Shown here piece by piece: positions 1 to 64,000 of a DNA stretch of 64,000 nucleotides (positions within the stretch are counted from its first letter, which is position 1; each line of letters opens with the position of its first letter). The stretch comes from Aplysia californica (Eukaryota): contig NW_004797932.1 in the NCBI RefSeq assembly GCF_000002075.1, positions 9,168 through 73,167 on the forward strand. The letters run 5' to 3'. The translations under genes and the position numbers were made by a program. The notes beneath the pieces were generated by a model. The model was not told where the DNA came from. It saw only the letters and a program-made list of their open reading frames with translations, and searched no databases.

Positions 1-150
1 CCGGGTACCCATTTCCATCTGGGTGAAGTGGGGAAAATTTGTGCAAAGTGCCTTTCCCAAGGACACAACGTCGGGCCCCTGACGGGATTCGAACCCACGA
101 CCTAACGGTTGCGAGTCCGAGAGCTTAACCACTAAGCCACCGATGCCACT
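1..150 (-). mobile_element. tRNA-derived SINE (CORE-like body), cut by the window edge
   Basis: Reverse strand reads A box tggcttagtgg, B box ggttcgaatcc, then gtgtccttgggaaaggcactt...aaatgggtacc; related copy at 47716-48056. Confidence 0.85.
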
Positions 151-188
151 AATGCACCTCATGTCCATAATTCAGAAATTCAGTCCAA

Positions 189-289
189 CAGCTGTCACTG
201 GAGAATATTATGTACCCGATACCCCCCTACCTGCCCACAGCTGTCGCTTGAGAATATTATGTACCCGATACCCCTGTACCTGCCCACAG
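189..289. repeat. Two-copy ~50-bp tandem duplication
   Basis: cagctgtc...gagaatattatgtacccgataccc...tacctgccca occurs twice. Confidence 0.8.
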
Positions 290-1969
290 GATAAGGTCAT
301 CAAGTAATATTAGTTTCTCTCCACCATATTAAGTTCACAAATAAAACGGATGTACACTAACAATCAATAAGCTTTACCGGCTTCTAGCTTCTAGAAATAC
401 ATCATGAATCAGTAATACTTCCAGACTCTCTCCACATGAGAAGTTTTAAATTGACCGAAATTACCAATATTTTTGCGGAAAGTGCGGGAGAGTGATAAAA
501 CATTTTAAAACAAATGTAAGCATACAAGAACGGCACACTAAATTGGTGCAAAAGAAAACAAATAGTAAGATTAAAATGAACAATAGAAACAGACACACAC
601 AAAAAATCATAAAATGTATATCTTGTCGTTAAGTTATACTGCCAGTTTGAGTGGGGGTCAGCTTCATCATAAAATATTCACTAAGTTAGTGGACACAGAT
701 GAGAAAATTAAGAAAAGGGAAAAGTATACAAAGTACAATTAATGAGCAGACTCAACAAAGTTCATCATTTAAAATTTTTTAAAAGAAATGCCACCAAAAA
801 TCACAATATAATAATGTTTCAAGACGACAAAAACAGCATTGATCTAGATCTATGTATAGATTTATAATTAAATCATTTATAACCAGCCAGGACCTATAAA
901 ACATGAGCAGGATACAGTGAACTACAAGCAATATGAATACACTTATAAAAGGTTTAGTCTGAAGGATTAGATTCCCTTTTAAACTAGATTATCAAAATCA
1001 TAGGCAGTACTGCTGGCTCCAATACATCCCCCAAATAGGCCTACTGACTGTATAAAATGGTCATATATGTTAGATTGAATGTTGTGAAAAACACCTTCAT
1101 CTTCGCAAGCTATTACACATTTTGTCCTCGATTTATCACCTTCACAAATCCCACGTGAAACGCCAAGTATAATCTGTGCCTTGGGGAAGAATTAATAAAA
1201 ACAGCAGATTGAATTCATCGATTAATTCCGGGCCTTAATTTGTGAAGTTAGGAAGAGGGAGGTGTGAAGAATCGGTCGTTCTATTTATTTTTCTCTGCTG
1301 ATGTCCGAGACAGTGCAGGTCCAACACAAACGAGCATGTCATTACTCATTGACAGGCCGTGAGCGAACAGGATGACGCCAATTGCCACTCATTGACAAGT
1401 CTCGTGACGAAAGCTATCTCTCTATTCTCTTCGTTTCACGCCGCTCTACTCAACAGACGTGTATCGAACAAAAACAAATAATATAACAGCAGACTACACT
1501 ACAGAATCGGGACTCTCGCTGCCCCACAATATCTATAATTTTACAAGAAAGTCGAAAAACAAATCTGAGTAAGCCCTACCTTTAAGACAAAATTCCTTTA
1601 TTACGTTGACAATCATAAGAAAATCCTTCCTCGTTGACGAAAGCTCTTTGCACTTTCATGTAAAGGGGAAGTTGATACTTTTGAAAAGATAACGCCCCCC
1701 TCATGCGACACACGCCTCTATTTTTACCGTGACCTTTGACATCTCCAATGAAAACAAAGTTTTTCATAAAATCAAATAAAAATATTTCGCTCTTTTAGAT
1801 ACATCTCATAGCATTGATTTAAAATACTGAGTACAAAGTGATATTGCTATTTCTTTTTAACATTTTATCAAACATTTATGTGCCGATTCAGTATTCAGCA
1901 CACAACTGCCATTCGCCTCGTTCCTCACTTCCCATAGTTCCCAAGTAAATAGTTTCCAACCAAGCCACC

Positions 1970-1987
1970 ATGGCGCCGACAACTGAG
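1970..1987 (+). CDS. IFT52: IFT52 exon 1 (MAPTTE)
   Basis: gccaccATGG, followed by GAG|gtattc; phase 0 fits exon 2. Confidence 0.75.
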
Positions 1988-4900
1988 GTATTCAATCAGT
2001 GCAATGTTGTTTATGACATGTACACCTGTTATCTGTACACTCCATTTAGGAGCGAAATGTACATTTTGTCCGAATGTATTCAATATAAATAGAGAGAACA
2101 TCATTGTTAACTAAATTAAGACCAAGACGTGATTTGAAAAATAAACAAATCGAGCTCTCCCGGCTTACTTCTAGATTCAAGATCTAGAGAGTAGAGATTC
2201 TACGTCTACACAGTAGTACAGACTACAGTGTTCAAGTTCAGTGTTCAGTATCACAGTGTAGTGAGGTGACTGTGGAGTTTATAGCCTGTAGTGTAGAGTA
2301 TAATGTGTAGTGAAAGTCAAAGTGTCAAGTCTAACTAAACTGTTGCTCATGTAGGGTAAGATAGTGGCTATTCTCACCCGCCTGGAAGTTCTCGCAAGAT
2401 CAACTCCTCCCCTCTTCTCTCTCTCTCTCTGTCTTTTTCTGAATACTGTCTATCGGTGTGGACGATCAAATTGACCAAAACAAAGTTAAAAAATGATGTT
2501 AAAACACAAAAGTAAATTAATTTGGTTGTCTACAAAGATGCTACGGCTATTTAACTTTTCGAATCGAGCCGAACTACGCGGGTCGCCATTTTGTTTTGCC
2601 CGGAAATTCTCGCACTACTCCTCTCTCTCATTCTCTCTCTCTTTCCACTGCCCACAGACAAAATTGTACGCTTTTAGTAGGCTACAGTTGTAATGGAACG
2701 TTTGTTCACGGCACAGAATTCTACAATTTTTCTGTTATCACAGTGTAGAATTCTGTGGTTTAGGGTGAACGCAAAATTTGGTGAACGTGCACCGGGTGAG
2801 AATAGCCACAAGACTCGCCTGCACTATTCTCACTCCGGGTGAGAATAGAGGTGGCCAAGATAGTGACACCTAAAGTCGCTTTCGGCGATTGTTAAAATTT
2901 CTGAGTTTAATTCCGATTTGCATTTTTCATAGCCTCGGGCATGTTTCGCTTTGGTCCCTAACCCTAACCCTGACCCTGACCCTAACCTTAACCCTGACCC
3001 TAACCTTAACCCTGACCCTAACCCTAACTTTCTCCAGGTAAGAAGGGACCAAAGCGATGCCCGAGGCTATGAAAACGTAAATCGGAATTAAACGCGGGAA
3101 TCTTAACAATCACCTCGCTTTCATCAAGGTTGCGATAACCAAATAAAAGCAATTAGCGGCCCCAAAAGCGAAGAATTTTTCTTCTTTCTCTCCATCTTAC
3201 ACGAAGCACAAGGCCCATCACCGATTCCTAACACATTGTATTGTACCAAACGAGGGCCCTGGCATAGTGGGTTTTCCCCCTTCAGAGAGAAAGAGTTAAT
3301 GGTTAAGACAGTGAATGTTTGTCTAATAACTAAGCCTAAGAGTGAGCCTGGGTTAGTGACGGGTTTGACGTTTTACTGAAAAACCCTGAAAATACCGAAA
3401 ACCCTCGAAAATACTGAAAACTAATCACCTGTGCATACATAGACTGGTGAATTCAGGTATAGAGTTCAGGGGCGAGGCGATAGCTTATAACTGGCTAGAA
3501 GTCGAGAGATCCCTGTTGGGCTAGCTGCATTTCTCAATCATTTCTTGTTGTAGCAATGCCTTATCTCTGTGCAATTTGTAGCAGAAACTGTGGAAGCGAT
3601 TCCATAGAATGCTTTACCTGACTCAGCTGGATTCACCAATAAGTTTTTTTTATATATATGTGAGGCAGCGTGGTGAAATTTAAGCCGCTCGTAAAAATTT
3701 GTTTTTTTGCCTCAACACCTTTCATGTCAATATATATATATAAAAATACATTTCCATGTGAATTTTACTGAAAAACGCTGATTAATGGCACAAAACATGT
3801 AAATTTTCCGTTTTCAAAGACTCTATAGCTTTAGTTACCAAACTTTTTACCTGAGAAAACAGGTTACTCCCACCTTTTTTAATTGCAAATATATCGACTT
3901 CTATTCAAGATAGATGGGTATTTTTTTCTCCTCAGAGAAGAGCAAATAAACAAGCTTTAAGTTTATACCAATAAGTCCACATTTCCAAAAAATGACGGGC
4001 ACCCAATTCCACCACGTCATGACACGTATAATATCTGTGTGTTAATGGGGGGGGGGGGTTCTTTAAGTGATAGTGAGCCGAAACTCAATTTCTGGATTGT
4101 GACTTGCTTTTTGTGTGTTTTCTTTTGTTTTTGTCTTTTAAATGTCATTGTTTTGTGAAAATGTGAAGTTGTTGGATTTTGTTGTTGTTGTTGTTGTTGT
4201 TTATTATTTTCACAGAGTTCTTCAACACAAAGCTTTTATTTACATTTGTTTTTATACAGTCACATGAGGTGATCAATGCCTGATAGATGTATTCTTTCTA
4301 TTGGTTTTCGGGGGTTTTGTGGGGTTTTGGTTAAACTTCATACTGGTTAGTGACAACATGCTTGAGTGTCACTATTTTTTTTACTTTCTTCTCTACCCTT
4401 CTTACTTACTTTCACTTTGAAATATCATTTTTCTCTCACTTTCTTTATACTTTTATTATTTTACAGGGAGCTGATGAAAAAGGAGCTCGGAATACAATTT
4501 TATTCAGTGCAACGAAAAGAGAACTATTTGCCCTCAACAATGGCCTGAAGACCTTGAACAGAAAGCTGAAGTCATCATGGAAACTCGTCTCGTAAGGGAT
4601 AGCACATTTTTTTACTGTTACCATATCATCTTTTGAAATACTATTAGTGGAGCTTTTAAAAATTTAATGCAATTACTGTCAAAATTGTTTAAGACCGACG
4701 CCCATCGTCAAGGAGAAAAGTGGTGTCTCAGACAATTGGGCGTCTCGGATAGTCTTACTTTTAATAGAAAGAGACATAAAGGTGGATGTGGGAAACTGGT
4801 TTCAACAGGTGATCGTCTTTGATAGGTGGCTGTTAGAGCAGATTTCACTCTAGTTTCATTTTCTTCCGTCTTTAGTGTCCTTTAATGACTGCACTTGGCA

Positions 4901-7900
4901 GTGGCATGCTCAGCAAACTGTGTATTTCTTTTCACAATCTCTTGGGTTTTTTGTAAAGTGTTTTACGGCGCTCGCAACTGCATTAGGTCATATGAGGGCG
5001 CGGGACACACCTAATATTTTCAGTTGGTAGGAAATTTTGAATTTTGCCCGGATGGCGGCCGAAGCCTACTCTTATCGATTTTAGACCACCAAGGGATCTT
5101 TAACGTGCGCAACTTGCACACGGGCCCTCCGAGATTTTTCGCCCTTGTCCGAGAAGGCTAGGTGTAGATCTTTCCTACCAGAAGATCAGGGGTGTGGCAG
5201 AAAGACAGCAGTAAGGAGGAGCCAAGGAGTAAAGTAGAAAGGCTGCAGAAAGAGTCAGGAGCCCAGAGGAGGGGGCAAAGGAGGTGAGGGGGTGGGGGCA
5301 GAAAGTGAAAATGAAAGCAGACTACAGAACATTGCTTCACAATCTCTAAAGTGAGAGATGTATTGCTGGGGGTAGATGTATTTCAAGTGACTTGGATTTT
5401 AAAAAAGGGAGGAACCTTTTCTTGTAAATGATTTTGTAAATTTGGCTTTTGACTTTTCCTCCTAACCATCCTAACGTCACAACAGCTGATTAGATAAGCC
5501 ATAAGTTTTATTGTTCTAAAAATTTCGGTTTGTTTATCCTGTATTTTATATCCCAAGACAATTCAACTCCTTCACAAATGAATTCTGCTTTCTATTTACA
5601 CATTACTGTCTGAAAATGTATAGGTTTTGGCCCTTACTTGCTTGGTTTGCCTGTTCTCATGCATTTTGCAATAGAATGTTGTGAAATTATATAATCATCC
5701 CTGATACCACAGTCTATTTGTTAGTGACACTTGTAGGTTTAGTTAAAATACTCAAACTAATTTACTAATTGGAAATGAAAATGTTTTAGACTTCAAATGC
5801 CTTTGACATCCATAAACCATGATAATATGCATTCGAAGAAATTTTAATTCAAGTGCAACATTTGATGTTTTTCTGCATATGAAATCTTTTGGACAGAAAC
5901 AAAGAGGACATTTCTCCAGACAAACTGAACCAGACCCGCATCTTTGTCATACCTGGCGCCAGGGAAAAGTTCACAGCAGCTGAGGTAAGTTGAAGTGAGA
6001 GACGTGATCTCTTATACTTTATGTGTGGGAGCCTGCTGCAAGTAAATATGTATACCACTGGCTTGATAAAACTGATTGTTAAACCACACACTGTATTTTG
6101 ATGATTATCAAGTAGTGGAGCAATGTGTCGAATGATTTTGTAGGCAATGCTAAGGATTATTTCATGGATAGATATGATTGAAGATGAATTGATGAAAAAA
6201 AGAGGAAAGGTACAAAACTATTCATATTTTTTTTTAGCAAAATTTTGCTAAATTCTTGAGTGGACATCTAGATTTGTATTTTCTTTTGGGAAAGCTTTTG
6301 TAAAATTGGGTTTCAAAAAAGTGTTGCGGAAAGAATGTCACAATTCATTGTGCTGTCGAAGCATTCCTGGATGAATTATCATATACTAGTCTTTAAGAAT
6401 GATTACAGGGTGCATTGTTATAGAATGTCATATTGTGATGTTAATTAAATATTTTTCCTTGATTTTGTTGTTGTTTCAGTTTGCCACAATGAAGGCGTAT
6501 TTAGAATCAGGTGGCAGTATCATGGTGCTGTTAGGAGAGGGAGGAGAATCTCGCTTTGAAACAAATGTAAATTTTTTTCTGGAAGAGTTCGGAATCATGG
6601 TAAATAACGGTAAGTAAAACAAAAAAGTGCTGATTTCAGCTTCAACCTTCTTGATTCCAGAGGGAAATAGAAACCCAGAAATTCTATTTTCTTTCATGAT
6701 GTTTTTGACACATTCCCGTTCTGTCATTAGTTTATCTCAAATATTTCTTTGATAAGCTGAGCTATTTTTACAATGAAGATATTAGCCTTTAATGTAACTG
6801 TGTTGAAGAAATGGCTCTTGTGGTACTGAAGTGTTTTCCTTTTTAGGTTTGAATCCAGTTCAGGAAAGTTTCTAAACTAAAACCGTCAAGCAAGCTGCTT
6901 TTGTATTTTTGCTTTAATAAAAAAAAAACTTGACTGGCCTTTCATGGATCGTACCATGACATTGCAAGAAAGGCACAACATGCTCATCGTAAATGTTCAT
7001 GGAGTTCTTCCATACTTCATTCATTTGTTTCTTGTTCTCCCTTCAAACAGATGCTGTGGTCCGAACGTCTTACTACAAATACTTTCACCCGAAGGAGGCC
7101 TTGATAACAAATGGTGTATTGAACAGGTTAGTTTTTTACTATGCTCCTCTGCGTTGTTTTTGTTTTTTTTAATTGTGGGTTGCTTTTTCCACTCAAATGA
7201 GATTCATTTATGTTGTTCTTTAACCCTATCCTCACGCCCTGGGGTCATTTTGTACCCCCGGGGTTGTAGTCCTCACATATTAGAATACTTCTAGTACAAA
7301 TATATGTCTTTGAAACTTTCAGTTTTTCTCAAAAATCATTTTGACAGACTGCTATACGAAGCGTACGGATCGGATTAACGAGCAAATTTCCTCTTTGGAA
7401 AGTGGTGGCACAGAGTACCCCATGTCGTGTGGATACGATAGTATGACACGACGTACTGATAGGGTTAATAAATATTGTTACAGAGTATTCATGAGTGTGT
7501 TGTCTTCTTAACTTGAGATTTGAAGAAGAACAATTTGGGACTCAGCTAGTAGTGTGCAACTTTGGCAGTGTTGTTGTGATGGGGTGGTTATTGCTGGACG
7601 CTCAACAGAGAACTGAGAGGCGGCTAGAAGGTCTTCTGTTTGTGCGTAAGCCTGCTGTGATTTATATATAAAAAAAATGTTAGACAGCGTGGTGGAATCA
7701 GGCTCTCGTCAATTTTCGGGCATGTAAAGTTATTGGTATCATCTTAAAGCTTGTTCACTTGTCTTTATTTGGATGTAAAAAATATCCATTTATCTTGAAT
7801 ACAAGTTGAGATATTCGCGAATGAAGGAGATGGGGGTCACCTGTTTTCAGAGGTGAAGTTAGTGAGAAATGGCCGCCAAAGATTACTTGTTTCCTTAGCT

Positions 7901-10900
7901 TAAGAGTCCGTGGTAACTGAAAATTTACATCTTTTGTGCCTTTAATCAACATTTTAAAGAAATTTCCACAGAGAAACGAGTTCTTTAATGGGCATGAAAG
8001 GTGTTGAGCCCAAAAACAAAAATTTGATAAAAATTCACAAACCTGCGGAAAAATGCAAGTTTCTTCGCTTTGATTATTTTGACGAGAGCCTGATTCAACC
8101 ACGTTGCCTCACATATACAGTTTTGGTACAAATTGTTCTAGTTCTACAACCAACAAACAGCTGTGATTGCCAAGGTGCTGGTTTGCCGTGTACTGTTTTT
8201 GGGTTCAGCCTTCAGTGCCTAGATGTATCTCCAGTGTTTTGTTTTTTCTTTTTGCCATATTTAGACAGATTGTCGTGATATATATATGGTTTCACTTTGC
8301 TCAGCAATCTCAAATTTGTCATTACCAAAAGTTATTCTTATGTCATAAATTTACGGGTTTACTCCTCGTTTTATTTGGTTGCTTTTAAGCACAGGGGGCT
8401 ATCCGGAAAAAATGCTTTTTTGAGAAAATCGAAGGTAAAGTTTTTCCCCATTGTTTAGTTTCTTTAAAAGACAAGGAGAGTTTTCTCCTTAACCAAACAA
8501 ATATTCACACCAATGAAACCAAACTTCTCTTATAGGTAGGGCAATGCCCACTTTTGATATAGGTCCAGATTTCAGCATATCAATTATGTCAGTATACAAA
8601 GTTTTGCTGAAGCTCTTGTTCTTCCACTTTCAGGGCTATAAGCCAGGCAGCTGGAAAGACCTCCTTCGGGGTTGGAGACGAAGACAGCAACAATTCTCAG
8701 TAAGTTACGTATATGAGGAGATGGGAGTGAATACCCTAAACCTTTTGTAGAGTTCTTTCAAATACAAGGCTTAAGGTTTATTAGAATAACACTCATGTAA
8801 ATTTTACAATTTCATTATTATGAAGCATACAATAGCTGTTGACTGTATATTGGAATACGGAGTAAATGTGGGTAGAAAAGTCTTGTGCAAAGCTGTATTT
8901 CAAGAAGTTTTGCGTCGTTAATGTGGCAGGTAACCGATTAATATTTTTCTATTTCTCAGTAAATGTAAAAAAATATTTAGATTACTTATGTTTTTATTTT
9001 GATTTCTGTAGGTGTTACTGAGAAGTCTTGGTTTTACTTTTTGAAACTCTGTACATTTGTATGAAAGATACTGAGTGGGGTTCTTGACAATACACGATAT
9101 AAAGGATTTCCTTTTAAATGATAAGCTTTGTAGTGTTTGTGATGGTAGTAGTTAGGCAAGAATATTGAGCTTAATATTTATTGTGGAGTGTATTTTTCTA
9201 TTCACAGATCTGTCCTGTTCAGTGTATTGTAACTCCCTTTGTTTATTTCCCTTGACCAGGGCCCTCTCCTTCCTGTATCCGTACGGAGCCACGCTCAATG
9301 TCGCTAAGCCCGCCTCGGCCGTGCTGTCCACCGGCAGCGTTTGCTTCCCCTTGAACCGCCCTGTGTGTGCTCTCTACTCCTCCAGGGTGAGTGGCGGGGC
9401 TGCCTCTTTTCTTTGTTTGTTTGGGGGTTTTTTGTTTGGTTTTATTTTGTCTTGTGTCTCTTTGTTGGTGCCGATATTTGTAAGTTACGTAAAAATTGTT
9501 TGGTTTTCTTTTGTCCTGTGTCTCTATGTTGGTGCCGATATTTGTAAGTTACGTAAAAATTGTTTGGTTTTATTTTGTCCTGTGTCTCTATGTTGGTGCC
9601 GATATTTTGTAAGTTACTTTAAGTTACGTAAAAATGCACTGTCGTGGTACAAATTGTTATCATGTTGTTAGACTAGAGTACCATTCATGTTAATTTTACA
9701 GTTTCATTTTTACGAAGCATATATGATAACGGGAACTGACCAAAGCTATTGATTTATTATTGTGTTGTTATGCTTCAACAACAAAAAAACAGAACAAGAA
9801 AAAGGGGATGTGATGATGATGATTATGCTGATGCAGCATGTCTTTTGTTACAATAGGCAGGGGGTTCTTTATTAATGTTTATTAAAACAATTTTGTTCTT
9901 TATTAACGTTTATAAATTTTGTTTGTCTTTGTGTGTTTTTGTTGGCAGCATCACAAAGGGAAGCTAGCTGTCCTTGGCTCGGTACATATGGTCAGTGACC
10001 AGTACATCGACAAAGAGGAGAATTCTAAGATTTTGGTAAGTTTGCATCCTGGAGGGTTTGTTTTTTTATCTCCAGAAATTGAAATATGTGAGGCATCGTG
10101 GTGGAATCGGGCTTTCGTCAATTTTTGGGCATGTAGAGTTATTGGTATCATCTTAAAGCTTGTTCACTTGTCTTTATTTGGATGAAAAAAATATCTATTT
10201 ATCTTGAATACAAATCGAGATATTTGCGAATGAAGGAGGTAGGGTTACTAGGTCTAAACTATATATCGCATTCTTTTTCATTATTTTTTTTAAAAAAACA
10301 AAGCTCAGTTGGAAATATATCTGCTGATGTGATACTTTCAATTTTAAGAGGAATGCTGGTTTAGGTTGGAAACAAACTGAAGAATCTTTTTTTTCTTTTC
10401 CTGAACGATCACTCAGGATGTCCTCATCAATTTCCTGACAACTGACGACATCAAACTCAACCCAATCGATGCTGAAGATCCCGAGGTAAGCGGCTTTTTT
10501 GACCTTATGTTTTGTGTTCAGATTGGGCATGGTGAACGTGGACGGCATAATGTAAGGCTTCACCATAAGCCATTTTGAAAAGTGACATATAATGGAGTCT
10601 TAACTCTTTAACCATGCAATTTAAAATCATGTTTCCGCGTAATTCTCTCGTGCTTGTGGAAGTGTGACCTGACATATTACATTTTTAAAACCGCTTGTTT
10701 CGTGTCAAACTGATCAATAAAGGATTACCCAGACGTAGAATTCATTTATCTTTGAATTCCGGGTCAAACTAAAGGCTTGTTAGCTCGAACTTTTTTATAT
10801 TCGACCCGTACCATAATACAATAACAACTTCGCATCGGGTGGTACCGTCCAGCCTTGGTTAAAGAATTAACGCCGAGTATTCGATAATTGAAAGGTTTGT

Positions 10901-13900
10901 TAATTGAGATCAAGAAATGCTGAAACCAAGAGAGAAGCCTGCAAGCTGCGCACATTCACAAGTGGAAGTGGAGCTTGTAAATGTTCAAAATGTGGCAAAC
11001 TTTTCTCTGCCAGAACTGGTCTCATCAGCCACAGCAGATGCCACAAGTCACCTAAACCTTCAAATCTTCCAACTCTTTTATTTCGCTGGAGAGATATTCT
11101 TCTATGTGGACGTATATTATTATTATTATCATTATTATTGTTAGTATTAGTAGTATCATAACTGAAGGTGGACTGCTTCGACTATGCCTCTCCGGGGCGA
11201 CTGCTTCGACTATGCCTCTCCGGGGCGACTGCTTGGACTATGCCTCTCCGGGGCGACCCGGGCTGAAAAGGATACAACATCCTGGCAGACAGACATTTTA
11301 TTTTGTAAAAACATCTTCCCATACGAGAATCGAACTCATGTCTCCTGCATGGGAAGGCAAAGGGTGTGACCATCACACCACAGACGCTGGTAGTATGATA
11401 CGAGTTTATCGCCTCTCTACAAAGAATTGATCGAAAAGTACATACTGTAATATATAGTCCAAAAGCAACGTTGTGTCTTGGTCTGTTTTCTGTCAAAGAG
11501 GGTCCACGCCTCTCTTTGAGCCAATTTTAAAAAGTGTCCTCAAAATTTGGTGGCGCCCTCTTCGCAAATGTGCACCCTTTGCGAACAGAGTTACCTTATT
11601 TGTGTTAAAAAAATCAAAGTGAAACTAACAAGTTTTTGAATAAATAAGATTTCAAATTTCGGAAGAATGCTTTTTTAAAATGGTTACGCTGACAACTGTT
11701 TTCTTCCTTTATTTTGACTTTAGAATAAAAGGTGAGAGGTCATTAAAATTTTAAAAACCTAAAACTCCGCACTGAACGAACCCGAACAGCTGATGAACAG
11801 CAGTCGATCTGCGCACGCAAGGAGGTGCTATTCCTATTCTTCTTCTAGAGAAACGAAAGAGAGCTTCAAAACAGACTACAGCGCCATCTGAAGCAAAGAG
11901 CGAACTTCCGGCGGACACTTTTTTGGCTGAGTGGACCATCTTGCTATGTACTATCTTTGTTTCTGTCAAGTAAATAGTTTTATTTCAAGTGCTTGGAGTT
12001 GGGTTTTTTTTTTTCTTTTTTGTTTTTACTCTGTAGATCAAGAAAATTAAATTTACTATCTAAGGCAGTTGCATTTATAGAAGAGCTGTTACCTTCACAT
12101 GGTTGGTACATTTCATTGACTTTCTCCTTTTTCTTTCTTAATTTTCTTTTTTTTAAAAAATGTTTTCCCCTTTAGATCAACGACTACAGCCAGTTGCCAG
12201 ACGTGGCGCGACTCTCGGAGCAGCTCAAGACCTGTCTACAGGAGAGTGACGACATTCCAAGGGACATCACCTCGCTGTTTGACAACTCCATGTTCAAGCT
12301 CGACACGTCGCTGGTGCCCAAGTCTATCAAGTACGTGTCTGTGGGTTTTGATTTTGAGGGGAGACCGCGTGCAAAGTTTAAAGGGAGTGTTTTTTGTACA
12401 ACGAAAGTTTGCAAAAAGTATCTAGAATTGTTATAAATGACTGTATTTGATTATTTTGCTTCTCTAATAATTATATATATCCTCATTTGCATATGCCACA
12501 AACTCTAGGTACTGTATAGAATTAAGCAAAATCACAGGCTCTCACTCAGGGGTGGCATAGCAAGGATGATATATTTTACATCAACACTTCTCTTTCATAA
12601 AATCTAGGAAGATTTTAGTTCTTCTCTGAGTCTAAATTGTATTTCTAACTTTCGACCAAAAAAATTCAGAAAAACAAACCCCAAAACTTCCAGTACCACT
12701 AAGCTTTGAAATGGCCAGAATATGTTTGTGTGTCGCTATTTTAGAGCAATGTCATTGATGTTTTTACGAGATAATTATAAAGTGTAAAAAAATGCAATGA
12801 GGCTGCTAAGCAAAACTGTTGTGCAGGTCAGGACAGGGTGATAATAATTCATAATCACTGAGATCTCAAGTGTCCGCTATTTAGGAGCAGTTGTTTTTTA
12901 ACCTTCTGTTCTTGGTTTTGCTAGGTTTGCATATTGTCAATCGCAGTTGTTTTTTTTTTAACTTGTGTAAGTTTTTTTCCTTTTAGCGTTTGTCTGTGTT
13001 TTTTGTTAGTGTGCTGGGGATAGATAGTGAGACAGCATTCAAATGTCAGCTGAAGTCGTTTCTATTTTTAAGTTAATAAGATGAAGAGTAATTTTCTTTA
13101 GTCAGAACACGTTTTATGTTACTGTTGTACGTTGTACTGTTTTGTAAAGCGCTCAGAGCCTGTGTACTTTAATCGGGGTTGAGCGCAATATAAATGTCAA
13201 TTATTATTATTATTACAGCAGAATAACATTTTTGTATGTGTTTATTTTGATGATTTTTTGTTTTTAAAGAGTTTGTTTTGTTTTCCTTCCCCAGAGCCTT
13301 TGAAGAGCTGAAAGTGAAGCACGAAGCCTTGACCCTGATCACCCCCCAGTTTGAGACGCCCCTCCCTCCACTGCAGCCTGCGGTAAGCAACAGTCCTGTC
13401 TACCTTTTGTTCTGCTGTTTTCTCGGGAGAAGTTTCCAACAAAAATTTGTCTTTGACTTTGAATCTCAGAATTTGTGGTTGGGGGTTGGGTGGTGAGTTC
13501 TTGTTTTGTAGTCTACCCTAAGAGACTTCTGGCTCACCTTGTTGGGTTTTTTTTGTTGTTGTTGTTTTGCTTTGCAGTTTATTGTTTTTGTTTTATATAT
13601 TTGTGTGGCATGATGGTGAAATCGGTACTGGGCGAAATAAAGAAACGGGTAAAAATTAATTCCGCTTGGCATATTTTACGTCCATTTAAAAAAAACACAT
13701 TTAAGTTCTTTGTGGGGTTTACTGCAAGGTTTTCATCAACGGCGCAAAAAATGAAAACTGTAATTTCCAATGACACTCAGGCCTTGGAAGGTACCGTACC
13801 AAACTTTGGCAGCTTTTAATTTTTGTAAGAGTTTTACGGCACTTGCAACACAATAAGGTCATATTATAAGTGCCGAAGATTAGAGGTGTTACAAGAGAGT

Positions 13901-16900
13901 AACAAACACCAAAAAAGAAGGAGGAGAGAGATAAGGACGATAGATGTTTGGTAGGAAAGAAGGAGCAAACCACACCAGAGCACCCGCCAACCACCCACTT
14001 TGGCAGCTTTTTTCTCACTGATTAAACTCTGACCCAAGGCAACCCCCACTGTCTTCAATCTCATGTTGACTGCGTGACAAATATATTTCAATTCTGATGT
14101 CAAACTCCCAGAACTCTATGATCAGTTATCGACATTGATGAATCTCTTATGTAGAGCTGATCAGACTTTGATCTTCAGAGCGCGCACAGGACACCTACAC
14201 ACCAACAAGCACATAAATAGAATTAACCCCATGTGGGAACCCCATTGCAGACACTGTGACTACCACGAGGAGACCGTTGAACGTCTTCTCCTTCACTGCC
14301 CAAACCTGGCAGTTCTTCGACGCAGGCTCCTACACACACCTACAGACTTACAAAGCCTGCTCTACTCTGGCGCTGACCAGATGACAAAGACATGTGTTTA
14401 CTTGAGGGAGGCATTGCACTGCCAAGAGCGAAATGCTCGCAGTTAAAGGGATTTGAAAACAACAACATCAACATTGATATGTACATTTTGTCTTCCTGCA
14501 GGTATTTCCTCCAACCTTCAGAGAGTTGCCTCCCCCAGCGTTAGAACTCTTCGACCTCGATGAACAGTTTTCTTCAGAGAAAGTCAGGATTGCCCAGATC
14601 ACTAACAAATGTAAGTACAAATGGTCGCTGTTAAGGACAAGCGGGCTAACCCAGATTTCAGGGGTTTCCAGAAACCTTGACCTACACCAAAAGTGGGCAT
14701 TGCCCTACCTATAGGAGAAGTTTGGTTTCATCGGCATGTACATTTGTTTGTTCGTAGAGAAAACTCTCCTTGTCTTTTAACACTTACAAGACTGCAGGGT
14801 CATAAAGTGAAAAACCCTTGAGTACCGCACCGATTTAGAAGTCAACAAAATATTTAGGGTACGTTACAAAAAAATTCATTGAAACAAAATTCATGAACAG
14901 AATTACTTGAAATTTTCAAGATATATTCAGAAATAATTGTACTTTATAGAAAAACCTCTTTTGCGACACATAGACATCATGATAAAACTCCCATTCTATT
15001 TGGAGAGGGTAGGCAGGCCCAGCTGAATTTCTAAATCTAGATATAGTGATCTGGGAACGCTGAAGCCGTGGCGGAACAAAGAATGTAAAAAGAAAACCTC
15101 CACAGCTCAAGAAATGTGCTATAAAAACTTCAAAGGGCAACATCAACGATTCAGCTATCACATAGAGTGATTTCCCTTCATATTTACTTCCTTGGAGAAG
15201 TTCCGTTCGTTGTTTAGTGTGCCTGGTCGAGTCGGTCAGCGGTACTGAGCGGAAATTACGGGCCGGCAACTAAAGTTGCCAACGGTACTGTGTTAAAGAA
15301 ACTGAACAAGGGTCCAAAAACTTTACCCTCCATTTTCTCAAAACAGCATTTTACGGGATAGCCCCCTTGTGCTTAAAGTCGACTAAATGTTCTCCAGTTC
15401 TTGTCACAGCTGTACAATTGATTAGTTTTAGTTTAGTCTGAATTGTATGAGAGTTAATAAACAGGACAGGACAATAACTTTTTTATTACAGTGAAAAGAC
15501 AAGATGGACACCTTCTTGATTTTCAAAAATAGTTTTAAAAAGACTTCCTCCAACACCCTCTTTAATCAAATGTCTTATCTATTGAGTAAATGCCAGACAT
15601 GTTCCAAAATTGGATTAAAACTTTTCAGAATACAATTTCAGTTTGAGTTGGGGGGGGAAGGGGGGGGTTGCTGTTACTGTTATGAATGCTTGCACATTTA
15701 TGAGCTTGCATTTTTGTCATAATTCTTAGAAGTTGGTACATCTACTGACTAGACTACACATTATTATTTTGTCTCATTTTTCTCATTCGACGTAAATATC
15801 TGCTAGGTTGTGCTACAACTGACTGGAAATCTCCATTCTTTTCTGAACACTTGTGTAGGCAAAACATGCTTATAACTTGAAACTTATCTTTTTATGATAA
15901 ACATGATGCGAACATGTGCATATTTTCAAGCTAATTTGCTGCTACAGAATTGGAAAAAAAAGCTTAGGACTTGTCAGAGTAAATTGAAAGTGTACAAGTT
16001 TATATATATTATTTTTTGTTGTATCCACAGGTTCTGACGATGACCTCGAGTACTACGTGCGCGAGTGTGGCGACATCCTGGGCGTGACTCACAACTTGCC
16101 GCAAGAAAGCCGCACGGCCAAGCACATCCTGGAGCATGTGTTCACGCAGATCGTGGAGTTCAAGAAACTCAATCAGGTCAGTTCTATAGCACTATAGCAC
16201 TCTAGCACGGGGGGGGGGCGTAGATTGTGGGGATTCAATCAGAATCAGGTCAGTTGTATAGCACAGGGTGGGATTGTAGATTGTGGAGACTGGATCAGGT
16301 CAGTTGTATAGCACAGGGTGGGATTGCAGATGAGGTATCTGCAAAAAATGATTAATTTTTGCATCTTCCATTAAATGGATGCCTATACCCATTCTGCATC
16401 TCATGTCAAAGGCAGGAAGATGTATCTGCACTACAAATATGATATTTCACTATGGCAAACAGACGTAACTGAAGAGTCAAGCCAATATTTCCTATGGCAG
16501 CGTGACGTAACTCAAAGTCATAAAAAGTGCAGATACGTTGCTCTGCCTTGGCACGGCAGTATAGTAGCACTCTGGCTGGGNNNNNNNNNNNNNNNNNNNN
16601 NNNNNNNNNNNNNNNNNNNNNNNNNNNNNNNNNNNNNNNNNNNNNNNNNNNNNNNNNNNNNNNNNNNNNNNNNNNNNNNNNNNNNNNNNNNNNNNNNNNN
16701 NNNNNNNNNNNNNNNNNNNNNNNNNNNNNNNNNNNNNNNNNNNNNNNNNNNNNNNNNNNNNNNNNNNNNNNNNNNNNNNNNNNNNNNNNNNNNNNNNNNN
16801 NNNNNNNNNNNNNNNNNNNNNNNNNNNNNNNNNNNNNNNNNNNNNNNNNNNNNNNNNNNNNNNNNNNNNNNNNNNNNNNNNNNNNNNNNNNNNNNNNNNN

Positions 16901-17291
16901 NNNNNNNNNNNNNNNNNNNNNNNNNNNNNNNNNNNNNNNNNNNNNNNNNNNNNNNNNNNNNNNNNNNNNNNNNNNNNNNNNTTTACATTTATACATTATT
17001 AGCTACATCAACATTTGCCTGTGGGTGGTTTGCGTGTGCTCTGGTGTGGTTTGCTTCTTCTTTCCTATCAAATGTCTGTCGTCCTTATCTCCCCTCCTCC
17101 TTCTTTTTTCTGTTTGTTACTCTCTTGTAACGCCTCTACTCTTCTGGCGCTCTTATGACGATCTTATATAGTTGCGAGCGATGTAAAAGTTCTAGTAAAA
17201 CAAAAAAAACATTTGCCTACTTTGATATTGTGTGCTCCGACAGGAACCCGAGTTTGAAAGAAATCAGTTTGGTGGGCCGGACATGGCGTGA
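1970..17291 (+). CDS. IFT52: Intraflagellar transport protein 52 homolog; 14 coding exons, 1332 nt, 443 aa
   Basis: Exons 1970-1987, 4467-4591, 5897-5984, 6480-6609, 7051-7126, 8634-8699, 9260-9386, 9949-10035, 10417-10485, 12176-12330, 13295-13382, 14502-14610, 16031-16176, 17244-17291. All are GT-AG with consistent phases. The peptide contains recognisable IFT52 blocks: LGEGGESRFETNVNFFLEEFGIMVNNDAVVR, YFHPKEAL, STGSVCFPLNRP, PQFETPLPPLQPAVFPPTFRELPPPALELFDLDE, VEFKKLNQ. Kozak context is gccaccATGG. Confidence 0.97.
2351..2870. mobile_element. Non-autonomous DNA element with subterminal inverted repeats and a terminal hairpin (possibly Helentron-type)
   Basis: 17-bp inverted repeat gtggctattctcacccg (2364-2380) / cgggtgagaatagccac (2793-2809); hairpin ctattctcac-tccgg-gtgagaatag at 2824-2848. 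Confidence 0.5.
2884..3114. mobile_element. Fold-back element with ~70-bp inverted arms around a (CCCTAA/CCCTGA)n core
   Basis: Arms 2887-2958 and 3045-3111 are reverse complements; telomere-like hexamers at 2956-3028. Confidence 0.7.
3657..4030. mobile_element. MITE family M1, degraded copy
   Basis: Ends atatgtgaggcagcgtggtgaaat / attccaccacgtcatgacac; interior similar to 7677-8114. Confidence 0.65.
4467..4591 (+). CDS. IFT52: IFT52 exon 2
   Basis: ttacag|GADEKGARNTILFS...KSSWKLVS|gtaagg. Confidence 0.93.
4945..5165 (-). mobile_element. SINE fragment with a conserved central domain (Deu/Nin/Meta-type) and the same 3' tail as the ~180-bp family
   Basis: Reverse strand: cccgtgtgcaagttgcgcacgttaaagatccc ... 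atatgacctaatgcagttgcgagcgccgtaaaac. Confidence 0.6.
5897..5984 (+). CDS. IFT52: IFT52 exon 3
   Basis: NKEDISPDKL...GAREKFTAAE|gtaagt. Confidence 0.93.
6480..6609 (+). CDS. IFT52: IFT52 exon 4
   Basis: FATMKAYLESGG...EFGIMVNN|gtaagt. Confidence 0.96.
7051..7126 (+). CDS. IFT52: IFT52 exon 5
   Basis: DAVVRTSYYKYFHPKEALITNGVLNR. Confidence 0.95.
7224..7464. mobile_element. TTAA-specific (piggyBac-like) MITE, family M2
   Basis: TTAA|ccctatcc...gataggg|TTAA; further copies at 20648-20892 and 62239-62484. Confidence 0.85.
7677..8114. mobile_element. MITE family M1 (~440 bp, ~36-bp TIR)
   Basis: TIR cagcgtggtggaatcaggctctcgtcaa / ttgacgagagcctgattcaaccacgttg; full copies at 24596-25034 and 39889-40332, partial copies near 10085, 13600 and 29023. 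Confidence 0.88.
8385..8575. mobile_element. Internally deleted, inverted copy of the TTAA element at 14635-15372
   Basis: ttaagcacagggggctatcc end plus the reverse complement of 14680-14780. Confidence 0.65.
8634..8699 (+). CDS. IFT52: IFT52 exon 6
   Basis: AISQAAGKTSFGVGDEDSNNSQ|gtaagt. Confidence 0.9.
9260..9386 (+). CDS. IFT52: IFT52 exon 7
   Basis: ALSFLYPYGATLNV...STGSVCFPLNRP|gtgag. Confidence 0.95.
9463..9632. repeat. ~64-bp tandem repeat, about 2.5 copies, just downstream of IFT52 exon 7
   Basis: tgttggtgccgatatttgtaagttacgtaaaaat repeated. Confidence 0.85.
9949..10035 (+). CDS. IFT52: IFT52 exon 8
   Basis: HHKGKLAVLGSVHMVSDQYIDKEENSKIL|gtaag. Confidence 0.95.
10417..10485 (+). 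CDS. IFT52: IFT52 exon 9
   Basis: DVLINFLTTDDIKLNPIDAEDPE|gtaag. Confidence 0.95.
10900..11140 (+). mobile_element. LINE (RTE-like) 3' end fragment
   Basis: C-terminal C2H2-like motif CSKCGKLFSARTGLISHSRCH followed by a (TAT)n tail. Confidence 0.65.
11150..11387 (-). mobile_element. tRNA(Gly-like)-derived SINE with an internal 28-bp x3 tandem repeat (11171-11260)
   Basis: Reverse strand tggtgtgatgg...gagttcgattc A/B boxes; gactgcttcgactatgcctctccggggc x3. Confidence 0.65.
12176..12330 (+). CDS. IFT52: IFT52 exon 10
   Basis: INDYSQLPDVARLSEQLKTCLQESDDIPRD... Confidence 0.95.
13295..13382 (+). CDS. IFT52: IFT52 exon 11
   Basis: AFEELKVKHEALTLITPQFETPLPPLQPA|gtaag. Confidence 0.95.
13818..13998 (-). 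mobile_element. ~180-bp retroposon (family S1, subfamily A)
   Basis: 13-bp TSD tttggcagctttt (13805-13817 / 13999-14011). Confidence 0.9.
14140..14466 (+). mobile_element. 5'-truncated LINE 3' end (I/Nimb-like CCHC region)
   Basis: IFRARTGH...CRHC...ETVERLLLHC, (AAC)n tail, TSD atcRacattgat; second copy at 23796-23980. Confidence 0.85.
14502..14610 (+). CDS. IFT52: IFT52 exon 12
   Basis: VFPPTFRELPPPALELFDLDEQFSSEKVRIAQITNK|gtaag. Confidence 0.96.
14635..15372. mobile_element. TTAA-flanked non-autonomous DNA transposon (Kolobok/piggyBac-like)
   Basis: TTAA|ggacaagcgggctaaccc ... gggatagcccccttgtgc|TTAA imperfect TIR. Confidence 0.7.
16031..16176 (+). CDS. IFT52: IFT52 exon 13
   Basis: SDDDLEYYVRECGDILGV...VEFKKLNQ|gtcagt. 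Confidence 0.95.
16581..16981. other. Assembly gap (others at 18838-19373, 49906-50272, 60407-60818, 61877-61976)
   Basis: N runs. Confidence 1.
17021..17200 (+). mobile_element. S1 retroposon copy
   Basis: gtgggtggtt...ctctcttgtaac...gttgcgagcg...aaaac. Confidence 0.8.
17244..17291 (+). CDS. IFT52: IFT52 terminal coding exon (EPEFERNQFGGPDMA*)
   Basis: cgacag acceptor in phase 0, short tail and TGA, followed by AATAAA. Poorly conserved, and a gap lies in the preceding intron. Confidence 0.7.
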   Translation, partial: EPEFERNQFGGPDMA

Positions 17292-17573
17292 TGCACCTCC
17301 CGACTCTACTGAGACACAGTCCCGCTGACAGGAAGTAGCCGCTCACTTGGCTCGGCGCAACCACTTCTGGTCTGGCTCCTTGACTCGACCGTTGGAACAA
17401 GATGGGGGGACTGATTTCACGACTTAATTCTAGATGCAGTGCGAAGTGGTGGAGGATTTTCTGTTTTTGGGGATTTCCTTTTCTTATAATAAATAAATGA
17501 TAAAACGAAAGAGATGTTATATTTGTCATACTAGAAATTTAACGTACACTCGTGAGATTCAGAACAGAATTAA

Positions 17574-17697
17574 CACTTTGCCATCACAAGGCTCACATAG
17601 TAAAATCCCTTGCCATCAAAGGCTAAGGCGTTTTGGGGAAAATCCAAAGAAACTGGGTGCTAAACATCGCGGGTCGGCGAGATGTCACAGCAAAGTG
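17574..17697. mobile_element. Small TTAA MITE (family M3) in the IFT52 3' region
   Basis: TTAA|cactttgc...gcaaagtg|TTAA; copies at 32823-33090 (interrupted) and ~41370-41469. Confidence 0.8.
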
Positions 17698-18421
17698 TTA
17701 AATGTCATACATTTTTTAAAAGTAGGAAATTTTTATTTCGGAGGTTTAGCTGGCTTTTTTGTCATTTTTATCCATGCCTGGGGAGATTAGCATAAATAAA
17801 CGTTTGGGAAGAAATTGCAACTCGTACTTGTATGTGTAGTTGCATTCTGACTTCCAAGTACAATTGATCTACGATTCTCATGCTGTTTTGTTCATTAGGG
17901 CTTTTCATTTTTTTCCTTTCATCGTTCCTAACACAGAAAAAAGTGTTAATGTGATATCAAGTGTACATAAGACTGTCCTTTCCTTAGAGGTTGTGCTAAT
18001 AACATTAAAAAGAGTTTCCAAGTTGTTGTTTTTGTCTCTAGCTGTCCATGGCCGGGGGGGGGGGTCGGTCTAGTCTTTATTGGGTTCATCTGGCAAGACA
18101 TTTCTCATTAAGCAAAACTGTGATGATTTTCATTTCTTGAAACTGCAGATACTTTACTTTACTTTACTTTTCCGATCCAGCGGCCATTTGGGTTCTAGCC
18201 CTTCGGTCTGTCGATATGGCAAAGAATTAGAAACTGCAGATAAGAAGCATGTCCGTATCCTACATGACTTTACAAGGTAAACAGCTGTCTGTTTGATTTC
18301 CTGTTCTCGACCGTCCAGATTAACGAACAATTTCATTCCCAAACTGGCACCATATGTACCTTATTGTCAGCTGTAATGTATAAACTCTCATTTAGTTTCA
18401 GATGACTCAAGACTTGTTTTA

Positions 18422-18427
18422 AATAAA
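18422..18427 (+). terminator. Candidate IFT52 polyadenylation signal (proximal alternative at 17488-17493)
   Basis: AATAAA followed by a GT-rich tract downstream of the stop codon. Confidence 0.4.
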
Positions 18428-18452
18428 TATTGTTCACTGTGATCTCACTTCT

Positions 18453-18837
18453 TGTTGTGTGTGTGTGTGTGTGTGGTAGCCTATCCGTACGAAATGTTTG
18501 GAGCCCCGAAGAGCGTGCTCTTCGCCAGGGCCACGGCCTCCCTTGGGTAGCGGATGAGGCAGTCCAACCTCCCTGAATCCCCCCCCCCGAAGAGATGCCA
18601 CCACCGGGCCTACTTGGAATAAAAACTAGTCACGCAGTGCTCCAAATCTTGGAGCTCCTCGCTGCACAATAGACAGGTTGGGTCCGATGTTCTGTCTATT
18701 CTATTTTTGTAGGCCCACAGCCCAGAGAAGTGACTGGTCCTGATTTTTGCCAGTAATGACTGGTCACTGCGTGACATAATAAGAGCCTCTCTTTTTAAGA
18801 AAATGCCCTGTATACTTCCTTCGTCCGCGTGTGGCAT
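18453..18837 (-). mobile_element. LINE 3' end fragment running into a gap
   Basis: LLAKIRTSH...DPTCLLCSEELQDLEH motif; (CA)n tail. Confidence 0.65.
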
Positions 18838-20382
18838 NNNNNNNNNNNNNNNNNNNNNNNNNNNNNNNNNNNNNNNNNNNNNNNNNNNNNNNNNNNNNNN
18901 NNNNNNNNNNNNNNNNNNNNNNNNNNNNNNNNNNNNNNNNNNNNNNNNNNNNNNNNNNNNNNNNNNNNNNNNNNNNNNNNNNNNNNNNNNNNNNNNNNNN
19001 NNNNNNNNNNNNNNNNNNNNNNNNNNNNNNNNNNNNNNNNNNNNNNNNNNNNNNNNNNNNNNNNNNNNNNNNNNNNNNNNNNNNNNNNNNNNNNNNNNNN
19101 NNNNNNNNNNNNNNNNNNNNNNNNNNNNNNNNNNNNNNNNNNNNNNNNNNNNNNNNNNNNNNNNNNNNNNNNNNNNNNNNNNNNNNNNNNNNNNNNNNNN
19201 NNNNNNNNNNNNNNNNNNNNNNNNNNNNNNNNNNNNNNNNNNNNNNNNNNNNNNNNNNNNNNNNNNNNNNNNNNNNNNNNNNNNNNNNNNNNNNNNNNNN
19301 NNNNNNNNNNNNNNNNNNNNNNNNNNNNNNNNNNNNNNNNNNNNNNNNNNNNNNNNNNNNNNNNNNNNNNNNNCAGCACGCAGGAACTCAACACTTGCCC
19401 GCGGGTCCTTAAAAAGTGCTGAAAATGGGTTACTGAAATGTCCCAGCAGACGGGTATCTGCGACTTTTGTCACTGTTATTGTATTTGTAAATGTTTCCTG
19501 CCTGTATCACCACAATTCAGGAGGTTGGCTTCTTCAGTCCAGCATGTTTGGGCCAACTCAGCTTCAGAACAACACAACATCCCAGCAGAAAGATGAAGAT
19601 ACTCCATTTTTTTAAAAAATAAAGCCACCTCCCTACTCCCGAATCAAACATACATTTTCGTGCAGTGGCAAAGAGCCTGATCTAACAACGAATCGACAAT
19701 TTGTGTGTCTGGCAGCAGGAGGAAGAGTACAAATCCATCACTTTACCACACTGTAAAAGTCAAAAGAAAAGTAAACGACAAGAGAAACTTCCTCAGCATG
19801 CTGGGATATTTTATATTATAATATTACCTTTTTGAAAGATAACTAGAATGTCAACCTTCAAGTAAATATAACACAGACATACTGGTTTGGTGTACACATT
19901 TTAATATCACGATTGTCAAATACACATACACCTAAATGAGTTTAAGCAAAAATTATAAAATTTCTAAAACTACTGCACGAAAAAATGTGTAAAAACAACC
20001 AAAAATTCAAAATAAGAAGACTAAGACTGTTCTTCCATTTGATTAAGTTTGAAGATTAGGTAATTTTAAAAAATACCACAGAAATACCACGATGAATTTC
20101 AGAGACGAGTTGCATTAAAAATAGCAATAAGTCCATGTAGGGTTTCAATAACATAAATTATTCAGATAATTCTCCCAGCTCAATCTCAGGCTTAAGATAA
20201 TGTAAGTACAATGTATGTTCAAATAATAAAGGGTGGTGGACATTTCAGACTTTGTAGAGCTTCACACACAACCTGAAGAAATTGTGACCCTTGCCGTCAG
20301 TCTACGTGCAACAGACTCTTACGTCCATGCATCAAAAAAATAGAGCAAATCTTGAAAAAAATTAAAATCACAGCTTGGACAG

Positions 20383-20545
20383 TTCCCTACCAACTTGTCC
20401 AATTCCCTACCAACTTGTCCAATTCCCTACCAACTTGTCCAATTCCCTACCAACTTGTCCAATTCCCTACCAATTTGTTCAATTCCCTACCAACTTGTCC
20501 AATTCCCTACCAACAACTTGTCCAATTCCCTACCAACTTGTCCAA
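20383..20545. repeat. 20-bp minisatellite, about 8 copies
   Basis: ttccctaccaacttgtccaa. Confidence 0.95.
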
Positions 20546-20647
20546 GAGTCCACTCCCGACATGCTGGTAGCCCACATTGCTAAACCGGTCAAAGATTTCA
20601 CATTGCGTAACATGAACTGAACATGGCAGGTTCTTTTTTTTTTTTCA

Positions 20648-20892
20648 CCCTCTCCGTACGCCCTGGGGTCATTTTGTACCCCCGGAGTTCTATTCTTCAC
20701 ATTTTAGAATATACTTCTAGTGCGAAGATCTCTTTGAAACTTTCAGTATTTCTCAAAAAATCATTTTGACAGATAACTATGCAAAGCATATGGATCGAAT
20801 TAACGAGTAAATTTCCTCTTTGGAAATAAGTGGTGGCACAGAGTTCCCCACGTCTTGTGGATGCGATAGTAAAACACGATGTACGGATAGAG
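20648..20892. mobile_element. MITE family M2 copy
   Basis: Homologous to 7224-7464; right-hand TTAA present. Confidence 0.82.
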
Positions 20893-22349
20893 TTAATAAC
20901 ACCCTTATATCTCAGAACTATCTCCTGTAAACGCCATTATCTCCAATAACTGCTATAGAAGTACACATGCTGACTGGGAAAGCGCCCAGTTTCTTAAAAG
21001 TAAAAAATAGGTCTAGTAGTAAATCTTTTCTCAGTGTAAAGTGTGCATGCTAGTAAAAGTAAACTCATGCATGTAAAATTCCAAATGCACTCATATGACA
21101 CATATTGACATTTATACTGATTTGAACATCACATAAATCTATATATTGCACGATTAAAAAAACTATGGAATATTGCACATATATATATATATAAATATTG
21201 AGATTCGTTGATTGTACAATAAGAAATGACAAGCCCTCATTATATCTTTTTTTTACACCTTAGTACATACGTTTGGTCCACTTTAAACAGAAGTAAAGCA
21301 TGCTTTCTATTCAAATGTGAGAGAAATATAATAATAAACAGACTAGCTTAATAGTACACGGGTTAAAAATTTCATTTGCAAAGTCAGAGTACAATACAAA
21401 TTTGGTCTCACTACAAATACGATACAGTCTATCGTAGCTTATATACATTACCCCAAAACAAAGTCTGGGAAACCCTCAAGACCTGTGCCTGGTGGTTCCC
21501 ATAAATTTCCTCTCATCTCAAAAGGGAGACAAAATGTGAGAAATGAGGGGACGCAGAACAAGAGTTCTTGCCTGTCACATCAAGATCAGCTCCAAGTCTG
21601 AAAATAAACTGCCACGCACAACTGAAGTGTGCCGCGAAACAGACGAGCAGCTAGGTCGGAGGTGGTGATCACATAGGTCCGACTGTGTAAAAAAAAATGG
21701 CGCTGAGCAGGCGAAAACAGCTCAGTTCTCGGTACCCCCTTTTGTTTTATCTCCACGGCGTCGTGGAACACTCCGATAGCAGGGCGGGCCTGTCCGCACC
21801 ACTAGAAGAAGTGCTGCACTCACGCACGTCTTGTTGGGTCCTCACAACTCCTCACGTCTAGTCGTGTCAGTGAAATCACCGATAGGAAATATAAAGAGGA
21901 GGGCACAACTTTTTTCACAGCGCACGTCAGTTGTGCGTGGCAGTATATTTTCAGCCTCAGTCGGCAATGGCATCTACAGAGTGAACATTTATTGGGGTTT
22001 TTTGAGAAAAGTGAAACTTGAGATGAAATTAGACGTACAGAAGAAATTTAAGACCTAGATCAGTGATCGCTGAACAAAACGGCACAACACAAGCCAAGCG
22101 GTGTCTGTAGGCACAAGCTTTTTTTTTTTGGCTTTGAGATCTACAACACAGTGCCTTTGAGAAAGTTGCATTCCCTCCCTCCCCCCCCCCCCCCTATGGC
22201 AACCAGTAACATATCATACATGTCGTTTTGTACATTCATACACCACACAAATCAATAAAGCTGTCTTTAGTTCTTCATATTCTAATGTTTCAAATTGAAG
22301 AAGTCTCCGAGACAAAATCACTATTGACTGCACTCACACACAGGGAATG

Positions 22350-22495
22350 AGAAACATGTACATATAAATTAAATATAAGAAACATGTACATGTAAATTAA
22401 ATATAAGAAACATGTACATGTAAATTAAATATAAGAAACATGTACATGTAAATTAAATATAAGAAACATGTAGGGCCTACATATAAATTAAATAT
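22350..22495. repeat. 28-bp minisatellite, about 5 copies
   Basis: agaaacatgtacatgtaaattaaatata. Confidence 0.93.
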
Positions 22496-23795
22496 CTATT
22501 CTGAAAATAAATGTCACTAAAAAAAAAACAACAATGGTCCCAGGAAAAATGAACATCAAATTCAAATGGGAAAAAAATATCACAAAAGGAACGGTGGAAC
22601 ATCATAAATAATAAAATGTACACCAAATAAAACAAGGAATGTATAACTTTCCCATGTTTTGATTAATGTTTAAATGTAGAGACTAGGTAAGTACAGAGTG
22701 CTTGAGCTGGATCCTTGGCCACAGCCCCGCGGTGCAAACTACCGATGGATGCCACAGACAGCAATAGCATAGGCTACAACATTCTGCTCACAGACGCCAG
22801 CGTCGTTACGAAATTCAAAAGTGTTTTGCTGCACGGAATGGTTGAGGGGTTTTTTTTCATCAAGAGATGGGTGACAGAATTATGCTTTGATGTTAAAGTC
22901 TTTTATGATCTAAAAAACTTCTGGAAATGTCACACATGACCTTGAAACCATGCACAAGTGCCCACAAAAGAATGCTATTTGGCTTAAACAAGTCATTTAT
23001 TGATCCAGACGGAAAAAATTGAACTTCAGAGAGATCAAGAACTAGGCTTCTTACTGTGATCCTGAACGGCTAGACCCTCTCCATCACCCCAGAAAAATGT
23101 TTAACTTCTGATGAAAACTTTTTGCCTAGTGGCAGATACAACATGACGCCAAAAAGAAGAGGTGATGGACAAATGTGTGATCAGATTTACGTAACATGAA
23201 AGACAGAATTCAAATTGAAATCCTGAGTCTAATAATAACAGCCCTACGGAATCGATGCAAGACCTTTCCCTCTACAAACCAAATGCATGCCTCAGCAAAT
23301 GGTGATGTAAACACAATACAGTGGAGTCCCCTTTAACTGAACTCTGTGGGACTGCTGGATTTTCTCTGGTATAGCCAAGTTTTCAGTTTAGAGAGATTGC
23401 TCAAGTATATATGGCTCTTTTCGTCTATGCAGACGGTCAACTTAGCTTAAGATGGTCTCAAGGTTGTCTTCATGCAGCTTCTTTCATGGCTAATTCCTCC
23501 TATGTTTGAAGCGCAGATTCTGTCGCAAAGCTTGCATGTCAGTGACGTAGAAGAACACAAAATCGGGGATTTGATTTTCTTTCTGTTTCCCCCTGTTTTC
23601 GAATTCACCTTGTTCAGTTAAAGCGGACTCCACAACAGTCAACCCGAGACAGCTCAAGAGTTCATGACCTGTAGGCTCAGGGAGGCAAAGTTCCAAGAGT
23701 TTTTAAAGGACCTCATCTCCTGACAGCAACAAACTCGAGAAAAGGGAGTGAAAAAAACAGTCATAAAAGCTATTATTACTCTTACGACAACTGCA

Positions 23796-23980
23796 TCACT
23801 GCCCAAACCTGGCAGTTCTTCGACGCAGGCTCCTATACACACCTACAGACTTACAAAGCCTGCTCTACTCTGGCGTTGACCAGATGACAAGGACATGTGG
23901 TTACTTGAGGGAGGCATTGCGCTGCCAAGAGCGAAATGCTCGCAGCTAAAGGGATTTGAAAACAACAACAACAACAACAT
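23796..23980 (+). mobile_element. 5'-truncated LINE 3' end
   Basis: Matches 14293-14466; 10-bp TSD gacaactgca; (AAC)n tail. Confidence 0.88.
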
Positions 23981-24595
23981 GACAACTGCAACTGTTCTTT
24001 ACTGCACTTCTAACAATGTAATCAATGTCGGCCTTAAAAAAATGCTAGTTGTTTTTGCATCACATGACCTCAAGAAGATGTAGAATGTCAGTACATATGT
24101 AGGTATTATTAAATGGTCAAGCAAAAACTCAAAATTGTAAGACAAATTAACATGTGAAAAGTTGTAACTGAAACTAAAAACAAAACATAATTTATGATTC
24201 TTCATTTTAAGCAGGGCTGCCAATTTTGACCAACTTTATGGAGTTCCTTCAAGGTTTCCACGGTCTGCAATGGTTTCATAACACGTAACTTTTCCTCTAG
24301 TCTATGAAGTACAGTCGGAGTACACAGACTTGCTGAGTACCCCATATCCCAATAATATCTTCTTTGATTCCCGTCAAAGCACCTCCATCAGATTTGCAAT
24401 CAGAATTGCATAAAATCCTTCTTTTTTTTTTTTCATGAATCCCGTTTCTGTCTTGTCCTGTATGACTTGTCCTAAATGACGTGAAACTCGACATTTTTGT
24501 TACCATTTGCTCGCCCCGTTTTCGCGACTTATCGTAAATGATGTAAAAGTATACGTTTTTATTTCCGTTTATTTGTGCACAATTGCAATACTCAT

Positions 24596-25034
24596 TTGTG
24601 AGACAGCGTGGTGGAATCAGGCTCTCGTCAAAATAATCAAAGTGAAGAAACTTCCATTTTTCCTCAGGTTTGTGGATTTTTATCAATTTTGTTGTTTTTT
24701 GGCCAAACACCTTTGTGCCCATTAAACAATTTAATTTTGTTTGGATTTTCCTGAAAAACGTTGATTAAAGGCACAAAATATTTAAATTTTCAGTTACCAC
24801 GGACTCTTAAGCTAAGGAAATAACTAATCTTTGGCGGTAATTTTCTCACTAATTTTACCTCTGAAAACAGGTGACCCACACCTCCTTCATTCGCAAATAT
24901 CTCGACTTGTATTCAAGATAAAGGAATACTTTGCTCTTCCAAAATAAGACAAGAGAACAAGCTTTAAGATGATACCAATATCTCTTCATGCCCAAAAATT
25001 GACGAGAGCTTGATTCCACCACACTGCCTCACAT
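24596..25034. mobile_element. MITE family M1 copy (inverted)
   Basis: Full TIRs. Confidence 0.88.
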
Positions 25035-25470
25035 TTATTTGCCATAGTCGATTAATTACTTCATTTTAATCTGCTGGGGTCCGTTTTTTCCCCAACGAGG
25101 ATTTTGAGAAAAACTTTTGTTTTGTCATAGAGGGGATGGCAGATCCAAGTACATAATAAACAGTGCATTTTAAAACAATTTAATTAATGTCACAATCACT
25201 GCTCGTTAACCAGAACACAGACATACATAACAGTCACTGAAACACAAAACCTGTATCAGGTTTCAATGGCAAAAGAGTCTATCTAATCAGATGAGTTTGT
25301 CTGCTGCACAGAAAAATAACATACATCAATCACAGCATATATCTCATAGTCTATTCTGTAACCAAACATATCATGGTAAAAATTCTCTTGAAAAGTTCTA
25401 AACCCAACTTACGAATATCAAATATACCAGACATCCGACTCCGCTCGCTCGCTCGGAGAACACAGTGGTA

Positions 25471-25675
25471 TCACGACAACAAGACCCACATGACGGTCCC
25501 CGTCAGGACGGCGATATGGGCGGTGGCGGTGAGTCGTGTGCCGGTGTTGTAGCGACACTTGAGAGGGACGTCGTTCAGCTTGGGACACTTGCCCTGGTCT
25601 CTTAGCGTGCTCTCCGAGGTGTCCTTGTGCGCGCACGTCCCGTTGATGATTCTGTAGGCCCCGCTGTTCACCACG
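25471..25675 (-). CDS. VWA/Cache gene terminal coding exon 22
   Basis: VVNSGAYR...CRYNTGTRLTATAHIAVLTGTVMWVLLS*; hydrophobic end with no cytoplasmic tail. Confidence 0.87.
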
Positions 25676-28600
25676 CTGAAAGCACACACACACAGACAAA
25701 TAGCCGTCACTTCACACACTGACTGACACACAGCCGTCACTTCACACACACACAGACAAACAGCCGTCACCTCACACACGGACTGACACACAGCCGTCAC
25801 TTCACACACACACAGGCAAACAGCCGTCACTTCACACACTGACTGACACACAGCCATCACTTCACACAGACACAGACAAACAGCCATCACTTTACACACT
25901 GACTGACACACAGGAAAGTATATTATAAGACACTGTACACTGTACCTCATTTGTAGTGAAACTAAATTTTAGTTTTAGTAGAGGTTTTACGGCACTCGCA
26001 ACTGCATAACGACATATGAACGCCAGAAGATTAGAGGTGTTACAAGAGAGTAACAAACATAAAAAAAGAAGAAGGGGAGATAAGGACGATAGATGTTTCA
26101 TAGGAAAGAAGAAGCAAACCACACCAGAGCACCCGCCAACCCCCCATGCACTGTAGACTGTTCCTCATTTGTAGTGAATGGTTTATTTATTGTCATTCTT
26201 CTCTGAGACAGAAAACATGGCTCCGCTCACTGACAAATTTGTGTGTATTCTGATTTCACAAATGAAATTTTCAACCCCCTGTAACATTAAACTGGTTTAC
26301 TTATTGTTATTTTTCTCTCAGACAGGAAACATGGCCAACCCCACTGACACTAGGGCTGGATCCTGCTCGTCAAATTTGAGAGTGGCGATTCGCGATTCAG
26401 TCGGCTTCAATGAATCGCGAGTACGCGAGTGCTTGTGGAGCTGTGGCGGAACACTGAAACGGAACAGTGTCCTATCAACGCCTCTTGGCGAGCGCGAGTC
26501 CCACACTTGTTGTTCCGCCATCCTCTCCGCCCCACACCCTTTGTTGCGCTGCTCTATCAATTGACCTCAATTAGTGACCCCCATAAATTCCCCCCCCCCC
26601 CCCCAACCCCACCATTCGCTAAAACAATGGCTCCATAAAATTCCTTCTGTCTATTGGTTGGACCCCGTTCATTTTGTTTTAATAGGGGGGTTGGACTATA
26701 CCATCTTTTGTAAAATAAGGGGAGCCATACTAAGTGTTCCGTTCCGTTCTTGCGCTCGTGACTCGACTCAGCCGTAGGTTAAACAAGCCACAAGGTGGTG
26801 ACAGCGACAGGGGAGTGAATCGGGAATCGTTTGGCGATACTGTTCCGCATTCCGCTGAAGTGAATCGTGAATCGCGTTCCGCAGGAAAGAGTGGCGATTC
26901 AGTTCCGTTCTCGCGCCCGTGACCCAGCCCTAACTGACGCTACAAAGAGAAGCTGAAGGGGGCCGACAGAAGAGCTGAGAAGGACAGCCCAGTATATGAT
27001 AGATACCGGACTTCAAGTGCGATGCGATAGAGAAGAAGTAGTAGAAGACTTCAGACATGGGCATGGTTTCAAATCCATCACTAAGCTGGTGCTATCTACT
27101 TTACGGGCAGACAAGTAACACGTCCCAAACTTTGAGGGCTGAAAGTTAATGGTCTTACTCTGACAACACAAAGAGCATATTTTTAAAAATTACACTTCAC
27201 ACATTCAAAACCAGGGAAAAAATCATTTAAAAGTTATATTTCTTTCAGAGTAACTTAATTTCTCTTTTCATTTGCTTTACATTGGACTTCACAACTTCTA
27301 TAAAATTCCCCAAACTTTAGCCTTTCTAAACAAGGAAGAAACATGGACTTTTACAATGTAAATTGTGGAACAGTGTTTTATAAACAAGAGAAGAAATATA
27401 TACCTGCGAGTAATTCTACAATGGAAATTGTAAAATGACTACAAAATATGAAGAAATATGTACCTGCCCATAATTTTACAGTAGAAATTGTAGGACAACT
27501 CTTTATAAACAAAGAAAAAATATGAACCTGCGAGTAACTTTACAATCAAAATTGTACAATGCTTTATAAACAAAAAAGAAATTTGTACCTGTGCGTAATA
27601 TTACAATAGGAAGTCGTAGAACCACGCTTTATATACAAAAAAGAAATACGTACCTGCCAGTAATTTTACAGTGGCAATTGTAAAACGACACTTTATGAAC
27701 AAACAAAAAATATGTACATGTGTGTAATTTTACAAAAGGAAATCGTAGAACCACGCTTTATAAACAAAAAAGAAATACGTACCTCTGAGTAATTTTACAG
27801 TGGAAGTTGTAGAAAAGCGACTGTTTGTAAGCCAGCCAGTCCTCGATGACAAGCAGGTAGAGATTGGTCTGGGGCAGGGCCGTGACATAGTAGAAGCCCG
27901 ACATACACGGACCGGACACGTTGCCCGTGATCATCCCACTGCGACCTGGGAGCAAGACAGAGACGGGGGTTAGTCTTTAGTTTTGGTAATTGTTTTATGG
28001 CACTAGCAACACAATAAGGCCCATATATATGTGCCGAAGATTAGAGGTGTTACACGAGAGTAACAAACACAAAAAAGGAGGAGGAGAGATAGGAAAGAAA
28101 GAGCAGCAAACCACACCATAGCACCCGCCAACCACCCACTGGGGTCAGTCTTAGTGAATGGTGAGTCGCTGTGATCACTGAGACTTAATGTGTTTTAGTA
28201 AAAGAGTTTTAAGGCACTTGCAACAAAATAGTGTACATATATATACAAGCCGAAGATTAGAGGTGTCTCTGCACACAGAGATGACGTCAGCCTTAGTGAA
28301 TGGTGAGTCGCTGTGATTACAGAGACTTTAAGGGGGTTTTTTCAGTAAGAGTTTTACAGCACTTGCAACAAGATAAGGCCATACGTACGTGCCGAAGATT
28401 AGAGGTGTTACAAGAGGGCAACAAAAACAAAAAAGGAGGGGAGAAAAGGACAACAGATGTTTGATCGGAAAAAGGAGCAAACCACACCAGAGCATCTGCA
28501 AACCCCCAGCACAGAGACTTTTCACCAAAAATGGAATAGAACAACAACACTGAAGAGAAACAGGAGGAGCAGACCACCCGCCCAAATATAAATAATCAGA

Positions 28601-31600
28601 TTTTAATCCTTAATTTTACCAAAATACAATATCAACCACCTACAGAGAAAGAAACAGACCACGATCTTCCGCCTACGAACAGAACATCTACAGCTCAACT
28701 TTCACTTGAACAGAATAAAACCAGAACTTCCCCCAATGTGTCCTTTGTGTGACTATGCATGAGACAGTGGAACATCACCTGTTCCACTGTACAGCCCTAA
28801 ATGACATCAGAGCTACCCTTCTCCCTCCGAGACCTAACATTGACAACACACTCTACGGAACATTACAGCAACTGCAGCAAACCTGCACTTATCACTACAT
28901 GGCATTGGACAGAAGGGCAAGAGCCCAGATGTTGCTGGATCGATAACAACAACAACAACAACCAAAATACAAGACCAGATTCCTCCCCTTTTTCAGAAAT
29001 TCGTCCCTCTGGGACAAGAAGATATGTGAGGCATTGTGGAGAAGTCAGGTGCTCCTCAAAATTATGAAATCAAAGAAACGGGTATTTTTCTGCTCATTGG
29101 ACCATTTTTATCAATTTTCCTTTTTCCCGTCTCAATACCCTTCATGTCCATTTACAACCCTGTTTCAGAGTGGACTTTACTGAAAAACGTTGATGAAAGA
29201 CACACAAAAATATAAATTTGCACACTTAAAGTTAAAGTTTTCATCACCTGAGCTATATATAGATCTATATTTTAGTTCTGGATATTTGCACAATTTTACA
29301 GCTGAAAATATCCACAAACTGTGTCCTGTGGGTGGTTGGCGGAAGCTCTAGTGTAGTTTGCTTCTTCTTTCCTTTCAAACGTAGATCTATCATCCTTATC
29401 TCCCCTCCTTCTTTTTTATGTTTGTTACTCTCTTGTAACACCTCTTATCTTCTGGCGCTCATATGACCTTATGCAGTTGCGAGCGCCGTAAAACCTCTAC
29501 TAAAACATCCACAAACTGTGTCCTGCTACATACCCAAAGCCTCATCGTTGGCCCTGAAGCTGACCACGTCTTGAATGCAGCCAAAGTCACTGTGGAACTT
29601 GGGGATCGGCCCACGGTTTTTGTAGTAATCGTCCGTGTCTTCTGGTTTCTGGGGCTGGCCCTCCAGGGTTAACTGGAGAAATAAAAAGGACCAAAAAAAT
29701 TATTTTTTGTTTTTGTTATAGTAGAGGGTTTTGCGGCGCTCGCAACTGCATAAGGTCGTATGAGCGCCAAGGAGTGGGTGTCAACAGAGAAGTCTTTACA
29801 GGGAATCAGACTTAGACTGCTCACCTCTCTAGCTTCAACAGCACAAGGTCTCCTTCGACTATCAAGGCACCCCGGAAATAGCGGGTCACAAGAGAGTGAC
29901 AAACATACAAAAGAAGTGGAGGAAAATGACAATAGTAAGGATCAGGAAAGAAAAAGCAGCAGTTCCCTGTTGTAGATCAGGCACAGTTATGAGCATGACA
30001 TGAGTCAGCCCATTTAAAATTCTACTATGCTTGAACGAGAAATGTCCCCCCTTTGGGAATGGCCTAAAGACACAGTCAGTGGCACTACCCCAGGGGGGTG
30101 ACAAAAAAATAAAAAATAAATAAATTTAAAAAATAAAATAAAATAAACTGCCAAATGAGGTGACAAAGCATATGATATGATAGTACGAAACAAAACTGCA
30201 CCCATTTTTATACCTCTGGTTTGTTTAGTTTTAATTTTAGGAAGAATTTTACGGCACTTGCAACACAATAAGGTCATATAAGTGCCAAAGATTAGAGGCG
30301 TTACAAGAGAGTAATAAACATAAAAAAGAAGGAGGAGAGATAAGGACGATAGATGTTTGATAGGAAAGAAGAAGCAAACCCCACCAGAGCACCCACCAAC
30401 CACCCACAAAAAAAGAACCTGCCGAGTGAGATGACAAAGCATATGATAGTACAAATCAAAACTGCATCCATTTTAATACGTCTGGTTCGTTTAGTAAGAA
30501 TTAAAGTTTTAGTTTTAGTAAGAGTTTTACGGCACTCGCAACTGCATAAGGTCATATGAGCGCCAGAAGATTAGAGGTGTTACAAGAGAGTAACAAACAC
30601 AAAAAAGAAGGAGGGGAGATTAGGACGATAGATGTTTGATAGGAAAGAAGGAGCAAACCACTCCAGAGCACCCGTGGTTACCACCCACTAAGCGTAAAAG
30701 TATTCAGGCACTTGCAACAACATATGACAATACAAACAATAACTCAATCCATTTTTATACGTCTGGTTTGTTCAGTTTAAGTAAATGTTTTACGGCACTT
30801 GCGACACAAATAGCTCATATAAGCACCAAAGGCCAGAGTTGTTACGACTAGAGAGTAGAATACAAAGAAAACAATGGTGGAGAGAGAACGACAACAGACA
30901 TTTGATGGGAAAGAAAGCGCACACCACAACAGAGCCCCTTTCCAAATACCCACATCTTTAGTTTTGGTAAGTGTTTAACGGCACTTGCAGCACAGTAAGG
31001 TCATACAAGTGCCAAAGATTAGAGGTGTTACAAGAGAGTAACAAACATAAAAAAAGAAGGAGGAGAGATAGGACGATAGATGTTTGATAGGAAAGAAGAA
31101 GCAAACCACACCAGAGCACCCGCCAACCACCCACATACCCACATCTGGGTTGGGGAAAAAAAAAACAGAAAGAAGATACGAAATAACAGCACCATGTTGT
31201 AGAAGGTGGAAATCTTTACATGTCATTTAAAGAAGTCAGGACTTGATAGGACCTAGCACAAGCCACCAAAAAGAAATGCGTAACATCAATGCAAGTTTAG
31301 AATCAATGTATCTAACCTTGGGTTCTTTCGGAGAAATTCTACAAGATCCCTGAAAGTCGATGGACTCTTTCCTGGTGAAGAACTTGTGATGATAGACCAA
31401 ATGCTTCATGATTTCTCCCTCTTTCCGGCCTAGGGTGACACTCTGGTAGCGAGACTCGTCGAGAGCGTTGGCCACCAGGAAGTCCGGGTCCATCACCAGA
31501 AACGCTGCTGTGTCAAATAAGTAGCACCTGTCAGAGAGAGAGAGAGAGAGAGGGGAGTTTGAGTTTGAGTAAGAGTTTTACGGCACTTGCAACACAATAA

Positions 31601-34600
31601 GGTCGTATAAGTGCCGAAGTTTTAGTTTTAGTAGCAGTTTTACGGCGCTCGCAACTGCATAAGGTCATATGAGCGCCAGAAGATTAGAGGTGTTACAAGA
31701 GAGTAACTAACACAAAAAGAAGGAGGGGAGATAAAGACGATAGATGTTAGATAGGACAGAAGAGGCAAACCATACCAGAACACCCGCCACCCACCCACAG
31801 ATAGGAGTTTGAATTTGAGGACACAGACGCACATGGACTCAATCGGGGTTATTAAGAGTAAGAAAAAAAAGCAAGACAGACAGACAGATAGAGACAGGAG
31901 GGAGGGGGGGGGTGTTGGCTCTAGAAAATACAAGTCTGACAACGCTGTCAAGGCTATTAGGTTGAGAAATGTTTTTCCGGTTATAGTTTTAGTAAGAGTT
32001 TTACTGCACTTGCAACACAATTAGGTCTTATAAGTGCCAAAGATTTGAGGTGTTCAAGAGAGTAACGTGCACAAAAAAGGAGAGATAAGGACAATGCATG
32101 TTTGATAGGAAAGAAGGGAGCAAATCACAGCAAAGCACCTGCTAACCACCCAAAAAGTGTTTCACTTTCTTGAAGGGCCCAAAAGAAGTAAAAACAAAGA
32201 CAACAGTTAGAGTGAAACAGATGAAAAAGCAGCAGACACCAGATGTTATTATAGTCCAAGTTAAAGCGTGGGGTGAGAACACAATAAACCAACAGGAGAA
32301 ATATCTCAGCACTGTGGTATCAAAGAACAACCTTCCACACCTAGTCAAACATATTTCATGGCACTCTCTGAGTGGGCTGAGAACACATTATACAACAAGA
32401 CAAGTTTCAAACTAGTCATCATCATCATTGCCTTTCTCACCCTGCACCAGGGTACAGGCCACGGAAAAACACCTTCCACCTTTCTCTATCCTGGGCTAGC
32501 CTCTTGATGTTATTCCATGTCTTCCCACTTTTCTGTACATCGATTTCTGTGATTTAAACTAGTGCAATCATAAAAAGTGCCAGTGTGGAGAGGCGGACCA
32601 AACTGTGGAACACATCCTTCAGCACTGCAGGACACACTCCAGACAGTCATGCAGAAGTATTCATACTATCAGAAATAACCAACTGAGCTTCGACCCTCTT
32701 TTCAGTCAGAAATATCATTTTCTCTCATAGTTCCTCATTCAAATAGTGCTTGTATTGTTGGTAATAACAAGCTGAACTTTGGTGAAAAGGTCAAACTTCA
32801 ACAGAAAAAAACTCTTCTTTAACACTTTGCCATCACAAGGCTTACATAGTAAAAATCCTTGCCATCAGAGGCGAAGGCATTTTGGGGAAAATCCAAACAA
32901 ACTGGGAGGTAAACATCGCCGATCGGCGAGATGTTTTTTTAAGTTTTAGTAGAGGGTTTTACATAAGGTCATATGAACGCCAGAAGATTAGAGACGTTAC
33001 TAGAGAGTAACAAACATAAAAAAGAAGAAGGGGAGATAAGGACGATAGATGTTTGATAGGAAAGAAGAAGCAAGATGTGACGGCAAAGTGTTAAAGAGAA
33101 AACAAAACTGGAAAAAACCATCCCTTCCCCGCAGACCTTGTCTCACAGCCGGGCTCCCCGTTGGGACAAGTGTACACCTGACCACACGACTTTTTGTAGT
33201 CCGACGCCTGCATGCTCTCCAGGGACTTCTTCTGGAAATCGTCGTAGAGAATGTCCAGGCCCGTCACCGCCTCCACTCGCTCTGTGGCGCAGCGCCGGTG
33301 GTCAGAGTTCGGGCCCGGCCCTTTGCTCAGGTAGCACTTCTCTGGGGAAAAGTAAAAAGTATCAACGGCAACAGCCATTATCTTACTATACTTAGTTTAG
33401 TTTTAGTAGGGGTTTTACAGCGCTCGCAACTGCATATGGTCATATGAGCACCACAAGATTAGACGTGTTACAAAAGAGTAACAAACAAAAAAAAGAAGAA
33501 GGGGAGATAAGGACGATATATTGTTATATGTTTGATAGGAAAGAAGAAGCAAAAGCAGTAGCAGAAGCAAACCACACCAGAACATCCGCCAACCACCCAA
33601 TATCTTATCATACCTAGAGAAGAAACAGAATACTGTGCACATAACTGATAAGTGTGTTTAACACACTGCAATGCTGTATGTCTTGATTTAGTAAGAGTTT
33701 TACGATACTTGCAACACAATAAGGTTATATAAAAGCTGAAGATTAGAGGTGTTACAAGAGAGTAACAAACACAAAAAAGAAGGGAGGGGAGATAGAGACG
33801 ATAGATTTTTTTATAGGAAAGAAGGAGCAAACCACACCAGAGCACCCGCCAACCACCCACAGTAGAAGTAAAAATATCAACGGGAACTGCCATTATCTTA
33901 CTACACCCACAGCAGAAACAGAATACTGTGCAATATTGTTGTTGTTATCGATCCAGTAATACTGTGCACATAACAGATAAGTGTGTCTAACACACTGCAA
34001 TGCTGTACATCTTAATTTAGTAAGAGTTTTATGATACTTGCAACACAATAAGGTCATGTAAGTGCAAAAGGTTAGAGCTGTTACAAGTAGAGAGTAACAC
34101 ACACAAAAAAGCAGGAGGAGAGATAAAGACGACAGATATTTGATAGAAAAGAAGGAACAAACCATACCAGCACACCCGTCAACCCCCCCGCACGGTACTT
34201 CCAACATATTTTGACTCACCCTGTAAAGCAAGGTTACAACATTTAACTTTCTACAGCAACATCAAATTTATTAAAAACCCAAAAATAAGTTCCAACCACA
34301 AACATGAATTATTAATGACAAGTTCACATTCCATGTCAATGAAACCGTGAAGCATGACATCCCTAATCTCCCATTCACTCAAGCAGCCCCGTCAGTATAC
34401 AGCGCACTCGGAAAAAGTCCACCAGACACCATAATCCAGGTCACGTCAGATTTTATCTCTATAGCTTCAACTCTTTAAGACCCGATCCCGATCCCACTCA
34501 TCTGACTGACAGCACACACAGCTGTGTGCACCACGGCAGCAGACGTCTGTTTTGTTTAAGTAATGGTTTTACAGCACTTGCATCACAATAAGGTCATATA

Positions 34601-37600
34601 AGTGCCGAAGATTAGAGGTGTTACAAGAGAGTAGCAAAAAAAAAATAGAAGGAGGAGAGATAAGAACAATTGATGTTTGATAGGAAAGAAGGAGCAAACC
34701 ACACCAGAGCACCCGCCAACCACCCACAGAGACGTTTGTAACATCAGAGCTTAATGGTGTATCAATTTGGGGGGGGGGGGGGGGTTTCCCTACTGAAAGT
34801 GAAACAGATCGGAGCTGTTACTACTAACAAAGATAAGCCATTTCTATACTCAACAGTCTCGCTGTAACTACATGTAACGTCAAAGTGAGTAAATATTTTC
34901 GGCATTTCTTGGTCTTATCATTCTATCTTTTTTCTTTCCAGATATGAAACAGAAGTTGACAAATCATGGTTCACCATGTACCTCTCTGCACTTTTCTACC
35001 CCACCATATGTCTGTCTCACTACGGAGAGTCACTGACATGTCTTTTAGAAAAATACTGTTTGACGTCAAAAGACTGTTGAGCCCGTTCACTTTTACGAAA
35101 AGATCATAGATAAAACCATGAAATTTGTATCCAGTTTCACCACTGGCATCAAGAGAAATGATTTCAAGCTTTCTGAAAGCCACGTCAGGTCATGTTATAC
35201 CGTTCTCAGAACCCACAGCCTCGAAGAGACAGAGAACTAATGGGCTAAAAACAGTATCCAGAAAGACAAAAAAAACCCAAAAAATTAATAAATAATCTTC
35301 ATCACCATGATTACAAACAGCATGTCATTTTTACTACTACTCACTGATATAGCAGTCGTCATCGACATCGCACTTGCAGCCTCCCATGAAGTTCCCTCTG
35401 GTGAAGTTCATACACTCTTCATCAGTCTTGGGGGTCATCCCTTCGAAGACGGCTTGAGAAATCGTGTTGATCTTGCCCACCCCCGCCGAGTCCATGTAGG
35501 GCGTGGACACAGAGGTCTTGTGAGGGGCCGAGCTCGTACGTTTGTACCACGGACGCCTGAAGTACGCGGGAATCAAACAAGGCGGCTAATTAATACTTTG
35601 TATATATATGCTGTCAGTATATCAAACATGGTAACTAATTAATACTTTGTATATATATGCTGTCAGTATATCAAACATGGTAACTAATTAATACTTTGTA
35701 TATATATGCTGTCAGTATATCAAACATGGTAACTAATTAACATTTTGTGTATATATGCTGTCAGTATATCAAACATGGTAACTAATTAACATTTTGTGTA
35801 TATATGCTGTCAGTATATAAAACATGGTAACTAATTAACACTTTGTATACTCTGTTAGTAAATCAAACAAGGTAAGTAATTAACACTTTGTTTATACTAT
35901 TAGTAAATCAAACATGGTAACTAATTAACACTTTGTAAACGTTATTAGTAAACCAAACAAGGTAACTAATTAACACTTTGTATATGCTATTAGTAAATCA
36001 AACATGGTAACTAATTAACACTTTGTAAACGTTATTAGTAAACCAAACAAGGTAACTAATTAACACTTTGAATACGCTATTAGTAAATCAAACATGGTAA
36101 CTAATTAATTAACACTTTGAATACGCTATTAGTAAATCAAACAAGGTAACTAATTAACACTTTGTGTACACTGTTAGTATATCAAACAATGTAAATCATT
36201 AACACTTTGTATACTCTGTTAGTATATCAAACAATTTAACTCATTAACACTTTGTATACGCTATCAGTATATCAAACAATGTAACTCATTAACACTTTGT
36301 ATACGCTATCAGTATATCAAACAATGTAACTCATTAACACTGTATACGCTATCAGTATATCAAACAATGTAACTCATTAACACTGTATACGCTATCAGTA
36401 TATCAAACAATGTAACTCATTAACACTGTATACGTTATCAGTATATCAAACAATGTAACTCATTAACACTGTATACGCTATCAGTATGTCAGTATCATTT
36501 GTCCAGCACACTAGTTGATCTGATTACGATCATGAGAGTGAATCACTCGCACTATTGAAGCGAAACTTTTCAAGAGAAGCTGCGTGCACTTCTAAAGAAG
36601 TTAACAATTTTGAAAATGCCATTATGTCAATCTATACTGTCTAAAGAAGTTTACAATTTTGAAAATACCATTATTTCAATCTACGCTCACATTGAAAAGA
36701 AGTTTACAATTTTGAAAATGCTATTATTTCAAAATTATGGCTATCATATCTTTGATGAAAGTATCTTTTTCAAAAGACTTAAAATGTATCTTTATAAGAA
36801 AAAAGATGTACTTTGTTGGGTCGTAGCCTCTGGTAGATCTGTGGCCAGGGTAGGTGCGAAATACTCCGCTCCGAAGCCCCACATTTGTCCACTTGACTTG
36901 ATCAATGGACTCAAACTTTCTGTCTCTCCAGATTTTCTCGATGGGCTGCGTGATCAAAACATCAGCTCTGAAAGCACAAAAAGAGCAATGAAAAAAAGTG
37001 CATGTAACAATAGAGAACTGCAATCTACAATTTTAAAAAGTATAAGGTAAAGGGAAGATGTAGAAGCAAGCCCATCATCAAAAGAATAATCAGAAAATGT
37101 GCTTACAGCAAAATAAGGTTTCCCTACTGAAAGTGAAACAGATCGGAGCTGTTACTACTAACAAAGATAAGCCATTTCTATACTCAACAGTCTCGCTGTA
37201 ACTACATGTAACGTCAAAGTGAGTAAATATTTTCGGCATTTCTTGGTCTTATCATTCTATCTTTTTTCTTTCCAGATATGAAACAGAAGTTGACAAATCA
37301 TGGTTCACCATGTACCTCTCTGCACTTTTCTACCCCACCATATGTCTGTCTCACTACGGAGAGTCACTGACATGTCTTTTAGAAAAATACTGTTTGACGT
37401 CAAAAGACTGTTGAGCCCGTTCACTTTTACGAAAAGATCATAGATAAAACCATGAAATTTGTATCCAGTTTCACCACTGGCATCAAGAGAAATGATTTCA
37501 AGCTTTCTGAAAGCCACGTCAGGTCATGTTATACCGTTCTCAGAACCCACAGCCTCGAAGAGACAGAGAACTAATGGGCTAAAAACAGTATCCAGAAAGA

Positions 37601-40600
37601 CAAAAAAACCCCAAAAAATTAATAAATAATCTTCATCACCATGATTACAAACAGCATGTCATTTTTACTACTACTCACTGATATAGCAGTCGTCATCGAC
37701 ATCGCACTTGCAGCCTCCCATGAAGTTCCCTCTGGTGAAGTTCATACACTCTTCATCAGTCTTGGGGGTCATCCCTTCGAAGACGGCTTGAGAAATCGTG
37801 TTGATCTTGCCCACCCCCGCCGAGTCCATGTAGGGCGTGGACACAGAGGTCTTGTGAGGGGCCGAGCTCGTACGTTTGTACCACGGACGCCTGAAGTACG
37901 CGGGAATCAAACAAGGCGGCTAATTAATACTTTGTATATATATGCTGTCAGTATATCAAACATGGTAACTAATTAATACTTTGTATATATATGCTGTCAG
38001 TATATCAAACATGGTAACTAATTAATACTTTGTATATATATGCTGTCAGTATATCAAACATGGTAACTAATTAACATTTTGTGTATATATGCTGTCAGTA
38101 TATCAAACATGGTAACTAATTAACATTTTGTGTATATATGCTGTCAGTATATCAAACATGGTAACTAATTAACATTTTGTGTATATATGCTGTCAGTATA
38201 TAAAACATGGTAACTAATTAACACTTTGTATACTCTGTTAGTAAATCAAACAAGGTAAGTAATTAACACTTTGTTTATACTATTAGTAAATCAAACATGG
38301 TAACTAATTAACACTTTGTAAACGTTATTAGTAAACCAAACAAGGTAACTAATTAACACTTTGAATACGCTATTAGTAAATCAAACATGGTAACTAATTA
38401 ATTAACACTTTGAATACGCTATTAGTAAATCAAACAAGGTAACTAATTAACACTTTGTGTACACTGTTAGTATATCAAACAATGTAAATCATTAACACTT
38501 TGTATACTCTGTTAGTATATCAAACAATTTAACTCATTAACACTTTGTATACGCTATCAGTATATCAAACAATGTAACTCATTAACACTTTGTATACGCT
38601 ATCAGTATATCAAACAATGTAACTCATTAACACTGTATACGCTATCAGTATATCAAACAATGTAACTCATTAACACTGTATACGCTATCAGTATATCAAA
38701 CAATGTAACTCATTAACACTGTATACGTTATCAGTATATCAAACAATGTAACTCATTAACACTGTATACGCTATCAGTATGTCAGTATCATTTGTCCAGC
38801 ACACTAGTTGATCTGATTACGATCATGAGAGTGAATCACTCGCACTATTGAAGCGAAACTTTTCAAGAGAAGCTGCGTGCACTTCTAAAGAAGTTAACAA
38901 TTTTGAAAATGCCATTATGTCAATCTATACTGTCTAAAGAAGTTTACAATTTTGAAAATACCATTATTTCAATCTACGCTCACATTGTAAAGAAGTTTAC
39001 AATTTTGAAAATGCTATTATTTCAAAATTATGGCTATCATATCTTTGATGAAAGTATCTTTTTCAAAAGACTTAAAATGTATCTTTATAAGAAAAAAGAT
39101 GTACTTTGTTGGGTCGTAGCCTCTGGTAGATCTGTGGCCAGGGTAGGTGCGAAATACTCCGCTCCGAAGCCCCACATTTGTCCACTTGACTTGATCAATG
39201 GACTCAAACTTTCTGTCTCTCCAGATTTTCTCGATGGGCTGCGTGATCAAAACATCAGCTCTGAAAGCACAAAAAGAGCAATGAAAAAAAGTGCATGTAA
39301 CAATAGAGAACTGCAATCTACAATTTTAAAAAGTATAAGGTAAAGGGAAGATGTAGAAGCAAGCCCATCATCAAAAGAATAATCAGAAAATGTGCTTACA
39401 GCAAAATAAGTTGCAGTAGGAGAAGGGGGGGGGGAGGTAGAGGGAGGGGGGGGGAGGTAGAGGGGGGGGAGGTAGAAGGGGGGGGAGGAGGGGGCTGTTT
39501 GCCTGTGCTTGATGTATCATCAGCAGCCTAGAATGGAAAAGGAAAATGAGACGTCACATGAACAAATAAATACTGGCAAGTAAAAAAAGTTTCTCTCGCA
39601 AACCACCAAAATAAATTCTCTGCAATAAATTCACTCAGCCCACAACACTTCTGTCTTACCTAACGCCTTTGTTAAACTTCTGATCTCGACTTTCACATCC
39701 TTGGTCTTCGCTGTATCCGTTGATCCAAAAGTGAGCATCCAAGGTCTTCTCTTCCAAGCTGTCGTTGTACATATACTTGATGGGATCACAGTGGCTCTGA
39801 GGGGCTGCAGGAAAGAAAAAAAAAATCATACTTATTATACTTTAGAAAATGTACCCCCTTACTATTCCAAAAGAAAAGGTAATTAATATATGTGTCACGA
39901 CGTGGTGGAATCAGGCACTCGTCAATTTTTGGGCATGTCGAGTTATTGGTATTATCTTAAAGCGTGTTCACTTACCTTGCTTTCTATGGAAAAAAAAATT
40001 CCCATCTATCTTGAATAGAAGTTGAGATATTGGCAATTGAAGGAAGTGCGTGTAGCCTGGTTTCAGAGGTAAAATTAGCGAGAATATGGCCGCCAAAGTT
40101 TGGTAACTTCAATAGCTTGAGAGTCCTTGAAAATGGAAACTATCTATATTTTGTGCCATTAATGTTTTTCAGTAAAATTTACTCAGAAATGTGTTTCTAT
40201 ATGGACATAAAAGATGTAGAGCCAAAAAACACAAATTCGAAAAAAACTGCCAAACTTTAGGAAAAATGCATGTTTCTTTGATTTCATTAATTTGATGACG
40301 AGTGCCTGATTTCACCATGATGCCTCACGTATAATCAAATCATCAGATAGATGTCCTTTTGTAAGAGAGAGGCAGAGAACAAGGATGGACGAAGATCTTG
40401 TCAGTACGTTAGTGCTCTAGCATGTGTAATCCACAGCTTGCTCTGTATACTTCTTAGGAAGACGAGAACGTATCCAAGTCGTGTCCTTGGGTCAGCTGGG
40501 GGAATGATAATTGTAGGGCACATAGAGCATGCTGTAGAGCATGAATACATTTGCTATAAAAATGTTATTATTATTATTATTACTATTATTATTATTATCA

Positions 40601-43600
40601 TTATTATTTGGCGCTCATATGAGCTTATGCAGTTGCGAGCACCGTAAAACCTCTACTAAAACTATCATCATTATTAATATTATCATTATTATTATCCGTG
40701 GTGTCCCAGCCGTCAATAACTATGAAATAAGTAGGAAGATATCAAACCCTGATATATACTTACCTAAGAAAATTGTGGAGTACTTGTAAGTAATTCTCAG
40801 TTCGGGATACCTCTCCTCGGACTCTCTCACGTCTATTTTCTCGTACACGCCCGGCAGTCTCTCCCTCAGAAGGGCGCTGTTGTACATCTTCAGGAGATTG
40901 TAGTAGCTCTCGTCTATGCTGGTGCGGTCTCGCGGCTCTTGAGATCGGCGAAATTCCTAAGAACGAAACAATGCACATGGGGGTTTGCGATATATTTTTG
41001 TCCCAGCTCACTGCTCAAAAAGACATAATAATAAAAATCAAGTTTATGGCATCTTCTAAACTCTTTTAAATGAAACGAAACGTCGCATTTATTTCATATT
41101 TTGCTCAATCTCACACCCAACCAGACGCAGTTTGAGTTCTTGGGATCTATGGTGTTTATTTAAACGAAACAAAACATGGGGTCTTATTTAAATGTTCGTT
41201 GTTGTCTCTGAACCAAGCCTTACACAAAAAATCAAGTTTTTGTCATCGGGACAGAATTCCTTAAAAGGAAACAGAACAAGTGACTTTCTTACTTTGTGGA
41301 AACTTGTCACCCTGCCTGACATCAATGTAAGGGGTCATTTTAACAATTTGCTGCCAAAAGTCTCATATATTAAAAACTTTTGCCATCAAAGGCAAAGGCA
41401 TTTTGGGAAAATCCAAAGAAATTGGGAGGTAAACATCGCCAATCCGCGAGATGAGGCGTCAAAGTGTTAAAAACAGAACACCTGACAGAAAGAAAGAAAT
41501 GTTCCCAGGAGGACAAGGAAACTAGGTAACCCAGCCAGACTCAAACTTTTCTGGAGTGAGCCACGACTTACCATATCCTCACTTGCCAAACTGAAGGCAA
41601 ACGAGTAGTCTTTGTCCAAGATGGACCCGTAGTAGTAGGTCTGAGGGAGCAGAATTGAAAAAAATAATGTTATTGTCGTAATTAGTGACAGAGCAAATCC
41701 TAGATCAGTTTTTGTACCCTCATATATCATCATGAATAGCATTTGTATAGTGCAAATTCCAGATCAACAGCAAGCTCTAAGTATTTTACAATCTATATCA
41801 TTCACGGCGCACAGAAGCAGGATACTTTAGTTGAGAACTCAGGTAGCTAGTGCCGCGCTGACCTTTGACGGTGAGCGGGGTCATTGTTTGGGCATTCTTC
41901 GGTCAGCATGACCGCGTGGGAGGTTTAGAAAATCGTATTTTTCATCCTGAATTGAGCGCTCATTAACGCTACAATATTGACTGAAAGACATCACTGCATG
42001 AGGGAATCAGAAGTTCCAAGCCTTTTTCATGATTTTTCACAAACAAAGTGAATCGGTATTCGTCGGTTTAGTTGTAACAGAAAGTGCAAGATGGTCATAC
42101 CTGATTCCCGTTAGCGTTTCCAGTTATGACGTAACGAGCGCCGATAATTAGAAAACTGAGCATCAGGATTAGTTCATCTTTGAGGGACATAAACGTAACA
42201 CTTAAGGGTATCTACTCCCCAAATTTCACTGCTGCCGCAGTTTCCGTAACCTCAAAATGGTTGACCTATGCATCACTTTGCCGTAAATATCCACACATTT
42301 CCCTCACTTAACTCCACACGAATTATTGAGTAGGCTATATAGGTTTTAGTTTAGTTTTAGTAGAGGTTTTACGGCACTCGCAACTGCTATAAGGTCATAT
42401 GAGCGCCAGAAGATTAGAGCTGTTACAAGAGAGTAACAAACATAAAAAAAGAAGGAGGGGAGATAAGGACGATAGATGTTTGATAGGAAAGAAGAAGCAA
42501 ACCACACCAGAGCACCCGCCAACCACCCTCTCTATAGGTTTTATTATTATATATATACACACATGTCTTGAATCATTGTCTCTGCACGTTGTACATCTAC
42601 GTGTTGGTCACTGACTGGGACAACAGGCTGAGGGTTGGTGTGGCAATTCTGACTTGTACTGTGTGTGGGTCTTTTTTGTGTTGAGTGTGCTGAGAGCACG
42701 GGTACATGTACTCTGTCTGTGTGGTTGTGTCTGTCTCAGAAATGTTGGTGCTAGGACTAGCTTGGTTTGTGTATGTTTCTTGATTGCTGTAGGGAGACTG
42801 GGGGTAACGTTGCTTTACTGTGGCACAGCCAAGAGAGAGCAGTTTTTTTTCTGTTCACAGACTGTGTATGTTTTCGCATCAAAGTCTTCAATGTAAGCAC
42901 ACCAAATGTTTGTAGGGGCACTGCACTATTTCGAAGTGTAGCGTCATAGATCGTTTTATAACATTTCAAACACATAAATTTGGAGTGTTTGTCACTACTG
43001 TCATCTTTGATATTCCACCCAAACACAAGGAAGAGATCACTGGCTATTTCCGAACATAAATAAGGTTTTTTAAAGGATTTTCTCTGCTTCCCTGTAATGT
43101 TCAGTCTTCCGTACACTCTAAACAAGACTGTTTAAAGCGGATACATGACTTTCAGGGGTGGGCTCCATTTTAAGGTCTTCGTTTTATACCCCAATAACGT
43201 TAGTAAATTCGCGGGCCCAACACAATAATCCGATGTAGCTTAACAACCACAACTGCGGTAGTACTGAAATTTCCACACTTAAAACAAGATTTGTTACTAC
43301 ACACGCACATACTAATCCCAAAAAATTTCAATGCACCGTTTTGTCGCAATAAATCATTATTTATCCTCTGTTTGAAATGAGAAAAGCGTGTTACACATGC
43401 AGCAAACAGACACGTGTGGAACACTTGGTATAAAACGTAGAAGACTGGGACTTTCTTTCAGAGAAGGAGAAATGGTGTTGGTTAAGTCTATAAATTAAAA
43501 CTACTTGGTGGGTCTAATGGAACCACGGCATGTGAGGTAGTAAATGAGACAATTTTATCGACAACACAGCATACGAGACTGTGGAGCATCACCTGTTCCA

Positions 43601-46600
43601 CTGCACAGCCCTAAATGACATCAGAGCTACACTTCTCCCTCCGAGACCTAACATTGACAACACACTCTATGGAACATTACAGCAACTGCAGCAGACCTGC
43701 ACTTATCACTACATGGCATTGGACAGAAAGGCGAGAGCCCAGCTGTTGCTGGATCGATAACAACAACAACAACAATCGAGAACACATCCCAGTTTATAAC
43801 GGTGCGATGAGGTCAAATGACCCCAATAAAAAAGGACAACGGGTACCGGGCGGGGTGATTAATTACCTCCGGACAGCGGGAGCTGCGGTGCAACTAAAAG
43901 GCGCGATTTCAGCTGATTTCGTGCGCCGTGTATTACCCCGACAAACCTGACAGCATTTTGAAATAATCTCTGGGAAGCATACAGTGAATATCACATAGAT
44001 TTCACAAAGGGTAGTCAACCACAGTATTTTAGGTTTACTTTCGGGGGGCGGGGGGGGGGGGTAGTCTAGAGTTAGGTCAGGCTCGCTCCAGGAGTAACGA
44101 ACGGTTCGCTGGTACAACTTGCAAACGAACTGACGGGTAACAAAGGAACCAAACTGATGCTCCAGTCGAGATCTTTTTCCTGTGTGGAAAAGGTCACCTT
44201 CAGACTCAACTGTCAAGTACATTTCATTGGCATTGGTAACATTATTAGATCACAAAGACGTTTTGGCACTTACCCTGGTCTTTCCATCTCTTGCTTTGTT
44301 CAAAATTTTCATCCCCGTTTCCCCATGAAGCATTTCCTCTTCAATCTCAGAAAACTCACTCGGGTTGCCATCTTTGTCTTGCTCTAGCCCAGAGATGGGG
44401 ATGTAGATCGGATCTTCCAGCAACTGCACAAGTAAGAACAGAAAAGATAAGAAGATAACTCATAGTTCAAAGTGAAATTTCCAACTTCCGCTTAATTATT
44501 TGCTCTTTATCCTTTTAGAATGAACGAAAAGAAACAAAAAGCAAATACCAGCATGAGCGGTGATATGGTCAGTCTCTTCGCCATTTCTTTCAAATACTGT
44601 GAGCTCTATTCTGACATGAGCAGTCCATCTCATTGAGAACATCTTTCCATCTGTTAGGACGCTGTATCCTCCCAGGGCTGGGATAGCCCTTACAAGCACA
44701 TATGAGAAGCCACCCACCCCCTAAATGACCTGAATTGTTTCGATACGAGTGTAAAACATAACAACAATTTACAAAAATAGTAAAACAACATTAATGTCAC
44801 TGGCACTCTCATCAAATTTAGAGCTACTGTGAACATATTTTAGAAAGACAATACCCTGAAGAAAACCACGTGGAATATAACTTTGAGCACTGCTACACAT
44901 TTTTTAAAAAGCAACAAATTTACTCAAATTAAAACTGCGTATGCCGATTCCATACAATCCCTAAAAAAAAAGAAGTAACGGACTCAGTAACAGACATCAT
45001 ACCGTTGTGCTTGGCTTCAGCTTCGGGTGGAAAATCACGTCTGCATTGGAATTGATCAAGAAGGAATAAACTGACCCCCACTGATGCTTGGTGAGAAAGT
45101 TTTCAATTTCGTCCAAGGTTGCATCGATGCCAACCACACCAATGTATCTGAAAAGACAAAAAATAAAAAGAAGAAACAAAATGTAGAGACCAGTAGGCTA
45201 TAGGGTGCTATGTCCTCAAATTCCCTACTCTCCAGTCTAGTAACTGGGCAAAGTGCTCACTATGAAATATCACTGTGACAAACCTGGAAGGAAAACCACT
45301 ACTTGTGTACTGGTGTGCCTTCAACTTCATTTAATAATTTAATAATTGCATTTATATAGCGCATATCCACGCTCAAGAGCATGCTCTATGCGCTTTACAA
45401 CCATTATTACCCCAGCAGACCCTCTGAAACCAGGGTCATCCGTTTGAAACCCCTCCCCCACAACAAATCGAGATTAAGAACACTTCACTACTGACCGAAA
45501 CCAGGGTCATCTGCACCACACCCAAAATGAAACTAAATAAGCTAGTGGTGAGCTCTCATTTGCATAACTTCATCAAAGCAGGAAAAGGATCTGCTCAGCA
45601 GGTGCTCTGGTGTGGTTTGCTCCTTTTTCCCTCTCAAACATCTATCATCCTTTTCTCTCCTCCTTCTTTCTTGTGTTTGCTACTCTCTTGCAACACCTCT
45701 AATCTTCGGCACTTGTATGACCTTACTGTGTTGCAAGTGCCGTAAAACTCTTACTCAAACTAAAACTCCTCTCTCTCTCTCTCACAGGTGCTACTTGTTT
45801 GACACAGCAGCGTTTCTAGTGAAACGATTACTTACTAAAACGTACTAAAGCAAGACACACAGCGTTTCTAGTGAAACGATTACTTACTAAAACGTACTAA
45901 AGCAAGACACACAGCGTTTCTAGAGAAACAATTACTTACTAAAACGTACTAAAGCAAGACACACAGCGTTTCTAGAGAAACAATTACTTACTAAAACGTA
46001 CTAAAGCAAGACACACAGCGTTTCTAGAGAAACAATTACTTACTAAAACATACTAAAGCAAGACACACAGCGTTTCTAGAGAAACAATTACTTACTAAAA
46101 CGTACTAAAGCAAGACACACAGCGTTTCTAGTGTAATGATATGGGACATAATCCATAATCCACCACAGTTGCTTGTCCATTATATTATCAGTTGTTTCCC
46201 TTTCATTGTAAACACTCCATGAGCAGTTCTCACATTATCTTGAGATTCAGGGCTTCTGGGAACGTAGGGTCTGGGGTGTATATAAAGCTGTGTCTGTGTC
46301 TCTAGTGTTTTTTTCGGTCATTTGACTGGTGAAGTGAACCTTGCACCACTAGTGAAACAATTACTTACTAAAACATACTAAAAGCAAAGCACAAGTCGAG
46401 CAACCACTCACTTGCCAGTTTTGGCACTGGTCACAGGGACAGCGTGGGTGATCATCAGACCCAGCCCCCATGAGTCCAGGTACGGCGCGGTCCACAGCGC
46501 GTTCTCCGTGGCGGCGATGGCCGACAGGAACTCGAAGTAGTTGTACATCTGCGTGATGAGGTTCTCCCCCGTCAGAAGCTTCAGCATGCTGCCGTTGTGG

Positions 46601-49600
46601 TCACAGGCCAGGGTACCGGGGAACATCTCCGCGTCCTCCACAATGAGGTAGCTGAAGATCCTTGCCTGTCCAACAATGAATTCTACTGCTACACTTCTCA
46701 TAGGAACATATCAACATAAACAAAAATGGGCCAAAGTAAAGTGTGACCCCCTCACATGTTTTTGCACATCACAACAATCAACGATCACAACGCACTGTTT
46801 CACATTACTGAAAGAGGTGATTACAATCCCGCAGTAGGTCAAGTAAATCAGGGGTGGGGAGCGGAGGGGGGGTACTTAATTTTTACCCAAAAAAACAAAT
46901 ATCTATGCCTTTTGCAATGAGAAACTTGATGAATTGATAGAACTTCCCATGTGAGTATTTACTAAAAGAACAAAAATCTACAAACTTTACAATGACAGCA
47001 ATGAGGTACTAGAATAATAAGGCTCGAGAAACAGGGAGAATAAATGCATTCAAAACGTCACAAACAGACAACACAATCTCCTTAGCCTCCCACTCAAAAG
47101 TTGACATCAAAGCCCTTTTAAAAACATTACAATAACTTCTGAAAACCTCCATCTTTTTCATCTTTTTCAACATGGCACTGGGTCAAAAGCACACTCTCAA
47201 AGCCTACTAGATAACAACAATAACAAAAATATTAGAAGCCCTTCAAAGTAAAAAAAAAAACAACAACAAGAGGATGTTGCTTTTTCGAAACCTAAAAAGC
47301 AAAACAACCCCCCCCCCCCAAAAAAAAAAAAAAAACGGAGAAAAAAAACAAACAACCAAATGAAAAACCAAAGAACATAAAAAGAAAAAGACAGACTTAC
47401 ATTTGGAGCGAGATACTTGTTCTTTTCCATCGGCACGTTGTACACAGATGTAAAGTTGTACTTGCAGATGGGCCCAGGAACGTACCCACTCCTTGTGTAG
47501 TACCCTGGAGCGGGATCAGAACAGGACAGCAGTAGGGTCATTGTCATGACTATAAAACACCTCTTTGGGCAAGCATACGAAGATTCCAAATTCAGCCATT
47601 ATTAGACAGTAGGGTCATTGTCAGGGCTATAAACACCTCTTTGGGCAAGCATACGAAGATTCCAAATTTAGTCATTATTAGGCAGACTCACATCTGCATC
47701 AACATTGCATCCATAATAATAGATAGCATTTGTATAGCGCAAATCCCCGCTCAACAGCAAGCTCCATGCGCTTAACAATCTATACTATTACACCAGCAGA
47801 CCTGAGAGCATTCTGAAACCTCATCTTCCTGGGAAGCATACAGTGCAAGCAGCCATTTATAGGCGCTAAATCACTACAATACTGACAAGATCTTTCGCTG
47901 TCTATGGCCGAGTACCCATTCCCACCTGGGGGAAGAGAGGAAAATTCATTTAAAGTGCCTTCCCCAAGGACATGTCGGGCCCGCGGCTCGAACCCCCAAA
48001 ACGCAACCTCACGATTACGAATCCGGTAGCCTAACCACTAGGCCACCGACACCACGTTTCAGCACAATTTCATCAAGAGATAAGAAAATGAAGAATTCAA
48101 CACACCTGGTCCACACCTGACATCCTCCCCGTCGGTATCTTTCCCGTCTGTGGCAAACACAATGATGGACTGGCAGCCAGTGCGAGGTGCTCTCCTCAGT
48201 AGGTCAAAGGCTAGGTCGTAGCCTTTTCTGGGAAAAAGAGAATGAACACATAACATTACCTTGCTTTAATCCTTGTAAGAAAAGATTTCATAATCCAAGA
48301 ATCCCAGAGGTGGGTGGTTGGCAGGTGCTCTGGTGTGGTTTGCTTCTTCTTTCCTATCAAACATCTGTCGTCCTTATCTCCCCATCCTTCTATTTTATGT
48401 TTGTTACTCTCTAGTAACACCTCTAATCTTCGGCACTTATATGACCTTATTGTGTTGCAAGTGCCATAAAACACTTCCTAAAACAAAACTAAAAGAATTC
48501 CAGAGCATTCTGTATGATGCACTCCAGTGTGCAGGATAAAGTAATCTCACACTAGCTAATAGATGCCAGTGAGCAAAAAAGTTTATAGTCATAGGATATA
48601 TGGCAAGTGGGTATATATGGCAAGTGGGTACCAACAGAGATTTTTTTAAATTCTTATGATCTAATCAATTAACTGTAATGTTTTAGTAATACAATCTTTC
48701 CCCCAACACTTAGGTAATATAACTTCAAAATCTAACCATTATGAAACATGACATGGCTTATTTGCTTCAAGGGTTCAACTTCTTAATAGAGAAACAAATA
48801 CAAAAAATACAACCAAAAAAAGCTACCTTTTAAGTCAGTTACACATAAACAAATTGTTTCTAATCCCTATTAATCTTGTCCTCATCTTCTTTCACCAACA
48901 ACATAAGCAGAATAATAAATACAAAAATACAAAATATACTTTTTCAATCCTCATCCATTTGAAATAAAGCAGGTAACAAAAAAACACCAGGAATTTCTTT
49001 TCAAAGGGAAAATTGCAATGCAAAGGCCATCAGTGTAAAAGAGAAAAGAGAACCAAAACACTTAAGAATTCGACAAATTTAGCAGGATCTACTCACTCCA
49101 GTTCCGTTGTTCCCCCAGCTACCAATTTTTCAATTTTCTCTATCAAGTCCTTTCTGTGAGCATTTGTAGCTTTCACCATTCTCTCCTCCTGGCAACTCAA
49201 AACTCTTGTGTCGTAGTAGTGCCACCTGAAGAGAGAGAAATCAACGAGTTCATCAATACGCTCTGGTTTAAAAGAGTCACATCAGACCCACAGTCTCATT
49301 CCTTTGACACTAGTTCATCAATACGCTCTGGTTTAAAAGAGTCACATCAGACCCACAGTCTCATTCCTTTGACACTAGTTCATCAATACGCTCTGGTTTA
49401 AAAGAGTCACATCAGACCCACAGTCTCATTCCTTTGACACTAGTTCATCAATACGCTCTGGTTTAAAAGAGTCACATCAGACCCACAGTCTCATTCCTTT
49501 GACACTAGTTCATCAATACGCTCTGGTTTAAAAAGAGTCACATCAGACCCACAGTCTCATTTCTTGGATTCCCTACTCCCATGTGTTCAAAGAAAAACTT

Positions 49601-52600
49601 GCACATTTCATTGGTTCCAACATGCTCTGGTTCAAAGGAGAAAGCAGACACACAATCTCATCAGTTTGATTCCCCACTCGGTAGAGTTGGGTCGCAAGCG
49701 CGAGAATGGAACTGAATCGCCACTCTTCCCTGCGGAACGCCATTCGCGATTCACTTCAGCGGAACGCGGAACAGTATCGCCTTCAGATTCCCGATTCCCT
49801 CCCCTGTCGCTGTCACCACCTTGTGGCTTGTTTGTAACCCACTGCTGGGTCACGAGTCGAGTCACGAGCACAAGAACGGAACGAAACAATTAGTATGGCT
49901 CCCCTNNNNNNNNNNNNNNNNNNNNNNNNNNNNNNNNNNNNNNNNNNNNNNNNNNNNNNNNNNNNNNNNNNNNNNNNNNNNNNNNNNNNNNNNNNNNNNN
50001 NNNNNNNNNNNNNNNNNNNNNNNNNNNNNNNNNNNNNNNNNNNNNNNNNNNNNNNNNNNNNNNNNNNNNNNNNNNNNNNNNNNNNNNNNNNNNNNNNNNN
50101 NNNNNNNNNNNNNNNNNNNNNNNNNNNNNNNNNNNNNNNNNNNNNNNNNNNNNNNNNNNNNNNNNNNNNNNNNNNNNNNNNNNNNNNNNNNNNNNNNNNN
50201 NNNNNNNNNNNNNNNNNNNNNNNNNNNNNNNNNNNNNNNNNNNNNNNNNNNNNNNNNNNNNNNNNNNNNNNNACTATAATCCAAGAAAAATCACACAAAA
50301 TGAGGGAGAAAACATTCAACAATACCATATTTACATCAAGTTAGGTTTGCAAGTAGACTTCCCACAATTTACTTGTCCACATTTACCAGTGAAAGGAGAT
50401 GGCAGTTGAACATAAAAATGTGCAAGTTGTTCCCCACAGTGACATCACATTAATGATGGATCTGACACAGGTGGATTTTCATTTCAGGATGCTTCTGATT
50501 AAAATCATCAAAATCTTTGATGAGACCTCGAATGCACTTTACAATATAACAGAGTGATTTACATTACAGGAATATCAGGGTCAAGCAATAAAATAAATGA
50601 AAAGTTTGTTTTAACATCCAATGGGTCCTTAATACAGCAGTGGTATGAACTGAAGTTGTGCCCTGAGCATTGACAGGGCTCGGCCCATATTATACAGCAG
50701 TGGTATGAACTGAAGTTATACAGCAGTGGTATGAACTGAAGTTATACAGCAGTGGTATGAACTGAAGTTATACAGCAGTGGTATGAACTGAAGTTGTGCC
50801 CTGAGCATTGACAGGGCTCGGCCCATACCTTTTCAACAAGTAATTTAAAAAGACACATTTTTCACAATACCTTCATATTCAAAAGAAGGGAAACAAACCA
50901 AATTTGCTAGTTTTCCATTCACATTCACGGGTTATTGAGAATCAAGGAAAGGCTTTTTATACAATAAAATATAAAGTTACTGCCAGCAGCTTTATCCAAT
51001 AAAACAAAGTTACTGCCAACAGCTTTATCCAATAAAACAAAGTTACTGCCAACAGCTTCTATAAAGAGCATTGCTTTTACAAACAAGCGAGCTATAAAAG
51101 CTTTTTTCTGTAAACATGATTTTCATTCAAACTGTGTTTATCCCTGATTAAAAAAAAAAATCCTCCATTCCATGAATGAATCATGTGCATTGACTTGTAC
51201 ACGCTAAACTCGGTTACAAAAGCAATCATCATTGATCATTATGTGACACCATTCTGCTAAGTGATAACCTATATATAATGGACAGACAATTAACAAGACG
51301 TACTTTCCCATTAGCCTCTCTGGTCTACAAAACAACAATCATTTGCCGGCAGTAGCTATAAAATGGCAAATAAACCAGGGAAATGTTCATGACAAATAAA
51401 CAGGACCATGAACTATGTGTGAAAAAAAATTGTCATGTGGCTTTGTAAAAATACAGACACATATTTATTTTTAGATGACATGTAGCCTACTAAAGCAAAT
51501 AACTAACATGGAGCAACTTTACCTAGAGTAAAAGCACCAGGATGATTGCGTAATACTACCAAAAAACTACATCCTGAAACTTGCTCTCTTTGAAGTAAGG
51601 CAACAAGTCAATAAATCTGACCAATAGACATTTCAGTCTTACTTTCCCACTTCATTCCAATGGCTGTTCCTGGCACAGATCACGTTGACATAATCCTGCT
51701 TCGTCAACGTGTTGATGACTGTCTTGGCCACGGCTTTCGCTATGGAAAACTTCTCACCTTTCATAGACAGACTGTACAAGACAAATTCAGAAAGTAAATG
51801 CAATTTTACAGACGTGTATATATATGCATGATATTGGTTCTGTCTACAAAATGACAGAACATTGCCTTTCACTGCGTCAAAATTGACGCAAGTTTGACGC
51901 AAGTTAAAGTTATGTTTAACTCTTTATCTCCTGCAAGCCGCTCCCAGCGGCTCGCGGTCAGATACTCTGTGCCTGTGAGCCGCTGACAGCGGCTAGGGCA
52001 GATTCTTTTACAACTACTTCGACATCAAAATGCTTTCCAGCAATTGCCAAAAACAGGTCTCTTTCACCGAAAGTTCATTCATTTGATGAACTATCTATAT
52101 AGGTTCACTTGTTTTTATTTAAATGACCCATTTGGTGACGATTTTGTCATTTTTAGATTTAGTACCAAAGAAAGGGCCCGGCACAGTGGGTTCACCCCTC
52201 CCCCCCTCCCCACAGAGGTAAAGAGTTAAATATTATCAATGTCAATGTATTCAAAATGATTCAGTAATGGAATTGCAAATTGGCAATTGATACAGAAAGT
52301 AAGCCAAAAAATACCACACATCTGGCATGCCTCAGTGATTAAGCAGTGATATAAGCTCTTGGAGTCAGAGTAACAGTTTTTTTACCACTCCATTTTCACA
52401 TTGATTCCTGTATTAGCACCAGCATTATAACTGGGGCCTACATCAGACTGAGTGACAGACCTGCCACATCGAGAAATCTTATCATACAGAATCTCAATTC
52501 GATCTATCTTTGCACACCTGGGCAGATTGTTTAAACAGATCTCCAAAAAGTTAACAGGTTTCCAGCCTCAGCAACGTAGTCATGACAGCAGTGTTGTATG

Positions 52601-55600
52601 AGAAAATAAGCTTCTGTCATATATGAAAAGTAGGATCAAAGTTGTTGGGTCGAATTTCAGAGGCTCCATTGCTTTAACAAGACACATAGGATACATTAGA
52701 TTATAGAGAATTAATTTGCGTTTTAAAAAGGTACCTGCATAAAGACTGCATGAATTAAATTGTCGTGCATTAATTTCAAACAAAAATCCATACCTGCAAT
52801 CAAGGATGATAATGACATCCTTTGGGCCGCTGGTGGCCTGAATGTACCAGGGCCTGACCCGAGGATCGTAATCGTCGTAGAACCCGGCAAAGTTGGTGGA
52901 CCATTCACGGCCTGGGTACAACCTGGTTACTCCCGTTGTAGAACCAAAATACTGCCACCTGCAAGGGGACATGGGCGTGATTGTCAAAGTATGGCTTTTC
53001 TTATTATTTCGATTATCTATCAAACAAAAGATTCCTGAAGTTGCCTTCGTTTAATGACCAGATACCAATATGCAGTCGAAACTCTCTAAGACAACCATCC
53101 ATTGTCCATGAGAAAAGTGGTTGTCTTCGAGAGATGAACATCTTGGACAGAGCCAAAATGATTTTTTTTTTTTCCATTTTTTTACGTGAAGGGGGGCTGA
53201 GGAAAATTGTCATTTGTACAGGTGATTGTATTGGACAGGGCAGCTTCAACCATATTTTTATTTCCTTTCCAAAAAGAAATAATATGTTCTGAAAAATATG
53301 AAAGCACCATAAAATTGTTTTTTAACGCCCCCCCCCACCCTAGAAACAATGTAAGGCTTTTCAAAAACAGAAAATTCAGTAACAGATGATTTAGATACAC
53401 AGTGTGTGAATGGTTGACCAGTGCTCTAGTGTGGTTTGCTCTTTTTCACCTATAAAGCATCTAGACCGTCCTTATCTCTCCTTCAATTCTTTATGTTATG
53501 GTACTTTCTGGTAACACCTCTTATCTTCAGCACTTATATGATCTTATTTGTGTTGCAAGTGCTGGTTGCTTTTACTTGTATATTCTGGATGGTAACACTC
53601 TTACTCAAATTTAACTGATACAGAAGGAGACATATATGAGAAGGTGGGTGGTTGGCGGGTGCTCTGGTGTGGTTTGCTTCTTCTTTCCTATCAAACATCT
53701 ATCGTCCTTATCTCCCCTTCATCTTTTTTATGTTTGTTACTCTCTTGTAACAGCTCTAATCTTCTGGCGCTCATATGACCTTATGCAGTTGCAAGCGCCG
53801 AAAAACCCCTACTAAAACTAAACTAAACTAATATATGAGAAGAGGCAATGCAGTGCAGAAACAAAGTACTTTCCCCGCTTTGATTGAGAACCAAAAAGTA
53901 TACAGGCGTAAGAGTATATTGCTAATTTATTATAAATCAGAGTGGTTGTGCATTTATAAAGCCTCTTTCGAAACATCGTTAAGCTGTTTCAGAGGCAGCT
54001 GCTACATTAACATTTCCACATCTGTCTGCACCAAACTTAAGCCAGCAGCAGAGAACTATTCAAATTCCCCAAGGAAAAAAAGAAAAAAAATTTCTCCAGC
54101 ATTCAGACACTAGGACCACGAAGACAACAAAGCAAGTGACATAACCATTACCTCCATGCTGAACCCTAAAGCCAGTGCATTAAGTATCCAGAATGTTGTT
54201 GTTAGCGATCCAGTAGCATCTGAGCGTAAACTCTTCTGCATGATGCCATTCGGTAATAGTTTCATGTTTGTTTTAATTGTTTTCTTGAGGAGTAGAGGCA
54301 ATTAGATGTGTGGGGTAGCTTGGGAAGAAAACATCCCCTTAAATCAGTTAGTTTTCTACAGAAGAACAGATGATGTTCCACTGTCTAAGTATCCAGAATA
54401 AACAGGTCGAAAACATAACTAGGGAAGGTCAATTTATAACTCTGACAACCATATATACGTTTCAGTTTTAAAATTATGGAAAGTGATAGAAGAGCTTAGA
54501 AAAGCACAAACAGGTCAACTCATTCTGCAAGTATTATCAAATAACATACATTGATCCCCACACACATTTACCATTATCCAACCACAACATTTAGATTTAC
54601 TGCTTTTCAACTTCATATTGTAAGCAAGTACTATCAAATTTTGAAAAGCCACACAGACATTCAGTAACATTACCACAATCTTGTTACAATATCCAGATGT
54701 TTTTGCTTCTCATGTCACACTCTGTTGAATGACTCACCACCCCATGACAGTGACTTGTCATTCGCATAAAGAAGAACCTTTCGTTTTTCGTATTACGTAT
54801 CAATCTGCAGCATGACTCATCTTACCTTAAAAGTGGGTCTTCATTTGCATTCTGAATAAACGTATCCTCCAACTTCTGTGTCAACAAAACAACGTCGATG
54901 ACGTGTGGGTCATCTCTTGGTACCTCATCTGCAATTTTGATTGTTGAGTTCAGGGTACTCACATTCTGACGAAAGTAGCTGGGTGAGAAAGACAAAATAG
55001 AGTCATAAACAACATGTTCATGAATACAGTCAGAGATAAAAAGTTGCAGAATGATGTGTACTAAAAAACATCAAATGAAAGAATGAATGAGCACTTGAAA
55101 AACTGAATGAAGAAATAAAACAATGAACTCACAATTGAAAGTTTTGAATACTTACGGGCTGAAAACAAGATCCTTCGGCAGTTTATCAGGTATATCCGAG
55201 TCATAGTAGGTATCAGGCGGAAGATCGTTCAAAGTTTCTGCTTTCGTGCTCACATTTTTGTCGTAATATTCATCATACACTTCTCGAACCTTTCCAGCCA
55301 GCCTCTGCAAGACGGGGGAAAAGAAAGTGATGTTTTTACCTTTATACAATGTTTTCGCAATTGCCTCTAGTTGGTTCTTCTTCGTTTGATATGACCACAT
55401 CAATTTTTCAAACTTTATTTCATATTACCACTTGGTGGGTGGAATGAGGTGCTGCTAAGAAAGAAACTGTAATATTTCAATTCTTCATAACAATAAATGT
55501 CTGATCCTTGGTTCGGGTAGAGGATGTAACAAAAGGAGAGTACATTCCTTGATTTCTACATCAGCTCTTGGGAATTTGCATTATCTAAACCTCAAAACAA

Positions 55601-57650
55601 TCTTTATTTTCATTATGGACACTCGAAACATGTTCTTTATATAAAAATACACACTTACTACTACATAAAGGCCACGACATAAATCAAGTTTTAAAACAAA
55701 CCCAAAAACTAACCTGAGCTGCTCTTTTCTTCTTTTCAAAATAGTCTCCCAAGGTATCCTTCACAAGCTGCACAAGGTCCCCGCCGTCCTTTTTCTCCGA
55801 GATGTAATTGGCTTGGTCCAAAAAGCTCTGAGTGAAGTCCCTTTTTATACCATCATTTGCAAGCTTCAAAACAAAAGGAGCAAACAAACAAAAATTTTAA
55901 TAAACAGGTAAAAAAAAACCATTATAATTATCTCGATCTTATTAAACCTAGGTATGCATGTTTAAAAACTTAATAAACAATCTTTTTTTAAAGTAAAGAT
56001 TGAAAAAGAAAGATTTCAAAGCCTATATATATGCATGGAAATCCAAATAAGAAGATGGCAAAGAATATCATAAACCCTTTGCAGTAACACAGCCAGCAGT
56101 ACAAAATACCCCCACCCAGTCAGGAGAGTGACTGCAACCAACTTCTCGGGCCTAACACATAAGTGTGCCAGGTGACCAGAACAAATCATTTTCACCGTCA
56201 CATTATTGTCCCAAGTGACCGCAAAGTGTTAAATACTGTGGAGTCTGCCTAAATCAAAATTAGCCGGACTACTGGTTTTTTTTGGTTCAATCATGTTTTC
56301 AGTTTAGAGAGGTTGCTCAAAAAAACGATGACTGTCGACAGCGTAGAGTTGGGAACGCCATGCTTGCAGCAACTTCACATTATGAAAGTTGTTTGTTTTT
56401 TTCTCACCTGGGTCGACCTCTTTTAGTAACTGCAATTTGAGCTTCAAAATAGTCACACACAACAGACCAAATAAAGAGTTGATTAGCACACTGTACTGTG
56501 CTCTGCACTCGTCCAGAGAAGTGAGAAAGCTCAACAACACTCACATTTGGTCATGTGCTCATATGTAGGGCTTTTGTGAACTAACTTCGCAGAGACAATA
56601 GGAATGCCCAACTGAAAGTTGCACAGCAGACATAAATTCACTCTCCTTGTTTCATTCGGCCTATGGAAGGCCTATTGATGTTGATAAACTGGTAAACAGT
56701 ACCCTGGTAATGTCTATCTCTGGCCTTCAATCGACACACCTGTGTTCTCGTGTCTCTTTCTCCTGTTTCGCTATCTTGAAACGTGTAAGACTTGATGATT
56801 TGCTTTATATTTGAGAGCTGCTAATGAAGATTTAATTGGTCTGATACACAACCTCCCAAATTCTTTATGGATTAGAAATGGGTACATTTCAGCTAGACTT
56901 AAAGTTTTCTCAGAGAAAAAGAAGACAAAACAATCGGGGATTTTATATTATACCAGAATCAGATTCCCGCTGTTTTCGGAGTAACCATTTTCAGTTAAAG
57001 CGGACTCCAGTGTTTTATCCTCAAAAGTAAAAATTCTAAGCCGATCAACACATCATTGGACATTATAAGCAAAAAGTAATACGTAATTCAACCAATAAAG
57101 AGAAGAAAAATTATATGTAGCATGAAGACTTGAGTAAAGATGGAAGAAGCTGCTGTTTGCCCGCTTCTCACCACCTCCCCTTTACCCCTGTAACAACAGC
57201 AGGGATGCTCATGTGGCACTTCTCTATTCTATATGTTGTCTGAGATGCTTTCGCGACTCTCTTTCCACTATAATAACGATTCATTATAAGTTCCAAGTTA
57301 AGGCAAGAAAGAAGACAGAAACAAAAAAGAGAGAGAGAAAAGAAGTAGGACCTACCGGTGGCACCTCCGACCACCCCTACAATTAGAGAAAGACGGTTTA
57401 GCACCAATGGAAACACCCTTGGTTGCATTTTCTCTTGCCCCAGGATCCATTATGAAAGAGTAAAATAGACCTAAGTTTACAGTAAAGTCAGCGGTACATC
57501 CACACACACCTGAATGATATAGTTCTGAATGAGCATCGCCCAGTTCTGGACATCTCCAGCCAGTGTTCCGATCTCATGCTGCTCCTCACCCGGATATGAC
57601 CAAGTGGCACTCAAGGAGCAAGAAAATACAGCTAGTGGTAGAAGATACAT
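25471..57650 (-). CDS. VWA and Cache domain-containing protein (alpha2delta/CACHD1-like family); 22 coding exons, about 1162 aa
   Basis: Exons 57510-57650, 55714-55863, 55156-55304, 54826-54978, 52794-52958, 51643-51771, 49097-49225, 48106-48227, 47401-47504, 46412-46665, 45003-45147, 44274-44423, 41572-41640, 40764-40956, 39660-39804, 39105-39260, 37679-37890, 33137-33341, 31317-31527, 29534-29672, 27783-27945, 25471-25675. All phases join (3489 nt). Family motifs present: WQYFGSTTGVTRLYPG, YDPRVRPWYIQATSGPKDVIIILDCSLSM, FATDG, WTAPYLD, GVVGID, FLINSNADVIFHP, LPQTNLYLLVI. A small missed exon cannot be excluded. Confidence 0.92.
25683..25912. repeat. 30/60-bp minisatellite abutting the last acceptor
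   Basis: cagccgtcacttcacacac units. Confidence 0.9.
26351..26932. mobile_element. hAT-type MITE
   Basis: TIR tagggctgg / ccagcccta; 8-bp TSD actgacac/actgacgc; inverted partial copy at 49682-49905. Confidence 0.85.
27343..27830. repeat. ~62-bp degenerate minisatellite derived from the exon 21 end and donor
   Basis: Repeats of tacct....gtaattttaca.tggaa.ttgta....tttataaacaa. Confidence 0.85.
27783..27945 (-). CDS. VWA/Cache gene coding exon 21
   Basis: ITGNVSGPC...YYVTALPQTNLYLLVIE. Confidence 0.9.
28630..28960 (+). mobile_element. 5'-truncated LINE 3' end (I/Nimb-like)
   Basis: TIFRLRTEH...CPLC...ETVEHHLFHC...LLDR*, (AAC)n tail, 12-bp TSD accaaaatacaa. Confidence 0.88.
29534..29672 (-). 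CDS. VWA/Cache gene coding exon 20
   Basis: LTLEGQPQ...FGCIQDVVSF|gtatg. Confidence 0.86.
31317..31527 (-). CDS. VWA/Cache gene coding exon 19
   Basis: CYLFDTAAFLVMDPDF...DFQGSC|gttag. Confidence 0.92.
33137..33341 (-). CDS. VWA/Cache gene coding exon 18
   Basis: KCYLSKGPG...VEAVTGLDI...CPNGEPGCET. Confidence 0.87.
35345..35556 (-). CDS. Duplicate of coding exon 17 (copy A)
   Basis: Identical to 37679-37890. Confidence 0.7.
35571..36487. repeat. ~43-49-bp minisatellite array (duplicate at 37905-38780)
   Basis: tatcaaacatggtaactaattaacactttgtata...gtcag units, with gradual unit drift along the array. Confidence 0.95.
36812..36967 (-). CDS. Duplicate of coding exon 16 (copy A)
   Basis: Identical to 39105-39260. 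Confidence 0.7.
37679..37890 (-). CDS. VWA/Cache gene coding exon 17 (copy B)
   Basis: RPWYKR...STPYMDSAGVGKINTISQAV. Confidence 0.9.
39105..39260 (-). CDS. VWA/Cache gene coding exon 16 (copy B)
   Basis: ADVLITQPIEKIW...GVFRTYPG...YDPTK. Confidence 0.9.
39660..39804 (-). CDS. VWA/Cache gene coding exon 15
   Basis: APQSHCDPIKY...FNKGVR|gtaag. Confidence 0.87.
39889..40332. mobile_element. MITE family M1 copy
   Basis: TIR cgtggtggaatcaggcactcgtca / tgacgagtgcctgatttcacca. Confidence 0.85.
40764..40956 (-). CDS. VWA/Cache gene coding exon 14
   Basis: EFRRSQEPRD...YKYSTIFL|gtaagt. Confidence 0.87.
41572..41640 (-). CDS. VWA/Cache gene coding exon 13
   Basis: TYYYGSILDKDYSFAFSLASEDM|gtaagt. 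Confidence 0.85.
42850..43168 (-). pseudogene. Frameshifted RAG1-N-terminal/Chapaev-like zinc-binding domain
   Basis: MEPTPESHVSALNS/LFRVYG...LFLVFGWNIKDDSSDKHSKFMCLKCY.../IWCAY...TVC resembles the RAG1 pattern LCRICG...VFRIDV..D....HP..FC.NC...W.PH...C.IC. Confidence 0.6.
43569..43774 (+). mobile_element. 5'-truncated LINE 3' end (same family as 28630)
   Basis: Sequence match; TSD atcgaSaacaca. Confidence 0.87.
44274..44423 (-). CDS. VWA/Cache gene coding exon 12
   Basis: LLEDPIYIPISGLE...EEMLHGETG|gtaag. Confidence 0.88.
45003..45147 (-). CDS. VWA/Cache gene coding exon 11 (Cache)
   Basis: YIGVVGIDATL...YSFLINSNADVIFHPKL. Confidence 0.94.
45600..45822 (+). mobile_element. S1 copy carrying the acceptor and first 35 nt of exon 19
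   Basis: 45704-45822 is the reverse complement of 31493-31619. Confidence 0.85.
45802..46132. repeat. 52-bp minisatellite, about 6 copies
   Basis: acacacagcgtttctagWgaaacRattacttactaaaacgtactaaagcaag. Confidence 0.95.
46412..46665 (-). CDS. VWA/Cache gene coding exon 10
   Basis: ARIFSYL...LACDHNG...WTAPYLDSWGLGLMITHAVPV. Confidence 0.94.
47401..47504 (-). CDS. VWA/Cache gene coding exon 9
   Basis: YYTRSGYVPGPICKYNF...YLAPN|gtaagt; phases fit. Confidence 0.85.
47527..47685. repeat. Two-copy ~78-bp duplication next to the exon 9 acceptor
   Basis: cagtagggtcattgtca...ctataaaacacctctttgggcaagcatacgaagattcc occurs twice. Confidence 0.85.
47716..48056 (-). mobile_element. Full-length tRNA-derived SINE with an L2-like tail
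   Basis: A/B boxes, CORE-like body, tail ...tgcgctatacaaatgc(tat)n; related tails near 13140, 41738 and 45345. Confidence 0.8.
48106..48227 (-). CDS. VWA/Cache gene coding exon 8 (VWA)
   Basis: KGYDLAFDLL...GCQSIIVFATDG. Confidence 0.93.
48309..48493 (+). mobile_element. S1 retroposon (subfamily A)
   Basis: TSD aagaatYccagag. Confidence 0.88.
49097..49225 (-). CDS. VWA/Cache gene coding exon 7 (VWA)
   Basis: WHYYDTRVLSCQEERMVKATNAHRK...AGGTTELE|gtgagt. Confidence 0.9.
49247..49560. repeat. 65-bp minisatellite, about 5 copies, abutting the exon 7 acceptor
   Basis: agttcatcaatacgctctggtttaaaagagtcacatcagacccacagtctcattcctttgacact. Confidence 0.95.
50632..50827. repeat. Complex 26-bp/60-bp tandem repeat
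   Basis: atacagcagtggtatgaactgaagtt units. Confidence 0.9.
51643..51771 (-). CDS. VWA/Cache gene coding exon 6 (VWA)
   Basis: SLSMKGEKFSIAKAVAKTVINTLTKQDYVNVI. Confidence 0.93.
51920..52225. mobile_element. TTAA MITE (piggyBac-like)
   Basis: TTAA|ctcttta...taaagag|TTAA. Confidence 0.65.
52794..52958 (-). CDS. VWA/Cache gene coding exon 5
   Basis: WQYFGSTTGVTRLYPG...YDPRVRPWY...KDVIIILDC. Confidence 0.95.
53644..53830 (+). mobile_element. S1 retroposon (subfamily B); an older copy lies at ~53411-53615
   Basis: 12-bp TSD atatatgagaag. Confidence 0.9.
54826..54978 (-). CDS. VWA/Cache gene coding exon 4 (VWA_N region)
   Basis: YFRQNVSTLNSTIKIADEVP...LEDTFIQNANEDPLLR|gtaag. Confidence 0.9.
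55156..55304 (-). CDS. VWA/Cache gene coding exon 3
   Basis: RLAGKVREVY...KDLVFSP|gtaag. Confidence 0.88.
55714..55863 (-). CDS. VWA/Cache gene coding exon 2
   Basis: LANDGIKRDF...YFEKKKRAAQ|gttag. Confidence 0.85.
57510..57650 (-). CDS. VWA/Cache gene coding exon 1 (signal peptide)
   Basis: MYLLPLAVFSCSLSATWS-YPGEEQ...VQNWAMLIQNYIIQ|gtgtgt; an acceptor at 57778 implies an upstream UTR exon. Confidence 0.75.
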
Positions 57651-60600
57651 CTCAAACTTCGTTTTGTTTCATTCAGAGTTCACCTCACAAGTCCCATGTC
57701 TGAATTAAGTCTACGGGAGCTTGTTGAAGAACAGTGTGAGCAGCTTCATTCACACGTTTAAAATCTGTTCTTGACCACTGAAAAGAAATTAAATAATTAT
57801 CATATTTAGTATAGAGGTTGTTTTTAAAATAAACAACAAATTTTCACCAAGCAAAAAAATGCAGCATTTTATTTTTTCTTTAAGCCACTCTAGATCTAGA
57901 TCTAGAGTCTTACCCTTAGGTGTATGATTAAACCCCCCTATGTGACCTATAATTCATAAATACAATTTGTCATTTTTTCTTACACGCTGAAGAAACCAAG
58001 ACGCTGCTGCGATGTACGCCTTTGTCATGCCTTGCGAAGCACGAGGACCATGATGATGAATGCTGTTCGTCATAGATTGTATTCTTTGAATTCATCCTGC
58101 TTCTATTAAATTACGCATTTCGTAAAACTCGTCGCAGATTCACTATCAGCGAAAGGCTAAATTTCCCATGCAAAGAAATCTTTTCCTTTTTAAGACACAG
58201 TAGTTCTAGCACTATTCTTTGTCTTCGGGGATTCAAAACTGTGTCCGGTGAAGCACAAACGAAACTGACCCTGGGCCTGTGTCACAAAAAGGGGTTAATT
58301 GGACTTTAATTAGACGATTAGTTGACGGTACGGTAGTCCAATAGAAGCTGACATCCACACACTATTTCTAGATCTAGAGAAGTTATGGCATAGCATAATT
58401 TTATTTTCTTAAGTTCTCATAAATCTTGAGAACAATGCATTATTTCGTTTGCTTTCAAGTTAAAGTTAAGTGGACCAGTGTGTGAAACAAAAAATTCCTC
58501 TGCACTACTAAACAGCTGATGACAGGCAGAAGATCATGCAAACCCTCATCCAGCAGTCTGCAGTCATTCTTTCTGGACAGTTTCCTCATGAGAGCAAAAA
58601 ACGCAAATTTGCATCCTTTTGTAAGGAAAAGACAATGACATTCTCAATTTTATTTAGAATCAGCCAAAATTACATCAGACTGTTAAAATGAATCATTTTT
58701 TATGCCCATGTCCAAGGCCCAGTCTTTTCTTTTTCTGTTCTGAGGGAAAAGGGGAATAACAAACAGAAATGTCATGCTCTATAAAAAGGTGAATGAGAAC
58801 GTAATGACATTGCCAATATTTCTTGATATACCCCTTGAACTATTGAAAACATGTCATCCATAACAATTACAAATTCACAATCAATAAATCACAGAAACAT
58901 ACCAATGTCTAGACTCTAGTTCGACTTGGTTGATTCAGCGCTGAGCGCCATAACAGTATCGCAGACGACAGTAGTAGTTGGAACTGCCGACTTCACAATA
59001 ATTATTTTACAATGTTCGATACTGCAGAGGGAAAAATATTATGGAAATTGGTTAGTTCCAGCACGTGTAGTAGAAAAATTTCACAGCAGTCAGAAAACTA
59101 GCACATTTAATCTGTTATGGGCCCTTTTTCGATTTGCAAGAGTGATTGAGAAGAATACTCAATTTTGATAAGCCTATTGTTACAGATCTGGTTTTCCGAG
59201 AATGCTGAGCTCGACTACCATATTATTACAGTTTATTTATAAACCCTGTCTTCTATTTGTAATTGAAGGCAAATAGAGGCTATCGATTCGACAATTTACT
59301 GCCAATAACTACCTTCCTGAATCAATACAACGGTACTGAAGCGTTTATTCGTCGGAGACTGGTGCAATAAAGAATTATAATGATGTGCGTAAAGACAAAG
59401 AAAGATAATTAATTGTGATGGATTGATATTTGCTTACATGCTACTCTATCTGTTTAGTTGTATAAGATCTTTGGTATAGGCAAGAAGCAGATCTAGATCT
59501 AGGAGGATCGAACATGTTTCCGCATGAAAGGGGATATCTTTGACTCAATGATGTATTTTTTACCTCGATCCTAGTCCAGACAGAAAGCTTACATGGAGAG
59601 CGCGCTATAATTGTTGGTGAGCTCTACCCCGACCGGGATTAGGATCATGGGTGAGGTGAATGAGAGGAACACAATAAGGTTATACAGTAACGCAATATCC
59701 TAGAAAGAAAGATAGGGATTCTGACGACACCCCCGGAACTTTACGAAATCCCCCATTTTCACAAGCTATTATAAAATTCCTGCAATGGTACGTTAAAGAA
59801 CACACAGTATATATGTATATTAGGCCTATATCAGCGCACTGCTTTCCAGCTTGGGCAATATCACCCACTCGTGGGGAATTTGGTAAGTTAGGTGAGTGGG
59901 GGAGACCATAGTACGGGTAGTGACATATTTTAACCGCTTCGAAACACAACGACATGCAAGTGGGCGGGATGAAAATAGTTAGCCTCATACAGACGGCAAA
60001 AAGTGGGCTGCTCTGGCTATAAAAAGGTTGACGAGCACGCAGCTAAACGGATCCTCATTTATGCTAATGAATTTCAAATGGCATCAGCCACGAAAACACA
60101 ATGAAATTAGACCAAAATCTCGAGCTTAACCGATATACATGTTTAATGAAGCAACATCTGTTGTGATCATGTGTTATGGAATTAAAGTAAAAAGACACAT
60201 TGCAGACGGTGACAGATGTCCTCAATTATCTTAAAGTCAGCATATTATCAGTAGCTTTAGCCGAGGGTAGCTAATGTGCAAACATAATATCCATACGACG
60301 TGGGGAACTCTGTGCCACCACTTTACATAGAGGGAATTTACTCAATCCGATCCGCACGCTTCGCATTGCAGTCTGTCAACAACAACAAAAGGGGGGGGGG
60401 GGGGAANNNNNNNNNNNNNNNNNNNNNNNNNNNNNNNNNNNNNNNNNNNNNNNNNNNNNNNNNNNNNNNNNNNNNNNNNNNNNNNNNNNNNNNNNNNNNN
60501 NNNNNNNNNNNNNNNNNNNNNNNNNNNNNNNNNNNNNNNNNNNNNNNNNNNNNNNNNNNNNNNNNNNNNNNNNNNNNNNNNNNNNNNNNNNNNNNNNNNN

Positions 60601-62238
60601 NNNNNNNNNNNNNNNNNNNNNNNNNNNNNNNNNNNNNNNNNNNNNNNNNNNNNNNNNNNNNNNNNNNNNNNNNNNNNNNNNNNNNNNNNNNNNNNNNNNN
60701 NNNNNNNNNNNNNNNNNNNNNNNNNNNNNNNNNNNNNNNNNNNNNNNNNNNNNNNNNNNNNNNNNNNNNNNNNNNNNNNNNNNNNNNNNNNNNNNNNNNN
60801 NNNNNNNNNNNNNNNNNNCAGTTTTCGGAAACAGAGGCCACATCTGAAATGACTAATATACTAATAGCCATGTCTCGAAAATATAAAAAAGGCGTAAAAT
60901 AGCTGTAGCGTCACAGGAAAAGAGTCAAATCCCACAGCTTTTTACTCCGAAATCAACTACACAAAATGTAAGCTAAGGCTACCCCTTGCCAGTGTGGTCA
61001 TAGTGCCTGGTTTCGCTAGATTATTTTTGTGGGGGTTGAGGGGGGGAGGGTATTATGGTATACATGTAGTTATTTTCGCCCGGACTTGGAATCCTAAAAA
61101 ATAGGCCTACTGTTTTCAACTAACTACAGATACACGGCTGGCACATTTTCAAATGAAATGGATTTATCGTGGCATCTGTGACCAGCATAGCATCTGTGTT
61201 GGAGTAGTTAACCCCCCCACCCCCTCTTTCCCCCACGACTGTACGCTGAAGATGTGACCTTGATTCTCGTGAAAGGAAGTACATTGAATTACCGGAGACA
61301 AAAAAAGTAGTCACCTCCGGTATTACATGAAATCAAAGCTTCTGCGACTGTCTGCTTCCCTTTCAGCCCCGGAGAGCTTTGACAGAGGTGCGTTCAAAGA
61401 GATTATATCTATTATCTATTTGTGGTGGCCGAATTTTGCTATTCAAAAGGCTTTTTAATGACAGCATCGATCGACATTTGGTTTTCGCGAAAAAATTCTT
61501 TAAAATATTCTCCAGATCATGACGCCCTTGGTTGTTGTTTTTTTTTCAGTTTAGAGACAGTTTTGCAGCAAAAAGCTAAATTTCTTTATTTCGCCGATCG
61601 CTTTGGTAGGCCGACGCTTCTGTCTCTATAATTTTAGAAAATCCGGATTCCGCGAGGCGCATTTTGTTTCGAGAGTATAGATCTAGACCTTCTAATTTTT
61701 TGCATTTCTCAAGATTTATTTCCCCATTCCAGTAGAGTGTAAATATAGTAGGCCAATGACTTTTAGTTGATATTAAAGCACCGACCATTCCTTTCATCGA
61801 AAGGGGGCCCAGCAAGTATTATTATAGAACTAGAGCTCGTGGCAATGACGTCACGTGTGTCAGACATGGGGGGGGGNNNNNNNNNNNNNNNNNNNNNNNN
61901 NNNNNNNNNNNNNNNNNNNNNNNNNNNNNNNNNNNNNNNNNNNNNNNNNNNNNNNNNNNNNNNNNNNNNNNNNNNNGTGTGTCTTGCCCTCGACAGCATG
62001 GCCGACGTGCCGGTCCCCTATTTATATCAACAATCTAAGCCCACAATCCGGTCCCCACGAGCGTTTGTACTTTAAACAACGTCCTGGCCCTCACATGTCA
62101 GTGCAAGCTTAGATTTCCTCCTAACACTAACACCATCGGATCTTGACGCCCCGCAAAGTATTCACGGCATGTCTGTTGTTTTTGCTCAACGAACGCAACC
62201 CGGAATGGGCACAACACGCAGCTCCCGTTTAAGTTTAA

Positions 62239-62484
62239 CCCTATCCGTACGCCCTAGGGTCATTTTGTACCCCCGGGGTTGTATTCTTCACATTTTAGAA
62301 TACTTCTATTACTAATATCTCTTTGAAACGTTCAGTATTTCTCAAAAAATCATTTTCACAGACTGCTATGCAAAGCGAAGGGCGTACGGATCTGATTAAC
62401 GAGTAAATTTCCTCTTTGAAAGTAGTGGCACAGAGTTCCCCATGTCGTATGGATACGATAGTAGAACACGACGCACGGATAGGG
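62239..62484. mobile_element. MITE family M2 copy
   Basis: TTAA|ccctatccgtacg...cggataggg|ctaa. Confidence 0.85.
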
Positions 62485-62597
62485 CTAAGTGGATGGCGTC
62501 ACGTCCACAGGCTCTAGTTATAATATAGCTTGTGTTTTAGTAAGCGTTTTACGGCACTTGCAACACAAGTAGGTCATATAAAAGCCGAGGATTAGAG

Positions 62598-63641
62598 CAG
62601 GCGCGGTTCGTCCACAGAGCACGGTCGTGCAGTGCCGCCCAAAATATTTCAATGTTCTGTTACGTAAAACACCCACAATAATAAAAATAAAAGAAGCCAG
62701 AAACAAACTCTAGCCAAATATTATATCAAAACAAGGTCCTCATTGGCGCCATAACTGTCATTTCTGTGTCTATAGCGCCGTAAAACATCTTCTATGCCAT
62801 GCCAAAGTCCACGCGCTCTAGCTAAACGTAATAGGATATTCAACAGTATAACATGACCTATAAATCTCTCTTGGGGATAACCCAAGCGATGACGACACTC
62901 GTAGCAAGTTTGGCGGTACATTAATATTAATAAGACGGCACATCTCAAATGTGCCCCTGCCGAACAGTGCCGAAACATAGCCCACAGTAGGCAGTCTAAA
63001 AATAAACGCGATATACCGTACGCTATTCTTTGCCAATATTATGTGAGCCCCGGAGCAATCCAGTGGAGTGCTCAAGTGAATTGTGATTGGTTTGTTGTCT
63101 GTCTTGCCACTATTTTAAGTGACTCTGTGACCGTGAGCCTGAGGGAGGTCCTATGAGTTGTGCCTTTGAACAGTTTTGAGTGTTCAGTTCTAATAGATCT
63201 ACAGGATGAACGAAATTGATATTTGTGAGGCGTGCTGACAAAATGATTTACTTCTCGCAATCCACAAACGGAAATATTGGCCAAAAGTCGACACTATAGG
63301 GTCCGATTAGTAGATTTTCTATTTATGCCACGTTCTTTTTGTATAACGTACCTTTTTTCATTCCATACGTAAAAATAGTAAAAACTTCACCTAATAGTGT
63401 GATGTATCTATTTCCATAAGGCTTGGATCCGAGAAGTAACTCATTTTATTAGCACGCTTTACATTTAGCTAACAAACAAAGTGACAAGTAAAAAGAATTA
63501 AAATAAAAGCACGAGGTCCTCCCTCACCAACCCAAAGATCCTAAAATTATACACCGTCTCATTTACTATGCCCTTGACTATCTTCAGCATGCGATAGCTT
63601 AATTGTGCACGTCCACTTTTTAGCCCCACCAGCCGCCCCTG
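62598..63641. mobile_element. hAT-type non-autonomous element inserted into an S1 copy
   Basis: 8-bp TSD gattagag; TIR caggcgcgg / ccgcccctg; S1 halves at 62533-62597 and 63642-63758. Confidence 0.78.
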
Positions 63642-64000
63642 GATTAGAGGTGTTGCGAGAGAGAAACAAACACGAAAAAGAAGGAGGAGAGAAAGCGGCG
63701 ATAGATGTTTGATAGGAAAAGAAGGAGCAAACCACACCAAAGGAGCTCAACCACCCACAGCAAACAACCTCTTTGGATAGGGTCGAAACAGCCGACCTCC
63801 TGGATTACCCAAATTGTGTCGATTATGGTCGTAGCCTTGCAACCCCTACTATTTTGATACTATTCAAGTGTAATGCTCCTTTAAACTCTATAGTTAGGGT
63901 CATGAGAGCAGGAGGACAAAGGTATGATTTTCGATTTTCACGCCCCAATTGGAACGATTTAGATCATTTAGGAGGTGGCCTACTTTGATCCTATCTGTCT

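What the first reader, a model, noticed from the sequence alone, without database searches (positions are those of the whole stretch)
41803..43930. RAG1-N-like (Chapaev/N-RAG-TP-type) DNA transposon relic with defined CAC ends inside an intron
Seen: a 2128-bp segment bounded by perfect 10-bp inverted termini CACGGCGCAC...GTGCGCCGTG and a 4-bp TSD (catt/tatt). The boundaries are confirmed independently, because the two flanks rejoin into the SINE seen intact at ~47730-47845. On the minus strand (43168-42850) a frameshifted ORF reads H..AL.SL[F]RV[Y]G...VFG.NI.DD....H...FMC..CY...W.......VC. Established: this pattern matches the zinc-binding region of the RAG1 N-terminus (LCRICG...D...HP..FC..C...WxPH...CxxC), which is shared by Chapaev transposases and the molluscan N-RAG-TP elements. 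CAC termini with 4-bp TSDs are typical of Chapaev. Inference: this is a deleted, non-autonomous member relevant to how the RAG1 N-terminus arose. No DDE core is visible.
Basis: partly seen in the sequence, partly recalled or inferred. Interest (0 to 1): 0.8.

Follow-up and report, generated by a model that had tools for sequence, protein, structure and literature searches.

The report
Broken Chapaev (RAG1-like) transposon copy
This is a dead, internally deleted copy of an already described sea-slug "cut-and-paste" jumping gene (Chapaev / N-RAG-TP type) whose full-length relatives encode an enzyme built like the antibody-gene recombinase RAG1. The copy is ordinary, but the family's two ends carry a conserved short-spacer/long-spacer signal pair that resembles the 12/23 signals RAG1 uses.

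Summary
Window 41803-43930 is a 2128-bp element with perfect 10-bp CACGGCGCAC inverted termini. It sits in a SINE-like repeat whose flanks rejoin exactly. Thirteen other complete copies in this genome all have perfect 4-bp target-site duplications; this copy's is catt/tatt.

[quoted passage not shown] A profile of 19 intact paralogs hits only RAG1 in the PDB (NZD entry 21wb, E 2e-4; 3e-6 with a 48-protein profile).

The window copy lacks the transposase core. A 4350-bp parent on contig C550 and an intact 941-aa sister family carry it. The predicted core superposes on mouse RAG1 458-1008 (Z 28.2, 460 residues).

The kind is already described (Chapaev/Chapaev3, N-RAG-TP; Chapa domain). This scan had already noted the same kind on other DNA of this genome.

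One extra result may be new. In seven families from at least four assemblies, each element has one end with CAC-heptamer + 15-16 nt + TTTAGTT and one with 24-27 nt. The long-spacer end is on the transposase gene's 5' side in the six families with a coding region. Genome-wide counts are 458 and 376 against about 14 in controls. I found no paper describing this for Chapaev.

The parts
41799..41802 (.). Left copy of the 4-bp target-site duplication (catt). The intact repeat has tatt here.
41803..41832 (+). Short-spacer end, on the transposase gene's 3' side. It holds the terminal CACGGCGCAC (heptamer CACGGCG at 41803-41809), a 16-nt spacer, and TTTAGTT at 41826-41832.
41833..42348 (-). Non-coding 3' part of the element. 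With the end above it corresponds to positions 1-553 of the 4350-bp copy on C550.
42349..42529 (.). Nested insertion 1. It is a ~180-bp short interspersed repeat, absent from the other copies. The first look found more than 2700 candidate copies; the 40 scored are 93-99% alike. Its TSD is ~11 bp.
42530..42564 (-). Junction of the internal deletion. About 2.6 kb holding the whole transposase core (positions 554-3159 of the C550 copy) is missing here.
42565..42851 (-). Remnant of the Ser/Thr/Pro-rich linker that follows the zinc-finger domain. It is frameshifted.
42850..43216 (-). Decayed Chapa domain (RAG1 NZD-like double zinc finger). It has 3 internal frameshifts, and the first CxxC is now FxxY.
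43217..43568 (-). Region upstream of the Chapa domain (5' leader). It is open in frame in better copies.
43569..43774 (+). Nested insertion 2. It is a 206-bp repeat ending in (CAA)n, absent from the other copies. The first look found more than 1700 candidate copies; those scored are 95-98% alike. Its TSD is ~11 bp.
43775..43891 (-). 5' subterminal region of the element.
43892..43930 (-). Long-spacer end, on the transposase gene's 5' side. Reading inward, it holds CACGGCG, a 25-nt spacer, and TTTAGTT (AACTAAA at 43892-43898). The terminal decamer is at 43921-43930.
43931..43934 (.). Right copy of the target-site duplication (tatt).

Best explanation
Window 41803-43930 is a dead, non-autonomous copy of a Chapaev-type cut-and-paste DNA transposon. 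This is the kind first reported from Aplysia as N-RAG-TP.

Shown:
- A short (~1.74 kb) internal-deletion derivative inserted into a SINE-like repeat and made a 4-bp target-site duplication.
- The copy later took two short retroposon insertions and decayed. It is now 8-9% diverged from its nearest sisters and has at least 4 frameshifts.
- It keeps both transposon ends and the N-terminal Chapa zinc-finger coding region, but has lost the whole catalytic core.
- Full-length relatives encode about 940 aa. [quoted passage not shown]
- The predicted core structure superposes on RAG1 458-1008. It keeps D, D, C(2)C, H(4)H and E at RAG1-like spacings.

Inferred:
- Copies like this one were moved in trans by that transposase, which recognised bipartite ends: a CAC heptamer plus a TTTAGTT motif.
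- The two ends of every element differ by about one helical turn in spacer length. This suggests that a synapse needs one end of each type.
- The copy is now immobile in practice, because no intact transposase of its own family was found.
- It probably lies in an intron of an alpha2delta-like calcium-channel subunit gene, in the same orientation as that gene, and is not detectably transcribed.
For: Ends, TSDs and the empty site.

Copy families and shared deletion breakpoints (short form = C550 copy 1-~560 + 3160-4350; medium form = 1-553 + 2827-4350).

The parent copy C550:356622-360971 has Chapa plus a DUF1280 core. It is collinear with the intact 941-aa ORF L062:2813-5635, with 51-55% identity in the core.

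Chapa domain matches RAG1 NZD:
- Pfam PF12560 in 14 of 19 members (best 2e-5) and zf-AD in 16 of 19.
- The profile against all PDB sequences gives only RAG1 (21wb, E 2e-4).
- The 48-protein profile gives 21wb at 3e-6, full-length RAG1 at 4.5e-4 covering both fingers, and a ZAD at 0.061.
- The AF2 model has pLDDT 84.6 and its best folds are ZADs, as published for the NZD.

Core:
- AF2 pLDDT 94.3.
- The top 49 Foldseek hits are all RAG1, BbRAGL or HzTransib.
- VIA-align gives Z 28.2, rmsd 3.6 A, 460 residues, RAG1 458-1008. The next unrelated fold scores Z 10.9.
- D125 and C215/C218 are invariant; D196, H504/H509 and E526/E530 are nearly invariant (90% or more).
- 103 homologs carry PF06918. Some also carry PF12560 or RING fingers.

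Ends.

No expression. Host gene.

Literature: PMC4411706, bioRxiv 10.64898/2026.01.24.700457, PMC8355894, PMC12730594.
Against: - I could not compare with Repbase Chapaev/Chapaev3 references or with the published N-RAG-TP sequence. The family name therefore rests on domain content, termini and TSDs.
- The window peptide by itself has no significant database hit.
- This copy's TSD has one mismatch.
- No intact autonomous copy of its own family was seen. The best are C550a and C550b, each with a stop or frameshift.
- Mobilisation in trans and the role of the two spacer classes are inferences. Nothing was assayed.
- The intron assignment rests on five collinear but individually weak domain hits, with no RNA support.
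Confidence: 0.92

Rival explanations
1. The element is a Transib or RAG-like (RAGL) transposon rather than a Chapaev.
For: The core of full-length relatives superposes on RAG1, BbRAGL and HzTransib with Z 24-28. The termini begin with CAC. The ends are bipartite and asymmetric, as in some Transibs and RAGL-A (PMC8355894, PMC10462144).
Against: TSDs are 4 bp in every readable copy, not the 5 bp of Transib and RAGL (PMC8355894, PMC4411706). No RAG2-like gene lies in the 4.1-4.6-kb elements. Sequence profiles do not reach the RAG1 core at all. Transib transposases are reported to lack an NZD-like domain (bioRxiv 10.64898/2026.01.24.700457), and these proteins have one.
Confidence: 0.04
2. The resemblance of the remnant ORF to the RAG1 N-terminus is a generic or convergent cysteine-rich (ZAD-like) pattern, not homology.
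For: The window peptide alone hits only zf-AD, at E 0.09. Fold searches give only weak ZAD matches, with Foldseek E 0.5 and Z 3.9. The Pfam RAG1_imp_bd hits are below the gathering score.
Against: Among 177,635 PDB sequences, the profile's only matches at E up to 10 are RAG1 (21wb at 2e-4, full-length RAG1 at 0.17). The broader profile gives 3e-6, and for full-length RAG1 the alignment spans both zinc fingers, including W..C..C. The domain sits N-terminal to a RAG1-like core, as in RAG1. A ZAD-like first finger is exactly what the NZD structure paper reports.
Confidence: 0.05
3. The unequal spacing of the two ends is a by-product and not a rule of synapsis. For example, the extra ~10 bp at the gene-5' end could belong to a promoter or leader element, or simply be inherited.
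For: The long-spacer end is on the gene's 5' side in all six families with a coding region. In families A and B the extra length looks like a duplicated ~10-nt unit. Many transposons have unequal ends for other reasons.
Against: Spacer sequences cannot be aligned between families, yet the two lengths are kept down to ~39% protein identity and in other genomes. Intermediate spacings are at background genome-wide. I counted 42-43 convergent short/long pairs and no homotypic pair in the listed parts. The only short/short variants seen are two neighbouring copies on C3.
Confidence: 0.35
4. The relic has been co-opted by the host, as an exon or a regulatory element of the surrounding gene.
For: It lies in the sense orientation inside what is probably an intron of an alpha2delta-like gene.
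Against: Depth is ~0 on its unique parts in three polyA RNA runs. There are at least 4 frameshifts and two nested insertions. Its divergence from sister copies is what neutral decay would give.
Confidence: 0.02

Closest known systems
Chapaev / Chapaev3 DNA transposons (Repbase; Kapitonov & Jurka 2007-2008; Kapitonov & Koonin 2015, PMC4411706; CMC/CMCT clade, PMC12730594)
   Same: N-terminal Chapa zinc-finger domain. [quoted passage not shown] CAC...GTG termini. Short TSDs. Aplysia californica is listed among the Chapaev-bearing species. Some homologs add a RING finger after the Chapa domain, as described for two Chapaev subgroups.
   Different: TSDs are 4 bp without a consensus. Anolis Chapaev3 has 3-bp TWA (PMC3014272). 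I found no description of two spacer classes at the ends of Chapaev elements in the held papers.
N-RAG-TP of Aplysia californica (Panchin & Moroz 2008, as cited in PMC8355894 and PMC8374863)
   Same: A sea-slug mobile element that encodes a protein like the RAG1 N-terminal region. The window copy keeps exactly that part and nothing else.
   Different: [quoted passage not shown] Here the N-terminal-only elements are internal-deletion derivatives of ~4.1-4.4-kb elements whose protein also has a RAG1-like core.
[quoted passage not shown]
   Same: Ligand pattern H..H, CxxC, C, H, CxxC, W, CxxC. It is the best and only significant PDB sequence match. The first finger is ZAD-like.
   Different: The Chapa domain lacks the long insertion between the first CxxC and the next ligand. 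The paper assigns that insertion to the vertebrate helix H2 (alignment gaps).
Transib (HzTransib, 6pqx) and RAG-like transposases (BbRAGL, 6b40); RAG1 core (4wwx, 6oep)
   Same: Whole-core fold from the dimerisation/DNA-binding domain to the C-terminal domain (Z 24-28). Same catalytic and zinc-ligand spacing.
   Different: No detectable sequence similarity in the core by profile search. TSDs are 4 bp, not 5 bp. No RAG2-like partner gene.
12/23 recombination signal sequences, and the asymmetric TIRs of some Transib and RAGL-A elements (PMC8355894, PMC10462144)
   Same: A conserved CAC heptamer. A conserved A/T-rich second motif. Spacers conserved in length but not in sequence. Two lengths that differ by 9-11 bp. 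One of each type per element.
   Different: The motif is TTTAGTT, not ACAAAAACC. The spacers measured to it are 15-16 and 24-27 nt. Nothing functional has been tested. The protein has K-T-(G/R)-G-Q-P where RAG1 has the GRPR motif of its nonamer-binding domain; this comparison is from memory and untested.

Membership tests
Chapaev (CMC/CMCT clade) | N-terminal Chapa domain (complex zinc finger related to the RAG1 N-terminus) | tested here: met
   A decayed remnant lies in the window. The domain is intact in family copies. RAG1 NZD is the only significant PDB match for the profile. PF12560 matches 14 of 19 members.
Chapaev (CMC/CMCT clade) | [quoted passage not shown] | tested here: met
   Met in the parent and sister families. 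D125 and C215/C218 are invariant; D196, H504/H509 and E526/E530 are nearly invariant. The residues are present in the C550 copy. They are deleted from the window copy, which is therefore non-autonomous.
Chapaev (CMC/CMCT clade) | Termini 5'-CAC...GTG-3' | tested here: met
Chapaev (CMC/CMCT clade) | Short target-site duplication (2-5 bp in the clade) | tested here: met
   4 bp. It is perfect in 13 of 13 other family copies. It is also perfect in 3 of 4 copies of family B, 1 of 1 of family C, and in families F, G and H. The window copy has 3 of 4.
Chapaev (CMC/CMCT clade) | Transposase clusters with Repbase Chapaev/Chapaev3 reference proteins | not testable with these tools
   No Repbase sequences are held. 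The only named homologs are 'hypothetical', 'uncharacterized', or clearly mis-assigned names ('amine oxidase', 'Reverse transcriptase').
N-RAG-TP (Panchin & Moroz 2008) | Aplysia californica element that encodes a RAG1 N-terminal-like protein | tested here: inconclusive
   The domain content is met. The organism is inferred only from the assembly size and contig number matching my memory of AplCal3.0, and from sea-slug best hits. The paper and its sequences are not held.
Transib / RAGL | 5-bp TSD | tested here: not met
   4 bp throughout.
Transib / RAGL | RAG1-like core fold | tested here: met
   Z 28.2 to RAG1, 24.5 to HzTransib and 23.8 to BbRAGL. The fold is shared, but membership is not claimed.
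RSS-like (12/23-type) bipartite asymmetric ends | Conserved heptamer plus a second conserved motif, two spacer-length classes about one helical turn apart, and one of each per element | tested here: met
   Seven families. Genome-wide counts are 458 at N15-16 and 376 at N24-25, against 20 at N19-20, with controls of 12, 16 and 25. I counted 42-43 heterotypic and 0 homotypic convergent pairs in the listed rows.
RSS-like (12/23-type) bipartite asymmetric ends | Cleavage or transposition requires one end of each class | not testable with these tools
   This needs an assay.

The most novel reading that the evidence does not exclude
This Chapaev lineage has a RAG1-NZD-like domain and a RAG1-like core but no RAG2 partner. 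It uses bipartite ends under a heterotypic short/long spacer rule that is homologous to, or an early parallel of, the 12/23 rule. The ends are CAC heptamer + 15-16 nt or 24-27 nt + TTTAGTT. They may be read by the conserved K-T-(G/R)-G-Q-P motif, which sits where RAG1 has its nonamer-binding domain. If so, the NZD, the core and the asymmetric signals were together before the Chapaev/Transib/RAG split. The 'separate N-RAG-TP donor' scenario would then be unnecessary.
Probability: 0.3. Interest if true: 0.7.

Novelty: already known. Interest (0 to 1): 0.4.

Why it matters
The copy itself adds nothing new. Chapaev elements with a RAG1-like N-terminal domain have been known in Aplysia since 2007-2008, and the Chapa/NZD link has just been analysed structurally.

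Two by-products matter for the debate on the origin of RAG.

First, the elements that carry only the N-terminal domain are deletion derivatives of elements whose protein also has a full RAG1-like core (Z 28). This favours one ancestral NZD-plus-core protein over a fusion of two transposons.

Second, a strict short/long spacer pairing of the ends is conserved across families and genomes in a lineage outside Transib and RAGL. The origin of 12/23 asymmetry is an open argument (the 'Transib seed' against RAGL-A TIRs). The natural, apparently intact elements on C880 and in other assemblies would allow a direct test.

Tried and rejected
- Pfam on the window ORF alone gave no RAG1 hit, only zf-AD at E 0.09.
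- phmmer of the 941-aa relative against PDB sequences gave nothing. Only profiles reach RAG1.
- The word-based homolog search with the N-terminal 130 residues found 2 proteins. This reflects a limit of that tool and is not evidence of absence.
I then fetched only short stretches.
- Foldseek and VIA-align on the Chapa model gave only weak ZAD matches. The NZD structure 21wb is in the sequence file but not in the fold libraries, so no direct superposition was possible.
- The Panchin & Moroz paper is not held.
- Cross-species ends could not be defined in several cases. L091-L093 (TARA and marine metagenome contigs) showed no boundaries. L097 gave no TIR/TSD pair. P0052 is not on record.
- The ORFs beside the element (44253-44459 and 40723-40956, minus strand) gave no alpha2delta match. 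The ORF 31239-31577 gave none by phmmer, but gave a weak VGCC_alpha2 Pfam hit.
- RNA showed no reads on unique parts of the element. The only depth comes from the two high-copy nested repeats, where most reads run on unlike sequence, so they come from other copies.
- The big representative-protein search, the complex predictor and the protein atlas were not used, because the family was settled without them.
- I considered and rejected chance inverted repeats, a Transib/RAGL identity, and host co-option (see the rival explanations).

Full report
**Setting.**
- The window is contig C662:9168-73167 of a 927,310,431-bp genome in 4332 contigs.
- Size and contig number match my memory of the Aplysia californica assembly AplCal3.0.
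- The best named relatives of the proteins below are sea-slug proteins.
- The organism was not otherwise tested.

**Observation.**
- CACGGCGCAC lies at 41803-41812 and its reverse complement at 43921-43930.
- A 10-bp inverted pair alone would not be convincing, because one search lists several chance pairs of that length nearby. Three other results fix the boundaries to the base.
- First, a search of the genome with the 2128 bp finds dozens of copies. Their matches are split as 1-546, 728-1766 and 1973-2128. So positions 547-727 and 1767-1972 (window 42349-42529 and 43569-43774) are later insertions in this copy.
- Second, 13 other copies with both ends in hand carry the same termini, allowing single point changes. 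Each is flanked by a perfect 4-bp duplication of a different sequence: cact, atgg, gtaa, tgtt, caaa, catt, agag, attt, gatt, acac, cctt, gcac, cagt.
- Third, with the element and one TSD copy removed, the joined flanks align without a gap across the junction to window 47723-47845 (81% over 123 bp, E 2e-27). They also align more weakly to 45344-45421.
- The window copy's own TSD is catt/tatt.

**The coding remnant.**
The H..H part is at 43216-43106. The main piece is at 43125-42907, with CxxC changed to FxxY. 'NIWCAY...VCEQKK' is at 42910-42850. The Ser/Thr-rich linker runs down to 42565.
- Alone, it hits nothing significant in Pfam (zf-AD, E 0.09).
- A protein search of the genome finds about 150 places with this domain. 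They range from 99% down to about 30% identity, and some lie inside open frames of 800-941 aa.
- A better copy of the same family (L017) reads ...LCRVCRR...LCSE...KHSKFVCLKCY...IWCAY...VCEQKR.
- I aligned 19 such domains from the genome (alignment A1).
- Pfam RAG1_imp_bd matches 14 of the 19 (best E 2e-5) and zf-AD matches 16 of the 19.
- A profile of A1 searched against all 177,635 distinct PDB sequences returns only RAG1. The N-terminal zinc-finger domain entry 21wb scores E 2e-4, and full-length RAG1 residues 99-194 score E 0.17.
- A broader profile from 48 proteins of many sources (A2) gives 21wb at 3e-6 and full-length RAG1 at 4.5e-4. The full-length alignment runs through the second finger (W...C..C). 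A Drosophila ZAD scores 0.061.
- The AlphaFold model of the domain (pLDDT 84.6) finds only ZAD domains as best folds, and weakly: Foldseek E 0.5, and Z 3.9-2.7 for the top five of 48,161 chains.
- This agrees with the preprint that solved the NZD. It reports a ZAD-like first finger and NZD-like 'Chapa' domains in Chapaev transposases, including one from Aplysia (bioRxiv 10.64898/2026.01.24.700457).

**The parent.**
- On contig C550 the same family has a 4350-bp copy at 356622-360971 (loci L009 and L061). It has the same ends, a gcac TSD, and 85% identity to the window copy over the shared parts.
- The window copy equals positions 1-553 plus 3160-4350 of it, so about 2.6 kb is missing.
- The missing part encodes the transposase core. 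The C550 copy carries two overlapping frames of 366 and 601 aa (one frameshift, and one stop in the Chapa domain).
- These frames are collinear with an intact 941-aa ORF of a sister family (L062:2813-5635), with 51-55% identity in the core.
- A second long but broken copy lies next to it (C550a, L017).
- The short form (1.69-1.76 kb; window, C61, C117, C368, C68, C421, C40, C6) and a medium form (2.07-2.12 kb; C44, C162, C13, C198, C289) each share their own deletion breakpoints. Both occur at unrelated sites with different TSDs. So they spread as non-autonomous elements. Mobilisation in trans is an inference.
- The window copy is 88-92% identical to its nearest sisters, and both nested insertions are younger than it.

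**The core.**
- Pfam sees only DUF1280 (PF06918, E 5e-13).
- A search with residues 440-930 finds 103 proteins. Nearly all carry PF06918, a few carry PF12560, and two carry RING fingers. This fits the published statement that some Chapaev subgroups have a RING after the Chapa domain (PMC4411706).
- In the alignment of 48 (A2), D125, C215 and C218 are invariant, and D196, H504, H509, E526 and E530 are nearly invariant (90% or more). Numbering is from residue 360 of the 941-aa protein. This is the D, D, C(2)C, H(4)H, E pattern that defines the CMC/Transib/RAG1 group (PMC12730594).
- The AlphaFold model of the 582-aa core has pLDDT 94.3.
- Its 49 Foldseek matches with E of 0.001 or better are all RAG1, amphioxus RAGL or HzTransib (best 1.6e-14).
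- VIA-align gives Z 28.2, rmsd 3.6 A and 460 aligned residues, with model 10-576 on mouse RAG1 458-1008. HzTransib scores Z 24.5 and BbRAGL 23.8. The next fold is the P element transposase at 10.9.
- Sequence profiles do not reach the RAG1 core.
- The sister family has at least three ~4.1-kb copies at 99% identity (C379, C880, C1039). Two of them have open frames of 940-941 aa, and there are dozens of deletion derivatives.
- The true termini of this family are CACAGCGCCG..., with 4-bp TSDs in 3 of 4 copies read. The C379 copy has lost its terminal bases.

**Classification.**
- The features are the Chapa domain, a DDE core with C(2)C and H(4)H, CAC...GTG ends and short TSDs. Together they are the features given for Chapaev in the papers I could read (PMC4411706, PMC12730594, PMC3014272).
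- Aplysia californica is among the species in the published Chapaev tree. N-RAG-TP from the same animal is cited as the element with a RAG1 N-terminal-like protein (PMC8355894, PMC8374863).
- I could not compare with Repbase or with the N-RAG-TP sequences. The original paper is not held.
- The element is not a Transib or RAGL member. The TSDs are 4 bp, not 5 bp, and there is no RAG2-like gene.
- PMC8355894 describes N-RAG-TP as made only of the N-terminal-like sequence and as a separate donor to RAG1. Here such elements are deletion derivatives of elements that also encode a RAG1-like core.

**The ends.**
- An earlier follow-up in this scan (s1-691460) noted unequal ends on another copy. I tested this here.
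- In the window family both ends share the terminal decamer and a TTTAGTT motif. TTAGTT starts at position 25 from the end on the gene's 3' side and at position 34 on the gene's 5' side, in all 13 copies.
- The sister family B has positions 24 and 34.
- A third family C (L059, TSD ttct) has 24 and 33.
- The spacers of the three families cannot be aligned with each other.
- Genome-wide, CACRGCG-N(10-36)-TTTAGTT occurs 1058 times, against 261 for the reversed control. N(15-16) occurs 458 times against 12. N(24-25) occurs 376 times against 16. N(19-20) occurs 20 times against 25.
- In the rows listed for contigs C1-C81, I counted 42-43 convergent pairs 0.27-4.9 kb apart. Every pair has one short and one long end, and none is homotypic. 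Most belong to a fourth, abundant ~1.56-kb family D.
- Chapa hits place the long end on the gene's 5' side in every family C copy I checked.
- Three intact elements from other assemblies were fetched through their proteins. L094 is 4174 bp with TSD cgct, inserted in a satellite with a clean empty site, and only 65-71% similar to this genome. L096 is 4181 bp with TSD agat and heptamer CACGGTA. L098 is 4595 bp with TSD tcgg and heptamer CACTGCT.
- These three have TTAGTT at 24/34, 25/36 and 24/34, again with the long end on the gene's 5' side.
- So the two spacer lengths and the motif are kept while heptamers and spacers change, down to about 39% protein identity. That argues for selection on spacing.
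- The held literature describes 12/23-like asymmetry for some Transibs and for RAGL-A (PMC8355894, PMC10462144). I found nothing on Chapaev: only one held paper contains both 'Chapaev' and 'heptamer'. Repbase Reports are not held.
- About 70 residues before the RAG1-like core starts, the proteins have a highly conserved K-T-(G/R)-G-Q-P...P-R-K motif. From memory, RAG1 has the GGRPR motif of its nonamer-binding domain at a comparable distance. This is a lead and has not been tested.

**Context.**
- On the minus strand, weak but collinear hits suggest an alpha2delta-type calcium-channel subunit gene spanning at least 31-53 kb:
  - VWA_N at about 52.9 kb (E 3.7e-5);
  - PDC/Cache at 46.4-46.7 kb (E 0.011) and 45.0-45.2 kb (E 0.049, with PDB alpha2delta-1 residues 485-530 as the top twelve hits at E about 0.1);
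  - PDC at 35.3-35.6 kb (E 0.009);
  - VGCC_alpha2 at 31.2-31.6 kb (E 0.0094).
- The element lies between these exons, in the same orientation as the gene. An intron location is therefore likely but not shown.
- Three polyA RNA runs give essentially no depth on the unique parts of the element or on its unique flanks. The only depth is on the high-copy nested repeats, from reads that mostly continue into unlike sequence.

**Verdict.** The copy is an old, broken passenger. The conserved short/long architecture of the ends, and the fact that 'N-terminal-only' elements are deletion products of RAG1-like transposons, are the parts worth a specialist's look.

Noticed in passing
window 31239-31577, 35340-35585, 45000-45197, 46411-46710, 52583-53050 (all minus strand): Collinear weak hits to VGCC_alpha2, PDC/Cache and VWA_N suggest a multi-exon alpha2delta-like calcium-channel subunit gene on the minus strand. 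The transposon relic lies between its exons.
   Followed up: partly
window 9165-9668 (+): An ORF holding an exon with a clear IFT52 GIFT-domain match (E 7.7e-21). A second gene, on the plus strand, therefore lies at the left of the window.
   Followed up: no
window ~34570-39520: A tandem duplication of about 2.33 kb. Minus-strand ORFs at 34974-35189, 35340-35585 and 36727-37032 recur with the same first 70 residues at 37308-37523, 37674-37919 and 39020-39325. The repeated unit includes the PDC-like putative exon. It may be a real exon duplication or an assembly artefact.
   Followed up: no
window ~49890-50270: A run of N (assembly gap or masked). It was left as it is.
   Followed up: no
G000:C880:260267-264370, C1039:200684-204790, C379 (L062:2104-6206): A sister Chapaev family with about 4.1-kb copies 99% alike and open frames of 940-941 aa. 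The C880 copy has both termini and an attc TSD. The C379 copy has lost 8 bp at one terminus and 1 bp at the other. The family looks recently active and has dozens of 1.9-kb deletion derivatives.
   Followed up: partly
G000:C3:342615-342643 and C3:345818-345846: Two neighbouring copies of the window family have lost one ~10-nt unit of the long-spacer end, turning it into a short-type end. They are the only such variants seen. They lie 3.2 kb apart on the same strand, as expected if short/short elements do not move.
   Followed up: no
G000:C7:1588895-1589166: A 272-bp mini-element made of just the long and short ends of the window family.
   Followed up: no
window 42349-42529, 53646-53827, 43569-43774: Two very abundant, young short repeats (copies mostly 95-99% alike; more than 2700 and more than 1700 first-look candidates). 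Sequences of the first are plentiful in polyA RNA on both strands. Many reads continue into poly(A) or unrelated sequence.
   Followed up: partly
window 47723-47845, 45344-45421, and 41735-41802 + 43935-43990: An older SINE-like repeat family. One member is the target into which the transposon inserted.
   Followed up: partly
L094:1-2375 and 6550-8835 (ENA ERZ24894579): In another organism's assembly, an intact 4174-bp relative sits inside a ~500-bp tandem satellite. This gives a clean empty-site control.
   Followed up: partly

Follow-up and report, generated by a model that had tools for sequence, protein, structure and literature searches.

Intron 10 of a gene of Aplysia californica, a sea hare, holds, in antisense, the start of that gene's own exon 19 together with the splice acceptor in front of it. 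How did this copy arise, and does it act on the splice site to which it is complementary? We addressed both questions computationally in a 64,000-nucleotide stretch of DNA (NCBI RefSeq assembly GCF_000002075.1, contig NW_004797932.1, positions 9,168 to 73,167 of the forward strand), here called the window. We judge it fairly probable that about 60–110 bp of the exon-19 acceptor region were joined, inverted, to a resident SINE by a one-off DNA template switch, with a product that is probably neutral.

Host gene and exon 19

Mapping a 1162-aa sea-hare protein onto the window placed the 22 coding exons of the host gene on the minus strand. Exon 19 encodes 70 residues identical to part of this protein, which is named voltage-dependent calcium channel alpha-2/delta subunit in the sources. 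Among relatives with solved structures, the matches included alpha2delta-1 chains (best E = 7e-42) and CACHD1 (E = 1e-26), and by sequence the host gene is alpha2delta/CACHD1-like. Exon 19 was kept at full length in 25 of 25 protein matches, which extend from molluscs to lancelet and echinoderms. The features discussed below are collected in Table 1.

Two further observations concern the window itself. Segments 34783-37117 and 37117-39410 form a tandem duplication in which exons 16-17 are identical and, once a 45-bp minisatellite is set aside, 1395 bp show only 2 differences. The probable cause is tandem assembly of two haplotypes, or else a very recent duplication; if the duplication is real, 'exon 19' becomes the 21st exon. 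An interstitial, telomere-like (CCCTAA)n tract lies at 2956-3028.

Table 1. Coordinates of the host-gene exons, the donor region and the components of intron 10 (positions in the window)
Feature	Position	Strand	Basis
Exon 19 (211 nt), alpha2delta/CACHD1-like gene	31317-31527	-	protein mapping
Donor: tail-only type-A S1 piece, polypyrimidine tract, acceptor AG, exon 19 start	31493..31622	-	
Full type-B S1 directly upstream of donor tail; absent from copy	31620..31800	-	alignment
Exon 11	45003-45147	-	protein mapping
Intron 10 (1264 bp), holds inverted copy	45148-46411	-	protein mapping
S1 body, type A, without ~11 nt at 5' end; resident copy	45598..45703	+	diagnostic sites, alignment
S1 tail + (CT)n + CAG, inverted from intron 18 end	45704..45787	+	alignment, shared alleles
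Exon-19 first 35 nt (CYLFDTAAFLV), antisense to gene	45788..45822	+	alignment; X3 94-nt contig
Minisatellite, 52 bp x 6.3, spans exon-piece/flank junction	45801..46131	+	TRF, 98% matches
Solo LTR (TG...CA), inserted at (T)CTAG of last array unit	46132..46348	+	copy ends, relatives
Original right flank, intron 10 near exon-10 donor	46349..46393	+	array identity, CTAG pair
Exon 10	46412-46665	-	protein mapping

A unique inverted copy of the exon-19 acceptor

An earlier note on this DNA, made from the letters alone, had described 45704-45822 as the reverse complement of the exon-19 acceptor region, and both a self-comparison of the window and a pairwise alignment of the two loci bear this out. 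In the self-blastn, 31493-31622 matched 45822-45701 on the minus strand with 87.7% identity over 130 columns (E = 6.7e-41), and the alignment resolved the copy into an S1 tail, a shorter (CT)n tract, CAG (45785-45787) and nucleotides 1-35 of exon 19. Its location in intron 10, antisense to the gene, agrees with the 22-exon mapping. For the 39-nt non-repeat stretch, which has at most two mismatches, the rough probability of a chance match in 128 kb is 5e-14. When 45740-45830 was searched against the animal's own genome, four places were found, and the exon part was covered by the donor and the copy only. No comparable antisense copies of other exons were found in the window.

From 45727 onward, the captured tract differs from the donor by two substitutions and 8 nt of indels. 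The earlier note had counted two synonymous mismatches in the exon part, of which one stands: TTA/TTG at 45797 is a true substitution and the only one there. The other, CTG/CTA, is explained by the microhomology CT(A/G)GTGA at the exit junction, where exon 19 reads CTGGTGA and the flank CTAGTGA (6 of 7 nt identical, 45816-45822); position 45818, the A of CTA, agrees with the right flank at 46349.

The SINE body and the captured tail have different sources

S1 is a repeat of ~185 bp with a fixed 5' end and 28 matches in the window. TSDs of at least 8 nt flank 73 of 213 near-full copies, compared to 3 of 213 in a permuted control, and this excess, together with the fixed 5' end, identifies S1 as a SINE-like retroposon. 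Its 60-bp tail is common to two other repeat families, which account for 47 and 24 of 98 tail-only matches (examples at 29710-29769 and 4960-4999); one of these families carries a motif that may resemble the Nin/DeuSINE core. A search of Rfam with 45100-46450 gave no match. The combination of S1 with (CT)n was considered as a subfamily and rejected, being present in only 4 of 363 tails, two of them the donor and the copy.

Several properties of the family were recorded alongside. Within the gene (25474-57650), S1 copies in gene-sense orientation outnumber the others 19 to 6, and at 28144-28507, 30229-31134 and 33396-34188 copies and their flanks have been multiplied by short local tandem duplications. 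S1 sequence (45598-45767) is abundant, on both strands, in the polyA reads of RNA run X24. Genome-wide, S1 is likely a substrate for dsRNA formation and editing.

Alleles along the intron-10 element divide it into two parts. Its body is type A at both informative diagnostic sites (36C, 72T), whereas the donor's full S1 is type B. In a 73-copy alignment, the donor's full S1 ranked 36 of 70 by identity of its 5' body and had zero derived alleles in common with the copy; for the 3' part, the donor's tail piece was the joint best match (61 of 66 positions). A C at 45756 is common to the donor tail and the copy and has 98 matches in the genome compared to 6071 for the consensus, both counts taking in the other families that bear the same tail. 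The tail together with the CT pattern matched the genome at the donor and the copy only. One tail site, 45762, conflicts with a donor origin, as the copy has the S1 consensus A and the donor a C. This split of alleles between body and tail makes the element a chimera, in which a resident SINE gave the body and the donor gave the rest; to judge from the diagnostic alleles, the switch point would fall somewhere in 45704-45756. Accordingly, 45598-45703, which had been included in the donor-derived copy, does not belong to it: the SINE body was not copied from the donor.

The donor is itself composite: at 31556-31800, a full type-B S1 is fused to a type-A tail, apparently within one TSD. Of the 98 tail-only pieces, just one follows another S1 tail immediately.

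A minisatellite and a solo LTR at the right junction

Beyond the exon piece, two features had gone unnoticed in the original description of the locus: the 52-bp array and the solo LTR. The non-exon half of the array matches 46349-46393 with 89-91% identity. Between the two lies a 217-bp dispersed element (46132-46348; 43 matches among 40 scored candidates). We read 14 of its relatives, of which five have 5-bp TSDs, three lie behind a polypurine tract and six run into a shared internal sequence, mostly starting TGG. These properties of the relatives identify 46132-46348 as a solo LTR, from a family with at least 40 close copies. CTAG stands on both sides of it in intron 10, and its removal joins the array to 46349, so that the sequence from 46349 onward is the original flank. 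An initial interpretation of the flank half of the array as derived from a third, distant template was superseded by the solo-LTR reading, and inverted 7-9-mers inside intron 10, which are not collinear, were taken as chance. On the most likely reading, intron 10 records a SINE insertion, the capture of an exon start, the birth of a minisatellite at the junction and the landing of an LTR.

Presence in other genotypes

The window comes from a gappy assembly (1816 N in the window) with a probable haplotype duplication nearby, and the earlier note had named mis-assembly of the copy as a reason to doubt it. We looked for the structure in three samples from one study (X1-X3), which are labelled 'RNA?', two of them 'probably DNA', and which cover introns; they differ at SNPs from the window and from each other. 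A 94-nt contig from X3 bridges the junction between exon piece and flank, with 47 and 40 nt on either side. Array contigs were present in X1 and X3 at ~3x single-copy depth, X2 had depth across the array, and the right junction of the LTR was bridged in all three samples at single-copy depth. Over the 5' junction of S1, an X2 contig reached 27 nt on one side, where 31 were needed. Because pieces of the copy are present in three other genotypes, it is not a mis-assembly; bridging contigs in independent samples with distinct SNPs refute an artefact for the junctions, and an artefact for the locus as a whole is extremely improbable. No allele without the capture was seen among the contigs listed for the three genotypes, and the structure looks common or fixed, as estimated from at most six haplotypes.

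Origin of the inverted copy

The template of the captured tract is nearby, inverted and unique: it lies 14 kb off in a 927-Mb genome, and zero dispersed siblings were found. Both junctions carry homology, with 35 identical nt of S1 tail from 45727 at the entry and the 6 of 7 nt described above at the exit. No TSD was found around the insert, its left flank ending CTGCTCA and its right flank starting CTAGTGA; this counts for little, because a TSD of at least 8 nt survives in just 73 of the 213 near-full S1 copies. Nor is the exon piece followed by polyA or a simple-repeat tail; it abuts the flank directly.

We surveyed 363 S1 tails in 1.46 Mb of sequence (1.15 Mb non-N, window included) and retained 13 pairs with a low-copy shared 3' flank out of 53 flank-sharing pairs, those with repetitive flanks being dropped; by design, distant transductions are undetectable in this survey. 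In 12 of the 13 pairs the members are duplicates in the same orientation, no more than 3.5 kb apart; the sole inverted pair is the donor and the copy. With one inverted case among 363 tails, capture events are uncommon here. Across the same 1.46 Mb, local inverted two-copy segments gave 10 matches at 5-64 kb, six of them in one large inverted duplication. The latter lies downstream of the window (G000:C662, ~140700-202400), where the six inverted matches are collinear and 85-93% identical. Within the window, the inverted pair 26718-26932/49682-49905 was rejected as a local capture, being a young dispersed repeat with 96-99% identity to many copies.

From this anatomy we infer the following order of events and the likely pathway. 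Within the tail of the intron-10 S1, a 3' end that had broken or stalled would have annealed to an S1 tail in opposite orientation 14 kb off, namely the one that ends intron 18. Synthesis would then have copied the CT tract, the acceptor AG and some 30 nt from exon 19, after which the strand could have rejoined its own flank via the 7-bp microhomology. Either an MMBIR/FoSTeS-like process or a one-sided ectopic conversion closed by end joining may have been responsible. Later, the new junction would have been amplified in tandem, and a solo LTR would have landed in the array. A review cites template switches in E. coli that span 7-32 kb and use 4-15 bp of microhomology (PMC4888836).

Two routes through RNA would give a similar arrangement. 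In one, reverse transcriptase would be primed in cis on the gene's unspliced pre-mRNA at the exon-19 microhomology, copy back across the CT tract and S1 tail, and then switch to a type-A S1 RNA. The plus strand of the insert does read as unspliced pre-mRNA, the primer would form 7 pairs, one of them a G-T wobble, the TSDs mark S1 as a true retroposon, which is also abundant in polyA reads, and RNA-derived patches with microhomology and without TSDs have been described (PMC5110952). Such an RNA-templated chimera, which would resemble a class 2 templated insertion, implies that the S1 body and the exon piece are equal in age. The body stands 8.6% from the type-A consensus, near the old-copy median of 10.9%, compared to ~3% for the captured tract, which argues against equal age, but the contrast is not significant (9 of 105 versus 2 of 72 differences, Fisher P = 0.20). 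The route would also require two rare steps and a landing inside the source gene, and we consider it unlikely.

The other route, classical 3' transduction, in which the donor S1 was read through into exon 19 and the RNA was retroposed, had been offered in the earlier note side by side with a DNA template switch. It would account for the order S1-CT-AG-exon on one strand and for the inclusion of unspliced intron sequence. However, the donor consists of a full type-B S1 plus a second tail, whereas the copy is a single type-A element, and this subfamily mismatch of the SINE bodies largely refutes it; the missing TSD, the missing tail after the exon piece, the failure to find a dispersed sibling and a landing 14 kb from the source also count against it. 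A classical transduction is therefore highly improbable, and of the two origins first proposed it is the DNA template switch that fits.

Potential effects on splicing

The earlier note had further suggested that the copy forms a duplex over the exon-19 3' splice site, and this is thermodynamically possible: pairing of the unique 54-nt arm (45769-45822) with the exon-19 acceptor was predicted at -98.7 kcal/mol at 37 C (-129 at 15 C), compared to -17 to -45 kcal/mol for the 20 other acceptors. Skipping of the 211-nt exon would shift the frame, as had been proposed, with a predicted ...GCETS-stop two codons on. The predicted stop lies 136 nt before the next junction and would remove the last ~238 residues, so that skipping, if true, would lead to NMD or to a soluble alpha2delta.

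Could the copy then work as a built-in splice-switching antisense element, causing exon-19 skipping, exon 11-18 circles or editing? The strength of the predicted duplex and the presence of the copy in three genotypes are consistent with such a role, as is the prediction that the unique arm remains available even if other copies take up the S1 body, and one study reports that ADAR in the sea hare acts mainly on repeats (PMC9989829). Against this, the partners are 14 kb apart with eight exons between them, seven gene-sense S1 copies transcribed in between can pair with the S1 body but leave the unique arm unpaired, the short intron 10 may be spliced out beforehand, and the complementarity of the copy has been lost at several sites. 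In human, the mean distance within edited Alu pairs is 682 bp, rising to 1993 bp for pairs in different introns (PMC2533698), and a study of skipping by inverted Alus examined flanks of 500-5000 bp (PMC13019027). We regard a splice-regulatory role as improbable.

The predicted duplex spans three recodable adenosines. None of the 42 recoding sites in a sea-hare list (PMC9989829, sheet S5-1) is annotated to this gene or placed at residues 926-930; the list comes from whole juveniles, leaves out synonymous and intronic sites and does not give the coverage of this gene. RNA run X24, inspected over 44900-46800, had zero depth on exons 10-11 and is uninformative on splicing. A narrow literature search returned no report of an exon copied in inverse orientation that affects a splice site, and among the Aplysia circular-RNA matches listed, judged by title and start of abstract, none concerned the locus. 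Given the short intron 10, the competing S1 copies, the accumulated changes, including the minisatellite and the LTR, and the lack of a listed recoding site, the copy is most likely neutral and debris-like. It is a speculative prospect, to which we attach little probability, that in neurons its arm tunes alpha2delta dosage in cis through skipping followed by NMD, or gives rise to a soluble subunit without anchor or to a circle of exons 11-18.

Comparison with known systems

The locus is most likely a well-resolved fossil of repeat-mediated template switching, and it illustrates how a gene can, in a single step, gain near-perfect antisense against one of its splice sites. An active arm would amount to a naturally occurring equivalent of splice-switching oligonucleotides, situated in the gene for a calcium-channel subunit in an animal that is a major model for neurobiology. 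In 3' transduction by LINEs or SINEs, an element and its downstream flank appear at a second site; here, in contrast, the body is unlike the donor's, TSD and tail are lacking, and the copy is local and single.

As a retroposon, S1 resembles the modular SINEs with shared LINE-derived tails described from molluscs (PMC4758252) in its fixed 5' end, TSDs, short tandem-repeat tail and shared tail. The capture itself is similar to the FoSTeS/MMBIR insertions covered in the review cited above (PMC4888836), which also use a local template in either orientation, a short stretch of synthesis and a return through microhomology. It differs in that entry was via 30-60 bp of SINE homology with a product of ~100 bp, and in being an old germline event since altered by the growth of a minisatellite and the arrival of an LTR. 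Class 2 templated sequence insertion polymorphisms, as characterized in PMC5110952, likewise show junction microhomology without TSD or polyA, but they come from distant sources and are attributed to RNA patches, whereas the copy here came from nearby and is fused to a resident SINE, with pieces of it present in three of three samples of one study. Finally, the inverted Alus implicated in skipping and back-splicing (PMC2533698, PMC13019027) share with this locus an inverted SINE pair in one pre-mRNA and the possibility of a long dsRNA; here the partners are 14 kb apart, the pairing is a prediction only, and the complementarity reaches over the acceptor into the exon itself.
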